This document shows, piece by piece, positions 1 through 48,220 of a stretch of DNA of 48,220 nt. The number at the start of each line of letters is the position of its first letter. Within the stretch, counting starts at the first letter, position 1. The notes under the pieces are model-generated. The model did not search any database, was not told the origin of the DNA, and saw only the letters and a list, made by a program, of their open reading frames with translations. A program made the position numbers and the translations under genes. Origin of the DNA: an uncultured Thermodesulfobacteriota bacterium (lineage in GTDB: Bacteria; Desulfobacterota; B13-G15; RBG-16-54-18). The stretch spans positions 1 through 48,220 of the forward strand of contig CAZMFG010000001.1 in NCBI GenBank assembly GCA_964565525.1, given 5' to 3'.

Positions 1-695
1 CGGTCCTCGGGAACGATGATCTCCCACCTCAAGGGGGGGTTGTCAATAAACTGCTCTTTTGTGTACCCCGTAATGCGCTCGGCGGAAGACGACATGTAGC
101 GGATCGTTTCGTCGGGGTTCACCCAATACTCCCAATCGTAGGTGAAATCGGTTATTATCCGGTATGCAAAATCGACCTCCTCCAATTCCAAGCGCACAAC
201 CTGCTCTCGCTCGGCGGCGCCGAAAATGATGCGCAGATCTCCTTCAACGATGTGCTGGAATTCATAGAGTAAATCTTTGTAGGTCGAGGCCTGTGGGTTG
301 TCCTTGCTATCGAGCACACAAATTGTGCCGAAGATCTCACCGTCGGGCCATGTCAGAGGGAACCCAAGGTAGTAGGTCATGCCCACCTCAATATCCGGAT
401 TGTGCTCCCACTGAGGGTCTTTGAGCGCATCGGGAACCAACAGGGGCGAGAGTTGCTTCATGACCGTTTCACAGTACAGCCCGGTATTGAGGTTCGCCCG
501 TTCCCCTTGCTTATAGGGGTTGCCCTCGGTTGCGCTTGATATAAAGACCTCGATCTGCGGCGGATCGACCCGCATGATGAGCCCTGCCGGCACGCCTACT
601 GTCTTAGCCATGAGGTCTACGACCCGTTGCCACTTAACGGCAAACTCATCAGGGATGGCGGGCTTTTTGGATGTCTTCTTGGCTTTGTCATGCAT
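1..695 (-). CDS. GAF-PAS sensor protein, N-terminal part (3' end runs off the window)
   Basis: Absent from the ORF track because there is no stop inside the window. Hand translation of the minus strand from ATG (695..693) reads MHDKAKKTSKKPAIPDEFAVKWQRVVDLMAKTVGVPAGLIMRVDPPQIEVF...NTGLYCETVMKQLSPLLVPDALKDPQWEHNPD...YYLGFPLTWPDGEIFGTICVLDSKDNP (GAF-like). This is followed by ...DFAYRIITDFTYDWEYWVNPDETIRYMSSSAERITGYTKEQFIDNP (PAS-like). The frame stays open to nt 1. Confidence 0.75.
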   Translation of the reverse strand, partial: MHDKAKKTSKKPAIPDEFAVKWQRVVDLMAKTVGVPAGLIMRVDPPQIEVFISSATEGNPYKQGERANLNTGLYCETVMKQLSPLLVPDALKDPQWEHNPDIEVGMTYYLGFPLTWPDGEIFGTICVLDSKDNPQASTYKDLLYEFQHIVEGDLRIIFGAAEREQVVRLELEEVDFAYRIITDFTYDWEYWVNPDETIRYMSSSAERITGYTKEQFIDNPPLRWEIIVPED

Positions 696-861
696 ACGAG
701 TATATACTCCCTACCCCCTTGTGGAGCGTGTATGGGAACCTGTTTCGGTGAGCACGAGTGTTCACCGGCACAAACCTCATGATGTCTAGAAATAGTATAA
801 TCTAACAGCGATAATAGCAAGATGAGAAAGGCAAGGCCTTTGAAAACGCTGCCTGTGCGCC

Positions 862-1845
862 CTATTCGAAGGCAAACTCCTTCTCGTAAAAGACCCGCAG
901 ACAGGCATCGACAACCACGGGATCATACAGCGTGCCCTTGTTGTGCAGGATTTCCTCCAATGCCTCCCCGATGCCATGGGCCGGTCGGTAGGGCCGGTGT
1001 GAGGCCATAGCCTCCACCACGTCGGCTACCGCCAAGATCCGCGCCTCCAACATGATCTCATCACCCGAAAGTCCCTGAGGATAGCCGGTACCATCGAGCA
1101 ATTCATGGTGTTGCAGGACGATTTTGGCAATCGGCCGAGAATACTCGATCCCATATAATATATCATGACCTATTTGGGGATGGGCCTCAATGATATTGAA
1201 CTCGGGTTCGCTTAATCGAGTGGGCTTGATGAGGATCTCAGTCGGGACATTTACCTTGCCGATATCATGAACAATGGCTGCCAGACGGAGCCTCTCGATC
1301 TTGCCCGTAGGAAGTCTCATTTCCCCGGCAATGGCACAGGCGAGCTTTGCCACCCTTTTTTGGTGACCGGCGGTAAAGGGATCCCGTATCTCGGTTACCG
1401 CGGCGATGGCACCGATTGTTTTTTCCAGACTCTTTTTTAATCTCTCAACGCCCTTCTTGAGCTTCTTTTCCGTTTGGGAGTGTTTGGTAATTTCATCCTG
1501 CAGCTGTCTGTTCGCTGTGGCAAGCTCGGCCGTGCGCATCCTCACCTGCAGTTCTAAGCTGTTATAGGCGTCCAACAATTCCTTCTCCGCCAGGCCGAGC
1601 TTTTGCGTAAGCCGCAACAGGGAATACACAATGGGTGGGGACACAAGGGCAGGGACAAGGATGGAGGAGAAAATGCCAACAGGCACAAATGCATCTAAAA
1701 GAGTACCAATGAGCCAATACAACAAAAAGGAAGAGAGCATGGCGCACAAGGTAGCCATAATTATCACCTTAATGATTCCGAACCTCCGCAGGAAGTTGCG
1801 CAGCATTATCTCTCGCTTTATCCGTCGTGCAGCTCTATCACGCAT
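862..1845 (-). CDS. Membrane-anchored HD-GYP domain protein (putative c-di-GMP phosphodiesterase)
   Basis: 327-aa ORF with N-terminal hydrophobic helices (IIMATLCAMLSSFLLYWLIGTLL, VPALVSPPIVYSLL) and a coiled-coil-like linker. HD-GYP signatures are AAIVHDIGKV and HHELLDGTGYPQGL. The start could instead be the internal Met14. Confidence 0.85.
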   Translation of the reverse strand: MRDRAARRIKREIMLRNFLRRFGIIKVIIMATLCAMLSSFLLYWLIGTLLDAFVPVGIFSSILVPALVSPPIVYSLLRLTQKLGLAEKELLDAYNSLELQVRMRTAELATANRQLQDEITKHSQTEKKLKKGVERLKKSLEKTIGAIAAVTEIRDPFTAGHQKRVAKLACAIAGEMRLPTGKIERLRLAAIVHDIGKVNVPTEILIKPTRLSEPEFNIIEAHPQIGHDILYGIEYSRPIAKIVLQHHELLDGTGYPQGLSGDEIMLEARILAVADVVEAMASHRPYRPAHGIGEALEEILHNKGTLYDPVVVDACLRVFYEKEFAFE

Positions 1846-2165
1846 TGTCTCTCTCTGGCCTCAGTATCATACGCAGTTGTTGTCATCCATATAGTGCGGC
1901 AATGATACCGACAATACCCCTCACAATAATCTAAATATAATATGCAATAAATATGCCTTATATGGCACTATAAGCCCTATAACTACACGATATAACTGTA
2001 AAAACAAGATAACAGATGCCCAGCCGTCTGACAATATAAAAATACGTCACGATACGTGTTTCGTACATTGACATTATCCAAGGGCTGGGGTAATGATATC
2101 GTACGTACCATTACCATCTCTTACTTTGTCCTAATACTTGTCATGCTACTCAAGCGAGACCGGAG

Positions 2166-4334
2166 ATGAGAATTAAACCCTTCGCTTTTTTGACTGCGGC
2201 CTTAATGCTCTGCATCCTCGTATCTCCTGCGTACGCAACCGATCGGTACGCTGCGGAAACGGGAAAGGGATGCATATTTTGCCACCAGGAGAGTACCGGC
2301 GGGCCGCTCAAGGCCGTCGGCCTTGCCTATATAAAGAACGGCTATCAGTACCCCATCCCCGAGCGGATACTGGATAAGGCCGATGCCCTGCAGGGGCCCG
2401 TTCATACAACACTGAGGTTCATCATCGGATACCTTCATCTCCTGGCGGCCGTCGTATTTTTTGGCGCCATCTTCTATATACACATCTTTATCAGGCCTGC
2501 TCGGCTGATCGGGGGGATTCCAAAACATGAGCGCATCCTCGGCGTCACCTGCATGGTCACCCTTGCCCTCACCGGCACCTATCTGACATGGTCGCGTATC
2601 AGCAGATGGGGGCAGTTTTTCGACAACACCTTCGGCCTCATGCTCTTTGTCAAGATCCTCCTCTTTCTCACAATGGTAGGTATCGGCATTGCCGCCATCA
2701 CGGCCATCAACCGACGCATGCGCAGAGATACGCACGCGTCCGAGGGCCCTCCCGATGCCGATCACATCACCCGTGCCGATGTAGGCTATTTTGACGGCAC
2801 TGATGGCAAGCCCGCCTATGTGCTCTATCAGAATAAGATCTACGATGTCACGGCGAGTCCCAAATGGAAAAAGGGGAGGCACATGGGCAGACATGGTGCG
2901 GGCACGGACCTCACCGAGGCCCTGGCAGGGGCGCCTCACGGCGTAGAGGTCCTGAAAAACGTGAAGTATGTGGGAAAAGTCGCCGAGACAGGAGACATGG
3001 CTCAAGGTCTTACCTTCGCCCAAAAAACCTTTGTCAAGATGGCCTACGCCAATCTGGTGATTATCTTCTTGATCCTCGGTTGCATCAGCGTGTGGCGGTG
3101 GGGTTTTCCCGTGCGCTTGATCCCTGAGACGCGTGCCGCCGTCCTCACCGGGGATACCTGTATCGAATGCCATCAAGAGATAACCCCCGGCATCTACCAG
3201 GATTGGAAGGCGAGCGTTCACGCAAAGGTGGACGTGGGCTGTTATCAGTGTCACAAGGCCGGCGAGGCGGATACTCTCGTCAGCAAGGCCCACCTGGAGA
3301 ACACCCCCGCCCCCATCGCTGTGGTGGTAACCCCTCAGCAATGCGGCGGCTGCCATCCGAAGGAAGCAGCCCAGTACGCACAGAGCAAACACGCACACAC
3401 CCACGAGATCATATGGAAGATCGATCGCTGGCTCAATGACGGTATGAACAACGCCATCGAACGCACAACCGGATGTTACGCCTGTCACGGCACCGTGGTG
3501 AAGCTCACCGAGGGTACACCTCTACCGGGCACGTGGCCTAACGTCGGCGTAGGCAGAAAAAATCCGGACGGCAGTCTCGGCAGCTGCACGAGCTGCCACA
3601 CCAGGCATAAATTTTCAGTAGTAGAAGCGAGGAAACCAGAGGCCTGCGACCAGTGTCACCTCGGACCTGATCATCCCCAGATCGAGATCTACAACGAGTC
3701 CAAGCACGGGACCATCTACCATGCCGAGGGCCAGGGGTGGAACTGGCGTCCTGATGATGGGCACTGGCAGGCGGGGAGAGACTATCGGGCGCCGACCTGT
3801 GCAACATGCCACATGTCAGCGGCGGCCGATGTGGCCGCAACGCACGACGTCACCGAGCGGCTTGCCTGGGAGCTACAGGCCCCCTTGACCGTGAGGCCGG
3901 AGGAATTCAAGCCCTTCCCCGCAGATACCAATTGGAAGGCCGAACGGGAAAAGATGAAAAGGGTGTGCCTGCAGTGCCATGCCCGGCAATGGACCGATGC
4001 CCATTTTGTGAACCTCGATGAGGTGGTGGGCAATTACAACGACACGTACTTCAAACCGATAAAGGGGGTAATCGATTCTCTCTACACAGCGGGCCTCCTT
4101 TCAAACCGCAGCTATTTTGACGAGGAACTCGAATGGCAATTTTATGAGTTCTGGCACCATGAAGGGCGCCGGGCCCGGATGGGGGCCGCCATGATGGCGC
4201 CTGATTACGCCTGGTGGCACGGCTTTTATGAGCTGAAACACCGCTTCAACCATATTAATCAAAAAGCGGAAGAACTGCAAAAAGCGGGGAAGGTTTATAG
4301 GTACAAAAAATTTCCCGGGAGATTTGAACAATAG
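2166..4334 (+). CDS. Membrane-spanning multiheme cytochrome c: N-terminal c-heme, 3 TM helices, cytochrome-b5-like domain, TM helix, HAO-family-like octaheme module
   Basis: 722-aa ORF with signal peptide ..ILVSPAYA/TD. Nine CxxCH motifs: CIFCH at aa 36, then CIECH, CYQCH, CGGCH, CYACH, CTSCH, CDQCH, CATCH and CLQCH between aa 332 and 605. The b5-like heme/steroid-binding pattern is FDGTDGKPAYVLYQNKIYDVTASPKWKKGRHMGRHGAGTDLTEALAGAPHG. The C-terminal ..APDYAWWHGFYE is typical of hydroxylamine-oxidoreductase-family octahemes. Confidence 0.9.
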   Translation: MRIKPFAFLTAALMLCILVSPAYATDRYAAETGKGCIFCHQESTGGPLKAVGLAYIKNGYQYPIPERILDKADALQGPVHTTLRFIIGYLHLLAAVVFFGAIFYIHIFIRPARLIGGIPKHERILGVTCMVTLALTGTYLTWSRISRWGQFFDNTFGLMLFVKILLFLTMVGIGIAAITAINRRMRRDTHASEGPPDADHITRADVGYFDGTDGKPAYVLYQNKIYDVTASPKWKKGRHMGRHGAGTDLTEALAGAPHGVEVLKNVKYVGKVAETGDMAQGLTFAQKTFVKMAYANLVIIFLILGCISVWRWGFPVRLIPETRAAVLTGDTCIECHQEITPGIYQDWKASVHAKVDVGCYQCHKAGEADTLVSKAHLENTPAPIAVVVTPQQCGGCHPKEAAQYAQSKHAHTHEIIWKIDRWLNDGMNNAIERTTGCYACHGTVVKLTEGTPLPGTWPNVGVGRKNPDGSLGSCTSCHTRHKFSVVEARKPEACDQCHLGPDHPQIEIYNESKHGTIYHAEGQGWNWRPDDGHWQAGRDYRAPTCATCHMSAAADVAATHDVTERLAWELQAPLTVRPEEFKPFPADTNWKAEREKMKRVCLQCHARQWTDAHFVNLDEVVGNYNDTYFKPIKGVIDSLYTAGLLSNRSYFDEELEWQFYEFWHHEGRRARMGAAMMAPDYAWWHGFYELKHRFNHINQKAEELQKAGKVYRYKKFPGRFEQ

Positions 4335-4377
4335 CCCCTGCCCCTGTTTGGCTGCGAACAGCGACAACAACCAAGCC

Positions 4378-5718
4378 TCAAAAATAGTAGGTGGCCCACA
4401 GAAAGACGCTGTCTTGCCCCCGGAGTTGGAAGGGAGTACCGGGTATCCTGAACCCGCCGTATTCCGTCCCCTGGCGACCGTAATACACATTCCCCCCCAC
4501 GGTGACCTGGACATCCTGCAAACAATCCCACACCATCCGGGGTTGCACCACACCCGAGGGATCGGCCAGGTTGTTGATCACCGTCAGGTATAAGTTGAGC
4601 AGGGGGTGCAGCTCCACCCTGAGGTGGCCGCTCAGGTAAGTCCTCCCTAAGGTAAAAAGCTCCCCCCGGTCCACCCGTTCGCGGACATCCTGATCGAGCA
4701 GGGCCGAGGGGTAATCTGCTTCCCCGATGCCGCTGTAGAAAAACTCCACGAATCCATACCAGTTCTTCTTCCACCATACCCACGAGTAATCCATGTTGGC
4801 CACCAGGGAGAAATAGTAGTCTTTACCCCTCGTATCGTTCAGAATGGTCCATATCCCATCCACGCGCCAGGCCGCACCCCCCAGGTATCCCGTACTACCG
4901 ATACCAAACACCGCATCTTCGTAGTGCTTGGCAGCCATGATGTCAAACTCTGTTGTGCCCCAGGCGAAGTGAATCTTTCCGGCGAGTGAGGAATGGTTCC
5001 ATTGCACGGTATCCTTGAACGGGTCTTTCCTCGGCACATAGAGAAGGTGGACACCGCCTCTGGTACCCAGGTTGACGTGGACCGAGGCCATATCGTCGCC
5101 GACCTTGTAATCCCGCTCAATGTCCGTCGGCGCAAAGGGGTTACAGATGTCCATTGGGTTAAAGAGCAGACCGTTTCCCCACGTCACCGCCTGCCTGCCG
5201 ATGGTGACAACACCCCATGTCGGCAGCAGGGTCAGGGAGAGCCGGTCGAACCGATGGTAGAGGATATACTGGCCGTCCTCGTGGATGGTCCAGGTCAGGT
5301 CCATCAGACGGCGATCGTCCTCCAGGGGGCCGGCGATCATGAGACCCGTGGTGAAGAGGGAGGGGTAGAGGTCTTGCAACTCTTTCAGCTTGCGCCGGGT
5401 ATCACCCCCTGAGAGGATGGTCTCATGGTGGGCCTCGAAATACCCCCACGTCCCCAAGGAGACCTTGCCCTTAAGCCTGGCCTCGGCGGAGCCGTCATAG
5501 TGCGGTCCGGTGCCTACCGGCTGGAAGAATGACTCCGCGTCGGCCCATGAGATCCCCCCCCGCGCCTTAAGGTGTCCGCCCAATTCCCAGTCGATCTTCT
5601 CGTACCAGGGTTCAGTCTGCGTTTCAGCATCAGGAGTTGCGGCTTGAGGGGTGTCATCGGATGATGCCCGTGCGTAACGCGGAGAAATGAAGATAAATGA
5701 AACGCCTGCGAGCAACAA
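4378..5718 (-). CDS. Putative outer-membrane beta-barrel protein (alginate-export / DUF1302-like)
   Basis: 446-aa ORF rich in alternating aromatic/Gly beta-strand-like sequence. It carries a GRQAVTWGNGLLFNPMD motif and a C-terminal ..VFLWATYYF ending in Phe, as in barrel proteins. It is the last gene of the ABC cluster. The track start is a TTG; the true N-terminus is probably further upstream (see finding on the G6 tract). Confidence 0.6.
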   Translation of the reverse strand: MLLAGVSFIFISPRYARASSDDTPQAATPDAETQTEPWYEKIDWELGGHLKARGGISWADAESFFQPVGTGPHYDGSAEARLKGKVSLGTWGYFEAHHETILSGGDTRRKLKELQDLYPSLFTTGLMIAGPLEDDRRLMDLTWTIHEDGQYILYHRFDRLSLTLLPTWGVVTIGRQAVTWGNGLLFNPMDICNPFAPTDIERDYKVGDDMASVHVNLGTRGGVHLLYVPRKDPFKDTVQWNHSSLAGKIHFAWGTTEFDIMAAKHYEDAVFGIGSTGYLGGAAWRVDGIWTILNDTRGKDYYFSLVANMDYSWVWWKKNWYGFVEFFYSGIGEADYPSALLDQDVRERVDRGELFTLGRTYLSGHLRVELHPLLNLYLTVINNLADPSGVVQPRMVWDCLQDVQVTVGGNVYYGRQGTEYGGFRIPGTPFQLRGQDSVFLWATYYF

Positions 5719-5823
5719 CCCAATAGCTAGTAAGGACTTTTTAAAAACCGTAGTGACTGCCCCCCTCGTGTTTTTCGGTTGCAGTTTTTGTCATCGCCTG
5801 AAGGCTGAAGGCCCTCCTGCCTC

Positions 5824-6513
5824 TCACCCCTTCCGGACCGTTTCTTCCCAAATGCGGCCGTCTTTGAGCTGGATGAGCCGGCGGGCATAGTCCATGACCA
5901 TCTGGTCGTGGGTGGAAAAGATAAAGGTGACCTGTTTCTTCTCGTTCATCTGCTTCATGATCTCCAGAAGACTCGCCCCGGTCTTGGAATCAAGGTTGGC
6001 AGTTGGCTCGTCCGCCAGGACAATGGACGGATCGGATACAATGGACCGGGCCACCGCCACCCGCTGCTGCTGCCCGCCGGAGAGCTCGGCAGGACGACGG
6101 TCGTACATCCCCCCAAGGCCCACCTCGTCTAGGATGGCCCTGGCCCGTTCCCTGCGCTCGGCGGGCGGCACGCCCTGCAGGAGCATGACGAACTCCACGT
6201 TTTCTTGCGCCGAGAGGACCGGAATGAGATTATAGGCCTGGAACACAAAACCGACCTTATGCAGACGCAATTGTGCCAGTTGCGATTGACGCATGGTATT
6301 GAGGACATTCCCATCCACCACGATGCGCCCGGAATCCGCAGAGTCCAACCCCCCGATGATGTTCAGGAGGGTGGTCTTCCCCGAGCCCGAAGGCCCGGCT
6401 ATGGCCACAAATTCCCCTTTTTTAATGGAGAGGCTCACGCCGTCGAGCGCCTTGACTGCCACGGTGTCCTGTTGGTAGGCCTTTTTGACCTTGGTGCATG
6501 TTACCATTGCCAT
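5824..6513 (-). CDS. ABC transporter ATP-binding protein (LolD/MacB-type)
   Basis: Walker [10 protein letters not shown], signature [13 protein letters not shown], Walker [10 protein letters not shown] moved the start from 6546 to the ATG at 6513 (MAMVTCTKV...) because AAGGAG lies 7 nt upstream of it. Confidence 0.9.
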
Positions 6514-6562
6514 CGCGGATCTCCTTCCATGAGCGATCAGGATCAACTCAAAACATCGTGCC

Positions 6563-7798
6563 TCACGTATGTGCCAGGGCCTCCACCGGGGTGAACCGGG
6601 CCGCCTTCACGGCCGGGTACAGGCTCACCACCAACCCCAAGATGAACACCACCAGGTTGGCCATTAAAACGTCTTGGCCTACGATATGGGGATAGATTAC
6701 CCGGGACATACCCCAATATTCCATGCCCGCGGCGAGCGCAGAGAGGTCGATGCCGGTCCCGGAAAGGACGAGGACACTCAAAAACCCCACCGCATTGCCG
6801 ATGGCCATGCCGAGTATCAAGAGACAGAATGATTCGACGAGAACCCCTCTGACGATCCACCACGGCTTCATGCCGAGAGCCTTGAGCAGACCGAACTCCT
6901 TGATCCGTTCGAACACCGCCATCAACGTGGTGTTCACGATGCCGAATCCCATGGCGATAAAAACGACTAAAAACCACAAGAAGATGAACCAGTCGTATAT
7001 CTTCATGATGGCGGAGACCATGGGGAGGATCTCTTGCCAGGTATTGACTTCATACTCTGCTGCGGGGAGCTCGGCCCGTAAGGTGTCGGCCACATGGTCT
7101 GCCTCGCCGTGCTCGGCAAGGAGGACGACGAACTCGGAGATCCCGTGTGATAACCGCAGCATCTCCTGCGCTGCGGGGAGGGTGACGAAGACGAACTGTT
7201 TCTCCGTGGCCTCCATCTCGGCCCGGTAGACCCCGACGATGCGGAAGGCCCGTGAGGCTATCTCTCCCTCGGTATCTTGGGACATAAGGATCAGCTTGTA
7301 GCCCAAGTGGGTATCGAACCGCTCTGCCAGGGCCTGGCCTACCACAATCCCGTAGGGGTCGTCGGACTTCAGATAGCGCCCCTCCGTAATTGCCCCCCCG
7401 ATGAACGAGACGGCCGCCTCTCGTGGGGGATCGATACCCACCATGGTGACACCGGTGGAGTGCCGGGCATTGCTCGCGATGGCGCTGACTCGAACCCGGG
7501 GGACCCACTGGGCGTCGGGGGGCAGGACTGCGGTGAGGGCGGCCTCCACCCGGGCAGGATTTTCTATGCTGTTCTGGACGGCCGGATCGCTTCGGTACCC
7601 CTTCTCGTGCACCTGGACATGCCCGGTGAGGGTGGCGATGCCGTTGCGGACGAACTGGTCGGCGATCCCCCGCATGAGGGCGCCCAAGAAGATCATGCTC
7701 CAGACCCCGATGACGACCGCCGTCAAGATGACCAGGGTCCTGCGGCGATTGCGCCAGATGTTTCGCCATCCTATTTGCAAAAACATGAAAAAATTCAT
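6563..7798 (-). CDS. ABC transporter permease, FtsX/LolC-LolE-MacB type (copy 2)
   Basis: 411 aa. One N-terminal TM, a large periplasmic loop, then three C-terminal TMs with the FtsX-type motif FERIKEFGLLKALGMKP. Same strand and next to the ATPase. Confidence 0.85.
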   Translation of the reverse strand: MNFFMFLQIGWRNIWRNRRRTLVILTAVVIGVWSMIFLGALMRGIADQFVRNGIATLTGHVQVHEKGYRSDPAVQNSIENPARVEAALTAVLPPDAQWVPRVRVSAIASNARHSTGVTMVGIDPPREAAVSFIGGAITEGRYLKSDDPYGIVVGQALAERFDTHLGYKLILMSQDTEGEIASRAFRIVGVYRAEMEATEKQFVFVTLPAAQEMLRLSHGISEFVVLLAEHGEADHVADTLRAELPAAEYEVNTWQEILPMVSAIMKIYDWFIFLWFLVVFIAMGFGIVNTTLMAVFERIKEFGLLKALGMKPWWIVRGVLVESFCLLILGMAIGNAVGFLSVLVLSGTGIDLSALAAGMEYWGMSRVIYPHIVGQDVLMANLVVFILGLVVSLYPAVKAARFTPVEALAHT

Positions 7799-7832
7799 CT
7801 CTGTATTATTAAAACCTACCTGTCGCCCTGCT

Positions 7833-7916
7833 CACCGATCACCGGCCACTTGTCCCTCCCCACCGATCACCGTTTACTGATCACTGGTCACTGATTACTG
7901 ATACACTCTACACCGC
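7833..7916. repeat. Tandem heptanucleotide array (about 10 good plus 2 degenerate units, consensus CACYGRT on the plus strand)
   Basis: Read in strict period 7 from 7833: caccgat caccggc cacttgt ccctccc caccgat caccgtt tactgat cactggt cactgat tactgat acactct acaccgc. It fills most of the 109-nt spacer between the two permease genes and runs into the stop region of the upstream one. Confidence 0.8.
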
Positions 7917-9152
7917 CCTCATCGCCTCCACCGGGCGCAGGCGCCGGACCTTCAGGGCCGGATAGAGTGCGGTCATCAAGGTAATGACCAGCACCAGACC
8001 CGCGCCGACGGCGATGGAAAGGGGTGAAAGCTGGGGATACATCCGTTCAGGCAACCCGTACTGACGCAACATCTCTGAGGTGCCGGAGATGACGATCCCA
8101 TGCACCTGGAAATACCAGGTCACCAGGCTGCCGGCGAGGATACCGAGAGCGGTGCCCAACAGGGTCAGGGTCGTCGATTCAAACAGCAGCAACCTGGTCA
8201 ACCGCCCCGGTGTCGTGCCCAGGGCCATAAAGACGCCGAACTCCCTGGTCCGCTCGAAGATGACCATGAGGAAGGTATTTAATATACTGAAGGCCACCAC
8301 GACGATTAAAATGATATAAAAGATGAACCCGCTGATCAGGTCCATTTTGATGCTCTGGATTAGGCCGGGCATGAGCTCCATCCAGTCCAAGACTACCAGT
8401 TTGTTCTCTTCGTCTATCGTCTTGAGACCGGCTGCAACGGCGCGTTTTACCCGCGGTACTGCCTCCAGGGATACACAGAGGGCAACCACCTCGTGGACAG
8501 CCCCCCTCATGCTATAGACCTCCTGAAAATAGGGGAGAGGCAAATAAATGAAGTTGCGATCGAATTCGTCCTGGCCGTACCGGAAGATCCCCTTGACCCG
8601 AACCACAGTGGCTGCGATGGAGCCGTCGCGCCCCTGACCCAGGAGGACCACCTCATCACCAACCCCTACGCGCAAATTCTTGGCCAGGAGCCCCCCCACC
8701 AAGGCTGCATTGGTATCTCCTTCGGTGAAATAGTGTCCCTCGCGGATCAATTGTTTAAGGGTGGTCACCTGCGTCTCCCTTACCGGATCAATCCCCCTCA
8801 CGGCAACCCCATAGGTCCGCTCTTTGGATGAGACGAGGGAGAAAGCGGTGGCTCGGGCGGTATGGGCGGTCACATCTGGAATGCCTTCCAGAATGCGAGT
8901 GACCGCAGTTGGATCGGACACCACGAGGTGCATGTCCTGTTGCTCGTGGTATCCCGCGGCCTGCACCTGCAGGTGCCCAGTGTGGACCTTTACCGCAGCA
9001 TTGATCATGGTGTCATAGGAGCCGAACTGCCACGACAACATAAAGACCAACAGCACGGTGGCGAAGGCGATGGCGGCCATGGTCAAGACGGCCCGCCTCG
9101 GGTGCCGCCAGATATTCCGCCACGCCATTGTGAGGTCCATGGACATGCGCAC
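7908..9152 (-). CDS. ABC transporter permease, FtsX/LolC-LolE-MacB type (copy 1)
   Basis: 414 aa with the same architecture as 6563..7798. FtsX-type motif FERTREFGVFMALGTTP. Its start abuts the stop of the LolA-like gene. Confidence 0.85.
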   Translation of the reverse strand: MRMSMDLTMAWRNIWRHPRRAVLTMAAIAFATVLLVFMLSWQFGSYDTMINAAVKVHTGHLQVQAAGYHEQQDMHLVVSDPTAVTRILEGIPDVTAHTARATAFSLVSSKERTYGVAVRGIDPVRETQVTTLKQLIREGHYFTEGDTNAALVGGLLAKNLRVGVGDEVVLLGQGRDGSIAATVVRVKGIFRYGQDEFDRNFIYLPLPYFQEVYSMRGAVHEVVALCVSLEAVPRVKRAVAAGLKTIDEENKLVVLDWMELMPGLIQSIKMDLISGFIFYIILIVVVAFSILNTFLMVIFERTREFGVFMALGTTPGRLTRLLLFESTTLTLLGTALGILAGSLVTWYFQVHGIVISGTSEMLRQYGLPERMYPQLSPLSIAVGAGLVLVITLMTALYPALKVRRLRPVEAMRAV

Positions 9153-9914
9153 CTACCGCCGGGGGTTCCGCAAGTTGGAAAGGGTAAAGAGGTTATCGGG
9201 CAGGTCATCCCTGAATTCGAGTTCCCGGTAGGTCAACTCGGTATACTCGTCCTCGACATCGGCCTTCTGCATCCTCCATACCGTGGGAAACAGCCTCCCC
9301 CCCATCATCTGGATCTGCGACCCGGTCATGGCCTTGACCAGGGTGAGGTCCTCATCGTAGAACTCCTCCTGCAATAGGATATGATCCTCCCTGATCTTGA
9401 GCCGCTGCATGCCCCACACCACCGGCGCAGCCGGCTTCGGCATCGATTTGATCACGTACACCTTCTTATCCTCATGGGTCTCGGTGTCCACCAGCGTATG
9501 GGTGTAGTCATCGAGGATACTGTCGGACTTGGCCAGGTCGTTATTGGAGAAGTCCGAGCCCATCCAGGCCTGGGACATCATGGAGGGGGGGATCTTGATC
9601 ACTCGATTGACCTTGGGGTTGTACATCCACATCTCCTTGCCCCGCTTGAGGGTGCCGTTGCCCTTGTCCTTGGAGGGGGCGATGATCACGATGAGGCTGT
9701 CGGATCGTCCTTCAGTCCAGGCCTCGATGGTCATGGGTCGCTCCCAATCCGGGCGATGTATGACCATTTCCACCACGGCGGCGGAGGCCTTGCCCCGCCA
9801 ATAATCGAAACCCGCCTGCACGATGGCCTGGGCATCTTGGGCCTTTGAGCTCGTGCCGGGACCGACACAGAAGAAAATGATTAGCCCGAAGACCAAGCAT
9901 GTCCTTTGCATCAT
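9153..9914 (-). CDS. Periplasmic LolA-like protein (outer membrane lipoprotein-sorting protein family)
   Basis: 253 aa with signal peptide MMQRTCLVFGLIIFFCVGPGTSSKAQD. The segment KEMWMYNPKVNRVIKIPPSMMSQAWMGSDFSNNDL matches the pattern I associate with LolA-like carrier proteins. First gene of the ABC cluster. Confidence 0.6.
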   Translation of the reverse strand: MMQRTCLVFGLIIFFCVGPGTSSKAQDAQAIVQAGFDYWRGKASAAVVEMVIHRPDWERPMTIEAWTEGRSDSLIVIIAPSKDKGNGTLKRGKEMWMYNPKVNRVIKIPPSMMSQAWMGSDFSNNDLAKSDSILDDYTHTLVDTETHEDKKVYVIKSMPKPAAPVVWGMQRLKIREDHILLQEEFYDEDLTLVKAMTGSQIQMMGGRLFPTVWRMQKADVEDEYTELTYRELEFRDDLPDNLFTLSNLRNPRR

Positions 9915-10140
9915 ATCACGCTCCTTGGCTACAATTTGAATATTGTACCTATATTAAAACGGTTTGAAAAGCACACAACGCTAAGAAATTATAATGTGGG
10001 GGTTAGAGATTGTAAGAAAACAACGAGAAAACCCTTGATTCTCCTAAGCCATACCCCATGCTTTTAATTTGACACCAAAGCGGTTTCTGCTAAGCTACCA
10101 AACATGAGTTGAAGCATATACCATAAACAAGGAGGATACG

Positions 10141-10863
10141 ATGGCAAAAAAACCGCATAAAACGGTCGTTTGCCAGATCTGCAAAAAACGAAAGGCGTTC
10201 AGCGAGGTGCTCCCAGGATCCTTGGTCCGCGATTCTGTGGTTGAGATCATTCGGAAACAACATTCCGATTGGTCCGCCAGCGGCTTTATCTGTCTCGATG
10301 ACCTGAATCACTTCAGAACGGAATATGTTCGCAACATCCTTGCAGCGGACAAGGGCGAGCTATCGACGCTGGAAGAGCAGGTTATGCAAAGCCTCACAGA
10401 GCAAGATATCCTGTCCAAGAACATTAACGTCGAGTTTGAGGGGCAGCTGACACTCGGGCAACGCATGGCAGATAGGATTGCCGAATTCGGCGGAAGCTGG
10501 CGTTTCATCTCCATCTTTGCTGCCGTGCTCCTGGTATGGATCGCCATTAACTCCATCGTGCTCATTTTGAAACCTTTCGACCCTTACCCTTTCATTCTTC
10601 TCAACCTGGTCCTCTCGTGTCTCGCTGCTATTCAAGCACCCATCATTATGATGAGCCAAAACCGCCAGGAGTCCAAGGATCGCCTGAGCGCCCAACACGA
10701 TTATCTGGTAAACCTCAAGGCGGAATTAGAGATCCGTCATCTGCACGAAAAAATGGACCACCTCCTTATGCATCAGTGGCAGAGGCTTTTGGAGATCCAG
10801 GAGATCCAAACGGAGTTGATGGAGGGGCTCGCCCTCAAGACGCCGCGCGGACGCAATGTCTGA
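10141..10863 (+). CDS. DUF1003 family membrane protein with N-terminal CxxC zinc-ribbon-like segment
   Basis: 240 aa. FGGSWRFISIFAAVLLVWIAIN...FDPYPFILLNLVLSCLAAIQAPIIMMSQNRQESKDRLSAQHDYLVNLKAELEI is the DUF1003 core as I remember it. N-terminus has VVCQICKKRK. A good GGAGGA RBS precedes the ATG. Confidence 0.7.
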   Translation: MAKKPHKTVVCQICKKRKAFSEVLPGSLVRDSVVEIIRKQHSDWSASGFICLDDLNHFRTEYVRNILAADKGELSTLEEQVMQSLTEQDILSKNINVEFEGQLTLGQRMADRIAEFGGSWRFISIFAAVLLVWIAINSIVLILKPFDPYPFILLNLVLSCLAAIQAPIIMMSQNRQESKDRLSAQHDYLVNLKAELEIRHLHEKMDHLLMHQWQRLLEIQEIQTELMEGLALKTPRGRNV

Positions 10864-10961
10864 GGGCATAAAGACGAGTGTAATGCACGGGAGCGGTTTC
10901 GGGCACTTACAACGGCGCGAGATCCTCTGCGCCAATCGCCGCCGCTTCCTTGTTGCATAGT

Positions 10962-11555
10962 TTACGGATCAGGCGATAATTCTACCCGATCGGCTCTCTT
11001 TTTCTTATAATGATAACGGTGTAACGCCCACAGCAACAAGCCGATGATAACCATTGCCCCGAGAATAATGACTTCATAGTGTTTGATGTCACCGAGTATG
11101 ACCTCCAGCGTATGACCAAAGAGGTATCCGCCGGTCCCGACGACGACGGCCCACACAAAGGCCGCAATGACATCCAAGATGATAAATGTTCTTCTCGACA
11201 CAGAACTCATACCAAATAAAAAAGGTATGATCGTACGCATCCCGTACATAAATCGAAATCCCAGGAGCAGGGGGGTTCGAAACCGTTCCAGGAGCCGATG
11301 GGCCCAATCAATACGGGCCTTCCACAAGGGAAATTTGTCCAGCACCCACTGGGTATGCTTGCGACCGAGATAAAAAAACAACTGGTCACCGCAGAGGCTG
11401 CCGATAAAGGCAGCCAGTATTACCCAGGGCAAGGCCAAATAGCCGCGCTGGGCGGCAAATCCTCCCAACACCAAGATGGTCTCTCCCTCGGTAAAGGTGC
11501 CTACTAAAACAGCCCAATAACCGTAAGTTTCCAGGAAGGATTGGAAGGGAATCAT
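10962..11555 (-). CDS. DedA family membrane protein (paralog 1)
   Basis: 197 aa. YGYWAVLVGTFTEGETILVLGGFAAQRGYL...GDQLFFYLGR...FRFMYGMRTIIPF is the SNARE-associated/DedA pattern. Confidence 0.85.
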   Translation of the reverse strand: MIPFQSFLETYGYWAVLVGTFTEGETILVLGGFAAQRGYLALPWVILAAFIGSLCGDQLFFYLGRKHTQWVLDKFPLWKARIDWAHRLLERFRTPLLLGFRFMYGMRTIIPFLFGMSSVSRRTFIILDVIAAFVWAVVVGTGGYLFGHTLEVILGDIKHYEVIILGAMVIIGLLLWALHRYHYKKKRADRVELSPDP

Positions 11556-11976
11556 GGATTGGTGGGCATCTGCAGGGGGGAAATTACAGGGGCCATAGGA
11601 AGGTCACTTCCTCCCCAGTGCCGATATGCTCCTCATGTATTGTGTCACGCGTCCATCTCTCAAGGTAAGGAAGTATACCATTTCGAGCATCAATAGCAAA
11701 GTACTTTTATCAAGGATTGACGCCGGGTACCGGATAAAAATAAATTGACACTATCAGGAGTAGTCTCTTAGAATAAGGGGGGTGGCGGACCCCGTGGTAT
11801 CGCAATTGCCAGGCGATCCAGATTACCAGAGAGAGCTTCTTGATTATCCTCCTGGTCGGCTTTCAGGTAGCAACCAGTCTGAGCGAGATATGTCGTCATG
11901 AATAGGTGGAATCCATATATAGTTTCAAAAAACCGTTGATTTCTTCCTCTCGTGACCGAGAAAGGCGGAGAACCGG

Positions 11977-13074
11977 ATGGAACAAGGGAAAAAAGGGTAT
12001 TCATTCAATCGGGTAATCACCTCCGTTGATGAACACCCGCATATCTATATCGTCCCCACCTCTGAGAGGGGAGGGGCCTCAGAGGAACCAGCCCCTCCTG
12101 AAACGGGGCGGTCAGCAAAGGTACGGGGAAAAGCTCAAGAGCCCTCTGTGTCATTCTTCGGCCATCACATAGGCACCCTCCTCACCCCCGGCAAAGCCGA
12201 AAAGGATAAATTTTCCCCCATCGAAAAGGAGCTTGACTCGAGCCTCGATGTTATTCGCAACAAATTCCAGAGGATACAAGCTTCCCATACCCTGCAAGGA
12301 GAGAGGATATCAGAGGAAGAAATAAAGCACCGGCGCTTTATCGATGAACGAAACAGGGCGCAAGAGGAACTCTTCGACGATATTATCCGCTCTCACCGTG
12401 AATTCGGGACCAGCCTCACGGCGGACGATCTGTGGTCGCTCCATGACGTGTTGCACAAGGAGGCCGACCACGAGGCAACGTGCTCCAAGGAGACATCGTT
12501 TCATGAACATATCGAATGCAATCTCCTGAGTTTTTTGCGGGGGAAAGCCGGAGAGCAGGCCTGGCAGCAGGTGGAGGGCTCTAGTGCTCGATCGCATACT
12601 CCCTTCCCCATCCCCTCTTCCATGATAGATCATGCAGAACCGGAGCGCACGGAACAGATCAGGAAAGAAAGAAAAAAGCAGGCCCGGGACGACCTTTTAA
12701 AGATGCCTGCCCCCCAATTGGCCGAGTTGATTTTGGGCAATGTCCCTGTGTGGGTCTATTCATACCCGACGAAAGATACCTATCTGTGGCACTTGACGGT
12801 CCTCCAGGGGGTCGCGGCGGGATTGGCAGCACAATTCCTCATGGAGTACCTTGCCATCTGGGAAAAGAACTCCGCTGAAATTCTCAAAAAAATTCAGAAA
12901 GAGTTCATGGATGAGATTAGGGAACTTCGACAGCGAGGTGAGTCAGCGGCAGATATATCCAAAGCCTTCTCTGTGTCCATGGAACTTCAGCGGATTAGCA
13001 GGGAAGAGATACCTGAATACATCTGGAAGTATATCTCCTCGAAGCTGAAAACGCCGCGAGGACGAGACCACTAA
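11977..13074 (+). CDS. Hypothetical protein (no recognisable domain)
   Basis: 365-aa ORF. GGAG lies 7 nt upstream of the ATG. The N-terminal third is charged and low-complexity. The C-terminal part has a hydrophobic/amphipathic stretch (LTVLQGVAAGLAAQFLMEYLAIW). I recognise no family. Confidence 0.55.
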   Translation: MEQGKKGYSFNRVITSVDEHPHIYIVPTSERGGASEEPAPPETGRSAKVRGKAQEPSVSFFGHHIGTLLTPGKAEKDKFSPIEKELDSSLDVIRNKFQRIQASHTLQGERISEEEIKHRRFIDERNRAQEELFDDIIRSHREFGTSLTADDLWSLHDVLHKEADHEATCSKETSFHEHIECNLLSFLRGKAGEQAWQQVEGSSARSHTPFPIPSSMIDHAEPERTEQIRKERKKQARDDLLKMPAPQLAELILGNVPVWVYSYPTKDTYLWHLTVLQGVAAGLAAQFLMEYLAIWEKNSAEILKKIQKEFMDEIRELRQRGESAADISKAFSVSMELQRISREEIPEYIWKYISSKLKTPRGRDH

Positions 13075-13159
13075 CCGCTCCTTTCCACATTCCCTCAGAC
13101 GAGCAGTCGCTTGTCTCTGTCAAAACTTTCTTCAGGGCTTCGCGTCCATACAGGGGTCA

Positions 13160-13786
13160 TTAGGTCAATCGCATCCCTACAATCTTGTTCCTTCCCTTAC
13201 GAACCCTGCGATGATTCAACGTCATTGTTTTAAGTCTTCTGCGCCGATACAAATGCATAAACCAGAGCATCGCACCTATAATAACAACGACACCCAGTAC
13301 TTCGAGTTCATAGTGTTTGATGTCCCCAATAATAATCTCCAGTGCATGGCCAAAGAAATAACCCCCAACGCCCATCGCCAGTGCCCAAGCGAAGGCGCTC
13401 ACGACGTTGAGCATAATGAATATTATGGTAGGTACTCGACTCATGCCAATTACGAAGGGGGTCACCGTCCGCAGTCCGTACATGAAGCGGAAAGAGATAA
13501 TCACCATTGTACGGTAACGTTCTAGCAGCCTCTGCGCTTTATTGACACGCGCTTGCCAGCGCGGATGTTTGGCCAGCATGCCGTGGCTGTGCCACCGACC
13601 GAGATAAAAATAGAGCTGGTCTCCAAATAGCGTTCCGGCAAATGCAGCTAGAATTACCCACGGCAACTGTAAATATCCTTGGTGTGCCGCAAGCCCACTG
13701 AGAATAAGAACGGTCTCACCCTCGAGGAACGTGCCAACGAAGATGGCTACATAGCCATAGGTCTGAATGAGAGATTCTATCGTCAT
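13160..13786 (-). CDS. DedA family membrane protein (paralog 2)
   Basis: 208 aa. YGYVAIFVGTFLEGETVLILSGLAAHQGYL...GDQLYFYLGR...FRFMYGLRTVTPF. By eye it is roughly 55-60% identical to 10962..11555. Confidence 0.85.
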   Translation of the reverse strand: MTIESLIQTYGYVAIFVGTFLEGETVLILSGLAAHQGYLQLPWVILAAFAGTLFGDQLYFYLGRWHSHGMLAKHPRWQARVNKAQRLLERYRTMVIISFRFMYGLRTVTPFVIGMSRVPTIIFIMLNVVSAFAWALAMGVGGYFFGHALEIIIGDIKHYELEVLGVVVIIGAMLWFMHLYRRRRLKTMTLNHRRVRKGRNKIVGMRLT

Positions 13787-13873
13787 GGAGGACGTCTTAA
13801 CGTGGTCTTTGTTATCTCTTCCCTGAATGTCTTACTACAATGACTAGCTGGCCATCAGCGTCAAGGTCTCCAG

Positions 13874-15772
13874 TTACATCTCAACCTGTGCGCCGATTTC
13901 TATCGCCCGGTTTGGGGGTATGCCGAAGTGTAGGGTCGCTTGTTCTGCGTTCCGTGACAGAATAGCAAACAGCCGCTTGCGCCAGGAGAACATTCCACCC
14001 GAGCGGCTCAATACCAACGTCTCACGACCTAAAAAGAAGGTCGTCTCCATGGGTTTGTACTCCATCCCATGCCGTTCTGCGTACCGGAGGATCGTCGGAA
14101 CGTTCGGCGTCTCCATGAAGCCGTAGTGGGCAATGATCCGGAAGAAGTTCGGAGCAAGCTCGTGGATTTCGAGCATCTCGGACCATGGAATCCTTGGAAC
14201 TTCCTCGGCAATGAGCGTCAACAATATGACTCGCTCGTGCAGGACATGATTGTGCTTCAGGTTGTGAAGCAGGGTGCGGGGGATACCAGCAGAGTTGCTA
14301 TCCATAAAAACCGCGGTCCCCGGTGATCGAAGGGGCGGATGGTCCGTTAAATCTCTCAGCAACACGTCGACCGATATCTGTTCCTTGCGAAACCACTCTC
14401 TGAGAAGGGTCCTGCCTCGCTTCCACGTGGTGAACAAGACATAGACAAGAGCAGCAATGGCAAGGGGAACCCAGGCCCCTTGTCCGATCTTCGGGATGTT
14501 CGCCGCAAAAAAAGTGAGATCGACAACGAGGAGACACCCCGCTAGGGCCGCGGCCTTCGGCATGCTCCAACCCCAACATATACGCATACAGGCGAACGCT
14601 AAGATAGTGGTCAAGACCATCGTCGTCACGACGGCAACGCCGTACGCGCCCGCCAGGTTAGCGGATGAGCGGAAACCGAGTACCAGTCCCACCGTCCCCC
14701 CCAAGAGGATCCAATTCACCCAGGGTACATAGACCTGTCCGATCTCTTCAGGGGAAGAGTGGCGTATTTCCAGCCGAGGCACATACCCGAGCTGCATGGC
14801 TTGACGGGTCAGCGAGTATGCGCCGGAAATGATTGCCTGCGAGGCGATAACCGTTGCCGCCGTCGCAAGGCATACGAGGGGATAAAACCCCCAGGGAGGC
14901 GCGAGATAATAGAAGGGGCTGGCCAAGGCCTCAGGCCTGCGGAGCAGCAGGGCCCCCTGCCCGAAGTAATTGAGCAGCAACGCAGGCAGCACCACCGCGA
15001 ACCAACCCATCCTAATGGGCCTCTTGCCAAAATGCCCCATGTCAGCATAGAGAGCCTCCCCCCCCGTTACCACAAGAAACACCGCACCGAGCACGAAAAG
15101 GCCCGTAAACCGATTCCTCATAAAAAACTCTATCGCATACAGCGGGTTGATGGAGGTGAGGACTTCGGGGACGACCACGATCCACCGTGCGCCAAGAACG
15201 GCGAGCACACAGAACCAGAGAAACATGAGGGGCCCGAATACCGCACCCACGGCCCCGGTACCCCGCCGCTGGAAGAAAAACAGGGCACAGAGGATTGTGA
15301 TAGTTACGGGGATTACATAACGGTCGAAGAGGGGGGTGGCCACCGTGAGCCCCTCGACCGCACTGAGGACCGAGATGGCAGGCGTGATCATCCCATCGCC
15401 GTAGAGGAGGGCGGCTCCGAAGATACCGATGCCGAGCAGAACTCGACGGTACCGCACCCTGTTCCTTTTCTGGGAAACGATGAGCGCGAGCAAGGCGAGG
15501 ATGCCGCCTTCTCCATGGTTGTCCGCGCGCATCATAAAAGTCACATACTTAAAAGAGATAATAATCATAAGCGCCCAGAAAATGAGCGAGAGGACACCGA
15601 GGACATTTCCCTGACTGATGGCGATGCCGTATTCTGTAGAGAAGCATTGGCGAAGCGCATAGAGGGGGCTCGTCCCGATGTCCCCAAAGACAACGCCGAG
15701 CGCACCGATCGCCAGCGCGCGCGTCTTATCAGAATTGGGTTCTGCGGGTGTGAAGTTTTTATGGGCTGTCAT
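13874..15772 (-). CDS. kup: KUP/HAK/KT-family potassium uptake protein
   Basis: 632 aa. N-terminal signature ALGVVFGDIGTSPLYAL, about 12 hydrophobic segments, and a C-terminal cytoplasmic domain ending ..FGIPPNRAIEIGAQVEM, as in Kup. Confidence 0.95.
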   Translation of the reverse strand: MTAHKNFTPAEPNSDKTRALAIGALGVVFGDIGTSPLYALRQCFSTEYGIAISQGNVLGVLSLIFWALMIIISFKYVTFMMRADNHGEGGILALLALIVSQKRNRVRYRRVLLGIGIFGAALLYGDGMITPAISVLSAVEGLTVATPLFDRYVIPVTITILCALFFFQRRGTGAVGAVFGPLMFLWFCVLAVLGARWIVVVPEVLTSINPLYAIEFFMRNRFTGLFVLGAVFLVVTGGEALYADMGHFGKRPIRMGWFAVVLPALLLNYFGQGALLLRRPEALASPFYYLAPPWGFYPLVCLATAATVIASQAIISGAYSLTRQAMQLGYVPRLEIRHSSPEEIGQVYVPWVNWILLGGTVGLVLGFRSSANLAGAYGVAVVTTMVLTTILAFACMRICWGWSMPKAAALAGCLLVVDLTFFAANIPKIGQGAWVPLAIAALVYVLFTTWKRGRTLLREWFRKEQISVDVLLRDLTDHPPLRSPGTAVFMDSNSAGIPRTLLHNLKHNHVLHERVILLTLIAEEVPRIPWSEMLEIHELAPNFFRIIAHYGFMETPNVPTILRYAERHGMEYKPMETTFFLGRETLVLSRSGGMFSWRKRLFAILSRNAEQATLHFGIPPNRAIEIGAQVEM

Positions 15773-15962
15773 GGTATCGCTGCAACCGGATTCTGCTGAT
15801 CGTGGACGCGGTCTTGTATCCTACAACCAAAATCAGCGATGCAGTGTATATAATGCACGCTACATTTAGTATTTTGGGCATCCATAGTTGAAGTCCTACA
15901 GTGATGAAAACAGAGGACAAGCTAGTATGCTGCATATTGAGGCGAATGGCAACATATTTCAT

Positions 15963-17270
15963 TCAATCTTCAATATCACGCTCAAGCAAAGGTCGGATTT
16001 CCCTCCCGGTAACCACTCGGTAAGCCGTTTCTATTATGAAGGCCAATCCAATCATAATCACCAGCAACCATAGTTCTCTCGGTGATATTCTCGCCCTCTG
16101 CCAGATTAATGCACCCAAAGCACTCAGGCAGACAATAACACCAAAAACAGCTATCCACCTATGACTTTCGGTTTTTGCGCACAGCCGAACGTTAGCACCA
16201 TTCACGCCTGCAAAGATAAGCAAAAAGCCGGCACTCCCCATCATGGCAATGCTGGAGAGGTCAAACAGATTAGCAATTAATAACGTTAGGCCGGAGGTAA
16301 CGAACAAGCCTTCGATAGGGCGATTCCAAATCTTTCTTTCCAGCATCTCCGGCAGTTCTCCGTCTTTAGCAATGATATAGCTGATGCGGGAAGCGCCATA
16401 GAGCGTGGCATTGATTGCAGAGCCCGTCGAAAGAAGTGCCGCAATTGCTATGAGCGTAAAACCAACACCGCCTAGAAAAGGTTGAGCACCAACCGCAAGC
16501 GCGTAATCCTTAGCCGCTATAATGTTAGGTATGGGTAGATTGCCCACAACCACTGCGGAGACGAGGACATACAGGGCGATGACAAATCCGACTGCCGAAT
16601 AATAAGCACGGGGCAGTATGTTTATGGAATTTTTCACATCCTCGGCCGTATTGGCGATGAGCTCAAATCCCTCGTAGGCCAAGAAAATGATCATCCCCCC
16701 GGCGAGCAGCTGCATGGGGCTGGTCCACGTCGCTGGGGTGAGTTGCTGAACCTTAACACTCCATAACCCTGCCCCAATGAAAAACAGCAAAATTGCAACC
16801 TTGATCCCGACGATCCATTCTTCAGATTCTCCCACGGCCTTGGAACCTACAATATTTAAAGCGGTGAGTAAGATAACGACACCACTGATGAATATGTGCT
16901 TCCAAAGCGGCTGGGTAGAGAGGGGGAAGAAACTCGCACCATAGCTGCCAAAGGCATACGCATACAGAGAGAGCATCACAACGTAACTCAACCAGAGCAG
17001 TACGTTAAGCCCTCCGGTGAACACCCCTGACCCGAATGCCTGATTTAAGAATTCAACGGTTCCTCCCTGGCTTGGATAGGTAATCGATAATCGAGCATAT
17101 GAATAGGAGGTAATCAAAGCAACCATACCTGCCAGGGCGAACGCGATCGAGGTGCCGCCTCTCGCAAGCTGTACGGCTAAACCCAGTACGGCAAAGATGC
17201 CACCCCCCACCATGCCCCCGATACCAATGGCGACGACGGACCAGTATCCTAAGGGTTTGTTATTGCCCAT
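15963..17270 (-). CDS. APC-superfamily amino acid/polyamine permease
   Basis: 435 aa and highly hydrophobic throughout. N-terminal GIGGMVGGGIFAVLG glycine-rich motif is typical of APC transporters. Substrate cannot be inferred. Confidence 0.8.
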   Translation of the reverse strand: MGNNKPLGYWSVVAIGIGGMVGGGIFAVLGLAVQLARGGTSIAFALAGMVALITSYSYARLSITYPSQGGTVEFLNQAFGSGVFTGGLNVLLWLSYVVMLSLYAYAFGSYGASFFPLSTQPLWKHIFISGVVILLTALNIVGSKAVGESEEWIVGIKVAILLFFIGAGLWSVKVQQLTPATWTSPMQLLAGGMIIFLAYEGFELIANTAEDVKNSINILPRAYYSAVGFVIALYVLVSAVVVGNLPIPNIIAAKDYALAVGAQPFLGGVGFTLIAIAALLSTGSAINATLYGASRISYIIAKDGELPEMLERKIWNRPIEGLFVTSGLTLLIANLFDLSSIAMMGSAGFLLIFAGVNGANVRLCAKTESHRWIAVFGVIVCLSALGALIWQRARISPRELWLLVIMIGLAFIIETAYRVVTGREIRPLLERDIED

Positions 17271-17298
17271 TTCAACTCAATCCGATGGTCTCTGCGTC

Positions 17299-19761
17299 TT
17301 ATCCCTTGACTGCCTTGCTCAAGAAACCGGGGTGTTGAGGATCAAAGATCCGGTATGCAGCGAGTTTTACCCGGTCATTAAACAGGAACCACGCTAGGGC
17401 ATAGCCCCAGATGAACAGCGCCCACACCCAGCCAATCGGGGTCATAAAGAGCCCATACACGGCGATCAACGTAGCGATACATTGCGTGGCCACCACCGCT
17501 CCGAACAAAATCGGCGCGGGCTTAAAGGACCAGAAAGGCCCCCGCGTGCGGGTAACGAAGATGGTCAGGTGACCGGCAACCGACAGCTTCAAATACATCA
17601 TAGATTGAATCATCTCCCTGTTGATATGAAAGACGCGCTCCCCCAAATAAAAGAGGCCGAAAGATGCCAGCACCCCGGCAAAACCTAATACGGTAGCGAC
17701 ACCTAATACCGCCTTCATATTCCAGGCCTCAGGCGCGTTGGAGTAACGGGTGCGGTCGTAGGCGATGGATAAGATCGCGCCGTCGTTGAGCACCGCCAGC
17801 AGAACGATCATGAGCGCCGTCACCGGGTAGAAGTTAAAGACCAATATGGAGAGGGTTATGAATAATAACACGCGGATCGTCTCGGCAATGCGGTACGTGG
17901 CATAGCTGTTCATGCGCTGGAATATCTTGCGGCTTTCCTTAATGGCGTCGATAATGACGGAAAGACCTGGTCTGGTGAGCACGATATCAGCCGCCGATTT
18001 GGCCGCATCCGTTGCGCCGGTTACGGCAATGCCGGCATCGGCCTTTTTCAAGGCGGGGGCATCGTTGACCCCGTCACCCGTCATCCCGACGATATGCCCT
18101 TTGTCTTGGAGCAGTTCGACGATGTGGTACTTATGCTCGGGAAAGACCTGGGCAAAGCCGTCGGCATCTTCGACGACGCGCTGTGCCTCTTTGTCAGGTT
18201 TTTCCAAAAAGGAAGACGCCGGCATGATATTAGTGCCCAAACCTACCTGGTGCGCGATCTCCTTGGCAATGGCGGCGTGATCGCCGGTGACCATCTTAAC
18301 CTTTACCTCCATGGATTGAGCCGTCTTGATGGTCTCTGCGGAATCCTCGCGGGGAGGATCGTACAGCCCGATCAGGCCGACATAGCGCCATTTCTCATCT
18401 CCATCCGTTCTGGCCACACCGAGGGGACGATACCCCTTGGAGGCAAAGGAATTGACCAATTCCTCGACTTTCGGGCCCAAGGCCTTTTGGTCGGCAACGA
18501 GCGCAAGAATGGCTTGAGGCGCCCCCTTGGCTGCTTTGAAGCGGTTGCCGTCGGGATCCTCAACGGTGGCTATGGCCCGCTTGGAGTTGGGATCAAAGGG
18601 CGTAAATTCCAAAACCTTGTAGTTGCCGGGTTCATGGCTCAGTTCGTCTTTCTCCTTGACCTTGGCGATAATGGCATCATCGATGGGATCCTGGTTCTCC
18701 TCCTTGGACGCCAGGGTTGCAAGGAGTAAGACTTCGTTCTCTTGAAATCCTTCGAATGGTTTAACCGCTCCGACGGTGATCTTATTTTGGGTGATGGTTC
18801 CGGTCTTATCCGCGCACAGGACATCCATGCCCGCCATTTCTTCAATAGCAACCAGTTTGCTCACGATGGCTTCCTTTTTTGCCAGTGCCATCGCCCCCAC
18901 GGCCATGGTGACCGAGAGGACTGCTGGAAGTGCAGCCGGTATGGCGGCAACCGTCAGAATCAAGGCAAACTGGAGGGTCTCCAGCATGCTTTCGTGACGG
19001 AAGAGGGCTACAAGGAAAATAATTGCCACCAGCGCGAGGGCAAGAAAAATCAAGTAATCGCCGATCTTGATGACCGCCTTTTGAAAATGGCTCTGGGTCT
19101 TGGCTTCTTCCACGAGCGTGGCGGTCTTGCCAAAATAGGTGCTCATCCCCGTCGTGACTACCAGCCCGTTCATCTCTCCCTGGCGGACAATGGAGCCGGC
19201 GTACGCAACATCCGAAGGATGCTTTTCCACGGGGAGCGACTCTCCGGTCAGGGCCGACTCATCGGTCAATAAATAATCACCCTCAAAGAGCTTAATATCG
19301 GCCGGGACGATCACGCCCAGACGCACGCGCACGACATCTCCCGGAACCAATTCCCGGGCATCAAGCTCAATCCATGTGCCGTCGCGCAGCACCCTGGCCT
19401 TCGGCGCCAGCCGTTGTTTCAGCAATTCAATGGCATTGTCCGCCTTGTGCTCCTCCCAGAAGCCCACGACGGCGTTTAAAACCAGCAGGGCAAAGATGAT
19501 CCCGAAATCCTCCCAGTGACGCACGATTGCCGATAAGATGGCTGCGGCCTCGATCATCCAGGGTATCGGTCCCCAGAAGTAGCTCAATAATTTGAGAATT
19601 GGGTTGACCTTCTTTTCGGCAATCTCGTTATAACCGTACTCTTCCAGCCGCTTTTTTACGTCTGAAGCCGAAAACCCCTTCTCGCTCGATGAGAGCCTTT
19701 GAAACAGCTCTTGTATAGAGGCCTTTTTTGCCCCCTCTGTACTGATAGTATTCTGATCCAT
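17299..19761 (-). CDS. P-type ATPase, type IIIA-like (plasma-membrane proton-pump family)
   Basis: Phosphorylation motif CADKTGTITQNK, plus TGES (LTGESLPV), MVTGDHAAIAKEIA and GMTGDGVNDAPALKKADAGIAV. The overall sequence (EKKVNPILKLLSYFWGPIPWMIEAAAILS...) resembles plant/fungal/archaeal H+-ATPases rather than Kdp, Cu or Ca pumps. Start moved from the TTG at 19779 to the ATG at 19761 (MDQNTIS...), which has GGAGGGGG 8 nt upstream. Confidence 0.9.
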   Translation of the reverse strand: MDQNTISTEGAKKASIQELFQRLSSSEKGFSASDVKKRLEEYGYNEIAEKKVNPILKLLSYFWGPIPWMIEAAAILSAIVRHWEDFGIIFALLVLNAVVGFWEEHKADNAIELLKQRLAPKARVLRDGTWIELDARELVPGDVVRVRLGVIVPADIKLFEGDYLLTDESALTGESLPVEKHPSDVAYAGSIVRQGEMNGLVVTTGMSTYFGKTATLVEEAKTQSHFQKAVIKIGDYLIFLALALVAIIFLVALFRHESMLETLQFALILTVAAIPAALPAVLSVTMAVGAMALAKKEAIVSKLVAIEEMAGMDVLCADKTGTITQNKITVGAVKPFEGFQENEVLLLATLASKEENQDPIDDAIIAKVKEKDELSHEPGNYKVLEFTPFDPNSKRAIATVEDPDGNRFKAAKGAPQAILALVADQKALGPKVEELVNSFASKGYRPLGVARTDGDEKWRYVGLIGLYDPPREDSAETIKTAQSMEVKVKMVTGDHAAIAKEIAHQVGLGTNIMPASSFLEKPDKEAQRVVEDADGFAQVFPEHKYHIVELLQDKGHIVGMTGDGVNDAPALKKADAGIAVTGATDAAKSAADIVLTRPGLSVIIDAIKESRKIFQRMNSYATYRIAETIRVLLFITLSILVFNFYPVTALMIVLLAVLNDGAILSIAYDRTRYSNAPEAWNMKAVLGVATVLGFAGVLASFGLFYLGERVFHINREMIQSMMYLKLSVAGHLTIFVTRTRGPFWSFKPAPILFGAVVATQCIATLIAVYGLFMTPIGWVWALFIWGYALAWFLFNDRVKLAAYRIFDPQHPGFLSKAVKG

Positions 19762-19780
19762 AGTAAGTACCCCCTCCAAA

Positions 19781-20347
19781 TCAGACTTTATTATGGCTTT
19801 TATCCTTTTTCATAAAGAATCTGTCTTGATAATGGCCATAAATTTCAAAGCCAAGCTTCCTGGAGAAGCATAAAGATGGCATATTAGTTTTTAAGATCTC
19901 ACCATAGACTGTTTCTACCAGTTCGTTCTTTTCCAACGAGTCCAGGAGCAGACCAAGCGCTTGTTGGCCGTGTCCTCGTTTTCGATCTTGAGGGTTAAAA
20001 ATGGTCAGTGACAGCCATAGACTTTCCCCTATCTCAATGTTGTAAAGCCCGACCAAACCGATAATTCTCGGTTTACGGTTTTCTACAGCTTCAATGACAT
20101 ACACTACATGAAAGGTGTTGATCATCCATCTCCAAAAAGAGAATGAAGATCTAAACAGTTTGTTTTCAACGCCATATGCTGCCAACGAAATCTCCGAATC
20201 GAACAACGAATATAATACAGGCACATCTCTAAGCCGATACAAACGCAGGGTGGCCGCGTCATTGTTTATCCGGCGATCGAATCTGATGATTTTGACCCTC
20301 CACAGATGAGAGATTCTCTTCCCCAATTTGGATAATGGACTTTCCAT
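19781..20347 (-). CDS. GNAT-family N-acetyltransferase
   Basis: 188 aa. The acetyl-CoA-binding-like motif QDRKRGHGQQALGLLLD is followed by ..NMPSLCFSRKLGFE. Its stop lies about 20 nt upstream of the ATPase start. Confidence 0.6.
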   Translation of the reverse strand: MESPLSKLGKRISHLWRVKIIRFDRRINNDAATLRLYRLRDVPVLYSLFDSEISLAAYGVENKLFRSSFSFWRWMINTFHVVYVIEAVENRKPRIIGLVGLYNIEIGESLWLSLTIFNPQDRKRGHGQQALGLLLDSLEKNELVETVYGEILKTNMPSLCFSRKLGFEIYGHYQDRFFMKKDKSHNKV

Positions 20348-20413
20348 GCGTTTCTCATCTCAACAGAATGCAGACCAAAGAATGACGCAATGTGCAAAAA
20401 ACGATGGCCATTC

Positions 20414-21532
20414 TCATATCCCAAGGTCGGAGCGAAGCTGCAGGAAATGAAGGATATCGGTCCTCGAGACGATTCCCCGGATCTTACCGTCTTTCACAAC
20501 AGGGACCTGATGAATGCGTTTGTTCGTGAGCTGGGCCAGGACCTTGTTGCCGTCATCGTCGGGAGAGACCGTCATCAGATCCTTTCGGGGGATCATGGTC
20601 TCCTTGACCGTGGCTGAGGGCCATTGGTCCCTGGGGATTTTCTTTACATCGTCCAGGCCGATGATTCCCTTGATGTCTTTCCTATCCGCCACGATGAATG
20701 CATGGTCCCGGTGTTTGAGGATAAATTCGTCTACCAGCTTCTGGATCGGGAGATCTTCGGAAACGCTTTGGACATCCGTTTCCATCAGGTCTTGTGCCCT
20801 CACATGGCTGAGCATCTCTTTCACGATGATCTGGTGGTAGCCTCGCCCCGCTGCACTGTAGAGAAACCAGCCGATCATCATAATCCAGATCCCATTGATA
20901 AACAGTCCTCTAAACATCATAAAAAAGCCAAGAGCGATAAAGACGAAGGCAAACCCTTGACCGAAAGCTGAGGCAATGCGCGTCGATTTTTGCAGGTTGC
21001 CCGTGAACTTCCAGATGATGGATCGAAGCACGCGCCCTCCATCCATGGGAAATCCCGGCAGGAGGTTAAAAGCACCGAGAAACACGTTGATGAAAGAGAG
21101 ATATCGGGCCATTGCAGCAAGAGGTTCACTGACAGGACGGAGAATGAAAAACAACCCATAGCACACAGCGGCAATGGCAAAACTCGTTAGGGGTCCCACG
21201 AGGGCCATGAAGAATTCTTTTGAGGCCTCTTTGGGTTCTTCGGTGATTTGGGCGACTCCCCCGAGAATGAACAGGGTGATTCGCCTGACTTTTTCACCCT
21301 GCCTGATTGCCACCAGTGAATGCGCGAGCTCATGGCCCAAGACCGAGGCAAAGAGCAACAGGGACGTGGATGCCCCCACAACCCAGTACTGCCACACTGG
21401 CCAGTGAGGATATCCGCTGGGGAAATAGTATGACGACATAATCCAGGTAAAAAGCCCAAAGATGACTAACCAGCTGGCGTCGATGTAGATGTCGATGCCG
21501 AAAATTCGGCCTATTCGCCATGAAAGTTTCAT
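20414..21532 (-). CDS. Site-2 protease family (M50) zinc metalloprotease with C-terminal CBS pair
   Basis: 372 aa. HExxH in a TM helix (VLGHELAHSLVA), NLLPGFPMDGGRVL motif, and a C-terminal tandem CBS-like region (..VQSVSEDLPIQKLVDEF..HRDHAFIVADRKDIKGIIGLDDV.. and ..NKRIHQVPVVKDGKIRGIVSRTDIL). Confidence 0.85.
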   Translation of the reverse strand: MKLSWRIGRIFGIDIYIDASWLVIFGLFTWIMSSYYFPSGYPHWPVWQYWVVGASTSLLLFASVLGHELAHSLVAIRQGEKVRRITLFILGGVAQITEEPKEASKEFFMALVGPLTSFAIAAVCYGLFFILRPVSEPLAAMARYLSFINVFLGAFNLLPGFPMDGGRVLRSIIWKFTGNLQKSTRIASAFGQGFAFVFIALGFFMMFRGLFINGIWIMMIGWFLYSAAGRGYHQIIVKEMLSHVRAQDLMETDVQSVSEDLPIQKLVDEFILKHRDHAFIVADRKDIKGIIGLDDVKKIPRDQWPSATVKETMIPRKDLMTVSPDDDGNKVLAQLTNKRIHQVPVVKDGKIRGIVSRTDILHFLQLRSDLGI

Positions 21533-21626
21533 GTCTGTCTCCTTTCCATTACGTTTTTAAGGAAGGCCTTCGGAACAGCACCGAAGACCCATACCTGGGG
21601 CCCCTCCTTTTCTTGACTCACAACGA

Positions 21627-22406
21627 TCACTTCATACCAAGCATCGGGAGTAGGACGATGCCGATGAAGTCCTGAAGAAAGTGCATCACCATGGGAGCTA
21701 TCAAGCTTTGTCGCCACAGGTAGATCAGCGCCAAAACTAATCCCATGGCACCGATGGTTACCACTCCTGCCGATCCTTCGTAGCCATGCCCAAGCGAAAA
21801 GATCGCCGCCGAAAGCACTACTGCGGCGGCAGGACTTGTGGTGACTGCCTTCAAGCGCAGGAGGAGGTATCCCCGGAAGATGGTCTCCTCCGCCGCCGCA
21901 ACAACAACGACCAAGAGGGAAGCCAAGAGAAATTGCGCTATACCTTTGGCCGCCAGGAATGAAGGCAGTGAAGTCGAGGAAACGGAAAGACCGATTGCCT
22001 GTAAGGCCTGTTCGAGCAAAACCATACCGTAGAATAAGGGGATGAAAAACCAAAGCCCCAGAGCGATCTCTTTCCGGACGTTTCTGAATGTCCAGCCAAT
22101 CCTAGTGATGGGTTCACCGTTGCGCCACAGAAAAAAGAGAATCAAACCGACCAATCCGAGGTCACGCAGAATGTTCGAGACTGCCGTAAGCACAAAACTC
22201 AAATTTCCCTGTTTAACGACGAGAAAGGAAAGGGACATGGACGGCACAATCAAAAAAAGAAACACAGATACCTCTATAAGCTGTACACCCCGACTGGGTC
22301 GCTTCCCATGCTTGCGTTTGGCCCCAACGCTCTTTGAAACCGCTGTTATCGATCCCACCGATCCTCTCCTTGACCATCCTGCGTCAGTATAGTGCCTCAG
22401 AGACAA
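21627..22406 (-). CDS. CPBP-family intramembrane metalloprotease (CAAX protease/Abi-type)
   Basis: 259 aa. Conserved motifs AAAEETIFRGYLL, FSLGHGYEG and MHFLQDF in hydrophobic context. Start position is uncertain. Confidence 0.8.
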   Translation of the reverse strand: MSLRHYTDAGWSRRGSVGSITAVSKSVGAKRKHGKRPSRGVQLIEVSVFLFLIVPSMSLSFLVVKQGNLSFVLTAVSNILRDLGLVGLILFFLWRNGEPITRIGWTFRNVRKEIALGLWFFIPLFYGMVLLEQALQAIGLSVSSTSLPSFLAAKGIAQFLLASLLVVVVAAAEETIFRGYLLLRLKAVTTSPAAAVVLSAAIFSLGHGYEGSAGVVTIGAMGLVLALIYLWRQSLIAPMVMHFLQDFIGIVLLPMLGMK

Positions 22407-22543
22407 ATACGAAGCGCTTTTCCCCTTTGCACAGCCCTATGATCCTCAGCCCGTGTGCTCGACATGATCTTACAGCTCGCTCCTTATCGCGTAACCACCT
22501 CCACATATTTCTTTTCGCCGTACGGTTATAAAACACTCCCCGA

Positions 22544-23002
22544 TCAAAACAATTCGTGTTTAACGAATAAAATCGAACAGGACATCTTTCGAAGCAACTT
22601 TTCATTATCACGACCGAATAGAAGGTGCTCTAGACGCCCTTCCTCATGAGCAAGTAAGATCATAAGCTCTATCTTCTCGGCTTCCACAATCCTTACAATT
22701 TCATCTACCGGATCTCCCTCCCTGATGAATTCCTTTATAGGCATGCCCCGGCTTTTCTCTGAAGTTATAATATCATCTAACTCTTTTTTTGTAGCCTGTC
22801 GTGCCTTTTGATATTCCTCCTGTAGTGATCGCATGTAAGGGATTGGCAGATTCCACCCTTCCAGGCTGAAAGGGTCATGCATGACATGGAGTACAAAAAG
22901 TTCAGCGCCATACTGTTGTGCAAGCGAAACCCCGTAGTGAACAGCCTTACGACAATATTGGGTCGACCTGCTTATGGCAAGAATACGTTTGACTTCATCC
23001 AT
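22544..23002 (-). CDS. Universal stress protein (UspA family)
   Basis: 152 aa. ILAISRSTQYCRKAVHYGVSLAQQYGAELFVLHV ... ELMILLAHEEGRLEHLLFGRDNEKLLRKMSCSILFV is the typical Usp fold pattern. Confidence 0.8.
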   Translation of the reverse strand: MDEVKRILAISRSTQYCRKAVHYGVSLAQQYGAELFVLHVMHDPFSLEGWNLPIPYMRSLQEEYQKARQATKKELDDIITSEKSRGMPIKEFIREGDPVDEIVRIVEAEKIELMILLAHEEGRLEHLLFGRDNEKLLRKMSCSILFVKHELF

Positions 23003-23084
23003 AACTTTCCTCCTTCAATGAGAAATGTAATTGCTCTTCCTTATTTTTTTATTTGGCTGCACTGAGAAAATTCCCTTTCTAAAA

Positions 23085-23837
23085 CTAAGGATTTTTGCCC
23101 GTTATTTGTTTGGCTACTGATTCTGTCGCCTTCCTAATTTCTTCCGCATCACCCAGGTAATAATGATCGCGTGGCCTCATGTCGTTATCTAATTCGTAAA
23201 CCAAGGGGAACCCCGTAGGAATATTAAGTTTTGCGATCTGCTCATCAGGGATACTATCAAGATATTTAACCAAACCTCTGAGACTATTGCCATGGGCTGA
23301 GACGAGGACTTTGTTCTCTTGCCGCAGGCTTGGCACGAGTACCTCGTGCCAGTAGGGGAGCACTCGATGAATGGTATCTTTGAGGGACTCGGTGCGGGGT
23401 AATTCGTTAGCTGTTATATGAGCATACCGTTGGTCAAAACGCGGATGCCGCGAATCTGTTAAGTCCAATGCCGGCGGGCGAACATCATAGCTGCGTCTCC
23501 ACTGCTGGACAATCTCATGGCCATATTGTTCGGCTGTTTTCTCTTTATTAAGACCTTGCAGGGCACCATAGTGCCTTTCATTAAGCCTCCAGGAACGATG
23601 TACGGGAATCCACATAAGGTCCATCTCATCAAGCATAATCCACAGTGTTCTGATAGCCCGCTTGAGGACGGAGGTGTAGGCCACATCAAAGGAGTAGCCC
23701 TCGTCATTGAGCAATTTCCCGGCGCGATGAGACTCTTCCTTGCCCTCCTTTGAAAGATCCACGTCTGTCCAGCCCGTAAACAGGTTTTCCAGATTCCACA
23801 CACTCTCACCATGCCGTAACAGCACCAGTTTTATCAT
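23085..23837 (-). CDS. gpmA: 2,3-bisphosphoglycerate-dependent phosphoglycerate mutase
   Basis: 250 aa. [44 protein letters not shown] and [12 protein letters not shown] are canonical dPGM motifs. Confidence 0.95.
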
Positions 23838-23847
23838 CGTTTTTTCT

Positions 23848-24768
23848 CTACCGTGAATGATATATGTTTAAGGCTTCTTCTACACTCTTTTCTTCCACGG
23901 TTATGGCAGAGATGGCATTGCACATCCTGATTGCCTCTTCAAGGGGCTTTTGATGGATGTTCCTCCCGGTGGCATTTCCCGCAGCGCCGCTGACGTGAAT
24001 CTGGTCGTGGAGTCTCTTGAGAAACGACTCTACCTCATCACTGGACCCACCCGCGCACACGACCTTAGTACGACCTGCTGCCCGGACGGCCTCCTTGAAT
24101 ACCTCTCGTGATTCAGAGCCTTCTTGCTCGGGGTAGTTTACCTTGGCAAAATCACTGCCAAGGCATGCCGCTACACCGGTGGCACCTGCGATTAGATGGG
24201 GATCTTTCTCGTCTTCCACGGCCTTACCACGGGGGTAGATCCATAACACGGTTATCAAACCATGTTGGTGTGCCTGGTACACAATCTGAGCCGCCTGCCG
24301 TAACATCTCCACTTCGTGCTCGCTCCCAAGATAAATCGTATAGCCAACCGCTCTTATATGAAGTCCGCTGCTTTCGCGAAAATCAACTGCTTGTTGAACA
24401 TCAAACCACTGCTGGCTGAAGGGATCTGAAAGGGACGTCTTCAGAAGATGCGTTTTGGAATTCAACTTTACCAGATAAGGGATATCGGGATAATCCATGC
24501 CGTATCTGGCAATCAGACCGAGTTGGGTAGCGAACACACCGATGTTTGCACGGCTTGCGATTCTGAACAGGTGTTCTGGATCGCTATCATCGAGGTTGAT
24601 CCCTTCGCCATAGAAATCCTTATTGAGGTGCTCCACTTTCTGATCACCGGCAAAGAGCATCAGCCTCCCGCTCTTCCTGGTAACGGTTTCATAATTGGCA
24701 ATATAGCGTTCCTGCAGTGCCTTTGGGACGTCCAGGGGGACGATTACATTCTGTGCTTGTATGGACAT
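23848..24768 (-). CDS. Class I fructose-bisphosphate aldolase, DhnA/FbaB-like family
   Basis: 306 aa. It resembles E. coli FbaB blocks: [39 protein letters not shown] (candidate Schiff-base Lys region) and GRNIHQ. The exact substrate (FBP versus a related sugar phosphate) is not decidable by eye. Confidence 0.7.
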
Positions 24769-24787
24769 TTCGCCATCCTCCTCTGCC

Positions 24788-25714
24788 TTAGAGCGTTTGC
24801 ACCGTTATCTCGGGAACGAGGTGTAAGAAATCTTCCCTTTGACAAAGTGCTGTTCCATCCCTCAGGGTAGTAGCCGTGCCAGCAGCTACCGCATAGATCA
24901 AGGCCTCTTTGATGGGTTTATTCGTTGCCAAACCGTAGACAAACCCGGCTACGGCTGAATCCCCCGCGCCGATCGTATTTTTCACGGTTACTGCAGGGGG
25001 AGAGGCCAGATACCGTTCCTTTTCCCCTGCCAGCAGAATGCCCCTGGCCCCCATGGAAACAAGGACGATCCCGATGCCCTTCTCGCGTACCCTCTGGGTT
25101 ACCCGTGCGATCTCATCGATCTCTTTCAACTCCTCATCAACAAGACGACTCAATTCATGGACATTGGGCTTAATGATATCCGGGAGGCCTTGTATGCCTG
25201 CTCGCAGGGCCTCTCCATCGGTATCCAGTATCACCCTTGCCCCCTTCCCTTTTGCCATTTCGATGAGCCTGCGGTAGATTTCCGGATGGATTCCAAAGGG
25301 AAGACTCCCACTGATGACAACCATGTCAGGCTTATCAAGCTTTTCAAGCTTGTGCACTATTTGCATCAGTTCGTACGGCTTGACGTTCGGCCCCCTGTCG
25401 CTGAAAACGACTTGCTTCCCAGAGCTGATCTCATTGACAATGACGTTGGTGCGGGTTTCATCGGCAATCCTGGTAAAATCACAGTTTACTCCCTCATTGA
25501 CCAATCGGCCTTCAAGTTCTTCTCCGGCAAACCCGCCGATCAAGCCCAGGGCCTGATTCTCAGCCCCCAGCGTTGTCAACACCTTGGATACATCTATTCC
25601 CTTACCCCCTGCATACCGTTCTTCCCGTTCAATCCGGTTGGCATCGTCAAATTGTATCTTATCAACCCACACTGTCCGGTCCAGGGCTGGATTGAGAGTG
25701 ACCGTATAAATCAT
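24788..25714 (-). CDS. PfkB-family sugar-phosphate kinase (1-phosphofructokinase / 6-phosphofructokinase II type)
   Basis: MIYTVTLNPALDRTVWVD start is typical of the FruK/PfkB/LacC group. GGKGIDVS and a C-terminal TIGAGDSAVAGFV motif are present. Start moved from the TTG at 25726 to the ATG at 25714, just downstream of GAGGAG. Confidence 0.8.
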   Translation of the reverse strand: MIYTVTLNPALDRTVWVDKIQFDDANRIEREERYAGGKGIDVSKVLTTLGAENQALGLIGGFAGEELEGRLVNEGVNCDFTRIADETRTNVIVNEISSGKQVVFSDRGPNVKPYELMQIVHKLEKLDKPDMVVISGSLPFGIHPEIYRRLIEMAKGKGARVILDTDGEALRAGIQGLPDIIKPNVHELSRLVDEELKEIDEIARVTQRVREKGIGIVLVSMGARGILLAGEKERYLASPPAVTVKNTIGAGDSAVAGFVYGLATNKPIKEALIYAVAAGTATTLRDGTALCQREDFLHLVPEITVQTL

Positions 25715-25729
25715 ATCTCCTCGCAAAAC

Positions 25730-26752
25730 TTATGCATGGCCAGTAACAACATTTTGCGGATGACCACTAAAGTATGCTATTATATTTTCAGCGCTGGTAA
25801 GCAGAATCCGTTCTAACGCCTCCTTTGTATTAAAGGCATTGTGCGGCGTGATGATTGCGCGCTCTGAACGCATGATGGAGAAGCTCTCCATGGCTTCCCT
25901 CAGCGTGATAGCCGCGAGGTCATCCCGTTTAAGGAATTCTTCCTCGAGCCACACCTCTTCCCCCTCAAAGGTATCCAAGGCCACACCTCCCACCCTCCCT
26001 TCGCGTAACGCAGCGGCAACCGCCGTCGTATCGACCACTTGCCCTCGGGACGTGTTCACCAGGAGGGCCATCGGTTTGAACAAGCGTAGTCTTTCTGCGT
26101 TGATGAGGTGGTGCGTCGACGGATTGTAGGGAATATGCAGACTAATAATGTCCGCCTGCTGTAATAGTTCTTCCAGGCTCACAAACGTCACGTCGTACCG
26201 ATCGATGATCTCCTCATTTGGCTTCACGTCATAGGCGATAACCTTCATGCCGAAGGCCCATCCAAACCGCGCCATATGACTGCCGATATTGCCCGTACCG
26301 ACCACGCCGAGCGTCTTCCCCTTTAAATCTATACCCATAAGGCCGGTACGGCTGAAAAATCCCCGCCCTACCTGTTCAATGGTTGGTTTAAATTTGCGGG
26401 CAAGGGCTATGATAAGACCAAAGGCGTATTCCGCTACTGTGTTATCACCGTACGAAGGAACGTTACATACTGTGATATTACGGGCCTTACAGGTCTCTAA
26501 GTCAATATGATCAAATCCGGTGGACATGGTATCAATTACCTTTACTTCAGGCAGTAGATCAAGCACCTCCTTGGTGATCCTGGATTGGATAAATATCCCT
26601 ATACCGTCCACATCCTTCGCTATGAGGGCACTATGTGTATCAAGAGATTTTTGATGGAAGCTCAACTCAAAGGTCTTTTCTCCAGCAAATGCCCTTGATA
26701 AGACAGCCTGCTCTGTTTCATCCACATCAAAAAAAGCAAGTTTCACCATCAT
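25730..26752 (-). CDS. D-isomer-specific 2-hydroxyacid dehydrogenase (D-lactate dehydrogenase-like)
   Basis: 340 aa. NAD-binding GVVGTGNIGSHMARF, LVNTSRG and PHNAF catalytic-region motifs. The layout resembles LdhA-type enzymes. Confidence 0.85.
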   Translation of the reverse strand: MMVKLAFFDVDETEQAVLSRAFAGEKTFELSFHQKSLDTHSALIAKDVDGIGIFIQSRITKEVLDLLPEVKVIDTMSTGFDHIDLETCKARNITVCNVPSYGDNTVAEYAFGLIIALARKFKPTIEQVGRGFFSRTGLMGIDLKGKTLGVVGTGNIGSHMARFGWAFGMKVIAYDVKPNEEIIDRYDVTFVSLEELLQQADIISLHIPYNPSTHHLINAERLRLFKPMALLVNTSRGQVVDTTAVAAALREGRVGGVALDTFEGEEVWLEEEFLKRDDLAAITLREAMESFSIMRSERAIITPHNAFNTKEALERILLTSAENIIAYFSGHPQNVVTGHA

Positions 26753-26887
26753 AAGCCTCGTTTTTGTATAAAGCCCATAACCCGTAAGTTTTACACTGCT
26801 AGTTTAGCCTCTCGTGACTTAAAATGCACTCATTGAAAAACAGTACGCTTATTGGTTCATACAGCATCAGCAATACAAAATCTGATA

Positions 26888-27892
26888 TCATTGTTGAGCA
26901 ATATAATCAGCCAGATCGAGCAGTCGGCGTGCATATCCATATTCGTTGTCGTACCAAACAAGCACCTTTGCCACTCTGTTGACAATCACCCGGGTTGATG
27001 GTCCATCGACTATCCCAGAATGTGTATCGTCGATGATATCGGCAGACACCATTTCGTCGTCGCTATAATCCAGAATACCCTTGAGCTCCTCATTGGCAGC
27101 CTTTTTGTACGCTGAATTGACAGTTTGAACCGAAACATCCCTTTGCAGGTGGGCCACAATATCTGTTATAGCTCCGTCGGGAATGGGGGCCCTCACGGCA
27201 ATGGCGTCCATTTTCCCTTTGAGTTCAGGGATAACCAAGGCGGTAGCCTCTGCTGCCCCCGTTGAAGTCGGTATGAGAGAAACCGCTGCGGCGCGCCCCC
27301 TGCGCAGTTTACGGGCCGCCCGGTCCACCAATGCTTGGCTGGCTGTGTAGGCATGAATCGTTGTGGCCATAAGGTATTCGATCCCAAAGGCGTCGTTTAA
27401 CACCTTGACAGCTGGGGCCAATGAATTGGTCGTGCACGATGCGTTTGAAATCACATGATGCCGCTGAGCGTCATATAATTGTTCATTGACCCCCATCACC
27501 ACGGTCAAGTCGGCACTCACAGAGGGGGCACTAATGATGACCTTGGATGCCCCCGCTTGTAGGTGTTTTACTGCGTCCTCCCGTTTTCTAAAAAGCCCGG
27601 TACATTCCAAAACAATATCGATATCGAGGTTCTTCCACGGAAGTGCTAGAGGATCCTTTTCGCTGACGACGGTTATCTTCTGTGAGCCGAGAGTTATATA
27701 ATCTGATCCGGTTTTTATGGGAAATGTAGCCCTTCTATGCACAGAATCATACCGGATGAGATACGCAAGTTCATCGATTGGGGTCAGATCATTGGCTGCA
27801 ACAATTTGGACAGTATCCGGTGCATCGATGAGATAGTGTCGCAACGCCATCCTCCCGATGCGTCCTAATCCATTAATAGCAATGTTCTTCAT
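26888..27892 (-). CDS. gap: Type I glyceraldehyde-3-phosphate dehydrogenase
   Basis: 334 aa. INGLGRIGR NAD motif, active-site SNASCTTNSLAP, and C-terminal WYDNEYGY. Confidence 0.95.
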   Translation of the reverse strand: MKNIAINGLGRIGRMALRHYLIDAPDTVQIVAANDLTPIDELAYLIRYDSVHRRATFPIKTGSDYITLGSQKITVVSEKDPLALPWKNLDIDIVLECTGLFRKREDAVKHLQAGASKVIISAPSVSADLTVVMGVNEQLYDAQRHHVISNASCTTNSLAPAVKVLNDAFGIEYLMATTIHAYTASQALVDRAARKLRRGRAAAVSLIPTSTGAAEATALVIPELKGKMDAIAVRAPIPDGAITDIVAHLQRDVSVQTVNSAYKKAANEELKGILDYSDDEMVSADIIDDTHSGIVDGPSTRVIVNRVAKVLVWYDNEYGYARRLLDLADYIAQQ

Positions 27893-27963
27893 GGCAACTC
27901 CTCTCTCTTTACCATGTTACCTTCCCATAACCTGCTTCGGAGACACTTCAATTCATTCCTTTA

Positions 27964-28055
27964 TTAAGTTCGTCTTTTTGTAACACTCGGTTGGAGTCTG
28001 TATATTTACGGCTCAATCTTCATTGAAGGATCAGCCTTACCAATAATGTTAAGAA
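27964..28055 (-). pseudogene. Relic copy of the 3' end (last ~16 codons, stop, ~42-nt trailer) of a PMM/PGM gene
   Basis: The minus strand reads TGA-KGILNIIGKADPSMKIEP-stop, against the true PMM/PGM C-terminus ..QEVLNIIGKADSSMEVES-stop. In my ungapped hand alignment 75 of 92 positions are identical to 28483..28574, with an offset of exactly 519 nt. Confidence 0.6.
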
Positions 28056-28112
28056 TACCCTTTCACGTTTAGTCATATGTTTGCGGGAGCACTATAACGC
28101 CTATAACAAAGA

Positions 28113-28152
28113 TTAAAAAAGACCGGAGCAAATGTCTATTGGACCTTGGTCT
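28113..28152 (-). terminator. Possible weak intrinsic terminator after the LuxR-type ORF
   Basis: Minus strand: AAGACC..(loop)..GGTCTT followed by TTTTTTAATC. The stem is only 6 bp with a long loop, so this is weak. Confidence 0.3.
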
Positions 28153-28198
28153 TATATGGGGGAAAAGTGGCCGGTGGCACGTGATCAATGATTGCTGT

Positions 28199-28477
28199 CT
28201 ATTCTTTGGTGGGTTTAATGCCCGCCTTCTCGGCCAAGCGGACTAAATCGGCGAGCGAGCCGACGCCAAGCTTCTCAAGGATGCGACCGCGGTGGACCTT
28301 CATCGTCTTCTCGGAGATGCCCAACTCGTACGCAATCTGCTTGTTCAGCATGCCGATGATGACGTAATGAAAGATTTCATATTCGCGCGGGGGGAGCAGT
28401 GCAAGGCGCCCGCGGACCTCATGCACTTCGGCATATTTCACTCTTGCCTGCGTGTCTTGTTCAATCGTCTCCCTCAC
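28199..28477 (-). CDS. LuxR/FixJ-type HTH domain protein (linker + HTH only; possibly a 3' fragment of a response-regulator gene)
   Basis: 92 aa. LPPREYEIFHYVIIGMLNKQIAYELGISEKTMKVHRGRILEKLGV is the GerE/LuxR HTH. There is no receiver domain. The start is a GTG with no Shine-Dalgarno sequence. Sampled lines are about 57-60% GC against about 40-48% in the flanking genes. Confidence 0.55.
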   Translation of the reverse strand: MRETIEQDTQARVKYAEVHEVRGRLALLPPREYEIFHYVIIGMLNKQIAYELGISEKTMKVHRGRILEKLGVGSLADLVRLAEKAGIKPTKE

Positions 28478-28524
28478 CGCTGTTAAGTTAGTCTTTTTGA
28501 AACAATCGGTTGGAAATTATACAT

Positions 28525-29886
28525 CTATGACTCAACCTCCATCGAAGAATCAGCCTTACCAATAATATTAAGCACTTCTTGTTTCTTTTCTTCTTCAGTT
28601 GTTGCGTCGTTCGCTTCCAGATTGAGACGCATGAGGGGCTCTGTGTTGGACGTCCTGAGGTTGAACCACCAGGTATCATATTCTATTGATAATCCATCGA
28701 GATGATCTTTTCTTGCATCGGTATAGTTCGCCTCGAGGGCAGCGAAAACGGCTTCTTTATCCTTTACCTGGATATTGATCTCTCCCGTTGCGTAATATGT
28801 TTGGAGAGGGCGAATCAAGCCTGAGAGCGGCATATTTTTTAAAGATAACAAGTTTAACATCTGAATCATGGTAAAAAGGGCATTGTCGGTAAATCCCATG
28901 TCTTGATAGTAGTAATGCCCGGAAAGTTCGCCGGCAAACAGGGCATTTACTTCTCTCATGGTGGCCTTGATAAAGGCGTGACCTACCCGAGTACGTACCG
29001 CCTTGCCCCCCAGACGGGTAATGGTCTCAGGTACAATGCGGCTTGAACGCAGATCGTAAAGGATTGTTGCCCCTGGCTTCTTTGCTAGGAGGAACTCTGC
29101 AATGAGGGCGGTCACCAGATCCTCAGGGATCCTCTCCCCTTTTTCATCGATAAAGCCGCAACGATCAGCGTCCCCGTCAAATGCCACACCGACATCTGCT
29201 TTTTCCCGACGGACCATGGCCTGCAAATCACGGGTGGCAGCAGGCAGGAGGGGATTGGCAATGTGATGGGGAAAGCTCCCATCCGGTTCCATATAGAGAG
29301 GCACCAGCGTCCAGACGGGAAATTCCTTGAAGAGGGAAAATACCTCAGGCCCGGCCATACCATTTCCCGCATCCACCACAATTTTTAAGGGCTTTGGGTT
29401 GTGGACAAAGCTGCTGAGTTTTGCGATATATTTCTCTGACATATCGAGTTCCTGATAAGAACCATCTGTCGGATGACTTCGCTGTACAGGCAGCTTTTCA
29501 ATAACCAAACGTTCCAGCTCGGGCAGCCCCCGGTCTCCGCTCAAGGGGATGGCCTCTTCCCGGCAGAGCTTTAAGCCGTTCATCCCGCCGGGGAGATGGG
29601 ACGCCGTCACCATGGCTCCACCGTCAAACCGCCCTGCGATGATAGCATAATAGAGCAAAGGGGTGGTGACCATCCCGATATCGGTGACCGCGGCCCCTGA
29701 TGCGACAGCTCCTTCTATAAAGGCCTTGGCAAGCGCTGAGGCAGAAAGCCGCATATCGCGACCGATAACAATGTTCTTGGCATTGAGTAAGCGGACAAAG
29801 GCAGCCCCGATTTTCCTTGCCATCACCTCATCTAATTCATCGGGATAAGAGCCCCGGATATCGTAGGCCTTAAAAATACCTCCCAT
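28525..29886 (-). CDS. Phosphomannomutase/phosphoglucomutase
   Basis: MGGIFKAYDIRGSYPDEL start, TASHLPGGMNGLK active-site serine loop, DGDADRCGF metal loop and GELSGHYYY. Start moved from 30012 to the ATG at 29886: GGAGGC lies upstream, 11 nt after the glgP stop, and this removes a 115-nt overlap with glgP. Confidence 0.9.
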   Translation of the reverse strand: MGGIFKAYDIRGSYPDELDEVMARKIGAAFVRLLNAKNIVIGRDMRLSASALAKAFIEGAVASGAAVTDIGMVTTPLLYYAIIAGRFDGGAMVTASHLPGGMNGLKLCREEAIPLSGDRGLPELERLVIEKLPVQRSHPTDGSYQELDMSEKYIAKLSSFVHNPKPLKIVVDAGNGMAGPEVFSLFKEFPVWTLVPLYMEPDGSFPHHIANPLLPAATRDLQAMVRREKADVGVAFDGDADRCGFIDEKGERIPEDLVTALIAEFLLAKKPGATILYDLRSSRIVPETITRLGGKAVRTRVGHAFIKATMREVNALFAGELSGHYYYQDMGFTDNALFTMIQMLNLLSLKNMPLSGLIRPLQTYYATGEINIQVKDKEAVFAALEANYTDARKDHLDGLSIEYDTWWFNLRTSNTEPLMRLNLEANDATTEEEKKQEVLNIIGKADSSMEVES

Positions 29887-29897
29887 AGTCCTGCCTC

Positions 29898-32027
29898 CTA
29901 TGCCTCCTTCAAGGCTTTGGCGTAAAACTTCTCGATATATTCCTTGACCATCCGCCGCGCGGAAAACCTGGAACCACTGCCTTTTATGGATTCCTTCATG
30001 ACCTTGACCCACCCATGCGGTATACCGTCATCGGAAACCTCGTAATAGAGGGGGATGATCTCCCTTTCCAGAATCTGGTAGATGGCCTCGGCGTCTGCCT
30101 GATCCCTGTTTCCGCTCACTTCTTTCTGACCAAAGGCCCATCCGTTTTTCCCATTGAAGCCCTCCATCCACCAGCCATCCATGATACTCAGGTGGGGCAC
30201 GCCATTTAAGGCAGCCTTCATCCCGCTGGTGCCACTGGCCTCCATAGGGGGGAGGGGATTGTTGAGCCAGACATCCACTCCATGAACCAGGTATTGTGCC
30301 AGTTGTTCTCCATAATCCTCAACAAGGGCGATCCTGCCACCCAATTCTGGATCCAGGGCCGCATTAAATATCCTCTGCAGGATGCGTTTGCCCGGGTCAT
30401 CCGCGGGATGGGCCTTCCCGGCAAAGATGATCTGTATGGGACGCCAACGGTCATTGAGGAGTTTTTTTAAACGCTCGATATCATAAAAGATGAGGTCCGC
30501 CCTCTTGTAGGTCGCAAACCTACGGGCAAAACCCAGGGTCAATACCGAGTGATCCAACAACGTTCCACCGGCGCGCACGACCGATAGGTTGACATGATCC
30601 GTTACCCAGCGTTGACGTATGCGTTCACGAATCGCGTCGATCAACTTGATTTTTAACCAATAATGAGTCTTCCACAACTCCTCATCGGGTACCTCGTCGA
30701 TCAGCTTCCAGAGGGCCTCGTTATCATGATCCGCCAACCAGGTGGGGCCGAGATACGTATTAAAGAGGAGCTCCATCTTCGGTTCTATCCAGGTGGGAAC
30801 GTGCACACCGTTGGTTACATAATCGATGGGAACCTTCTGCTCCGGTATCTCGGGCCAGAGGGACTGCCACATCTGACGGGCCACTTCTCCATGGCGTTTG
30901 CTGACACCATTGTGATGGCCGGATAACCTGAGGGCAAAGGCCGTCATATTAAAACCCGCGTTAGGATCTTTGGGATTGATCCCCAACTGTAAAAAGGTGT
31001 CACGATCCAGCCCTAAGTTCGACCAGTAGGAGCGAAAATATTTTTCTATCAGTTCAAAGGAAAAGACATCATGACCGGCTGGAACCGGCGTGTGGGTCGT
31101 AAACACGGAGGTCTGGCGAACCCGCTGAACAGCCTCCTCATAACGCATCCCCCCCTGCACGCGCTCCCTGATCCGCTCCAACAAGGCAAACGCGGCATGT
31201 CCTTCATTCAGATGGAGGATTGAATGCTTGATGCCCAGGGCATCCAACATTTGGGATCCACCGATGCCCAGTACGATTTCTTGCCGCAACCGCTGCTCTA
31301 TATCGCTGACATACAACCGCTGGGATATCCTTCTGTTCCAGGGATCATTGATTTCTATATCGGTATCCAACAGGTAAAGGGGTATACGGCCGACAGCTAT
31401 CCGCCATACAGCCACATGGATCGGAGGGTCTATCAAAGGTACCTTGACCACAATCTGGTCTCCGGTTTCGTTGAGGACTCTGAAAATCGACGCTGCATCC
31501 CGATCTAGAGTTTCATTGATGTTCTCCTGCCAGCCGTCCTCTCGGATGTGCTGGCGCAAGTAGCCTTGCGGGTACATAAAGCCTACCGCAACCACAGGGA
31601 CCTTTAAGTCGCTGCATTCCTTGATATAATCACCGGCCAAAAATCCTAATCCACCGGCATAAAACGGCAAGGAATGATGAAGCCCATACTCTGCGGAAAA
31701 ATAGGCAATGGGATAGTGGTTTGGGTCAAGGACATGTTCTGAAAAGTATCCCTCTTGTGCGTCCATATAGTTTCGGAATTCAGCAAGCACCTTATCATAG
31801 TGACGGAGATATTCAGGGTCACGCGCGGCTGATTCCAAAGCTTCTCTGGGAAGCTCTGTAAGCACCTTGACCGGATTATGGCCGCTCTCCTTCCAGACTT
31901 GCCGGTCCAACATCTTGAAAAGCACCCTGGCCGCCGGGTGCCAGCTCCACCAGAGATTCGCGGCCAGATCTCCTAAACCGCTCAACTGCTGTGGGAGATC
32001 GGAGGGTATACCCTGTTTGATTTCCAT
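29898..32027 (-). CDS. glgP: Alpha-glucan (glycogen/maltodextrin) phosphorylase, GT35, short bacterial/archaeal type
   Basis: 709 aa. The N-terminal LGDLAANLWWSWHPAA block is typical of the alpha-glucan phosphorylase subgroup. EASGTSGMKAALNG is the pyridoxal-phosphate Lys region. Confidence 0.9.
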   Translation of the reverse strand: MEIKQGIPSDLPQQLSGLGDLAANLWWSWHPAARVLFKMLDRQVWKESGHNPVKVLTELPREALESAARDPEYLRHYDKVLAEFRNYMDAQEGYFSEHVLDPNHYPIAYFSAEYGLHHSLPFYAGGLGFLAGDYIKECSDLKVPVVAVGFMYPQGYLRQHIREDGWQENINETLDRDAASIFRVLNETGDQIVVKVPLIDPPIHVAVWRIAVGRIPLYLLDTDIEINDPWNRRISQRLYVSDIEQRLRQEIVLGIGGSQMLDALGIKHSILHLNEGHAAFALLERIRERVQGGMRYEEAVQRVRQTSVFTTHTPVPAGHDVFSFELIEKYFRSYWSNLGLDRDTFLQLGINPKDPNAGFNMTAFALRLSGHHNGVSKRHGEVARQMWQSLWPEIPEQKVPIDYVTNGVHVPTWIEPKMELLFNTYLGPTWLADHDNEALWKLIDEVPDEELWKTHYWLKIKLIDAIRERIRQRWVTDHVNLSVVRAGGTLLDHSVLTLGFARRFATYKRADLIFYDIERLKKLLNDRWRPIQIIFAGKAHPADDPGKRILQRIFNAALDPELGGRIALVEDYGEQLAQYLVHGVDVWLNNPLPPMEASGTSGMKAALNGVPHLSIMDGWWMEGFNGKNGWAFGQKEVSGNRDQADAEAIYQILEREIIPLYYEVSDDGIPHGWVKVMKESIKGSGSRFSARRMVKEYIEKFYAKALKEA

Positions 32028-32113
32028 TGGAGTCGCTCCTTCCTGCGCCTCTTGTTCTATTTCAGTTCGATCGACATGGTTTCACACATCATCTTCATTG
32101 ATAGTCTGTCCAC

Positions 32114-32674
32114 CTAGGGCGACGGCGAGACCTCTTGGAAGAAGGAAACCGTCGTGTCCCCGTATCTGCGCTGTTGCGAGAGGACCAGGCCGAGGGGAGG
32201 GATGATTTCTTCCTTCGACGAGTGCTCCGTCACGATAACCCCTGTGGGACTGAGGATTCCCCGTCGGGCGATCTCTTCGATGGTCTTCCCTCCCAGACCC
32301 TTGCCGTAGGGGGGGTCCATGAAGATGAGATCAAAGGCCTCCCCCCTCTCTCCCAAGACCGCTATCCCCCGTTTGGCCGTCAGGGGGAGGATCCATGACC
32401 TCGATTTCAATTCCAGGGCCTTCAAATTCCCTCGGAGTATGGTGAGGGCGCCCTTCCCCTGTTCCACGAAGACCACCTCCTGGGCCCCGCGGCTGAGGGC
32501 CTCTATCCCCAGGGAACCGGTGCCGGCGAACAGATCGAGGACCCGCTGAAAGGTCCACACCGGACCAAGAATATCGAAGATCGCCTCGCGGACGCGGTCG
32601 GAGGTGGGGCGAATCCGCCTCCCCTGGGGGACCAACAGCCTCCTCCCTTTAAATTCCCCTCCGATGATCCTCAT
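32114..32674 (-). CDS. rsmD: 16S rRNA (guanine966-N2)-methyltransferase
   Basis: 186 aa. MRIIGGEFKGRRL start, DLFAGTGSLGIEALSRGA SAM motif and FMDPPYGKG motif. 4-nt overlap with the upstream gene. Confidence 0.85.
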   Translation of the reverse strand: MRIIGGEFKGRRLLVPQGRRIRPTSDRVREAIFDILGPVWTFQRVLDLFAGTGSLGIEALSRGAQEVVFVEQGKGALTILRGNLKALELKSRSWILPLTAKRGIAVLGERGEAFDLIFMDPPYGKGLGGKTIEEIARRGILSPTGVIVTEHSSKEEIIPPLGLVLSQQRRYGDTTVSFFQEVSPSP

Positions 32675-33138
32675 GATCTATCTACGTGTTGTAACCGCTC
32701 CACCACCGCAGCCATGTGTTCGTAGTGGGTCCCGGTCCAATAGATCTTCCGGCACGAGGGACACCGGGAAAATTCGTGGTGGGTATGGTAGATATACTCG
32801 GGGACCTCTTCCTTCGCCTCCTCGGGATCTATCGCCTCCAAGGTGGCGTTACAGACCAGACAGCGGGAAAAGAGCATCTCCTTGTTGACGGGGATGCGAA
32901 AATGTCGCATCACCTCCTGGAGCTGCAGGAAGGGGTTGTCTTCCGCGATCAGCAGTGCCCGCACAGGCCCCTTGCCCTTGTAGAGCTTGGTGTCCTTGGT
33001 GATAAGGGTCCTGCCTTCATCCTGTGCCCGACACAGCAGACCCCGCAGGTCATCGGAGCGCCAATAGACGGTATCGTAGCCCAGGATGCGGAGCCACTTG
33101 GCCAGCTTCCCCACGGTTTTGTCGGCGATAAAGATCAT
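32671..33138 (-). CDS. Mut7-C RNase domain (DUF82, PIN-like) protein with C-terminal zinc ribbon
   Basis: 155 aa. MIFIADKTVGKLAKWLRILGYDTVY start is typical of DUF82. C-terminal CLVCN...CPSCRKIYWTGTHY zinc ribbon. 4-nt overlaps on both sides. Confidence 0.75.
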   Translation of the reverse strand: MIFIADKTVGKLAKWLRILGYDTVYWRSDDLRGLLCRAQDEGRTLITKDTKLYKGKGPVRALLIAEDNPFLQLQEVMRHFRIPVNKEMLFSRCLVCNATLEAIDPEEAKEEVPEYIYHTHHEFSRCPSCRKIYWTGTHYEHMAAVVERLQHVDRS

Positions 33139-34400
33139 CCAGCGGAACGCTTGATCAGGTCAAAGGCCTTCTCGCGGGCCTTTGCCATAATCTCTTCCTC
33201 CCCCTCCACCCGGCCGCCCCGCATGAGGACCCGCCCATCGCAGATCAGGGTATCGATGCAGGAGCCGTTGGCGGCGTAGATGAGGTCTGATGCCAGGTGA
33301 AAATGGGGGGTGAGCTGGGGGTTGTCCAGATCCACCAGGGCGATATCGGCCCACCGCCCTGCTGTGAGGACACCACTTTCCAGTCCGAAGGCCCGGGCAC
33401 CCTGGGAGGTAATCAACTCTAAGGTTTCGGAGGCGGGCATAACGACCGGGCTATTATTGTAAAACTTCTGCAAGAGGGAGGCGAACTTGGCGGTCTCCAG
33501 CATGTCGAGGTTGTTGTTCGAGGAACACCCATCGGTCCCCAGGCACATAATCACCCCGTTGTTTCGTAACTGGGGGTAGGGAAAAACCCCTCCCACGGAG
33601 AGCTTTAAGTTGGAGATAGGGGTATGCACTACCCGTACCTCGTGGGCCTCCAAGATATCCATCTCCTCCTCATCGAGCCAGACGCAGTGGCTGGCAGCGA
33701 GATGCGGACCCAAAAATCCGATCTGCTCCAAGTATTTCACGGGCCGCAACCCATGATCTCGTAGGCACCCCTGGACTTCTTCTTCGGTCTCGGAGAGGTG
33801 AAAGTGAACCAATACCCCCTTTGCGCGGGCGAACTCGGCGCACCACCGCAACGCCTCCTCCGAGACCGTGTAGATGGCATGCGGCCCCAGGGTAAAGGTC
33901 ACGCGGGGCCCGAATGCATCACGGGCTGCATAGAGTTCTTCGTTGAGCGCTATCTGCTCCGCGGCCTTTGACTGATCGAAGAAATCGATGAAAACGGCGC
34001 TTATGGCGGCCCTGATCCCCATCTCCTCAACGGCCCTGGCCGTACCCCGCCAGTGCCAGTACATGTCGTTGAAAAAGGTCGTCCCTGACTTGATCATCTC
34101 CAGGCAGGCCAGCTTGGTCCCCCAGTAGACGTCCTCCTCCGTCATGTGGGCCTCGACAGGCCAGATCTTTGTCTCCAGCCACTCCTGCAGGGGCATATCG
34201 TCGGCATATCCCCGCAGCAGTGTCATGGCGGCGTGGGAGTGCCCGTTGACGAACGAAGGCACGGCAGCCTTCCCCTCACCGGAGATTACCTCTGCGGCCT
34301 TCACCTCCAGCTGATCGCCGATCTCCTTAATCCTGTTCCCCTCGATGAAGATGTCCGTTGTCTGGCCGTTCAAACGTACGCCGGTAATCAAGATACTCAT
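33135..34400 (-). CDS. mtaD: 5'-methylthioadenosine/S-adenosylhomocysteine deaminase (amidohydrolase)
   Basis: 421 aa. PSFVNGHSHAAMTLLRGYADDMPLQEWL, HLSETEEEV and LGTDGCSSNNNLDM are the MtaD/TRZ-ATZ amidohydrolase motifs. Confidence 0.85.
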   Translation of the reverse strand: MSILITGVRLNGQTTDIFIEGNRIKEIGDQLEVKAAEVISGEGKAAVPSFVNGHSHAAMTLLRGYADDMPLQEWLETKIWPVEAHMTEEDVYWGTKLACLEMIKSGTTFFNDMYWHWRGTARAVEEMGIRAAISAVFIDFFDQSKAAEQIALNEELYAARDAFGPRVTFTLGPHAIYTVSEEALRWCAEFARAKGVLVHFHLSETEEEVQGCLRDHGLRPVKYLEQIGFLGPHLAASHCVWLDEEEMDILEAHEVRVVHTPISNLKLSVGGVFPYPQLRNNGVIMCLGTDGCSSNNNLDMLETAKFASLLQKFYNNSPVVMPASETLELITSQGARAFGLESGVLTAGRWADIALVDLDNPQLTPHFHLASDLIYAANGSCIDTLICDGRVLMRGGRVEGEEEIMAKAREKAFDLIKRSAG

Positions 34401-35104
34401 GCCATCTCCTCCATCACATTCATCACGACCTTATTGATCGTGACACCGTTCTCCTGTCCCTGCCGGACGATCTCCTCCTCGGTCAGGGGTGTGTCGATAA
34501 TGCCGTGGCAGTAGTTGTCCACCGAACAGATGCTGGCGTAGGCCAACTCCATCTCTTGGCAGAGGGTGGCCTCGTGGGCCATGGTCATCCCCACCACGTG
34601 GCCGAGGTTTTTCAGCATGGCGATCTCCGCCTTGGTCTCCAGGCGGGGGCCGATGGTCTGGATATAGACCCCCTCCGGGGCAAAGGCCACCCCCGACCCC
34701 TGGGCGGCCTTGATCAGTTGTCCCCTGAGCCGTGCATCCAAAGCAGGGGTGATGTGCACGACACGGTCTTCGTAAAAGGTCGGCATCGCCCAGGGGCTGA
34801 GATAGTCGTGGGGGATCACGATCCATCCGGGGGGGATCTCCTTCCTGAGGCTCCCCACCGAGTTGACCCCGATCACCTCAGTCACCTCCAGTTTTTTGAG
34901 GGCGTAGATGTTGGCGCGGTGGTTGATGCGGTGCGGTGGAATCCCCTGGGCCCCGTGGCGAGGGAGGAACACCAAGCTTCTACCCCCCAGACGACCGATG
35001 GTGAAAGAATCAGACGGCGCCCCATAGGGTGTTTTCATCACCGTTGTCTCCGTTATCTCCATCCCCTCAGGGGAGAAATTGCCCCCTGCGATGATCCCTA
35101 GCAT
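34397..35104 (-). CDS. MTAP-family purine nucleoside phosphorylase (methylthioadenosine or methylthioinosine phosphorylase)
   Basis: 235 aa. FLPRHGAQGIPPHRINHRANIYALKKLEVTEVIGVNSVGSL and GPRLETKAEI..VGMTMAHEATLCQE. First gene of a four-gene run with 4-nt overlaps. Confidence 0.85.
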   Translation of the reverse strand: MLGIIAGGNFSPEGMEITETTVMKTPYGAPSDSFTIGRLGGRSLVFLPRHGAQGIPPHRINHRANIYALKKLEVTEVIGVNSVGSLRKEIPPGWIVIPHDYLSPWAMPTFYEDRVVHITPALDARLRGQLIKAAQGSGVAFAPEGVYIQTIGPRLETKAEIAMLKNLGHVVGMTMAHEATLCQEMELAYASICSVDNYCHGIIDTPLTEEEIVRQGQENGVTINKVVMNVMEEMA

Positions 35105-35125
35105 TACCCCTCCTTCTCACAGAAC

Positions 35126-35155
35126 ATAATACGAGAAAGGGGAAGGGGTTGTCAA
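35126..35155 (-). promoter_or_regulatory. Sigma-70-type promoter candidate for the MTAP-mtaD-Mut7C-rsmD operon
   Basis: Minus strand: TTGACA (35155..35150), 18 nt, TATTAT (35131..35126), then about 21 nt containing GAAGGAGG before the ATG at 35104. Confidence 0.4.
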
Positions 35156-35272
35156 TTTTACCACGTTGAGCGTTCCGGCTTGAGACTTCGGCGTAAGCCC
35201 CATTCGGACCGAACACAGTCGAACGCTTGAGTCGAAGGCATATCCTGGTCTTCAGGCCGGAGAGTCGAAAGG

Positions 35273-35301
35273 TTGACTCACCTCCGGCGAAGATATATAT
35301 T
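35273..35301 (+). promoter_or_regulatory. Sigma-70-type promoter candidate for the DUF362/polyferredoxin genes
   Basis: TTGACT (35273..35278), 17 nt, TATATT (35296..35301). AAGGAGAG RBS precedes the ATG at 35327. Confidence 0.45.
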
Positions 35302-35326
35302 TAAAGTAACTTAAGAAAGGAGAGAG

Positions 35327-36241
35327 ATGTCAAAGCTGACACGCAGAGAGTGGCTGAAGCTGACCATGGCCGGCGCCGGGGCGGCCCTAGCCCCCTGGCC
35401 GTGGAGGACGTTTGCCTCTGCCGCAACCGCACCCCCTCCCGACCTAGTCATCTCTCACGGGACATCACCTGCCCTGATCACGGAGGCGGCCCTACAGGCC
35501 CTGGGCGGCATGAACCAATTCGTCTCCCGCGGGGATGTGGTCTTGGTGAAGCCAAACATCGCGTGGGACCGCACCCCTGAGCAGGCCGCCACCACCAATC
35601 CGGAGGTGGTGGCAACGCTGGTGCGTGTATGCCTCACGGCCGGTGCCAAGGAGGTGAAGGTCTTCGACTACCCCTGCGAGGATGCCCGCCGCAGCTATGT
35701 GCGCAGCGGGATCATGGAGGCGGCCAAAGGGGCGGGAGCAAAGGTCAGCTATGTCGACGAGAGACGGTTCCGCAAGATGGACCTCAAGGGGGAGGCCCTC
35801 CAGGACTGGGAGGTCTATAAGGAGGCGGTAGAAGTAGATAAGATAATCAACTGTCCCATCCTCAAGCACCACAGCCTGGCCCGGCTCACCATGGGGATGA
35901 AGAACCTCATGGGTCTGATCGGCGGCGACCGTTCGCGGCTCCACTGGCACCTCGATCAGGCCATCGTGGATCTCGCCGCCTTCTTCAAGCCGACCTTGGT
36001 CGTCCTGGATGCAGTGAGGATATTGACGGCCAACGGTCCACAGGGGGGGAGCCCGAAGTATGTCAAACAGCTCAATACCGTGGCGGCAGGGGTGGATCAG
36101 GTGGCCGTCGACGCCATGGGGGCAAAGCTCTTCGGCCTGCCGCCCGAGGAAATGGAGCACCTCCGCATCGCCTCCAAGCGGGGCCTGGGGCGCATGGACC
36201 TGGGGAAGCTGAGGATTAAGGAGGTCCAGACCAATTCCTAA
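35327..36241 (+). CDS. Tat-signal DUF362 domain protein
   Basis: 304 aa. Twin-arginine leader MSKLTRREWLKLTMAGAGAALAPWPW..ASA. The body (VLVKPNIAWDR...PEVV..L...KHH..A..T...KNLMG...DR...H) matches my memory of DUF362. Confidence 0.7.
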   Translation: MSKLTRREWLKLTMAGAGAALAPWPWRTFASAATAPPPDLVISHGTSPALITEAALQALGGMNQFVSRGDVVLVKPNIAWDRTPEQAATTNPEVVATLVRVCLTAGAKEVKVFDYPCEDARRSYVRSGIMEAAKGAGAKVSYVDERRFRKMDLKGEALQDWEVYKEAVEVDKIINCPILKHHSLARLTMGMKNLMGLIGGDRSRLHWHLDQAIVDLAAFFKPTLVVLDAVRILTANGPQGGSPKYVKQLNTVAAGVDQVAVDAMGAKLFGLPPEEMEHLRIASKRGLGRMDLGKLRIKEVQTNS

Positions 36242-36455
36242 GGCTAAAGGTAAGCGGCAATCCTCCCCCTTTCCATGGTGGCGGCTGAGACGCATCAGTC
36301 AGTGGTCCTTCCTGGCGCTCTTTCTCTGCCTCTTCATCCTGACGGCCTACAAGGGGACGGATGAGATCGCCTATCCCGTCCGTATCTTCCTGCACTTTGA
36401 TCCCTTAATCCTCATCACGACCTTCCTCTCATCCCATGGTATTCCCCTAGCCCTC

Positions 36456-37817
36456 TTGTTATCCCTTATCACGGTCTCCTTCACCCTCGTCTTCGGCAGG
36501 GTTTTCTGCGGGTGGGTCTGCCCCCTGGGGACGTTGAACGACTTCATGGGCCGCCTCACCCCCAAGGAACGGAGAAAAAAGCACCTGGGGGATCGGGCAC
36601 GCAGGCTCAAGTACTACGGCCTCATTGTCATCCTCGTCAGCTCCCTCTTCACCCTGCAGATAGCCGGGCTGGCGGACCCCATCTCGCTGCTGATCCGCTC
36701 CCTGGCCGTGGCCGCAGAGCCCGCCGTGAACCTGATGACCCATACCGTCTTCGACCTCCTCTACCGCGCCGATATCCCCGTGGTCACCGCAATCTCCGAG
36801 GCCATCTATGCCGTTCTCAAAAAATATATCTTGGCCTTTCATCAACCCTTCTTCTATCAGGGGATCTTTATCGGCCTCATCTTCGCAGCTATCCTCCTCG
36901 CCAACCTCTATCGGCGCCGTTTCTGGTGTAACGCCCTCTGTCCCCTCGGGGCCCTGCTGGGGCTCATTACCCAGATCAGCCCCTTCAAGAGGGTCGTAGG
37001 AAAGGGCTGCACTTCCTGCAACCTCTGTGTGCGGGAGTGCCGCACCGGCGCGGCAGCGGACGTGAAAGGGAAGTGGCAAAAGACGGAGTGTGTGATGTGC
37101 GGCGAGTGTCAGGAGGACTGCCCCGAGGATGCGGTGAGGTTCGGTTTTCTCCCCGCCAAGGCGGGAAAGGTTACAGGGGTCGATCTGGGGCGGCGCGGGG
37201 TGATCGCCTCCCTGGTCACCGGGATCTTTATCGTCCCTCTTATGCGAACCAACCCCCTCACGCAACGACGAACGGGGCGGCTGATCCGCCCCCCCGGCGC
37301 CCTGCCGGAGGATGAATTCCTGCGCCGATGCGTGCGCTGCGGTGAGTGCATGAAGGTCTGCCTCACCAACGGACTCCAACCCGCCCTCTTCGAGGCAGGA
37401 CTGGAGGGGATCTGGACCCCCCGCTTCGACTTCCACAGCGGCTACTGCCAATACTACTGCACCCTCTGCGGTCAGGTATGCCCCACCGGCGCCCTCAGGG
37501 AGCTCTCCCAGGAGGAGAAGGCCGGCACCAAGATCGGTCTCGCCTATATCGACAAGAACCGCTGTATCCCCTATGCACAGGGGGTCGAGTGTCTGGTGTG
37601 CGAGGAGCACTGCCCCACGCCGGACAAGGCCATCAAGTTCGAGCAGGTAGAGACAATGACCCCCCGGGGGAGAAAACTGATCAGACGTCCGGTGATAGAC
37701 CTCAAGCTTTGCATCGGCTGCGGGATCTGCGAATACAAGTGCCCGCTGCACGACCAGCCCGCCATCATCTGCACCCGCCTCGGAGAATCCAGGGCGGACG
37801 AGCTGCTGCCTTTTTAA
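36456..37817 (+). CDS. Membrane-bound polyferredoxin, NapH/MauN/CcoG-like, about six [4Fe-4S]-type motifs
   Basis: Two CxxxCP membrane-domain motifs (CGWVCPLG, CNALCPLG). Six ferredoxin-type cysteine clusters (CTSCNLCVREC, CVMCGECQEDCP, CVRCGECMKVC, CTLCGQVCP, CLVCEEHCP, CIGCGICEYKCP). The coordinates follow the track (TTG start), but the frame is open and protein-like back to 36213 (see finding). Confidence 0.85.
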   Translation: MLSLITVSFTLVFGRVFCGWVCPLGTLNDFMGRLTPKERRKKHLGDRARRLKYYGLIVILVSSLFTLQIAGLADPISLLIRSLAVAAEPAVNLMTHTVFDLLYRADIPVVTAISEAIYAVLKKYILAFHQPFFYQGIFIGLIFAAILLANLYRRRFWCNALCPLGALLGLITQISPFKRVVGKGCTSCNLCVRECRTGAAADVKGKWQKTECVMCGECQEDCPEDAVRFGFLPAKAGKVTGVDLGRRGVIASLVTGIFIVPLMRTNPLTQRRTGRLIRPPGALPEDEFLRRCVRCGECMKVCLTNGLQPALFEAGLEGIWTPRFDFHSGYCQYYCTLCGQVCPTGALRELSQEEKAGTKIGLAYIDKNRCIPYAQGVECLVCEEHCPTPDKAIKFEQVETMTPRGRKLIRRPVIDLKLCIGCGICEYKCPLHDQPAIICTRLGESRADELLPF

Positions 37818-37858
37818 CCCTGAATATTCAATAAAGGCCCTTGTTCTGCCGAAATAGC

Positions 37859-37941
37859 GAGGGGCTTTCCCCTCATCTTCCTCTGTAGAGGAAGCACCCA
37901 TGCGGCAACCCTCCCCCTGAAAGATTAAAAAAATTTAATCT
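37859..37941 (+). other. Three consecutive perfect stem-loops downstream of the polyferredoxin gene (the first may act as a terminator)
   Basis: GAGGGG-cttt-CCCCTC (37859..37874). CTTCCTC-tgta-GAGGAAG (37877..37894). AGATTAAA-aaaa-TTTAATCT (37922..37941). None is followed by a clear T-tract. Confidence 0.55.
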
Positions 37942-38005
37942 CCCGTTAATGGGCCTTTAATCTTCATCGAGTATACTAGTGTTCAAAAGAGAGGCGAGGA
38001 AGCGG

Positions 38006-38266
38006 ATGTATTTCAAGTTGGTGATGGAAGGGGGTCATGTCGGGGCGGGGAAGAGTTATGAGATGGTGCGGTATTTTCAGGGCAACGATATCTTCGCCAT
38101 CCTCGCCGGGACCCGTTCTATCCCTCGCTTGAAGAAAAAGAGGTTCGGTGGGGGCATCAAGCTCATCAAGGAGATCTCCTGGGGAGAATATCTCACCGGC
38201 AAAGGGAGAGAGAAAAGAGATCCTTATCTCAACCCAAGCGCTCCTTCTGCCATGGTCCCCGCGTGA
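38006..38266 (+). CDS. Small hypothetical protein (86 aa from the ATG; the track starts it at GTG 37979)
   Basis: MYFKLVMEGGHVGAGKSYEMVRYFQGNDIFAILAGTRSIPRLKKKRFGGGIKLIKEISWGEY... GAGGAAG lies 3-4 nt upstream of the ATG at 38006. No family recognised. It sits between the two copies of the polyferredoxin 3' end. Confidence 0.45.
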   Translation: MYFKLVMEGGHVGAGKSYEMVRYFQGNDIFAILAGTRSIPRLKKKRFGGGIKLIKEISWGEYLTGKGREKRDPYLNPSAPSAMVPA

Positions 38267-38387
38267 CAGATATCATCAGGTTCTTTGCGTAAAACCACCC
38301 GTCCTACTGGCGTGAGAGGAGATGTCCTTAGATTCTAGGTTTGGCTTATGAGGCCTTAAAATCTAAGGGCGCCCCTCACGTCGGACC

Positions 38388-38469
38388 GACCAGCCGCCAT
38401 CATCTGCTCCCGCTTCGGAGAATCACAGCCAGAGGAACTGCTACCTGTTAAACCCCCAATAGTTAGTAA
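38388..38469 (+). pseudogene. Relic copy of the 3' end of a polyferredoxin gene (frameshifted)
   Basis: Aligns with 37752..37834. It reads ..AIICSRFGESQPEELLP against the true ..AIICTRLGESRADELLPF-stop. About 65 of 82 aligned positions are identical by hand, with one 1-nt gap (gaccagcc-gcc) that breaks the frame. Weaker similarity extends upstream to about 38365. Confidence 0.55.
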
Positions 38470-38783
38470 TCCAAGTGCCGTCCATCAGCACGAAGAAGGG
38501 AAAAACCTTTTCTCCCTTTCTCTTTTTCCTTTCCCCATCGGCTAGCTGTGAGGTCCCAGCCCCATCGTGGAGAGGGTGGGGGTGAGGAAGATATGACTAT
38601 GACTTGCCCCCACATCTTCATCCCCTCCAGAGGAGAGGTATGTGCTTATTGTTTAAGTAATGTATTTAACCATTAGGAATTTTCGGCCAAGCTTTTTTTC
38701 GACCCTCTCTCCATCTTGCCCAAATCTAACCGCCCGCAATACTTAAACTTTTTAAATTTTTGTCAAATTTTTTAAAATTCCTC

Positions 38784-38850
38784 TTGACAAATAAACTTAA
38801 CATGTACTATATGTTGTGGTACAGAATTTGGACAATACAATATATTATGT
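38784..38850 (+). promoter_or_regulatory. nrdD promoter candidate with two NrdR-box-like sites
   Basis: An A/T-rich UP-like tract lies upstream. TTGACA (38784..38789) and a -10-like TACTATAT (38805..38812). Box 1 GTACTATATGTTGTGG (38804..38819) and box 2 ATACAATATATTATGT (38835..38850) match the 16-bp NrdR palindrome acaCwAtATaTwGtgt at about 11 and about 13 positions. The box starts are 31 bp apart (three helical turns), the usual tandem arrangement. Confidence 0.5.
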
Positions 38851-38923
38851 AATTAAACAATTAAATCACATGTCATTCAACCACTAAATCATAGAAACCA
38901 ACAAGGGGAAGGGGTGGGAAATC

Positions 38924-41071
38924 ATGATTTCGGTCATTGATATCAGAGAGAGAAAACTGGATAACGCCCTCGGTGATACCACCGATATGGCCCTGTTCGT
39001 GCGCACCTCCGAGGAGAGCTTGCAAGGATGGGACCGTCAGCGGATCGTCGATGCCCTGATGCGGGAGACCTATATCGACCCCGATACCGCAGAGGCCGTC
39101 AGCCAGGAGGTGGAGGATATCATCAGGAAGAGCGACATCAGCATGGTGACCGCCCCCCTCATCAGGGAACTGGTGGATGCCAAGCTCATCGAGCGGGGCA
39201 TGGAAGAGACCCGCAAGCAGCATACCCGGCTCGGTATGCCGCTGTATGACGTCAATCAACTGATCATGCACCCCAACAAGGAGAACGCCAACGTCCCCCA
39301 CGGCCCCGAGGCCACCAACCTGACCTTGGCCGAGACCATCAAAAAGGAGTACGCCCTCCTGCATGTCTTCTCCGAGGAGGTGGCCGACGCCCACATGCGC
39401 GGGGATATCCATCTGCACGACCTGGGGTTCATCGACCGTCCCTATTGCAGCGGTCAGTCCCTGGAATATATCAAGAAGTTCGGGCTCAACCTCCCCAACT
39501 CCCTCTCCATGGCCAAGCCCGCCAAGCATCCGGAGGTGCTGTTGGCCCATATGGTGAAATTCGCCGCGGGCCTCCAGAGCCATTTCGCCGGTGCCATTGG
39601 GTGGGATGCGATCAACCTCTTCTTCGCCCCCTACCTCGTGGGGATGGGGGATAGGGAGGTCAAGCAACTGGCCCAGATGCTCATCTTTGAGTTCTCGCAG
39701 CAGGCCGTGGCCCGCGGGGGACAGGCCATCTTCACCGACATCAACCTCTACTGGGAGATCCCCAAGCATTTTAGAGACGTCCCGGCCATCGGGCCCAATG
39801 GGGAGTTCACCGGCAAGACCTATAAAGATTATCTGCAGGAGGCCCAGCGCTTCGTGTGGGCCCTCTTCGACGTCTACCAGGAAGGGGACGGAGCAGGGCG
39901 CCCCTTCTTCTTCCCCAAACCCCTGGTCCACATCACCGAGGACTTCTTCAGGGCACCGGGTCACGAGCGATTCCTCAACCATATCTGTGCCATCGCCTCG
40001 GAAAAGGGCAATACGTACTTTGTCTTCGACCGGGGGGAGACTGCCAAGATATCTGAGTGCTGCAGGCTGAGTTTTAAGCTTGAGGCCTCGGACCTGGAGG
40101 ACGCCAAGCAGCCGTGGAAGATGCGCTACAGCGCCCTGCAGAATGTCACCCTCAACCTCCCCCGTATCGGGTATATATCAGAGGGTGACGACACCAAACT
40201 CTTTGAGAAGGTCTCCCATTTCATGGAGCTGGCTGTCAGAGCCCACCTGGAGAAGAAGAGCTTCTTAGAACGGCTCCTCTCCCTGGGGGACGAGGGCCCC
40301 CTGGCCCTGCTGACCATGAACCAAGACGGGGAGTCGTATCTCCGGATGCACCGGGCCACCTACCTTATCGGCATGGTGGGGCTCAATGAGATGGTAAAGG
40401 CCCACACCGGCCAGGAGATGCACGAATCCAAGGAGGCCTTTAAATTCGGTTTACAGGTGATCGCTCAGATGAAGCTCCTGGCCGACAAGATGAGCAAGCG
40501 GTTCGGGATGCGATTCGTCTTGGAACAGACGCCGGCGGAGAGTACCGCCTATCGGTTCGCCAAGCTGGATATGCGGTTTCACTCCCCCCAAGCCGGTCAC
40601 ATCATCAAGGGTGACATCGCCCGCGGGGAAGTCTATTACACCAATTCCACCTATCTGAGCGGTGACGCCGTAATGAACCCCATCGAACGGGTAAGACAGG
40701 AGGGACTCTTTCATCCCCTTATCGATGCCGGCTCCCTCACCCATATCTGGCTGGGGGAATCAAGGCCCTCACCGGAGTCATTGGCCAACTTCGTGACCAA
40801 GACGTTTCAGCTGACCCAGAACGACCAGATCGCCTTTTCACCGGAGTTCACCACGTGCAACAATTGTGCGCGCACAGCCAGGGGCCTAATGGACCAGTGC
40901 CCTTACTGCGGCTCCGGTGATGTGGATGGTATCACCCGCATCACCGGCTACTTCACCAAGATCTCCAGTTGGAACAAGGGGAAGCTGGGGGAATTGCGGG
41001 ACAGGTATCGCAATGAGGCCTTTATCAAAAAGAGGCCGGATGGTGATAAGCAGGACCAGATTACCGTGTGA
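38924..41071 (+). CDS. nrdD: Anaerobic (class III) ribonucleoside-triphosphate reductase
   Basis: 715 aa. N-terminal ATP-cone-like segment (WDRQRIVDALMRETYIDPDTAEAVSQEVE). C-terminal zinc site CNNCARTARGLMDQCPYCG and glycyl-radical motif TRITGYFTKISSWNKGK. Confidence 0.95.
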   Translation: MISVIDIRERKLDNALGDTTDMALFVRTSEESLQGWDRQRIVDALMRETYIDPDTAEAVSQEVEDIIRKSDISMVTAPLIRELVDAKLIERGMEETRKQHTRLGMPLYDVNQLIMHPNKENANVPHGPEATNLTLAETIKKEYALLHVFSEEVADAHMRGDIHLHDLGFIDRPYCSGQSLEYIKKFGLNLPNSLSMAKPAKHPEVLLAHMVKFAAGLQSHFAGAIGWDAINLFFAPYLVGMGDREVKQLAQMLIFEFSQQAVARGGQAIFTDINLYWEIPKHFRDVPAIGPNGEFTGKTYKDYLQEAQRFVWALFDVYQEGDGAGRPFFFPKPLVHITEDFFRAPGHERFLNHICAIASEKGNTYFVFDRGETAKISECCRLSFKLEASDLEDAKQPWKMRYSALQNVTLNLPRIGYISEGDDTKLFEKVSHFMELAVRAHLEKKSFLERLLSLGDEGPLALLTMNQDGESYLRMHRATYLIGMVGLNEMVKAHTGQEMHESKEAFKFGLQVIAQMKLLADKMSKRFGMRFVLEQTPAESTAYRFAKLDMRFHSPQAGHIIKGDIARGEVYYTNSTYLSGDAVMNPIERVRQEGLFHPLIDAGSLTHIWLGESRPSPESLANFVTKTFQLTQNDQIAFSPEFTTCNNCARTARGLMDQCPYCGSGDVDGITRITGYFTKISSWNKGKLGELRDRYRNEAFIKKRPDGDKQDQITV

Positions 41072-41089
41072 TGAGGAGGTTATGTAAGA

Positions 41090-41350
41090 ATGGGCTCAAT
41101 CAAGATCTTTACCAAAAACGAGTGCCCCAAGTGCCCCGCGGCTAAGGAGATTGGCGGCATCCTGCAACAGGAGGGTCTCCCGGTCACCTTTTATGACCTT
41201 GAGACCCCTGATGGCCTCGCCGAGGGCGCCTTTTACAGCGTGCTGTCTACCCCCACTATCATCATCGAAGATGAGCATGAAAAAATTCTCGCGGGGTGGC
41301 GGGGATCGGTTCCCACCCTGCAAGAGATCGAGGGATTGATTAGGGCATGA
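41090..41350 (+). CDS. Small thioredoxin/glutaredoxin-fold protein (CPKC active site)
   Basis: 86 aa. KIFTKNECPKCPAAKEI ... VLSTPTIIIEDE (cis-Pro region). Located between nrdD and nrdG, overlapping the nrdG start by ATGA. Confidence 0.75.
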   Translation: MGSIKIFTKNECPKCPAAKEIGGILQQEGLPVTFYDLETPDGLAEGAFYSVLSTPTIIIEDEHEKILAGWRGSVPTLQEIEGLIRA

Positions 41351-42105
41351 TGGAAGCGATAACACACGCAGGCGTATCGCTACCGCAAGAAGGAACCCGG
41401 CGGCAAGGCGTTCAGGAAACCATCAGCATCAGGGGCTTCCTGGAGACCTCCTTTGTGGATTGGCCCGGCAAGGTGGCCTCGATGCTCTTTTTGCCGGGGT
41501 GCAACTTTCGGTGCCCCTTCTGTCACAACCACCAACTGGTCTTAGATCCAGGAGGCCTTGAGGATATCCCCCGCGCGCATATCATGGCCCGCCTGGCCGA
41601 GCTGAAGGGGTGGGTGGATGGTGTGTGCATTTCCGGGGGGGAGCCTACCATCCACCCCCACCTTCCCTCCCTCATGGTCGAGATCAAAAGTGCCGGGTTG
41701 CTCGTCAAGCTCGATACCAACGGAAGCCGCCCCGAGATACTGCGGTCTCTGCTGGAAAGAGGCCTGCTAGACTGCGTGGCCATGGACGTCAAGGCCCCCC
41801 TCGACGAGGTGAAATATGCCAGGGCAGCGGGAGTGCCCGTGGACCTGGAGAAGATACGCGAGAGCATCTGTTTACTGAAAAAAGGAAAGGTTGACTATCA
41901 CTTCAGAACTACTATTGTCCCAGCCCTCCACAAGGAGGAGGACCTGCTCCACATAGCCCGCCACCTGAGCGGGTCCTCCTCCTTGACCCTCCAAAACTTC
42001 AACCCGGAGGACCCGCTTGATCCCACATTGAAGGGGACCTCCCCGTACACCGAAGAGTGGCTACAGGAGATGAGGGAACGAATCGCCTCGATCCTCCATC
42101 ACTAA
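41347..42105 (+). CDS. nrdG: Anaerobic ribonucleotide reductase activating protein (radical SAM)
   Basis: 252 aa. FVDWPGKVASMLFLPGCNFRCPFCHN (CxxxCxxC), GVCISGGEPT and KLDTNG. Confidence 0.9.
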   Translation: MMEAITHAGVSLPQEGTRRQGVQETISIRGFLETSFVDWPGKVASMLFLPGCNFRCPFCHNHQLVLDPGGLEDIPRAHIMARLAELKGWVDGVCISGGEPTIHPHLPSLMVEIKSAGLLVKLDTNGSRPEILRSLLERGLLDCVAMDVKAPLDEVKYARAAGVPVDLEKIRESICLLKKGKVDYHFRTTIVPALHKEEDLLHIARHLSGSSSLTLQNFNPEDPLDPTLKGTSPYTEEWLQEMRERIASILHH

Positions 42106-42122
42106 GATCCGCACGAAGTACC

Positions 42123-42151
42123 TTGCCATTTGCCCTCAATATTATTATAGT
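42123..42151 (+). promoter_or_regulatory. Sigma-70-type promoter candidate upstream of PPC-hsp20-lon
   Basis: TTGCCA (42123..42128), 17 nt, TATAGT (42146..42151). Confidence 0.35.
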
Positions 42152-42188
42152 ATACTAAAATCGGCATAGAGTCCACAGAATACTTCAG

Positions 42189-42632
42189 GTGCACGTAAGG
42201 GATACCTATCTCATCAGATTGCCCCAGGGAAAGGACCTGGCGGAGGCTGTGACGCAAGAGTGTCGGCACAGGGGGATACAGATGGGGGTTGTGTCGGTGA
42301 TCGGGGCGGTACAGGGGGCTACCATCGGATACTACGATCAAAGTGAGAGGGTCTATCGGAGCAGACATATCGACGGTGGCTTGGAGATCGCCTCTTGTCA
42401 CGGGAACATCACTCTCAAGGACAGCGCTGTCATGGTCCACGCCCACATCATCCTCGCCGACGCTGAAGGTAACACCTATGGAGGGCACCTTATGTCTCCG
42501 ACCACCCTGTTCGCCGGAGAGGCCCATATACAGGAACTGGAAGGGAAACCCCTGGAGCGGGAATACGATGGGACGACCGGTCTCTTTCTGTGGCGGGAAG
42601 AGGACGATACGGAGGTCGGCACCGAGGGGTAA
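42189..42632 (+). CDS. PPC (DUF296) domain protein
   Basis: 147 aa. YLIRLPQGKDLAEAVTQECRHRGIQMGVVSVIGAVQGATIGYYD...EIASCHGNITLKD...VHAHIILADAEGNTYGGHL matches the PPC/DUF296 pattern. GTG start without a clear RBS, so the start is uncertain. Confidence 0.65.
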   Translation: MHVRDTYLIRLPQGKDLAEAVTQECRHRGIQMGVVSVIGAVQGATIGYYDQSERVYRSRHIDGGLEIASCHGNITLKDSAVMVHAHIILADAEGNTYGGHLMSPTTLFAGEAHIQELEGKPLEREYDGTTGLFLWREEDDTEVGTEG

Positions 42633-42665
42633 GCACCATCGAAACCAGAGGAGGAAAACGCACAC

Positions 42666-43115
42666 ATGTTCAAAGAAGCAGACGAACTTTTTGAGAGATT
42701 GAGAAACGTACATCTCCAGGCGGAACGGCATTTCTTTTCGCTGTTGGTCCCCAGCAAAGTCCATCCCACGGCAGAGGGTAAGTGGCAACCCCTGGCCGAT
42801 GTCTACGAGACGGATGCGGCCTGGGTGATCAAACTGGAGCTTGCCGGAGTGCGCAAGGGGGATTTCTCCGTCACCGCCAACGAGGGGATCGTGACCATCA
42901 AAGGGACCAGGAGAGATGAGTTCGAGGGGGAGTGGCGCACCTATCATCAGGCCGAGATCAACTACCATGAGTTCGAGCGCAGCTTTCCCCTGCCGAAAGG
43001 AACCGATACAGGAGATATCTCTGCCCTGTACAAAAATGGTCTCCTGACCATCACCATCACGAAGCGCTCCACCCCTCCCCGCGAGCGAAAAACAATAACC
43101 ATTACCATTACCTAA
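42666..43115 (+). CDS. Hsp20/alpha-crystallin family small heat-shock protein
   Basis: 149 aa. PLADVYETDAAWVIKLELAGVRKGDFSVTANEGIVTIKGTRRDE...FERSFPLPKGTDTGDISALYKNGLLTITITK. GAGGAGG RBS. Confidence 0.9.
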   Translation: MFKEADELFERLRNVHLQAERHFFSLLVPSKVHPTAEGKWQPLADVYETDAAWVIKLELAGVRKGDFSVTANEGIVTIKGTRRDEFEGEWRTYHQAEINYHEFERSFPLPKGTDTGDISALYKNGLLTITITKRSTPPRERKTITITIT

Positions 43116-43125
43116 CGGTGAACCA

Positions 43126-45537
43126 ATGGACGAACGAAAAGAAGAGGCCCAAACGGAAATCCTTGGGATAAGCGACGAAGGGGAAGCACCCAAGATTCCT
43201 CCGGAGCTCCCTCTCCTGCCCATGGAGGATATGGTCATCTATCCCCACACCTTGGTCCCCCTCATTCTCAAGGACCCGCAGCTCGCCGCCGCTGTCGACG
43301 AGGCCCTCTCCCATGAGCGCATCGCCGGGGCCGTGATGCTCAAAGATCGAGAGAAAAAGGAATTCCACTCAACGGGGTCGGCCATCCTTATTCATAGGAT
43401 GTTGAAAAACCCCGACGGCACCTTGCGCATGATAACACAGGGGTTGGCCAAGATCGGTATCACCAAGATAATTCAGGAAGATCCCTTTCCCAAGGCACAG
43501 GTGCAGGTGTTGGAGGAACGGCCGGAGCAGAACGAACGCGTGGAGGCCCTCATGCGGGCCGTCATGGGCCAGTACCAGAAGATGATCACCCTCGTACCCT
43601 ACATCCCCGATGAGCTTCAGGCGGCTGCCATGAACATAGAAGACCCCTTCCGACTGGTCTACTTCATCGCCACCTTCATCAAGATGAAGCCTGAGGACAA
43701 ACAGGAGATACTCGACCTGGAATCCGCCGAGGAAAAATTGAAAAAGATCTCCTCCATCCTGCAACGAGAGGTGGATCTCTTGGAGCTGGGCACCAAGATC
43801 CAGTCCGAGGTCCAGGACAAGATGACGAAGGGGCAACGTGAGTACGTCCTCCGCGAGCAGCTCAAGGCCATTAAAAAGGAGCTGGGTGAAGAGGACGAGC
43901 TCCAGGTTGAGATCAAGGAGTTCCGCGAAAAGATGGAGGCCGCAAACCTCCCCGAGCACGTGGAGAAAGAGGCCGAGCGGGAGCTCGCCCGCCTCGAGAA
44001 GATCCCTACCGCCTCTCCCGAATATGGGGTCATCAGGACCTATCTGGAGTGGCTGACCGAGCTCCCCTGGAGCCGGGAGACGGCGGACAATATGGACTTG
44101 GACCGGGCACAAAGGATCTTGGACGAAGACCACTACGACCTCGATAAGATCAAGGAGAGGATTCTCGAGTACCTGGCGGTGAGAAAGCTCAAGGAGGATA
44201 TGAAAGGCCCCATCCTCTGTTTTGTCGGCCCCCCGGGGGTGGGGAAGACCTCCCTCGGGCAATCCATCGCCCGGACTTTGGAGAGGAAATTCGTGAGGCT
44301 CTCCCTCGGAGGGGTACGGGATGAGGCGGAGATCCGGGGGCATCGGCGGACGTATATCGGGGCCCTGCCGGGGACGATCATCCAGAGCATCCGCAGGGCG
44401 GAATCACGCAATCCGGTCTTCATGCTCGATGAAATCGATAAAGTGGGGGCCGATTTCCGCGGCGACCCCTCCTCCGCCCTCTTGGAGGTCCTCGACCCGG
44501 AGCAGAATGCCGCCTTTCGGGACCACTATCTCGACATCCCCTTTGACCTCTCCCAGGTCTTTTTCATCACCACCGCCAATATGCTGGAGACCATCCACCC
44601 CGCCCTGCGGGACCGGATGGAGGTCTTGATGCTCCCCGGCTATACCAACCATGAGAAGGTCGCCATCGCCCAACGATATCTCATCCCCAAGCAGACGGAC
44701 GCACACGGCTTGGAGAAGGAAGAGGTGCGTTTTACCGACGAGGGGATCCAAAAAATCATCTCCTCCTATACCAAAGAGGCCGGGGTGAGAAACCTGGAAC
44801 GGGAGATCGCGAGGGTCTGCCGCAAGGTGGCCTTCAAGAAGGGACAGGGGCAGCATACCGGGGATGTCATCACCCCGGATGCACTGCGGGAGTACCTGGG
44901 GCCCGAGCGGCACTTTCCCGAGGTGGCCATGCGTACCTCCCGTCCCGGCGTGGCCACCGGTTTGGCCTGGACCGAGGCAGGAGGCGAAATCCTCTTCGTC
45001 GAGGCGACGAAGATGCCGGGCAAAAAGGGGCTCTCCCTCACCGGGCAATTGGGGGAGGTGATGCAGGAGTCGGCCAAGGCGGCCCTGAGCTATGTGCGTG
45101 CCAAGGCAGGCGAACTGGGGATCGCGAAGGACTTCTTTGAAAAGTACGACCTGCACATCCACGTCCCCGCCGGCGCCATTCCCAAGGATGGACCCTCAGC
45201 GGGGATCACCGTCGCCTGCGCCGTGGCCTCCGAGCTCACCGGGCGCCCGGTGAGGAACGATGTGGCCATGACCGGTGAGATCACCCTCAGCGGCCTCGTA
45301 CTCCCGGTGGGGGGGATCAAAGAGAAGATCCTGGCGGCCAAGGCAGCGGGAATCAAGAAGGTGATCCTCCCGGCCCGCAACCGGGGGGATGTGGAGGAGA
45401 TCGGCGAGGAGCTGAAGGGGGGGCTGGAGTTCGTCTTTGTGGAGTCGGTTGACGAGGTCTTCCCGTTGGCCTTGACCGACTCCGTCGGAAAAAGCAAGGC
45501 CTCTCCCAAGCGGAGACCGGCGAAGGGTTCACGATAG
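43126..45537 (+). CDS. lon: ATP-dependent Lon protease (LonA)
   Basis: 803 aa. N-terminal LON substrate-binding domain ([21 protein letters not shown]), Walker [10 protein letters not shown], and protease active-site [11 protein letters not shown] with the downstream Lys region [14 protein letters not shown]. Confidence 0.97.
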
Positions 45538-45541
45538 CACC

Positions 45542-46285
45542 ATGTCCCTGCAAGAAATAAACATCAAGAGGCAGGCCGAAGGCCTGGAGCGTAACCTGAA
45601 GGGGATCCTCCACCTCCTCGAGGACAAATATAGTGAACTTCAGCAGTTGTGCCGGGTCTTTAACCCGAAGCGGGGCTACTCCCCAACGGCGGTCAGGGAC
45701 ATCAAGGAACTATACAAGATGGCCACTGCCAAATTCGCCGAGGCCAGGGCCTTGCAGCAGGTAATCAGGGGCAAATACCGGGGGTATGTGCAGGTCGATG
45801 CACAGGTACAAAGGGCATTGGACGAGTTCTCCCTCATGTACCGGAAGGACTACCGCTTCTTTGAACAAAATCACAGCACGTGGCAACGGGAACAATATGG
45901 GCGGGAGGAAAAGAGGGTGCCTCCCCGCGTCCTCTCCCATCTTTACACGGTCTATCGAGAATCACCAGCCCTCCCCTCCCTCATCCTCTGTTTTCAGGGC
46001 GACCCTTCTTCCTTAAAAACGCTCAAAGATCGGGTCCAGCTGGGGGAACGGGACATGTGGGATGCGGTGGAGGGGGAGTTGTGGCTTTTCATGGCGGGGG
46101 TACAACACTCAGAGGATCCCCAGCTCAAGGGCACGCTTATCGAGACCCTCCTGTACGATCTGAAGGGGAAAGTCAAGGGGGTGGTCTTAAAGCTCACCAC
46201 GGGGGATGCGGTGCGGGATGAGACCCTGCAGGGCATGCGCCGAAGCCTCGCCGCGGTCCCGGCGGGGGAGATCAAGATCCTGTAA
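45542..46285 (+). CDS. Hypothetical protein, tightly linked to lon
   Basis: 247-aa ORF starting 4 nt after the lon stop (TAGCACCATG). The N-terminal part is coiled-coil-like. No family recognised. Its 3' end overlaps the convergent rlmN by 14 nt. Confidence 0.55.
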
Positions 46286-47336
46286 TCCGCCCCCGCAGTT
46301 GGCCGCAGGCGGCTGAGATATCCCCTCCTCTGCTCTCCCTGATGATGGTCGTGTATCCCGCCTCCATCAAGACCTTTTGAAAACGAAGCACAGCCGCATC
46401 CTGCGGCCTGCGGAATACAATGCCGGGACACTCATTAAAGGGGATGAGGTTTACCTTGCACTTAATCCCCCTGAGGATCTGGGCCAGCCCCCTGGCATCC
46501 GCCTCGGAATCGTTTACCCCCTGAATCAGGACGTATTCGAAGGTGATCCGCTCTCGGGGCGGGAGGGGGAGGGCACGACACGCCGCTAACAGGGCGTTCA
46601 GGGGATACCTCCTGCTGATGGGCATCAGGTATGCCCGGACCTTCTGGCTGGAGGCGTTCAGGGAAACGGCCAGTCGGCACGACACCCGCTCTGCACATAG
46701 CCTTTGCATGTGGGGGATAAGCCCGACGGTGGAGAGCGTAACCCTCCGGCGGGAGAGGCCGAATCCCAGGTCGGAGGCCATGATCGCCAGGGCCTGTTTG
46801 ACGCGGTCGTAGTTAGCCAGGGGCTCCCCCATCCCCATGAGAACGCAGTTGGTGATCCGCCCCCCCTGGCCGAGTTCCCTGGCGACCCCTACGATCTGAT
46901 TCAGGATCTCCCCGGAGGTGAGATCCCTGACAAACCCGCCCATGCCGGTGAGGCAGAAGCGACACCCCATGGCACACCCCGCTTGTGTCGAGATGCAGAG
47001 GGTGAGGCGGCCGTCATCGGGAATCAGGACGCTCTCCACCTGAGCGCCGTCCTGCAGCCCGAAGAGGTATTTCCGCGTTCCGTCCCGGGAGTGCTCCACC
47101 GCCAGGGGCCGGGCGGAAGAGATGCGAGCCGTGCGGCCCAACGTTGCGCGCAGCTCCTTGGCCAGATCGGTCATCTCTTCGACAGAGGACGCCCCGTGGC
47201 GGTAGAGCCACCGCATGATCTGCCTGGCCCGGTAGTGCTCCTTGCCGAGCCCGGCGATGAGGGCCTCCAATTCCTCAAGGGAGAGATCTTTTAGGTCTAC
47301 CACCATGTGTTCAGTATCGTCCTGTTTTGGAGGCAT
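46272..47336 (-). CDS. rlmN: 23S rRNA/tRNA (adenine-C2)-methyltransferase, radical SAM
   Basis: 354 aa. YRARQIMRWLY, CISTQAGCAMGCRFCLTG (CxxxCxxC), GMGEPLAN and C-terminal GGDISAACGQL. Confidence 0.93.
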   Translation of the reverse strand: MPPKQDDTEHMVVDLKDLSLEELEALIAGLGKEHYRARQIMRWLYRHGASSVEEMTDLAKELRATLGRTARISSARPLAVEHSRDGTRKYLFGLQDGAQVESVLIPDDGRLTLCISTQAGCAMGCRFCLTGMGGFVRDLTSGEILNQIVGVARELGQGGRITNCVLMGMGEPLANYDRVKQALAIMASDLGFGLSRRRVTLSTVGLIPHMQRLCAERVSCRLAVSLNASSQKVRAYLMPISRRYPLNALLAACRALPLPPRERITFEYVLIQGVNDSEADARGLAQILRGIKCKVNLIPFNECPGIVFRRPQDAAVLRFQKVLMEAGYTTIIRESRGGDISAACGQLRGRITGS

Positions 47337-47464
47337 TATAGGGCCGTGGCAGAGGGATTGTAAAGGCGTTAGATTGTGATTCTCGCAAAGGTCCTGATGC
47401 AGCTGCCGGGAGTGGTAAAAATTTCAGTTGATCTAAACCCAAAAAATAGTGTAGCGTAGAAACA

Positions 47465-47917
47465 ATGGCGAGAAAAAGGTCCATAGGAATCGTAGCCCTC
47501 GCAGCAGTGCTCCCGATTTTGTGCCTCTGCGTGGCCTCCTGTCAAGTGGCCCTCCCCCTTGCCCTGACAAGCACGTCCATGGGTGTCGCCTACTACTACA
47601 TGAATACGGCGGAAAAGACCTGTGTCTATAATTTTGATACCATGACCAAGGCCTCCCTGTCGACATTGGAAAGGATGGGATTTACCGTTGGCGAGCAATC
47701 CACTGATAAAGATGGGGATCACAAAATAGAGGCCGAGGCAGAAGACCTAGATGTCACCATCACCTTAAAGCATATAACGGATAAATGCACCAAGATTAAG
47801 GTAACGGCCAGTGAAGACGTCGTTATTAGGGACAAGGCCACCGCCTTTGAGATCATCTATCAAACCGAGATAGCGGCCGAACGACTAGCGAGGCGCAGCA
47901 GGCGTTCACGCCGTTGA
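47465..47917 (+). CDS. Small lipoprotein (DUF3568-like)
   Basis: 150 aa. Signal peptide with lipobox LCVASC. The mature part is hydrophilic. I have only a vague memory of the family. Confidence 0.6.
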   Translation: MARKRSIGIVALAAVLPILCLCVASCQVALPLALTSTSMGVAYYYMNTAEKTCVYNFDTMTKASLSTLERMGFTVGEQSTDKDGDHKIEAEAEDLDVTITLKHITDKCTKIKVTASEDVVIRDKATAFEIIYQTEIAAERLARRSRRSRR

Positions 47918-47967
47918 GTCAAAGAGTAGAACCCTACACTTCTCAGCGGACGGCAGGAAGATGGCAT

Positions 47968-48220
47968 ATGCCTACCCTCATGAGTTTTGAGGAGACAGTC
48001 AAGCGGTATGAAGCAGGGGAAAATGCCTTCGACCTCACCATAGAGAAGTGGGAGCGGATCAGGGAAACCATCAAATCCGCTCACAGCATATCGCAATTCA
48101 TTATGATCGCACGGGGTGCATCGATCAAGGTCGCCCTCTGTATTGAGTTTAATGACGCCTGTTACCTCTGCCCGTTGGAGACGACCTGCCATCAGGAAAC
48201 AGAAGGGCTCTTCTATAAGG
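47968..48220 (+). CDS. Hypothetical protein, N-terminal part (runs off the window)
   Basis: Not in the track (no stop). Hand translation from the ATG at 47968 reads MPTLMSFEETVKRYEAGENAFDLTIEKWERIRETIKSAHSISQFIMIARGASIKVALCIEFNDACYLCPLETTCHQETEGLFYK and is open to the window end. GGAAG lies about 7 nt upstream. It reads more like protein than the antisense track ORF 47860..48192. Confidence 0.45.
   Translation, partial: MPTLMSFEETVKRYEAGENAFDLTIEKWERIRETIKSAHSISQFIMIARGASIKVALCIEFNDACYLCPLETTCHQETEGLFYK

Follow-up and report, generated by a model that had tools for sequence, protein, structure and literature searches.

A recurrent fusion of a CopD-family and cytochrome b5M membrane module to an HAO-type octaheme cytochrome c, proposed to act as a self-wired reductive enzyme

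Results

The fusion gene and its recurrence

In the window, by which we mean the whole 48,220-nucleotide stretch of DNA analysed here, one complete open reading frame at 2166..4334 on the + strand (722 aa, stop codon included) joins a membrane-bound N-terminal part, called the N-module below, to a C-terminal octaheme cytochrome c module. The frame is single and uninterrupted, as the first-pass annotation had described it. By orientation the gene is monocistronic, with a divergent gene upstream and a convergent gene downstream, and a putative sigma-70-like promoter (TTGACA-18-AATGAT, 10/12, a consensus match only) is located at 2068..2097 (+), about 70 bp 5' of the ATG. All nine CxxCH motifs claimed earlier were found at exactly the residues given for them (Cys36, 332, 359, 393, 437, 474, 494, 545 and 601), and a motif scan of the 722-aa protein detected no CxxxCH or CxxCK variants. 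Hydrophobic stretches were seen at aa 1-27, 79-116, 124-143, 150-184 and 286-320, and the AF2 models placed helices at 78-109, 120-144, 155-191 and 284-311/312, so that the proposed three-helix stretch and fourth helix were observed by both approaches. The full-length AF2 model was mediocre (mean pLDDT 69, and 33-46 in the heme region at aa 474-527) and is unfit for geometry.

A search for the same domain order, which had been suggested as a check, revealed a widespread fusion family. We found the full-length architecture in over 120 protein clusters (61-94% identity) and at about 50 of the top 80 GTDB genome loci, among them the closed chromosome of an isolate, Desulfosarcina widdelii PP31 (gene DSCW_34050). 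Since N-module genes and octaheme genes each also occur on their own, one could imagine an artefact of assembly or annotation, in which a chimeric join or a missed frameshift merged two genes. We regard this as hardly conceivable, because the identical architecture is found in this many independent clusters and loci, including the closed PP31 chromosome, and because the junction from TM4 to the octaheme part (TM4...WRWGFP...C-x-x-CH) is conserved among fused homologues. A mis-join is excluded by this recurrence, which is far beyond chance, and a chimeric assembly is ruled out by the independent assemblies together with the closed isolate genome. The fusion is thus confirmed as a real, large family and not a one-off. 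The hosts include many sulfate-reducing and syntrophic Desulfobacterota species and members of some other phyla. They belong to strict-anaerobe lineages, and the window also carries NrdD.

Signal peptide and N-terminal heme c region

The protein starts with a predicted Sec-type signal peptide (aa 1-24, 2166..2237, +) that would be cleaved at AYA/TD, in agreement with the cleavable-looking signal noticed before, and the sequence prediction coincides with the first hydrophobic stretch. It is followed by a small periplasmic mono-heme c region (aa 25-78, 2238..2399, +), recognised by its conservation and by the heme c motif CIFCH (aa 36-40, 2271-2285, +). The invariance of Cys36, Cys39, His40, Gly45, Leu48 and Gly52 extends to stand-alone homologues at 35-40% identity, and no local conserved Met or His that could serve as sixth ligand of this heme was found among the aligned homologues.

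A CopD-family membrane module

The three helices that follow had been listed simply as a three-helix module. The helices are real, and what had been missed is their CopD-family identity. This module (2400..2738, +) comprises TM1 (aa 79-109), TM2 (aa 120-144) and TM3 (aa 155-191), and it was assigned using profile searches, hhalign and the AF2 models. CopD PF05425 scored 36.1-37.8 bits on the fusion, above its cut-off of 32.1, a CopD Pfam match was obtained in all 27 N-modules scanned, and hhalign aligned the module to E. coli YebZ with an E-value of 1.6e-5. The NCBIfam CopD equivalog NF033808 reached only 28.8 bits against a cut-off of 195 and covered just positions 144-258 of its 295, and the module is therefore not a CopD orthologue. 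Compared with the CopD family (E. coli YebZ, PcoD), it shares the above-threshold PF05425 match and the residues His91, Lys163 and Met170, but has only three of about eight CopD helices, is encoded without a CopC/YobA partner, and adds His106 and two heme domains.

His91 (2436-2438, +) and His106 (2481-2483, +) both lie within TM1, as stated previously, and together with Lys163 and Met170 they are invariant in homologues down to 35% identity. YebZ has His91, Lys163 and Met170 in common with the module, and His106 is specific to the present family. YebZ is described as a copper-linked CopD-family protein that is not known to bind heme. Because it carries these residues too, His91 alone, as judged from the alignment, is no evidence for a membrane heme. 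Moreover, only one helix of the CopD-type bundle, TM1, holds two histidines, and bis-His ligation of two hemes would consequently need oligomerisation or Met/Lys ligands. When the membrane module was compared with the PDB by Foldseek, no solved structure resembling it was retrieved, the output consisting of b5 matches and noise such as TRPV1. Kinship with HemJ was considered and rejected: a Synechocystis HemJ query aligned over TM1 only and without significance (E 0.01, probability 4%), and HemJ gave no match in Pfam scans of all 27 N-modules.

A cytoplasmic cytochrome b5M domain and the topology of the protein

TM3 leads into the basic loop NRRMRRD at aa 182-188, present as noted before, and then into a MAPR-like cytochrome b5 (cytb5M) domain at aa 202-272 (2769..2981, +). 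The proposed b5-like domain is genuine, though its Cyt-b5 PF00173 score is marginally sub-threshold (21.9-23.1 bits for a cut-off of 23.7). In sequence searches it matched the solved cytb5M structures 6NZX and 6VZ6 with E-values of 2e-15 and 8e-17 (phmmer to 6NZX, 8e-17) at 38-44% identity, and in Foldseek comparisons its fold superimposed on cytb5M with a target-normalised TM-score of 0.86-0.89 and an rmsd of 1.2-1.4 A. In the alignment with 6NZX, its axial heme ligands H42 and H61 correspond to His239 and His258, and its H46 to His243. The domain is thus a prokaryotic cytb5M with both axial histidines kept, and this pair is invariant across fused and stand-alone forms. The solved cytb5M proteins are archaeal chains of about 78 residues, whereas the domain described here forms part of a bacterial membrane cytochrome, in which it is placed between TM3 and TM4.

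TM4 (aa 284-312, 3015..3101, +; hydropathy and AF2) brings the chain back to the periplasm, and it is also the final element of stand-alone N-modules. c-Type hemes are attached on the periplasmic side of the membrane. With four helices between two periplasmic c-heme regions and the b5M domain following the third helix, the b5M domain is placed in the cytoplasm. The earlier topology, with both c-heme modules periplasmic and the b5 domain cytoplasmic, is thus supported by helix parity. Basic clusters are found on both flanks of the b5M domain.

Identity of the octaheme module

The C-terminal part is a periplasmic IhOCC/HAO-type octaheme module (aa 325-707, 3138..4286, +), whose eight CxxCH motifs span aa 332-605. 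PF13447 (Multi-haem_cyto) matched it at 1e-29. The best PDB match was 4QO5 (IhOCC) at 1.3e-44 (1.1e-59 when the family profile was used), followed by Kuenenia HAOr 6H5L at 2e-35 and then by oxidising HAOs at about 1e-30; matches to 4QO5, 6H5L, 1FGJ, 4N4J and 6HIF ranged from 1e-44 to 3e-16, and Foldseek ranked the octaheme relatives in the same order as the sequence search. The distal pair Asp502-His503 (3669-3674, +) lies in a GPDH stretch that corresponds to GVDH in the alignment with NeHAO, and it shows no variation among 73 homologues. The HAO-family reading of this module was therefore borne out by the eight motifs, the profile and PDB matches and the distal Asp-His pair, and on sequence grounds the module is assigned to the HAO superfamily, nearest to IhOCC and the reductive HAOs.

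The first-pass annotation had asked whether Tyr681 corresponds to the tyrosine that forms the P460 cross-link. The alignment points the other way. Tyr681 lies in the clade signature MMAPDYAWWHGFYE (aa 676-689, 4191..4232, +; alignment), a motif that stands 33 residues short of the C-terminus. Profile and single-sequence PDB searches ended at about residue 407 of NeHAO or missed NeHAO, and hhalign and global alignment with a verified NeHAO fragment were used instead. In these alignments Tyr467 of N. europaea HAO falls opposite Trp683, or opposite Trp684 when no gap is allowed, and Tyr681 falls opposite Gly464/Trp465; the C-terminal alignment to NeHAO is of low confidence (hhalign probability 6%). 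In IhOCC and Kuenenia HAOr the residues aligned with Tyr681 are Trp and Val, respectively. Tyr681 is invariant in the clade and merely 2-3 residues away from the position aligned with Tyr467. A Trp at the cross-link position has been reported for a reductive HAO-like domain and for some anammox HAO homologues, and HAOs without the cross-link tyrosine are described as reductases. The aligned residues thus suggest that the protein lies outside the P460 (oxidative) subfamily, an assignment that is not absolute at this alignment confidence.

The N-module in the place of NapC/NrfH

HAO-type enzymes had been said to use a separate membrane cytochrome as a rule, and the gene neighbourhoods agree with this. 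Octaheme-only orthologues have about 60% identity, and in most of the octaheme-only loci found, a NapC/NrfH quinol-dehydrogenase gene lies directly upstream of the octaheme gene. A NapC/NrfH-type gene was present in 22 loci, and the representative tested matched PF03264 at 7e-36. Two octaheme-only loci (L052 and L056, 72% identity) were left out for their masked N runs. No N-module was detected within 6 kb of the octaheme-only genes, and in the fusion the N-module takes the place of NapC/NrfH. Compared with NrfHA and NrfH-Hao systems, it sits in the same logical place as a membrane electron-input device, but it is unrelated to NrfH, having four TM helices and, besides its single heme c, a heme b domain in the cytoplasm. 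The N-module holds a single CxxCH, not the tetraheme set of NapC/NrfH, and NrfH TIGR03153 scored 14.5 bits on the fusion against a cut-off of 134, with the match lying within the octaheme part.

The N-module is also autonomous. Stand-alone N-module genes of about 300-340 aa occur in Nitrospirota and Desulfobacterota, and one of them, at a locus syntenic with this window (L004), ends after TM4. The difference between L004 and this window represents one gain or loss in the history of the fusion. A split operon, with a stand-alone N-module beside a stand-alone octaheme gene, was rejected: the two were not neighbours in the loci examined, and stand-alone N-module loci had no adjacent octaheme gene. 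Only one of them (L089) had a multiheme gene at all, which lies on the opposite strand at a distance of about 1.5 kb. Across 85 loci no conserved redox or nitrogen-cycle partner of the fused genes was found, only generic sensor kinases, and neither the window nor the homologous loci had a linked nitrogen-cycle or donor gene.

Discussion

Compared with characterised octaheme enzymes, the fusion protein has several distinct features. IhOCC of Ignicoccus hospitalis (Igni_0955, 4QO5), an octaheme nitrite reductase according to the literature, matches aa 330-700 best in both sequence and fold. Both proteins are HAO-like and membrane-associated, with eight CxxCH motifs and without the P460 tyrosine, but their aligned identity is only about 26-30%, and IhOCC has no CopD module, b5M domain or additional heme c. 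Kuenenia HAOr (Kustc0458/0457, 6H5L) and epsilon-Hao share the octaheme HAO fold and, as in the present protein, lack the cross-link tyrosine and conserve the distal Asp-His pair. They are soluble and work with separate partners, which for epsilon-Hao is an NrfH-type cytochrome, and neither is fused to a membrane module. The partner of HAOr is the diheme Kustc0457, and the reduction of nitrite, NO and hydroxylamine has been reported for these enzymes. The only other multidomain HAO-like protein that we found in the literature is BpMHAO, an anammox multicopper-oxidase-HAO fusion with a Trp at the cross-link position and hydroxylamine reductase activity. Its extra domain is soluble and laccase-like, not a membrane heme module, and it is restricted to Planctomycetota. 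The first-pass annotation knew of no characterised protein with the present domain order, and our literature searches likewise found no paper describing the fusion; nothing relevant was returned, and searches with CopD were swamped by the lung disease COPD.

On balance, we consider it somewhat more likely than not that the gene product is a reductive octaheme cytochrome c that is integral to the membrane and self-wired. In this model, the C-terminal 400 aa would form an IhOCC/epsilon-Hao/HAOr-type enzyme facing the periplasm, with eight c-hemes, a five-coordinate catalytic heme 4 with distal Asp-His, and no P460 tyrosine, which would most likely reduce nitrite, hydroxylamine and/or NO. The NapC/NrfH menaquinol dehydrogenase, which usually feeds this enzyme in relatives that encode it separately, is here replaced by the fused N-module, consisting of the periplasmic mono-heme c, the CopD-fold bundle, the cytoplasmic bis-His b5M domain and the fourth helix. 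Electrons from a cytoplasmic donor would enter at the b5M heme b on the inner face and pass to one or two cofactors in the bundle, the candidate ligands there being His106, close to the cytoplasmic face, and His91/Lys163/Met170, nearer the periplasmic half, and then through the N-terminal heme c and the octaheme chain to the substrate. We infer the substrate solely from homology with promiscuous enzymes, since no nitrogen-cycle or donor gene is linked. The cytoplasmic donor, the outward direction of flow and any intramembrane cofactor are likewise features that the model would require. Against it, outward electron flow dissipates the proton-motive force, and it would suit detoxification better than energy conservation.

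Other arrangements of the same parts have to be weighed. The N-module may work as an NrfH analogue, in which the CopD-fold bundle oxidises menaquinol and passes electrons to the heme c and the octaheme, with b5M in an accessory role such as regulation, heme sensing or a second point of entry. Both this scheme and any such role of b5M seem to us fairly unlikely. The N-module does hold the exact place of NapC/NrfH in octaheme-only orthologues, NrfA, epsilon-Hao and related systems usually draw their electrons from quinol, and no electron transfer across the whole membrane would be needed. However, the axial histidines of b5M are invariant in fused and stand-alone forms, and this favours a central redox function on the cytoplasmic side. 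In CopD-family proteins no quinone site is known, and the family-specific His106 lies at the cytoplasmic end of TM1, adjoining where b5M must dock.

It is quite improbable, in our estimate, that the CopD-fold module is not an electron wire and handles copper instead, either as a heme-powered cupric reductase or importer or for supplying copper to the cytochrome. The low equivalog score, the lack of a CopC/YobA-type partner or other copper genes in the window and homologous loci, and the fact that the fused octaheme elsewhere needs only NrfH, which points to electron supply, speak against a copper function, even though every N-module scanned scores as CopD, His91, Lys163 and Met170 are common to E. 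coli YebZ, and YebZ adjoins the copper-binding YobA. In its favour are also the heme-copper active site of the related octaheme enzyme MccA and the co-localisation of cytb5M genes with ferric-reductase-like membrane proteins in CPR bacteria. Still less probable is an oxidative enzyme, in which hydroxylamine, hydrazine or another periplasmic donor is oxidised and electrons run inward to b5M. Such a direction would be electrogenic and energy-conserving, the protein belongs to the HAO superfamily, and the invariant Tyr681 is near the cross-link position; but Tyr467 has a tryptophan opposite it, and IhOCC and HAOr, the nearest relatives to have been characterised, are reductases without the cross-link. 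The orthologues are paired with NrfH in the manner of reductases, and the hosts are strict-anaerobe lineages, with NrdD in the window.

Beyond the self-wired reductive octaheme cytochrome itself, we tentatively propose, and hold to be rather less likely than not to be the full account, that the N-module is an unrecognised minimal, quinone-independent transmembrane conduit, acting alone in Nitrospirota and Desulfobacterota or fused. In the fused form, cytoplasmic reductant would drive periplasmic N-oxide reduction, and the same tentative reading would place this multi-electron reduction in one polypeptide of about 10-12 hemes.

In conclusion, HAO-type octaheme enzymes have a central part in the nitrogen cycle, and the descriptions given of them so far are of soluble proteins that depend on separate membrane cytochromes. 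The fusion family represents a different wiring, in which a fused module extending to a cytoplasmic heme b domain takes over from NrfH. The fusion is directly testable in a cultured host, Desulfosarcina widdelii PP31 (DSCW_34050). If the module conducts across the membrane, it would represent a transmembrane redox device of a new and very compact type, and a redox role would be indicated both for bacterial cytochrome b5M and for the CopD fold, which is poorly understood; this fold would, if the conduit proposal is true, be able to serve as a scaffold for redox cofactors. A conducting module would also mean that an overlooked route for turning over nitrite, hydroxylamine or NO exists in anoxic sediments.

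Gene context and domain architecture

The fused cytochrome is encoded by 722 codons without interruption in one ORF (2166..4334, + strand), and every element listed in the first-pass annotation was found at the residues given there. By script, CxxCH motifs start at Cys36, 332, 359, 393, 437, 474, 494, 545 and 601, and a script scan found no variant heme motifs in the product. Hydropathy marks segments 1-27, 79-116, 124-143, 150-184 and 286-320, and two AlphaFold2 models place helices at 78-109, 120-144, 155-191 and 284-311/312. Judged by neighbor orientation, the gene is monocistronic, with a divergent gene for a membrane-anchored HD_5/HD-GYP-type protein upstream (862..1845, - strand) and a convergent gene downstream (4378..5718, - strand). 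A sigma-70-like match upstream at 2068-2097 is weak evidence. The pairing of an HD_5 gene with a gene for the N-module (signal peptide, heme c, CopD bundle, cytb5M-type domain (b5M) and TM4) recurs in the homologous locus L004, and a regulatory link between HD_5 and the fused gene is possible. An antisense ORF of 428 aa (2202-3488, - strand) lies wholly within the cytochrome gene and most likely reflects codon bias in GC-rich coding sequence.

The remaining window carries anaerobe housekeeping genes, encoding a Kup potassium transporter, a P-type ATPase, glycolysis and glycogen enzymes, NrdD (anaerobic ribonucleotide reductase), Lon protease, RlmN and a MacB/Lol-like exporter cluster; no linked nitrogen-cycle, hydrogenase or cytochrome-maturation genes were found within it. 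The convergent cluster (4378-9914, - strand) encodes a 446-aa protein without a Pfam match, an ABC ATPase, two MacB_PCD/FtsX permeases and a LolA-like protein, and its no-Pfam protein, ATPase and permeases also adjoin the N-module gene in L004. Two paralogous genes for VTT/DedA-domain membrane proteins (10962-11555 and 13160-13786, both - strand) flank a 365-aa ORF without a Pfam match (11977-13074, + strand).

Identity of the octaheme module

The assignment of the C-terminal part to the hydroxylamine oxidoreductase (HAO) family was borne out by the Pfam family Multi-haem_cyto (PF13447, E 1e-29) and by solved structures. In the single-sequence search, the octaheme cytochrome IhOCC of Ignicoccus hospitalis (4QO5) was the top match (1.3e-44), followed by the reductive HAO of Kuenenia (HAOr; 6H5L, 1e-28), N. 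europaea HAO (NeHAO; 1FGJ, 2e-25) and then hydrazine dehydrogenase. The order was unchanged with a family profile (IhOCC 1.1e-59, HAOr 2e-35, NeHAO about 1e-30), and the Foldseek ranking of the modelled octaheme agrees, with IhOCC first. The distal Asp-His pair, GVDH in HAO, is matched by GPDH (Asp502-His503), which is invariant in 73 homologues. An NCBIfam scan of the fused protein gave sub-threshold partial matches only (hydrazine_HDH, and CopD over aa 81-186). The catalytic part belongs to the HAO-HDH-IhOCC clade, with IhOCC nearest to it; the additional parts of the fused protein are cytb5M and CopD-family domains.

Membrane module and predicted topology

The proposed b5-like domain scores 21.9 bits with Pfam Cyt-b5 (PF00173, cut-off 23.7). 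Its matches are two cytochromes b5 from archaea, both of the cytb5M (MAPR-like) type (6NZX, 8e-17; 6VZ6, 2.6e-13). The 6NZX heme ligands H42/H61 align to His239/His258, and H46 to His243; all three histidines are invariant among the homologues aligned, and the modelled domain superposes on 6NZX/6VZ6 with a target-normalised TM-score of 0.86-0.89 and an rmsd of 1.2-1.4 Å. The three-helix module belongs to the CopD family (PF05425 over aa 125-191, 36.1 bits, cut-off 32.1), and the match is found in all 27 of the 27 N-modules tested. The family profile also aligns with E. coli YebZ (E 1.6e-5, probability 79%), in which His91, Lys163 and Met170 are conserved, whereas the His106 position is Trp. 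The fused protein is neither a CopD orthologue nor NrfH.

Since heme c attachment takes place in the periplasm, the single CxxCH near the N-terminus and the eight in the C-terminal part must all lie outside the membrane. Four hydrophobic helices separate these regions, with b5M after the third, and basic clusters lie on both sides of the domain (RRMRRD after TM3, KTFVK before TM4). On these two grounds, the first-pass topology, with periplasmic heme c parts and a b5 domain predicted to be cytoplasmic, is accepted. With b5M outside, two helices would have to be non-spanning, namely TM4, which is very hydrophobic, and one from TM1-3. In the representative search, two secreted or lipoprotein-like proteins of other lineages (P0190, 457 aa; P0208, 655 aa) carry 5-6 tandem cytb5M-like repeats, placing such domains outside the cytoplasm as well, so that the fold alone does not fix the membrane side.

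Tyr681 and the P460 cross-link

Tyr681 (nt 4206-4208; PDY[AS]WWHGFY) is invariant in the fused orthologues examined and in the closest octaheme-only orthologues (those without the N-module), and it had been put forward as a candidate for the P460 cross-linking tyrosine. Profile and single-sequence alignments to NeHAO end near residue 407 or fail to recover it. The NeHAO C-terminus was checked against 4FAS and 1FGJ, which confirmed Tyr467 in ...HVNPGGWTYTEGW. This residue falls opposite Trp683 in hhalign against the family profile (probability 6%) and in a BLOSUM62 global alignment, and opposite Trp684 in an ungapped register by inspection; Tyr681 faces NeHAO Gly464/Trp465 in the same low-probability alignment. 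Tyr681 is opposite Trp in IhOCC and Val in HAOr, the distant homologue P0194 has Val there, and in the AF2 model Tyr681 belongs to the opening turn of the last helix, behind a loop of 3 residues, rather than to an extended loop. A cross-link via Tyr681 is therefore unlikely. According to a recent preprint, the cross-link position is Trp in the HAO-like domain of BpMHAO and in some of the HAO homologues of anammox bacteria. Enzymes of the HAO type that lack the tyrosine act as reductases on nitrite, NO and hydroxylamine and show no hydroxylamine oxidation.

Distribution and module exchange

The fused architecture is not rare. A word-index search gave 1206 matches, and the best 120 (clusters) are nearly all 700-760 aa, with 61-94% identity, 93-100% query coverage and, in nearly all, an identical Pfam set. 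A GTDB genome scan found 582 relatives; among the 80 best loci, the fused gene with its nine CxxCH is present in about 50. Its hosts range over groups such as Desulfobacterales, Syntrophales, Desulfatiglandales and Desulfarculia, as well as some Leptospirales, Spirochaetales and Krumholzibacteriia MAGs, and fused forms reach down to 43% identity (P0124; exhaustive representative search). The same domain order thus recurs across clusters and loci, including the closed chromosome of Desulfosarcina widdelii PP31, which effectively rules out the explanation that the ORF is an artefact.

Both modules also occur on their own. The octaheme module is found as a separate gene of 450-480 aa (about 60% identity) in Pirellulales and other Planctomycetota, Desulfovibrionaceae, Desulfohalobiaceae, Desulfobacterium N47, Desulfonauticus and Desulfopila, and shares the invariant signature WHHEGRRARMGAAMMAPDY[AS]WWHGFYE with fused genes. 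A tetraheme gene (about 180 aa), present in 22 loci, lies directly upstream in most octaheme-only loci, and the representative tested belongs to the NapC/NrfH family (PF03264, 7e-36); no N-module was found within 6 kb of the octaheme-only genes in the loci examined. Stand-alone N-module genes (300-340 aa: signal peptide, heme c, CopD bundle, b5M, TM4) are of two kinds, a distant clade of about 39% identity in Nitrospirota and Thermodesulfovibrionales, and copies nested within the fused clade (such as P0271 and P0272, 78% identical to fused N-parts); neither an adjacent octaheme gene nor a conserved partner was found in their loci. L004, the metagenome contig of P0272, is syntenic with the window: the HD_5 gene lies upstream, and on the downstream side come the no-Pfam gene, the ABC ATPase and the FtsX permeases. 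The L004 gene (L004:6001-6954) is 74% identical to the window gene and ends directly after TM4, about 110 bp from the next gene, so the octaheme, whole at one locus and absent at the other, has been cleanly added to or removed from a membrane module that is autonomous. Overall, the fusion amounts to an exchange of modules, in which the N-module takes the role of NrfH for the free-standing enzyme.

An octaheme-only paralogue accompanies the fused gene in four loci (L046, L048, L049 and L054), and an NrfH-type gene adjoins it in L015 and L046 (regions L046:1633-3752, L015:3966-4517, L048:1746-3155, L049:4171-5880 and L054:4399-5847); a single organism can therefore have both wiring solutions. 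In L089 (7512-10175), a 405-aa multiheme cytochrome (PF13447) and a flavodoxin-like FMN reductase lie near a stand-alone N-module gene on the opposite strand, and this pair, seen once, could be its partner and donor.

Discussion

The results show a single polypeptide that has a heme c site and an octaheme of reductive type on the periplasmic side, a bis-His heme b domain on the cytoplasmic side, and a CopD-fold bundle in which four polar residues are invariant. We infer a path in which electrons would enter at b5M from a cytoplasmic donor, be carried across the membrane by cofactor(s) bound in the bundle, and pass through the N-terminal heme c to the octaheme chain, where nitrite, hydroxylamine or NO would be reduced.

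For the crossing, an intramembrane cofactor is favored by several features. The hydrophobic core of TM1 spans about Phe85 to Ile109, with some 6 residues between His91 and the periplasmic interface and some 4 between His106 and the cytoplasmic one; in our reading, their spacing is the 15 residues that are classical for di-heme-ligating helices. Lys163 lies at the same depth as His91, and the N-module alignment shows no conserved local sixth ligand in the small heme c region. Counted against it are that His91, Lys163 and Met170 are generic CopD-core residues, that just one helix has two histidines, and that Foldseek against the PDB found no solved structure resembling the membrane module. The rival explanations are that the bundle is a quinol dehydrogenase or has a copper-related function, or that the enzyme is oxidative and sends electrons inward. 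If electrons flow outward, proton-motive force would be dissipated, which fits detoxification or a pull on an unfavorable reduction.

The first-pass view that this architecture is uncharacterized held, as full-text literature searches gave no description of CopD, b5M and octaheme combined. The only multidomain HAO found in the literature is BpMHAO, a laccase-HAO fusion whose domain organization was called unprecedented by its authors; its extra domain is a laccase, whereas here it is a membrane module. Copies are already numerous in databases under generic names ("CopD family protein", "multiheme c-type cytochrome", "hydroxylamine dehydrogenase", "predicted heme/steroid binding protein").

Follow-up and report, generated by a model that had tools for sequence, protein, structure and literature searches.

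A 427-nt fragment of a FixJ-family response-regulator locus stands between two copies of the 3' end of a PMM/PGM gene in the window (the whole stretch of DNA analysed, 48,220 nt), and we lean towards regarding it as the scar of illegitimate, microhomology-guided joining plus homologous exchange between co-occurring lineages (an event like homology-facilitated illegitimate recombination, HFIR), not as a mobile cassette. The process is of a known kind and no new mechanism is revealed. The features of the locus are as follows:

28525..29886, minus strand: PMM/PGM gene, 453 aa from MGGIFKAYDIRG, with all four Pfam PGM_PMM domains (NCBIfam PRK09542, 4e-138)
28483..28574, minus strand: upstream, functional repeat copy, made of the last 15-16 PMM codons (…VLNIIGKADSSMEVES), the TAG stop and a 42-nt trailer ending …AACTTAA
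28056..28482, minus strand: 427-nt insert, the 3' part of the FixJ-family response-regulator locus, from codon ~121 to the base preceding the ATG of the next gene
28199..28477, minus strand: 92-aa ORF with a GTG start, holding the end of the receiver alpha-5 helix, the linker and a LuxR/GerE HTH, without receiver domain or Shine-Dalgarno
28134..28157, minus strand: invariant 24-mer ATATAAGACCAAGGTCCAATAGAC, which comes from the regulator locus
28050..28053, minus strand: right junction, a CTTA microhomology common to the intergenic end of the regulator locus (…GGGTATCCTTATGCC in L089) and to PMM (…GTGCTTAATATT)
27964..28053, minus strand: downstream repeat copy, a relic attributed to another PMM allele (LNIIGKADPSMKIEP, TAA stop, 42-nt trailer), unbroken into the gap leader
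27893-27963, minus strand: gap leader, native neighbour of PMM in empty-site relatives
26888..27892, minus strand: GAPDH gene (gap; Pfam Gp_dh_N and Gp_dh_C), likewise a native PMM neighbour in those relatives

The direct repeat that encloses the insert comprises 90 nt at 82% identity with a spacing of 519 (27964-28053 / 28483-28572), and self-blastn detected it with E = 6.9e-19. Stretched to 92 nt (27964-28055 / 28483-28574), it has 75 of 92 positions identical, just as a sequence-only reading of this DNA had reported for a PMM/PGM-end repeat at this offset. Within 27000-30000 the top ungapped direct-repeat score was 42, at offset 519; 100 dinucleotide shuffles averaged 11.2 (sd 0.84) and reached 14 at most, which places the repeat far above the controls. 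The longest run identical between the two copies is 18 nt and lies inside the repeat, away from the insert edges, while the mismatches are spread across both copies, are of all types and run in both directions. A diversity-generating retroelement (VR/TR) was considered and rejected, as the mismatches are not adenine-specific and the window has no reverse transcriptase. The upstream copy belongs to a gene whose product is 100% identical to protein P0117, and its allele class is that of relatives L087 and L129 (ADSSMEVKS / VDSSIEAKS). The downstream copy, LNIIGKADPSMKIEP-stop, sits behind an in-frame TGA. It had been read as a peptide colinear with the PMM end and cut off by this TGA, which was borne out except for the residues 'KGI'; these had been taken as PMM-derived, but our alignment puts them in the insert.

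The window arrangement was found at 99.9% identity in five single-run Logan assemblies, and the PMM-LuxR junction in two JGI contigs at 97.5% and 99.5% identity. An assembly artefact (a chimera of mixed strains, or a repeat that was collapsed or duplicated) might be suspected, as the contigs come from metagenomes in which related strains co-occur, and frequently break off near these junctions. However, no exact word longer than 18 nt is common to the two copies, and both novel junctions lack any shared k-mer able to cause a mis-join. Because seven contigs that were assembled independently, with different runs and pipelines behind them, share the arrangement and its junctions, we consider the chance of an artefact to be negligible.

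The insert, a truncated part of a FixJ-type two-component locus, contains the last 94 codons of the regulator and the entire intergenic region downstream of it. Alignment of window positions 28480-28050 with positions 1372-1809 of regulator locus L089 gave 79.9% identity over 438 nt, ending at both insert ends. Full-length regulators, the parental form, have 208-220 aa and a receiver domain. The 92-aa ORF matches PF00196 (GerE) at 1.7e-19 over residues 28-82 and covers positions 118-201 of the 203 in the FixJ model, in agreement with its earlier description as a LuxR/FixJ HTH ORF with a GTG start, no receiver and no RBS. Omega was 0.33 for the ORF compared with the sister copy in relative L001, versus 0.07-0.13 among full-length regulators. 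The ORF is probably a gene fragment, a by-product of recombination that may or may not be expressed, and annotation pipelines will label it 'LuxR family regulator'. Two further claims about the insert were overstated or lacked confirmation. It had been described as high in GC relative to its neighbours, but its GC content is 53-56%, and values from 38 to 64% occur within PMM and gap; a weak terminator had been placed after the ORF, but a terminator scan found none, only a short hairpin (AAGACC...GGTCTTTTTT). The 3' region of the insert folds no better than shuffled controls (z = +1.08), and the sole promoter-like match in a promoter scan lies on the wrong strand.

At the right junction the join is illegitimate; it uses a microhomology of 4 nt and is located within the last 51 nt of the second PMM allele. 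The left junction, …AACTTAA followed by CAGCGGTG, shows little microhomology. In L001 a sister copy of the fragment occupies another junction, bracketed by repeats of the 3' end of the neighbouring phosphorylase gene, and here the junction microhomologies are the 11-nt GATATCCGGGG (PMM 'YDIRG' versus regulator 'LDIRG') and CTATG. HFIR is defined by homology that anchors one side while the other side is joined illegitimately through a short microhomology, reported to range over 3-10 bp (PMC3240628). CTTA and CTATG fall within this range and the 11-nt sequence is just above it. One-sided homologous plus illegitimate recombination, which the sequence-only reading had given as its second alternative, is the best-fitting mechanism in view of the CTTA microhomology and a relic that appears to be an intact foreign allele.

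The state of the relic bears directly on this point. Of the eight states that set it apart, seven are also carried by relatives in functional PMM alleles, which random decay would produce with P = 0.0005-0.007; this allowed-state test was used since codon-position and dN/dS analyses of the 48-nt relic alone are too short for significance. The comparison supports the view that both copies are alleles of a functional gene end, distinct from each other, and that the relic is no decayed copy of its neighbour; it also supports the earlier suggestion that they diverged as functional gene ends in different lineages. Over 135 nt, copy 1 of L001 matches the allele of the window without a difference (100%), and copy 2 is a phosphorylase end of L088-like type, still in frame ('SNGPRFCARR'). 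The two window trailers are 83% alike, which is above the likeness of either to any sampled relative's trailer, and given this mutual closeness an in-genome duplication followed by allele replacement is still conceivable.

Replicative template switching (FoSTeS/MMBIR-like), or the fill-in of a widely staggered break, would produce a structure of similar outline. After departing from the trailer at +42, the nascent strand would have taken ~430 nt of the regulator locus as its template and then returned to PMM by annealing at CTTA, 51 nt upstream of the stop codon, giving a true 92-nt target duplication of which the functional copy was later overwritten by another allele through homologous recombination. 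Templated insertions by MMBIR/FoSTeS are best documented in eukaryotes (e.g. PMC8421209), and the window resembles them in carrying sequence copied from another locus, microhomology at the return junction and a duplicated flanking target; L001 fits a two-switch event with its 11-nt and 5-nt microhomologies, and the two window trailers are mutually closest, with changes split about equally between them. In contrast to such products, the window flanks are different alleles, not identical ones: the copies differ by 18%, yet the relic is without random decay, and L001 copy 2 is an intact L088-type allele and no copy of copy 1. An in-genome template was not found in the 48-kb window, from which the parent regulator is absent, and the databases contained none close. 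The scheme also requires an extra allele-replacement tract ending in the last few bases of the trailer, and it would be a coincidence if sister lineages had captured one locus next to PMM on two independent occasions. Altogether, we hold template switching to be unlikely.

The window and L001 fragments are closest to each other (dS 0.37 versus ~0.9-1.1 to any full-length regulator). In the coordinates of L089 the window copy spans ~1372-1800 and the L001 copy ~1432-1835, so that both ends differ. Among 5.8 billion proteins there was no full-length regulator more than 73% identical to the insert fragment, and elsewhere in the 48-kb window there was no paralogue of the regulator. Because the two fragments are mutually closest and no full-length regulator exceeds 73%, the comparison points to one old acquisition of the regulator fragment that was trimmed differently in each lineage.

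Such a shared origin is also what an ancestral tandem duplication would provide. In that scheme ~1.6 kb, from 215 nt before the phosphorylase stop to trailer +42, would have been duplicated once with the regulator fragment as joint filler, and reciprocal microhomology-mediated deletions would then have removed one PMM copy, the window losing copy b except for its last 51 nt and L001 losing copy a from codon 12. One event would explain why both lineages have the same fragment next to PMM and yet differ in its ends; the left junction of the window and the right junction of L001 would be the original joints, and CTTA and GATATCCGGGG ordinary deletion joints. However, L001 copy 2 would have been dead since before the split of window and L001 (fragment dS 0.37), yet it is undecayed, selection-shaped and near L088. 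The relic, moreover, is identical to L128 at 35 of 48 positions and the functional copy at 36 of 48, and is thus not clearly nearer the L001 PMM end (L128 stands for L001 in this comparison, their PMM 3' halves being 100% identical). We consider this history improbable.

Homologous recombination moves DNA between related lineages, and its breakpoints fall at these gene junctions. L133 diverges from the window by 6.9% in the phosphorylase gene and by 0.4% in PMM, and L128 and L001 are 100% identical from mid-PMM on and different upstream, where L128 is without the 5.3-kb composite of L001. The site just downstream of PMM/PGM is a hotspot of gene content: among relatives, PMM is followed by gap, by a P-type ATPase gene then gap, by Usp then ATPase, or by LysE then Kup. 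Empty sites, for which the sequence-only reading had suggested a search, exist in L087, L129 and L130 in the order PMM, trailer, gap leader, and in L006 PMM and gap adjoin each other. Within the same species there was no empty site, as the insert is present in each of the seven contigs at 97.5-100% identity. Gene-end repeats of this type were observed in the close clade of the window only; the more distant PMM loci L002-L013, L034 and L037 had none at their junctions.

HFIR has been described in naturally transformable bacteria, among them Acinetobacter baylyi, Streptococcus pneumoniae and Pseudomonas stutzeri. Pfam scans detected no competence genes in the 48-kb window. Under the HFIR-like explanation that we favour, a foreign segment with the regulator locus would once have lain directly behind the PMM trailer, its left edge cutting the regulator at trailer +42. 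Later, DNA would have entered from a related lineage in which PMM was directly followed by gap; one end of it may have recombined by homologous crossover in shared genes, while the other, broken in PMM 51 nt before the stop, would have been joined illegitimately at CTTA. This step would have deleted most of the foreign segment and left the 427-nt remnant with a partial second PMM end. The mirror version, with the PMM side and remnant imported and the gap side resident, would be equally possible. The presumed intermediate, a PMM trailer followed by a complete regulator locus, was not found among about 12 relatives inspected. As in HFIR, there is a microhomology join with heterologous DNA beside a conserved gene, and there would be an anchor in shared genes; the donor and the homologous crossover of the window event are ones that we infer and do not observe. 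The join, unlike that of a simple recipient deletion, lies inside the 3' end of the anchor gene itself, which leaves the anchor partly duplicated; this is unusual for HFIR, classically an insertion coupled with a deletion. The product observed is the partial duplication of the PMM end, and a coupled loss of the remainder of the regulator locus is what we infer.

Duplications of homologous ends do have an experimental precedent in E. coli lacZ, where duplications of 109-950 bp, with heterologous DNA between direct gene-end repeats as in the window, were ascribed to a single crossover of recircularised DNA (PMC3240628). By analogy, a circle of ~519 nt (PMM end, trailer and regulator fragment) could have integrated in Campbell fashion through one homologous crossover within the 92-nt homology, leaving repeats equally long on both sides, as they are. 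The homology, however, is 92 nt at 82% with a longest identical run of 18 nt, a poor substrate for RecA, and the copies are distinct alleles. The circle itself would already require two illegitimate joints, and other copies of a circle-derived unit were not found. We regard Campbell-type integration as very unlikely.

A second repeat lies at 37.7-38.5 kb (37759-37834 / 38394-38469; 76-84 nt, 78% identity, spacing 635), with a score of 26 versus the shuffle maximum of 14:

37759..37834, plus strand: functional copy, the 3' end of the polyferredoxin gene 36456..37817 with its stop and 17 nt
37979..38266, plus strand: gene between the copies, a conserved small protein of an 86-96 aa family with no Pfam match
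38394..38469, plus strand: relic of the polyferredoxin 3' end, its stop lost

The first interpretation had seen the same architecture here. This is true of the repeat and its form but not of the content: the enclosed gene is resident, being syntenic between the polyferredoxin and NrdD genes in relatives, and polyferredoxin relics with the same left boundary are also present in L123 and L126/L127. The second case is an old scar around a resident, widely conserved small gene, common to at least three lineages. A blastx search of all intergenic regions against all window proteins returned the two known relics only.

Two such cases within 48 kb, a cassette-sized insert and a superficial likeness to islands that integrate into gene 3' ends are points in favour of a site-specific cassette or integrative element, in which the repeats would be attL/attR, the element would supply a replacement 3' end and mobilisation would occur in trans. 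The window shares with such islands the gene-end direct repeats around inserted DNA and an intact target gene. Unlike them, it has no integrase or transposase among its genes scanned with Pfam, and an identical core is absent at the insert boundaries; the insert is a 427-nt locus fragment with one 92-aa HTH ORF, its termini differ between the window and L001, its junctions are microhomologies within a gene-locus fragment (4 nt on the right), and in the second case the supposed 'cargo' is a resident gene with conserved synteny. Integron gene cassettes are likewise ~0.5 kb with a single promoter-less ORF, but the window has neither an integrase nor, within 27000-30000, an attC-like inverted repeat, its flanks are host gene ends and its content is a truncated gene with an intergenic region. 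The attL/attR reading was accordingly not sustained, and we give a cassette hardly any credence. tRNA, tmRNA and other known RNAs were also considered as att targets and rejected; ARAGORN found no tRNA or tmRNA in the window and Rfam gave chance snoRNA matches only (E > 3).

With gene displacement in situ, or flexible genomic islet replacement through recombination in the core genes on either side, the locus shares differing genes at one junction, gene-end relics and mosaic identity, although it retains a ~0.5 kb scar and no whole displaced gene. At this hotspot the turnover of gene content between co-occurring lineages can be followed base by base, with the gene-end relics and orphan gene fragments that it leaves behind. 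To our knowledge, natural products of illegitimate recombination or HFIR are seldom found together with their two junctions, a parent locus, empty sites and a sister product, and in uncultivated bacteria almost never. The case is both a worked example and a caution, as a reader may take the structure for a mobile cassette.

A more far-reaching proposal for this Thermodesulfobacteriota lineage is a recurrent, possibly dedicated, junction-exact gain and loss of DNA that duplicates the adjoining gene end, in which recombinase-free 'hitch-hiking cassette' units (regulator fragment plus 24-mer) would use host gene ends as homology arms between co-occurring lineages. We think this very unlikely; if true, the unit could rewire expression of the downstream gap cluster. 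In full-length loci the 24-mer lies ~65-85 nt upstream of a receiver-only regulator gene, of which it is likely the promoter or leader, and in the window it faces the PMM relic and gap.

Every gene in the PMM region of the window lies on the minus strand:

29898..32027, minus strand, alpha-glucan phosphorylase
28525..29886, minus strand, sugar-phosphate mutase PMM/PGM (PMM)
28199..28477, minus strand, GTG ORF of 92 aa
26888..27892, minus strand, GAPDH (gap), with the glycolytic cluster next in gene order

A repeat search placed a 90-nt direct repeat at 27964-28053 and 28483-28572 (82% identity, spacing 519), which self-blastn returned at E = 6.9e-19. The top ungapped repeat score in 27-30 kb was 42, well above all 100 dinucleotide shuffles (mean 11.2, maximum 14), and the duplicated PMM 3' end proposed in the sequence-only reading thus withstood the shuffling check. 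The upstream copy comprises the PMM end (…VLNIIGKADSSMEVES) with its stop, followed by a 42-nt trailer. In the downstream copy, or relic, an in-frame TGA precedes LNIIGKADPSMKIEP-stop, after which comes the same trailer; the truncation and the conserved trailer had both been described correctly. The longest exact word common to the two copies is 18 nt. Two further features ascribed to the insert proved weak: its GC content (53-56%) is not distinctive beside neighbouring genes at 38 to 64%, and a terminator scan found none after the LuxR ORF, where a supposed weak terminator amounts to a short hairpin and T-run. The window has just one further long direct similarity, a pair of VTT-domain paralogues (10962-11555 and 13160-13786, minus strand), 64% identical over 438 nt and 2.2 kb apart.

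The assembly duplication considered in the sequence-only reading was not seen. The LuxR ORF protein is present on five single-run Logan assemblies, in which the contigs match the window at 99.9% identity and include both copies of the repeat, and the PMM-to-LuxR junction is carried by two JGI contigs (97.5% and 99.5% identity). No flanking similarity able to cause a mis-join was found at either novel junction of the insert, and an assembly artefact is effectively excluded.

The 92-aa ORF encodes a GerE/LuxR HTH (1.7e-19) and, because its match to the FixJ model spans positions 118-201 of 203 only, lacks a receiver domain, as had been proposed. Full-length FixJ-family regulators (208-220 aa, 62-73% identity) were retrieved when metagenomes were scanned with the ORF; no full-length regulator above 73% identity was present among 5.8 billion proteins, and the window has no regulator paralogue. 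The best full-length match lies in metagenome locus L089:

histidine kinase
1006..1653, full-length regulator
from about 1809, receiver-only regulator

Window 28480-28050 aligns with L089 1372-1809 at 79.9% identity across 438 nt, and the insert therefore consists of the regulator's last 94 codons plus the whole intergenic region. Its left edge coincides with the start of similarity to the parent (in-frame …AVRE against …LLQAVRE), and similarity ends on the right one base ahead of the next gene's ATG. There is little microhomology at the left junction (…AACTTAA|CAGCGGTG), and the right junction is a 4-nt CTTA microhomology. Comparison of parent (…GGGTATCCTTATGCC), PMM (…GTGCTTAATATT) and product (…GGGTATTCTTAACATT) at the right junction assigns the residues 'KGI', previously read as part of the PMM relic, to the regulator locus.

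The closest relative in the genome collection, the Thermodesulfobacteriota MAG L001 (PMM 88% identical), holds an 82%-identical copy of the regulator fragment located elsewhere than in the window.

Composite in L001 (positions 1-5500 of CAZFIR010000221.1), in order
1, 3' end of the phosphorylase gene with its stop, then a spacer and PMM codons 1-12 joined in frame to the HTH (MGGIFKAYDIRG|HLELL…)
2, intergenic region, then 9 codons from the receiver-only gene
3, second phosphorylase 3' end, about 215 nt
4, hydrogenase operon and Usp gene
5, third phosphorylase end, decayed, then the real PMM

The left junction in L001 is an 11-nt microhomology, GATATCCGGGG (PMM 'YDIRG' versus regulator 'LDIRG'), and the right junction is CTATG; a second assembly, L102, has the same structure. 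Contig L128 matches L001 at 100% identity from the middle of PMM onward, but its phosphorylase and PMM genes are adjacent, and it is an empty site for the 5.3-kb composite. The fragments of the window and L001 differ at both left and right ends. They are mutual closest relatives, with a dS of 0.37 versus about 0.9-1.1 to any full-length regulator. Their omega is 0.33, compared with 0.07-0.13 among full-length regulators, and constraint on them is relaxed. With no recombinase in the window, variable ends and microhomology joints, the attL/attR-like reading first offered is not supported, and a site-specific cassette is effectively excluded. Descent of the two products from an ancestral tandem duplication that took up filler DNA and then underwent reciprocal deletions seems quite improbable.

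The functional PMM end belongs to the same allele class as relatives L087 and L129 (ADSSM…), and the relic has P, K and I, together with synonymous states, known from other lineages. Of the eight states that set the relic apart, seven are also found in relatives' functional alleles (P = 0.0005-0.007 for random substitution starting from the functional copy); until recently, therefore, the relic served as a working gene end, in keeping with the earlier suggestion that the copies diverged while functional in different lineages. Template switching within the genome, which entails a true target duplication, is set against this result an unlikely source of the relic. The phosphorylase ends of L001 likewise look like alleles rather than decayed self-copies: copy 1 is identical to the window's across 135 nt, and copy 2 is an in-frame allele of the L088 type ('SNGPRFCARR'), its differences from L088 being mostly synonymous with 3-4 amino-acid changes (hand count from the alignment). 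Relative L133 diverges from the window (28210-30715) by 6.9% in the phosphorylase gene and 0.4% in PMM, and the L128 PMM is a mosaic with 96-99% window-like tracts within an L001-like gene. These patterns show frequent homologous exchange between co-occurring lineages, with breaks at gene junctions.

Synteny upstream of PMM is conserved among relatives. Downstream, gap directly follows PMM in L006, and in L087, L129 and L130 the trailer after PMM runs into the gap leader and a decayed gap stub of ~9 initial codons (leader and stub at L087 8363-8560 and L129/L130 7363-7560), with Usp next. Trailer and leader in these three are colinear with the sequence after the window relic, which confirms the empty-site arrangement for which the search was proposed. 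Given the window order gap…phosphoglycerate mutase-Usp, the stub is a scar from loss of a ~4.9-kb gap-to-phosphoglycerate-mutase block still kept in the window. In other relatives PMM is followed by a P-type ATPase and gap, by Usp and an ATPase, or by LysE and Kup, in that order. L009 ('Bacterium BMS3Bbin05') has a ~147-nt tandem and dispersed repeat family near PMM (1311-1761, 2845-3405, 7471-7585), which is unrelated to the PMM-LuxR scar.

Homology-facilitated illegitimate recombination (HFIR) is defined by a homologous end paired with an illegitimate one, with microhomology of 3-10 bp (PMC3240628). Because a gene-locus fragment, microhomology joints, undecayed foreign-lineage alleles, lack of a recombinase, variable ends and a hotspot with mosaics combine here, illegitimate joining that accompanied homologous exchange among related lineages is the best fit, and we consider it somewhat probable; it corresponds to the second alternative raised earlier, one-sided homologous plus illegitimate recombination. 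A foreign segment with the regulator locus would formerly have lain directly 3' of the PMM trailer and would have been trimmed independently in the window and L001 lineages via recombination with relatives' DNA. Incoming DNA would have had a break within PMM, 51 nt short of its stop, or within the phosphorylase gene, 215 nt short of its stop. Joining of the broken end at microhomology would have left a remnant together with a partial second gene end; in L001, the PMM copy, by then redundant, would have been lost through an additional deletion between the 11-nt repeats. Integration of a small circle by single crossover has a precedent in duplications of 109-950 bp (PMC3240628), but the homology here is just 92 nt at 82%, and we regard it as very improbable. 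The PMM-LuxR scar belongs to a known class of recombination product, of which it is an unusually well documented natural case.

Within the regulator loci, which are otherwise 70-80% identical, the 24-mer ATATAAGACCAAGGTCCAATAGAC is invariant (window 28134-28157, minus strand; L089 1702-1725; L091 2375-2398; L101 2596-2619; L001 487-510). It is preceded by TGATCAC-like repeats, and because of its invariance ~65-85 nt upstream of the receiver-only response-regulator gene it is probably the promoter or leader of that gene; in the window it now faces the PMM relic and gap cluster. Direct repeats of 55-74 nt (77-82% identity) also flank or overlap the 3' end of FixJ-type regulator genes, full-length or frameshifted, on unrelated metagenome contigs:

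L091, 787-858 and 2034-2105
L101, 603-657 and 1471-1525
L106, 1290-1431 and 2616-2742

The repeat at 37759-37834 and 38394-38469, described as the same architecture, is real and brackets an ORF; the resemblance to a recent cassette did not stand. The ORF (37979-38266, plus strand) is complete and belongs to a widespread family of small proteins (140 hits, 86-96 aa; members P0237-P0356, 78-96 aa, sequence MYFKLVMEGGHVGAGKSYEM…) with no Pfam or NCBIfam match. In relatives the gene lies between the polyferredoxin and NrdD genes, where a MazEF pair is sometimes inserted. The polyferredoxin relic has one left boundary common to the window, L123 and L126/L127 and decays differently by lineage (stop lost in the window, 1-nt deletion in L123); L124 and L125 resemble the window only as far as 38403, the start of the relic, and have other genes beyond. 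The locus carries a scar of broadly the same type as the one at PMM, but older.

A member of the small-protein family adjoins a MazEF pair in L123 and L126, and JXA50-tagged Deltaproteobacteria MAG records are the source of at least two members. The functional polyferredoxin end of the window (37779-37790) reads ATCATCTGC (I-I-C), as in relics, whereas functional ends elsewhere (L123/L124/L126) read ATYATYGTC (I-I-V), which may reflect relic-to-gene conversion or a retained ancestral state. A 480-aa antisense ORF (36459-37901, minus strand) spans the whole polyferredoxin gene and is longer than it. Gene callers could be misled by this ORF, which is almost certainly spurious. The ~450 nt at 38470-38923, from the polyferredoxin relic to nrdD, are non-coding, with AT-rich promoter-like sequence near 38700-38870.

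Follow-up and report, generated by a model that had tools for sequence, protein, structure and literature searches.

In the 48,220-nt stretch of DNA analysed here (the window), the end of a polyferredoxin gene stands twice, once on the intact gene and once as a worn copy 635 nt downstream, with a small gene in between. How did a gene end come to be repeated around so short an insert, and does such an arrangement mark a mobile element? The first-pass annotation had called the locus a cassette-like insertion, had noted the same layout around a LuxR-type cassette at 28 kb, and had taken the two together as the work of a process that targets gene 3' ends. We found that the insertion, its relics and its independent counterpart at 28 kb can be traced by comparison with related genomes, and the locus looks like the product of ordinary illegitimate recombination rather than of a new mobile element. 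The features of the locus and of its counterpart are:

35327-36241: DUF362 gene, 5' of the polyferredoxin gene
36456..37817, + strand: intact polyferredoxin gene (Pfam Fer4_5, Fer4_7 and Fer4)
37732..37885, + strand: left copy of the duplicated target, with the last 28 polyferredoxin codons, the stop (37815-37817), a 68-nt trailer and a terminator-like hairpin (37859-37874); core 37751-37834
37877..37894, + strand: perfect hairpin of 7 bp at the left junction, with a 3' arm that overlaps the start of the kinase relic
37890..37920, + strand: histidine-kinase relic of 31 nt, the last ~10 codons and the stop TGA (37918-37920); in the home operon this kinase gene stands 5' of the small gene
37922..37979, + strand: candidate conserved promoter/operator, with palindrome AGATTAAAAAAATTTAATCT (37922-37941), three TTTAATC-like boxes 11 nt apart (37934-37962) and a -10-like TATACT in 37971-37979
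38006..38266, + strand: small gene of 86 aa, from a conserved family without a name
38263..38296, + strand: relic of a radical-SAM (B12-binding) gene, its first ~11 codons
38301..38390, + strand: long imperfect hairpin, ~36 pairs in 90 nt (dG -45.8 kcal/mol, z -2.7)
38360..38525 (right end ~38525), + strand: right copy, a decaying relic with in-frame polyferredoxin codons, the stop lost, trailer and a degenerate terminator-like hairpin (38495-38520); core 38387-38469
38924..41071, + strand: NrdD, anaerobic ribonucleotide reductase, the original downstream neighbour (Pfam NRDD and ATP-cone)
27964..28572, - strand: sister event, with PGM gene end and trailer (28483-28572), a 431-nt insert (28050-28480) and a PGM-end relic (27964-28053)

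The duplicated polyferredoxin gene end

Self-BLAST of the whole window recovered the recurrence of the gene end (37751-37834 versus 38387-38469; 84 nt, 78.6% identity, E 7.8e-12), and a repeat search returned an ungapped match of 76 nt within it (37759-37834 versus 38394-38469; 78%, spacing 635). Only three repeats with E<1e-3 were found in the 48 kb, the polyferredoxin pair and the 28-kb pair among them. The two copies differ by 22% (JC ~0.26, with a large error over 76 nt), and their 17 mismatches comprise 8 transitions and 9 transversions. A 1-nt gap, previously thought to break the frame of the relic, is not needed, as the relic reads in a single frame over 32 codons from 38360 (NLRAPLTSDRPAAIICSRFGESQPEELLPV...) and has lost only its stop codon.

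The full extent of the duplication becomes visible through relatives. A weak upstream extension of the repeat had been described; within the window alone it is not significant, and it gains support from the relative L116, in which 16/21 positions match in the stretch to ~38360 (a score reached by 23/3000 shuffles), so that by this alignment the extension is probably real. A downstream extension, likewise not significant in the window alone (757/2000 shuffles), emerges from comparison with L028, in which polyferredoxin is followed directly by NrdD. Both the left trailer of the window to ~37885, including its terminator-like hairpin, and the sequence 3' of the relic in L001 are colinear with this uninterrupted spacer (0/2000 shuffles in each case), and the duplicated target must therefore once have been longer downstream. 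With relatives taken into account, it occupies about 37732-37885 and 38360-~38525. The right copy runs on into the original upstream region of NrdD and, judged by this contiguity with the original polyferredoxin-NrdD spacer, is the displaced original gene end; it is a relic without function. Orthologous relics occur in L001 and L116, and because these independent assemblies carry the same insert, mis-assembly can be rejected. The surroundings are conserved as well: polyferredoxin orthologs in L001/L027, L002, L028, L029 and L011 share 82-94% amino-acid identity, and window positions 38805-41500 match L028 5021-7719 at 86%. This region includes two conserved palindrome-like boxes 5' of NrdD (38806-38850), which we take to resemble NrdR boxes.

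The insert and the proposed path of its gene

The ORF, three perfect hairpins and long nested hairpin that had been annotated between the copies are all present. By position, the perfect hairpins (37859-37874, 37877-37894 and 37922-37941) are the terminator-like stem of polyferredoxin, which lies within the duplicated target, a junction stem and the promoter/operator palindrome, and none of them is the end of an element. On either side of the small gene lies a stub of another gene. The kinase relic was recognised by aligning the window sequence GGAAGCACCCATGCGGCAACCCTCCCCCTGA with kinase 3' ends (GGGGAGCACCTTTACGGTGACCCTCCCCCTGA). The radical-SAM relic scores 17.5 against 9.6 +/- 1.5 for shuffled sequence (2/2000 shuffles) in an alignment that takes in 10 nt of the ORF end, and its match is far clearer in L116. 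The TTTAATC boxes are invariant or nearly so in 16 of 16 aligned family loci, and the window has a single triple box, against none in 100 shuffles; we infer that the boxes are a candidate binding site of the home operon's OmpR-type regulator.

The earlier view that the 86-aa ORF has no known family stands insofar as no named family matches it, and has to be qualified in that more than 138 unnamed homologs exist at 63-93% identity. The family, of 78-86 aa, forms 105 clusters among 1.84 billion representatives. With dN/dS of 0.16-0.21, the small gene is under purifying selection and thus functional. Searches of Pfam, NCBIfam, PHROGs, PADLOC and PDB sequences returned no match that would suggest its function, and an AF2 model (pLDDT 68) had no fold match in the PDB by Foldseek. 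Distant family members are fused to a PilZ domain, and these fusions hint at a possible link of the family to envelope-stress or c-di-GMP signalling.

The commonest context of the family, seen in at least 10 loci, is an operon of response regulator, kinase, small gene and HtrA, and the window ORF shares with this kinase-HtrA family both similarity over its whole length and the triple-box promoter. In two loci (L008 and L114) the 86-aa form stands directly 5' of a radical-SAM gene, the start of which overlaps the small gene's stop. With the HtrA operon as home, a copy of the small gene appears to have moved twice, dragging fragments of its neighbours along. Every move took along a piece of the gene next door, and from these pieces the path can be read: from the home operon to a place before the radical-SAM gene, and from there to a place behind polyferredoxin. 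Among 14 family loci scanned, flanking gene-end repeats turned up only as the L001 relic, orthologous to that of the window, and as a repeated 5' end in L011.

The long hairpin lies across the right junction and is present in the window, L001, L002, L112 and L116. Across three sequences, 10 pairs are altered on one side and still paired, and compensatory double changes are absent. No Rfam family was matched by the hairpins at the gathering threshold, and matches at E<=1 were at chance level; neither the window nor 774 kb of related loci contains a further copy of the long hairpin or of the junction sequences. The 3' arm of the hairpin, which begins at ~38360, probably comes from polyferredoxin and the 5' arm is its inverted complement, an arrangement for which one marginal alignment suggests a fold-back origin. 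The hairpin probably forms the 3' end of the small gene.

Relatives, polarity and the sister event at 28 kb

The insert is common to at least four related lineages. L001, L112 and L116 carry it together with the long hairpin, and in L011 and L029 the small gene also stands behind polyferredoxin, with other neighbours. A MazEF toxin-antitoxin pair sits exactly at the left joint in L001 and L029. An empty site in a related genome, which the first-pass annotation had looked to as evidence of insertion, exists in L028. By synonymous divergence of polyferredoxin, this empty-site lineage is nested among insert-bearing ones (dS of 0.45 for L028-L116, and 0.63 for both window-L112 and window-L028), and L011 is the deepest-branching relative (dS 0.97). 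Because L028 is nested in this way, its empty site need not be ancestral and may have come about later, through precise loss or through exchange of alleles. The dS matrices of polyferredoxin, DUF362 and NrdD are mosaic and favour neither polarity (ancestral empty site or secondary loss).

The likeness to the 28-kb locus was upheld, and that locus proved to be an independent second event. Its repeat is 90 nt long (82%, E 7e-19), and in L107 and L109 PGM and GAPDH adjoin without an insert. The ORF at 28199-28477 matches positions 118-201 of the 203 of FixJ, and the insert has ~85% DNA identity to a donor-type locus, L026 3110-3596; these alignments identify it as the final third of a FixJ-type regulator gene, copied together with its spacer. 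It takes in the terminator-like stem and T-run 3' of the regulator gene and extends ~75 nt beyond the stem, to the start of the next gene. Its joints can be read with possible 4-nt overlaps, GCGG on the left and CTTA on the right; GCGG is found in the left copy only, where the relic reads AAGG. The joints at 37.8 kb are illegible to the base, as the event is old and its copies have diverged by 22%. The two inserts share no terminal motif.

A process directed at gene 3' ends is not needed to explain these positions. A duplication of 90-150 nt across a stop codon spares the gene, whereas the like event inside a gene would be lethal to it, so that the location reflects survival under selection rather than targeting. 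L011 offers the mirror image, a duplicated gene 5' end (49 nt, 86%, 90 nt between copies). In ~60 kb of closely related sequence we found four scars of this kind, two in the window and one each in L011 and L026. In 774 kb of assorted fetched loci, short direct repeats occur about once per 40 kb, many of them seemingly intragenic, and this survey did not show an excess density of such repeats.

Origin of the insert and likeness to known systems

We favour, at a probability of roughly 55%, a microhomology-mediated, templated and element-independent duplicative insertion with a long target duplication. The insert copies sequence of the same kind of genome, as expected of a templated insertion, with the window genome's own donor locus lying outside the window. 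Its cargo would be ~0.5 kb of own-kind chromosomal DNA comprising the small gene, its regulator-dependent promoter and stubs of two former flanking genes, and its target the polyferredoxin-NrdD junction, of which ~90-150 nt would have been duplicated. Replication may have switched template and rejoined the original one behind its departure point, or a staggered break may have been filled in during repair. The duplicated stretch would run from ~85 nt inside polyferredoxin to just beyond its terminator-like hairpin, and with this extent the left copy keeps polyferredoxin whole and the right copy is a decaying, useless fragment. The long hairpin at the right joint may have arisen when target sequence was copied back on itself in inverted orientation. 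Transcription of the inserted gene would start at the promoter it brought along, probably controlled by the home operon's OmpR-type regulator. Of the original description as a cassette-like insertion, the insertion thus holds (displaced gene end, empty site in L028), and the mobile-element cassette does not (paralogous cargo, relics of neighbours).

Conceivable, if unlikely, is recombination between two pre-existing arrangements, polyferredoxin-small gene-radical SAM as in L011 and polyferredoxin-NrdD as in L028. An illegitimate joint from the radical-SAM gene start to ~85 nt before the polyferredoxin stop would make the target duplication a by-product of where the joint fell, whether by homology-facilitated illegitimate recombination after DNA uptake from a relative or by deletion between two polyferredoxin copies of one genome. 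All three arrangements are found in relatives, the radical-SAM 5' relic stands immediately 3' of the small gene in the window, the deepest-branching L011 already has the small gene behind polyferredoxin, and L028 is nested among insert carriers; the other neighbours in L011 and L029 fit this history as well as they fit simple insertion. However, window-L028 dS values for NrdD, polyferredoxin and DUF362 (0.52, 0.63 and 0.63) show no marked difference, and the divergence between the copies, for all its error, is about that of neutral decay from an identical start since the split of window and L002. Such recombination also leaves the 28-kb case unexplained, as the regulator locus that served as donor there is unrelated. 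The templated insertion that we prefer might instead be one outcome of an active, lineage-specific copy-and-paste process in these uncultivated Thermodesulfobacteriota, repeatedly inserting copies of transcribed chromosomal segments of 0.1-0.5 kb with unusually long target duplications (50-150 nt). Its motor could be a reverse transcriptase, or else template switching where forks stall or at terminators. We regard this as improbable; if true, it would seed new paralogs with their own promoters.

Readings that invoke dedicated enzymes have to reckon with a domain search in which no recombinase, transposase, integrase or reverse transcriptase (RVT domain) was found between 26.9 and 47.9 kb, and with related contexts from which integrases, transposases and reverse transcriptases are likewise missing. 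One such reading takes the insert for what is left of a site-specific integrative element, either a decayed island or a cis-mobilisable element, that entered the polyferredoxin 3' end and brought in a replacement gene end, with the repeats as attL and attR. It would account for the classic island layout of intact gene end, insert and direct repeat of the gene end, as in PAISt, which integrated at the 3' end of bacA (PMC4057263). The empty site in L028 and the MazEF pair at the left joint in L001 and L029, such pairs being common island cargo, agree with it. We nevertheless give it little credence. An integrase or its relic is present in 0/6 filled versions (window, L001, L002, L029, L112 and L116), although a recombinase encoded at another place in the genome could act in trans; the repeats, at 84-150 nt, take in a terminator; what was carried in is a paralog of a resident gene together with stubs of the genes that used to adjoin it on the chromosome; and at 28 kb the insert consists of part of a regulator gene, and both of its joints can be read with microhomology. 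About as slim is the chance of a captured cDNA, in which a reverse-transcribed transcript of the small gene, possibly after an end-to-end switch onto the 3' end of polyferredoxin mRNA, patched a break. The left target copy stops just 3' of the terminator-like hairpin, where the mRNA would be expected to end, both inserts are oriented as their flanking genes, and the insert at 28 kb lacks the 5' part of its gene but has the terminator-like stem and T-run; bacterial group II intron-like reverse transcriptases are reported to help mend breaks through microhomology-mediated end joining (bioRxiv 10.1101/2022.03.14.484287). Against this stand the lack of a reverse transcriptase gene in the searched interval, the promoter DNA in the insert, which would be transcribed solely by read-through from the kinase gene, and the ~75 nt by which the 28-kb insert passes its stem.

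A diversity-generating retroelement (DGR) or an integron cassette with an attC hairpin we discount almost entirely, as the resemblance is one of superficial layout (a gene 3' end repeated after a same-strand ORF, or an ORF followed by a long hairpin) and the repeat spans the stop codon and terminator. The mismatches are not adenine-specific (A in the downstream copy at 6/17 and in the gene copy at 3/17), and the next gene is NrdD, with no reverse transcriptase between 26.9 and 47.9 kb. Flanking the hairpin (38301-38390) are ...CCACCCGTCC and GGACCGACC..., without RYYYAAC/GTTRRRY cores, and Rfam gave no match; no integrase was found in the same interval, and the ORF has its own conserved promoter/operator. 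An insertion sequence or MITE was rejected for want of terminal inverted repeats at the insert and of other copies of the hairpin or junction sequences in the window or the 774 kb, and for a duplication of 84-150 nt versus the 2-15 bp of such elements.

If our preferred reading of a templated, element-independent insertion is right, the locus records with unusual clarity how a small regulated gene spreads within bacterial genomes without a mobile element, and gene-end relics around small inserts need not imply site-specific integration. By-products of the analysis are the unnamed 78-86-aa family tied to a two-component/HtrA operon and a candidate operator of three TTTAATC boxes 11 nt apart. 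Current ideas are left unchanged, and the value of the case is descriptive.

Our literature search returned only the island-integration pattern and eukaryotic templated insertions, and nothing on this small-protein family or on bacterial inserts with ~100-nt target duplications. DGRs and integron cassettes are alike in layout alone, their defining features being absent when looked for. Genomic islands, ICEs and cis-mobilisable elements come closer: the gene end is intact, the insert is followed by a direct repeat of that end, one relative has an empty site, and two relatives have a toxin-antitoxin pair at the joint; att-like direct repeats, one of which forms the end of the target gene, are also encountered here. 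The locus differs from them in having no recombinase, an insert of only 0.5 kb, repeats of 84-150 nt and a cargo that is a paralog with neighbour stubs. Homology-facilitated illegitimate recombination in natural transformation, with one end anchored in polyferredoxin homology and the other illegitimate, would explain the mosaic arrangements; its usual outcome is loss, not duplication, of recipient DNA, and it leaves unexplained the 28-kb insert, whose donor has no homology to the target. FoSTeS/MMBIR, MMEJ and quasipalindrome-associated strand switching are documented mostly in eukaryotes or laboratory bacterial mutants, whereas the events here are old, fixed and natural, their mechanism being read from scars only. 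The likeness to these processes lies in a copy from elsewhere joined to a target duplication without any element-encoded enzyme, in 28-kb joints that may be read with 4-nt microhomology and in the possible inverted fold-back at one joint.

Duplicated end of the polyferredoxin gene and its empty site

The 3' end of the polyferredoxin gene (final codons, stop and trailer) occurs twice in the window, which confirms the recurrence described in the first-pass annotation. A repeat search aligned 37759-37834 with 38394-38469 over 76 ungapped nucleotides (78% identity), and self-BLAST of the whole window paired 37751-37834 with 38387-38469 (84 nt, 78.6%, E 7.8e-12). The ORF, three perfect hairpins and long hairpin of the intervening block were likewise found where they had been placed, and the features of the site are as follows.

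36456-37817, plus strand: polyferredoxin gene; last codons, stop and trailer recur ~636 nt downstream
37890-37920: histidine-kinase 3'-end relic, the last ten or so codons and stop (TGA 37918-37920), from alignment with related loci
37922-37979: promoter/operator, with a palindrome, three TTTAATC-like boxes and a -10-like TATACT; conserved in every family locus
38006-38266, plus strand: small gene (86 aa)
38263-38296: radical-SAM relic, the first ~11 codons of a B12-binding radical-SAM gene, directly after the ORF
38301-38390: long hairpin at the right joint of the insert
~38360: start of the polyferredoxin relic

The frame of the relic had been described as broken by a 1-nt gap; however, its core aligns gap-free, and from 38360 it stays in frame for 32 codons, with the stop lost. 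The weak upstream extension is supported by the related locus L116, where the gene is matched at 16 of the 21 positions that precede the relic core (23/3000 shuffles). The 17 core mismatches (8 transitions, 9 transversions) are spread over every codon position, as in the neutral decay of a dead fragment. Copy-to-copy divergence (JC ~0.26, with a large error from 76 nt only) is roughly the neutral decay expected since the window and L002 split. The polyferredoxin-tail codon at 37771-37773 (relic 38406-38408) is TGC (Cys) in the window, L027, L029, L112 and L116, GTC or GTT (Val) in L001, L002, L011 and L028, and TGC or TGG in the relics; L001 and L027 differ at this codon despite 95% identity across the region. 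This alternation suggests possible gene conversion between relic and gene end, or allele exchange.

Relatives had been proposed as the place to seek an empty site, and L028 has one: its polyferredoxin gene is followed by 277 nt and NrdD, without the small gene (87% and 90% amino acid identity to the window polyferredoxin and NrdD). The window matches L028 over 35273-37834 and again from 38805 onward. The first 70 nt of the L028 spacer are colinear with the left trailer of the window to ~37885, terminator-like hairpin included (0/2000 shuffles), and the spacer is colinear with the sequence after the relic in L001 (0/2000 shuffles as high). From this colinearity and the 16/21-nt match in L116, the duplicated target is estimated to have spanned some 150 nt (37732-37885 and 38360-~38525), with an insert of ~0.5 kb. 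Mis-assembly, an earlier concern, is excluded because independent assemblies have the same structure. Orthologous relics are present in L001 and in L116, where the relic still ends in TAA; it is gone from L112, and L002 retains just its first ~20 nt, followed by an unrelated operon.

Synonymous divergences of the polyferredoxin gene form a mosaic, with the empty-site L028 falling among insert-bearing lineages: dS from the window is 0.22 for L027, 0.43 for L002, 0.49 for L116, 0.63 for both L028 and L112 and 0.97 for L011, and L028-L116 is 0.45. L028 may carry an allele that never received the insert and was maintained by recombination, or it may have lost the insert precisely when the two repeats recombined.

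Several other features were observed around this locus. In L001 (609-2038) and L029 (947-1693), a MazE/PemK (MazF) toxin-antitoxin pair separates the polyferredoxin trailer from the small-gene promoter, exactly at the left joint; these pairs are orthologous (84% nucleotide identity), and the window, L002, L112 and L116 lack them. Upstream of nrdD (38806-38850), the palindrome-like boxes ACTATATGTTGTGGT and ACAATATATTATGT, which L028, L112 and L116 also have, are candidate sites resembling NrdR boxes. Pfam gave no match for two long ORFs, one at 42102-43238 on the minus strand and one at 45542-46285 on the plus strand; the former may be a shadow ORF, since it overlaps the region that in L001 encodes PCC and HSP20 on the plus strand.

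Composition of the insert and spread of the small gene

The stem-loops upstream of the ORF were read from an alignment of that region with 15 related loci. The three TTTAATC-like boxes (37934-37962) are exactly 11 nt apart, and the triple box occurs once in the window (0/100 shuffles). OmpR/PhoB-type sites have 7 conserved and 4 variable bases in each 11 nt, in place of a -35 element, and the triple box shares this layout of 11-nt repeats and no -35 element. The regulator of the commonest family operon carries Response_reg and Trans_reg_C domains, and we infer that it binds these boxes. At the other end, the radical-SAM relic scores 17.5 in the window against 9.6 +/- 1.5 for shuffled sequences (2/2000 as high) and is obvious in L116, with ATGATCAGATACAGCCAGGTTCTTGTCCTAAAACC opposite GTGATCAAGTACCAGCACGTTCTTGCCCTCAATCC of L008.

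Metagenome bins of Deltaproteobacteria/Thermodesulfobacteriota contain more than 138 homologs of the 86-aa protein, at 63-93% identity, and only 105 clusters match it among 1.84 billion representatives. The gene is under purifying selection, with dN/dS values of 0.16 (L001) and 0.21 (L008). Database searches gave no match to a named family, defence system, phage family or solved structure, and an AlphaFold model (pLDDT 68, beta-beta-alpha-beta-alpha) had no significant fold neighbour. A few distant members of ~160 aa (P0365, P0375, P0380) carry a C-terminal PilZ domain (30.2 bits in P0365, cutoff 22.5), which points to a possible connection with c-di-GMP signalling.

The commonest context, in at least 10 loci, is response regulator, histidine kinase, small gene (78 aa) and HtrA protease. 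A second, 86-aa form directly precedes a radical-SAM gene in L008 and L114, stop and start overlapping, and the small gene lies behind a DUF362-polyferredoxin in the window, L001, L002, L011, L029, L112 and L116. The kinase stub always accompanies the 86-aa form, and polyferredoxin-linked copies have the radical-SAM stub too. These stubs trace two copying steps of the small gene, first out of its home operon to the radical-SAM site and then on to the polyferredoxin site, with pieces of its neighbours taken along each time.

A further junction scar of the family is L026 4001-4420, from the same bin as the home copy L010: a promoterless partial small gene (first ~49 codons), fused right behind a receiver-only regulator gene and running into a DUF1214-like fragment. 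Representative P0364 has the same fusion, and a 98-nt direct repeat (4324-4419 and 4848-4945, 72%) lies near the partial gene.

The sister insert at 28 kb and the origin of both

The second insert lies between PGM and GAPDH.

28483-28572, minus strand: PGM gene end and trailer; copy at 27964-28053 (90 nt, 82%, E 7e-19)

Its "LuxR" ORF aligns with the FixJ model (203 residues) at positions 118-201 only, and it shares 74% identity with residues 124-210 of the full-length L026 regulator. Window 28480-28050 aligns at the DNA level with L026 3110-3596, spanning the regulator-gene interior, a terminator-like stem and the spacer to the next gene's start codon. The insert is the 3'-terminal third of a gene for a FixJ-type response regulator with its downstream spacer, copied from a locus like L026 2744-3596. 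Both joints are readable, with 4-nt donor/target overlaps (GCGG left, in the left copy only; CTTA right), and PGM and GAPDH are adjacent and insert-free in relatives with GAPDH 92% and 88% identical (spacers 338 and 263 nt). In L111 the FixJ piece is present in decayed form and extends ~100 nt further, into the next (receiver-only) gene, with no PGM relic.

The window thus holds two independent inserts of resident-type DNA, each bracketed by a 90-150-nt target duplication. The common layout proposed for them stands, but their donors differ and they share no terminal motif. No integrase, transposase or reverse transcriptase was found in 26.9-47.9 kb or in related contexts, and the insert has no terminal inverted repeats. 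Both probably arose by microhomology-mediated illegitimate recombination, to which we assign a probability of about 0.55. A replication template switch could have resumed ~150 nt behind its departure point; alternatively, a staggered break could have been filled in. The left joint falls just beyond the polyferredoxin terminator-like hairpin, and the long hairpin at the right joint may, on one marginal alignment, combine target sequence with its own inverted copy, as might be expected from a fold-back step.

Recombination between two arrangements that already existed would also produce the mosaic distribution but leaves the 28-kb case unexplained, and we consider it unlikely. That the insert is a decayed integrative element seems very improbable: its cargo is a resident paralog and it has no recombinase, against which stand the fitting layout and the MazEF pair at the joint in L001 and L029. 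Similarly improbable is cDNA capture: the end of the left copy coincides with the expected end of an mRNA, but no reverse transcriptase was found in the region covered.

The process targeting gene 3' ends envisaged in the first-pass annotation is not needed; a duplication straddling the stop leaves the gene whole, so surviving cases would lie at gene ends. The 5'-end mirror image of the window structure is seen in L011, where the first 49 nt of the B12-binding radical-SAM gene are doubled (4269-4317 and 4408-4456, 86%), with 90 nt between containing a TATAAT-like motif; the upstream copy overlaps the small-gene stop, like the true radical-SAM start in L008 and L114.

Frequency and known systems

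Self-BLAST found only three repeats with E<1e-3 in the 48-kb window: the polyferredoxin end, the 28-kb pair, and 11070-11507 with 13304-13741 (64% identical over 438 nt), inside minus-strand ORFs 10962-11555 and 13160-13786, presumably paralogous genes. Across 774 kb of fetched loci, short direct repeats occurred about once per 40 kb, many apparently intragenic. The suggested recurrence holds for the second instance at 28 kb; the survey did not demonstrate an unusual density of such repeats. Two unrelated metagenome loci also carry repeats: L081 a perfect 92-nt one around a DUF362 gene (276-367 and 1135-1226), and L105 one of 188 nt (4817-5004 and 5862-6047, 90%) just downstream of a polyferredoxin homolog.

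The polyferredoxin-NrdD insert is a real and legible, but ordinary, kind of genome scar; it is of interest for the two steps through which the spread of a regulated small gene can be traced, and for an unnamed protein family. The defining features of a DGR, an integron cassette and an IS/MITE were each looked for and were absent. Islands at gene 3' ends (PMC4057263) are alike in layout alone, and the closest kind is templated insertion or duplication through microhomology-mediated switching or joining.
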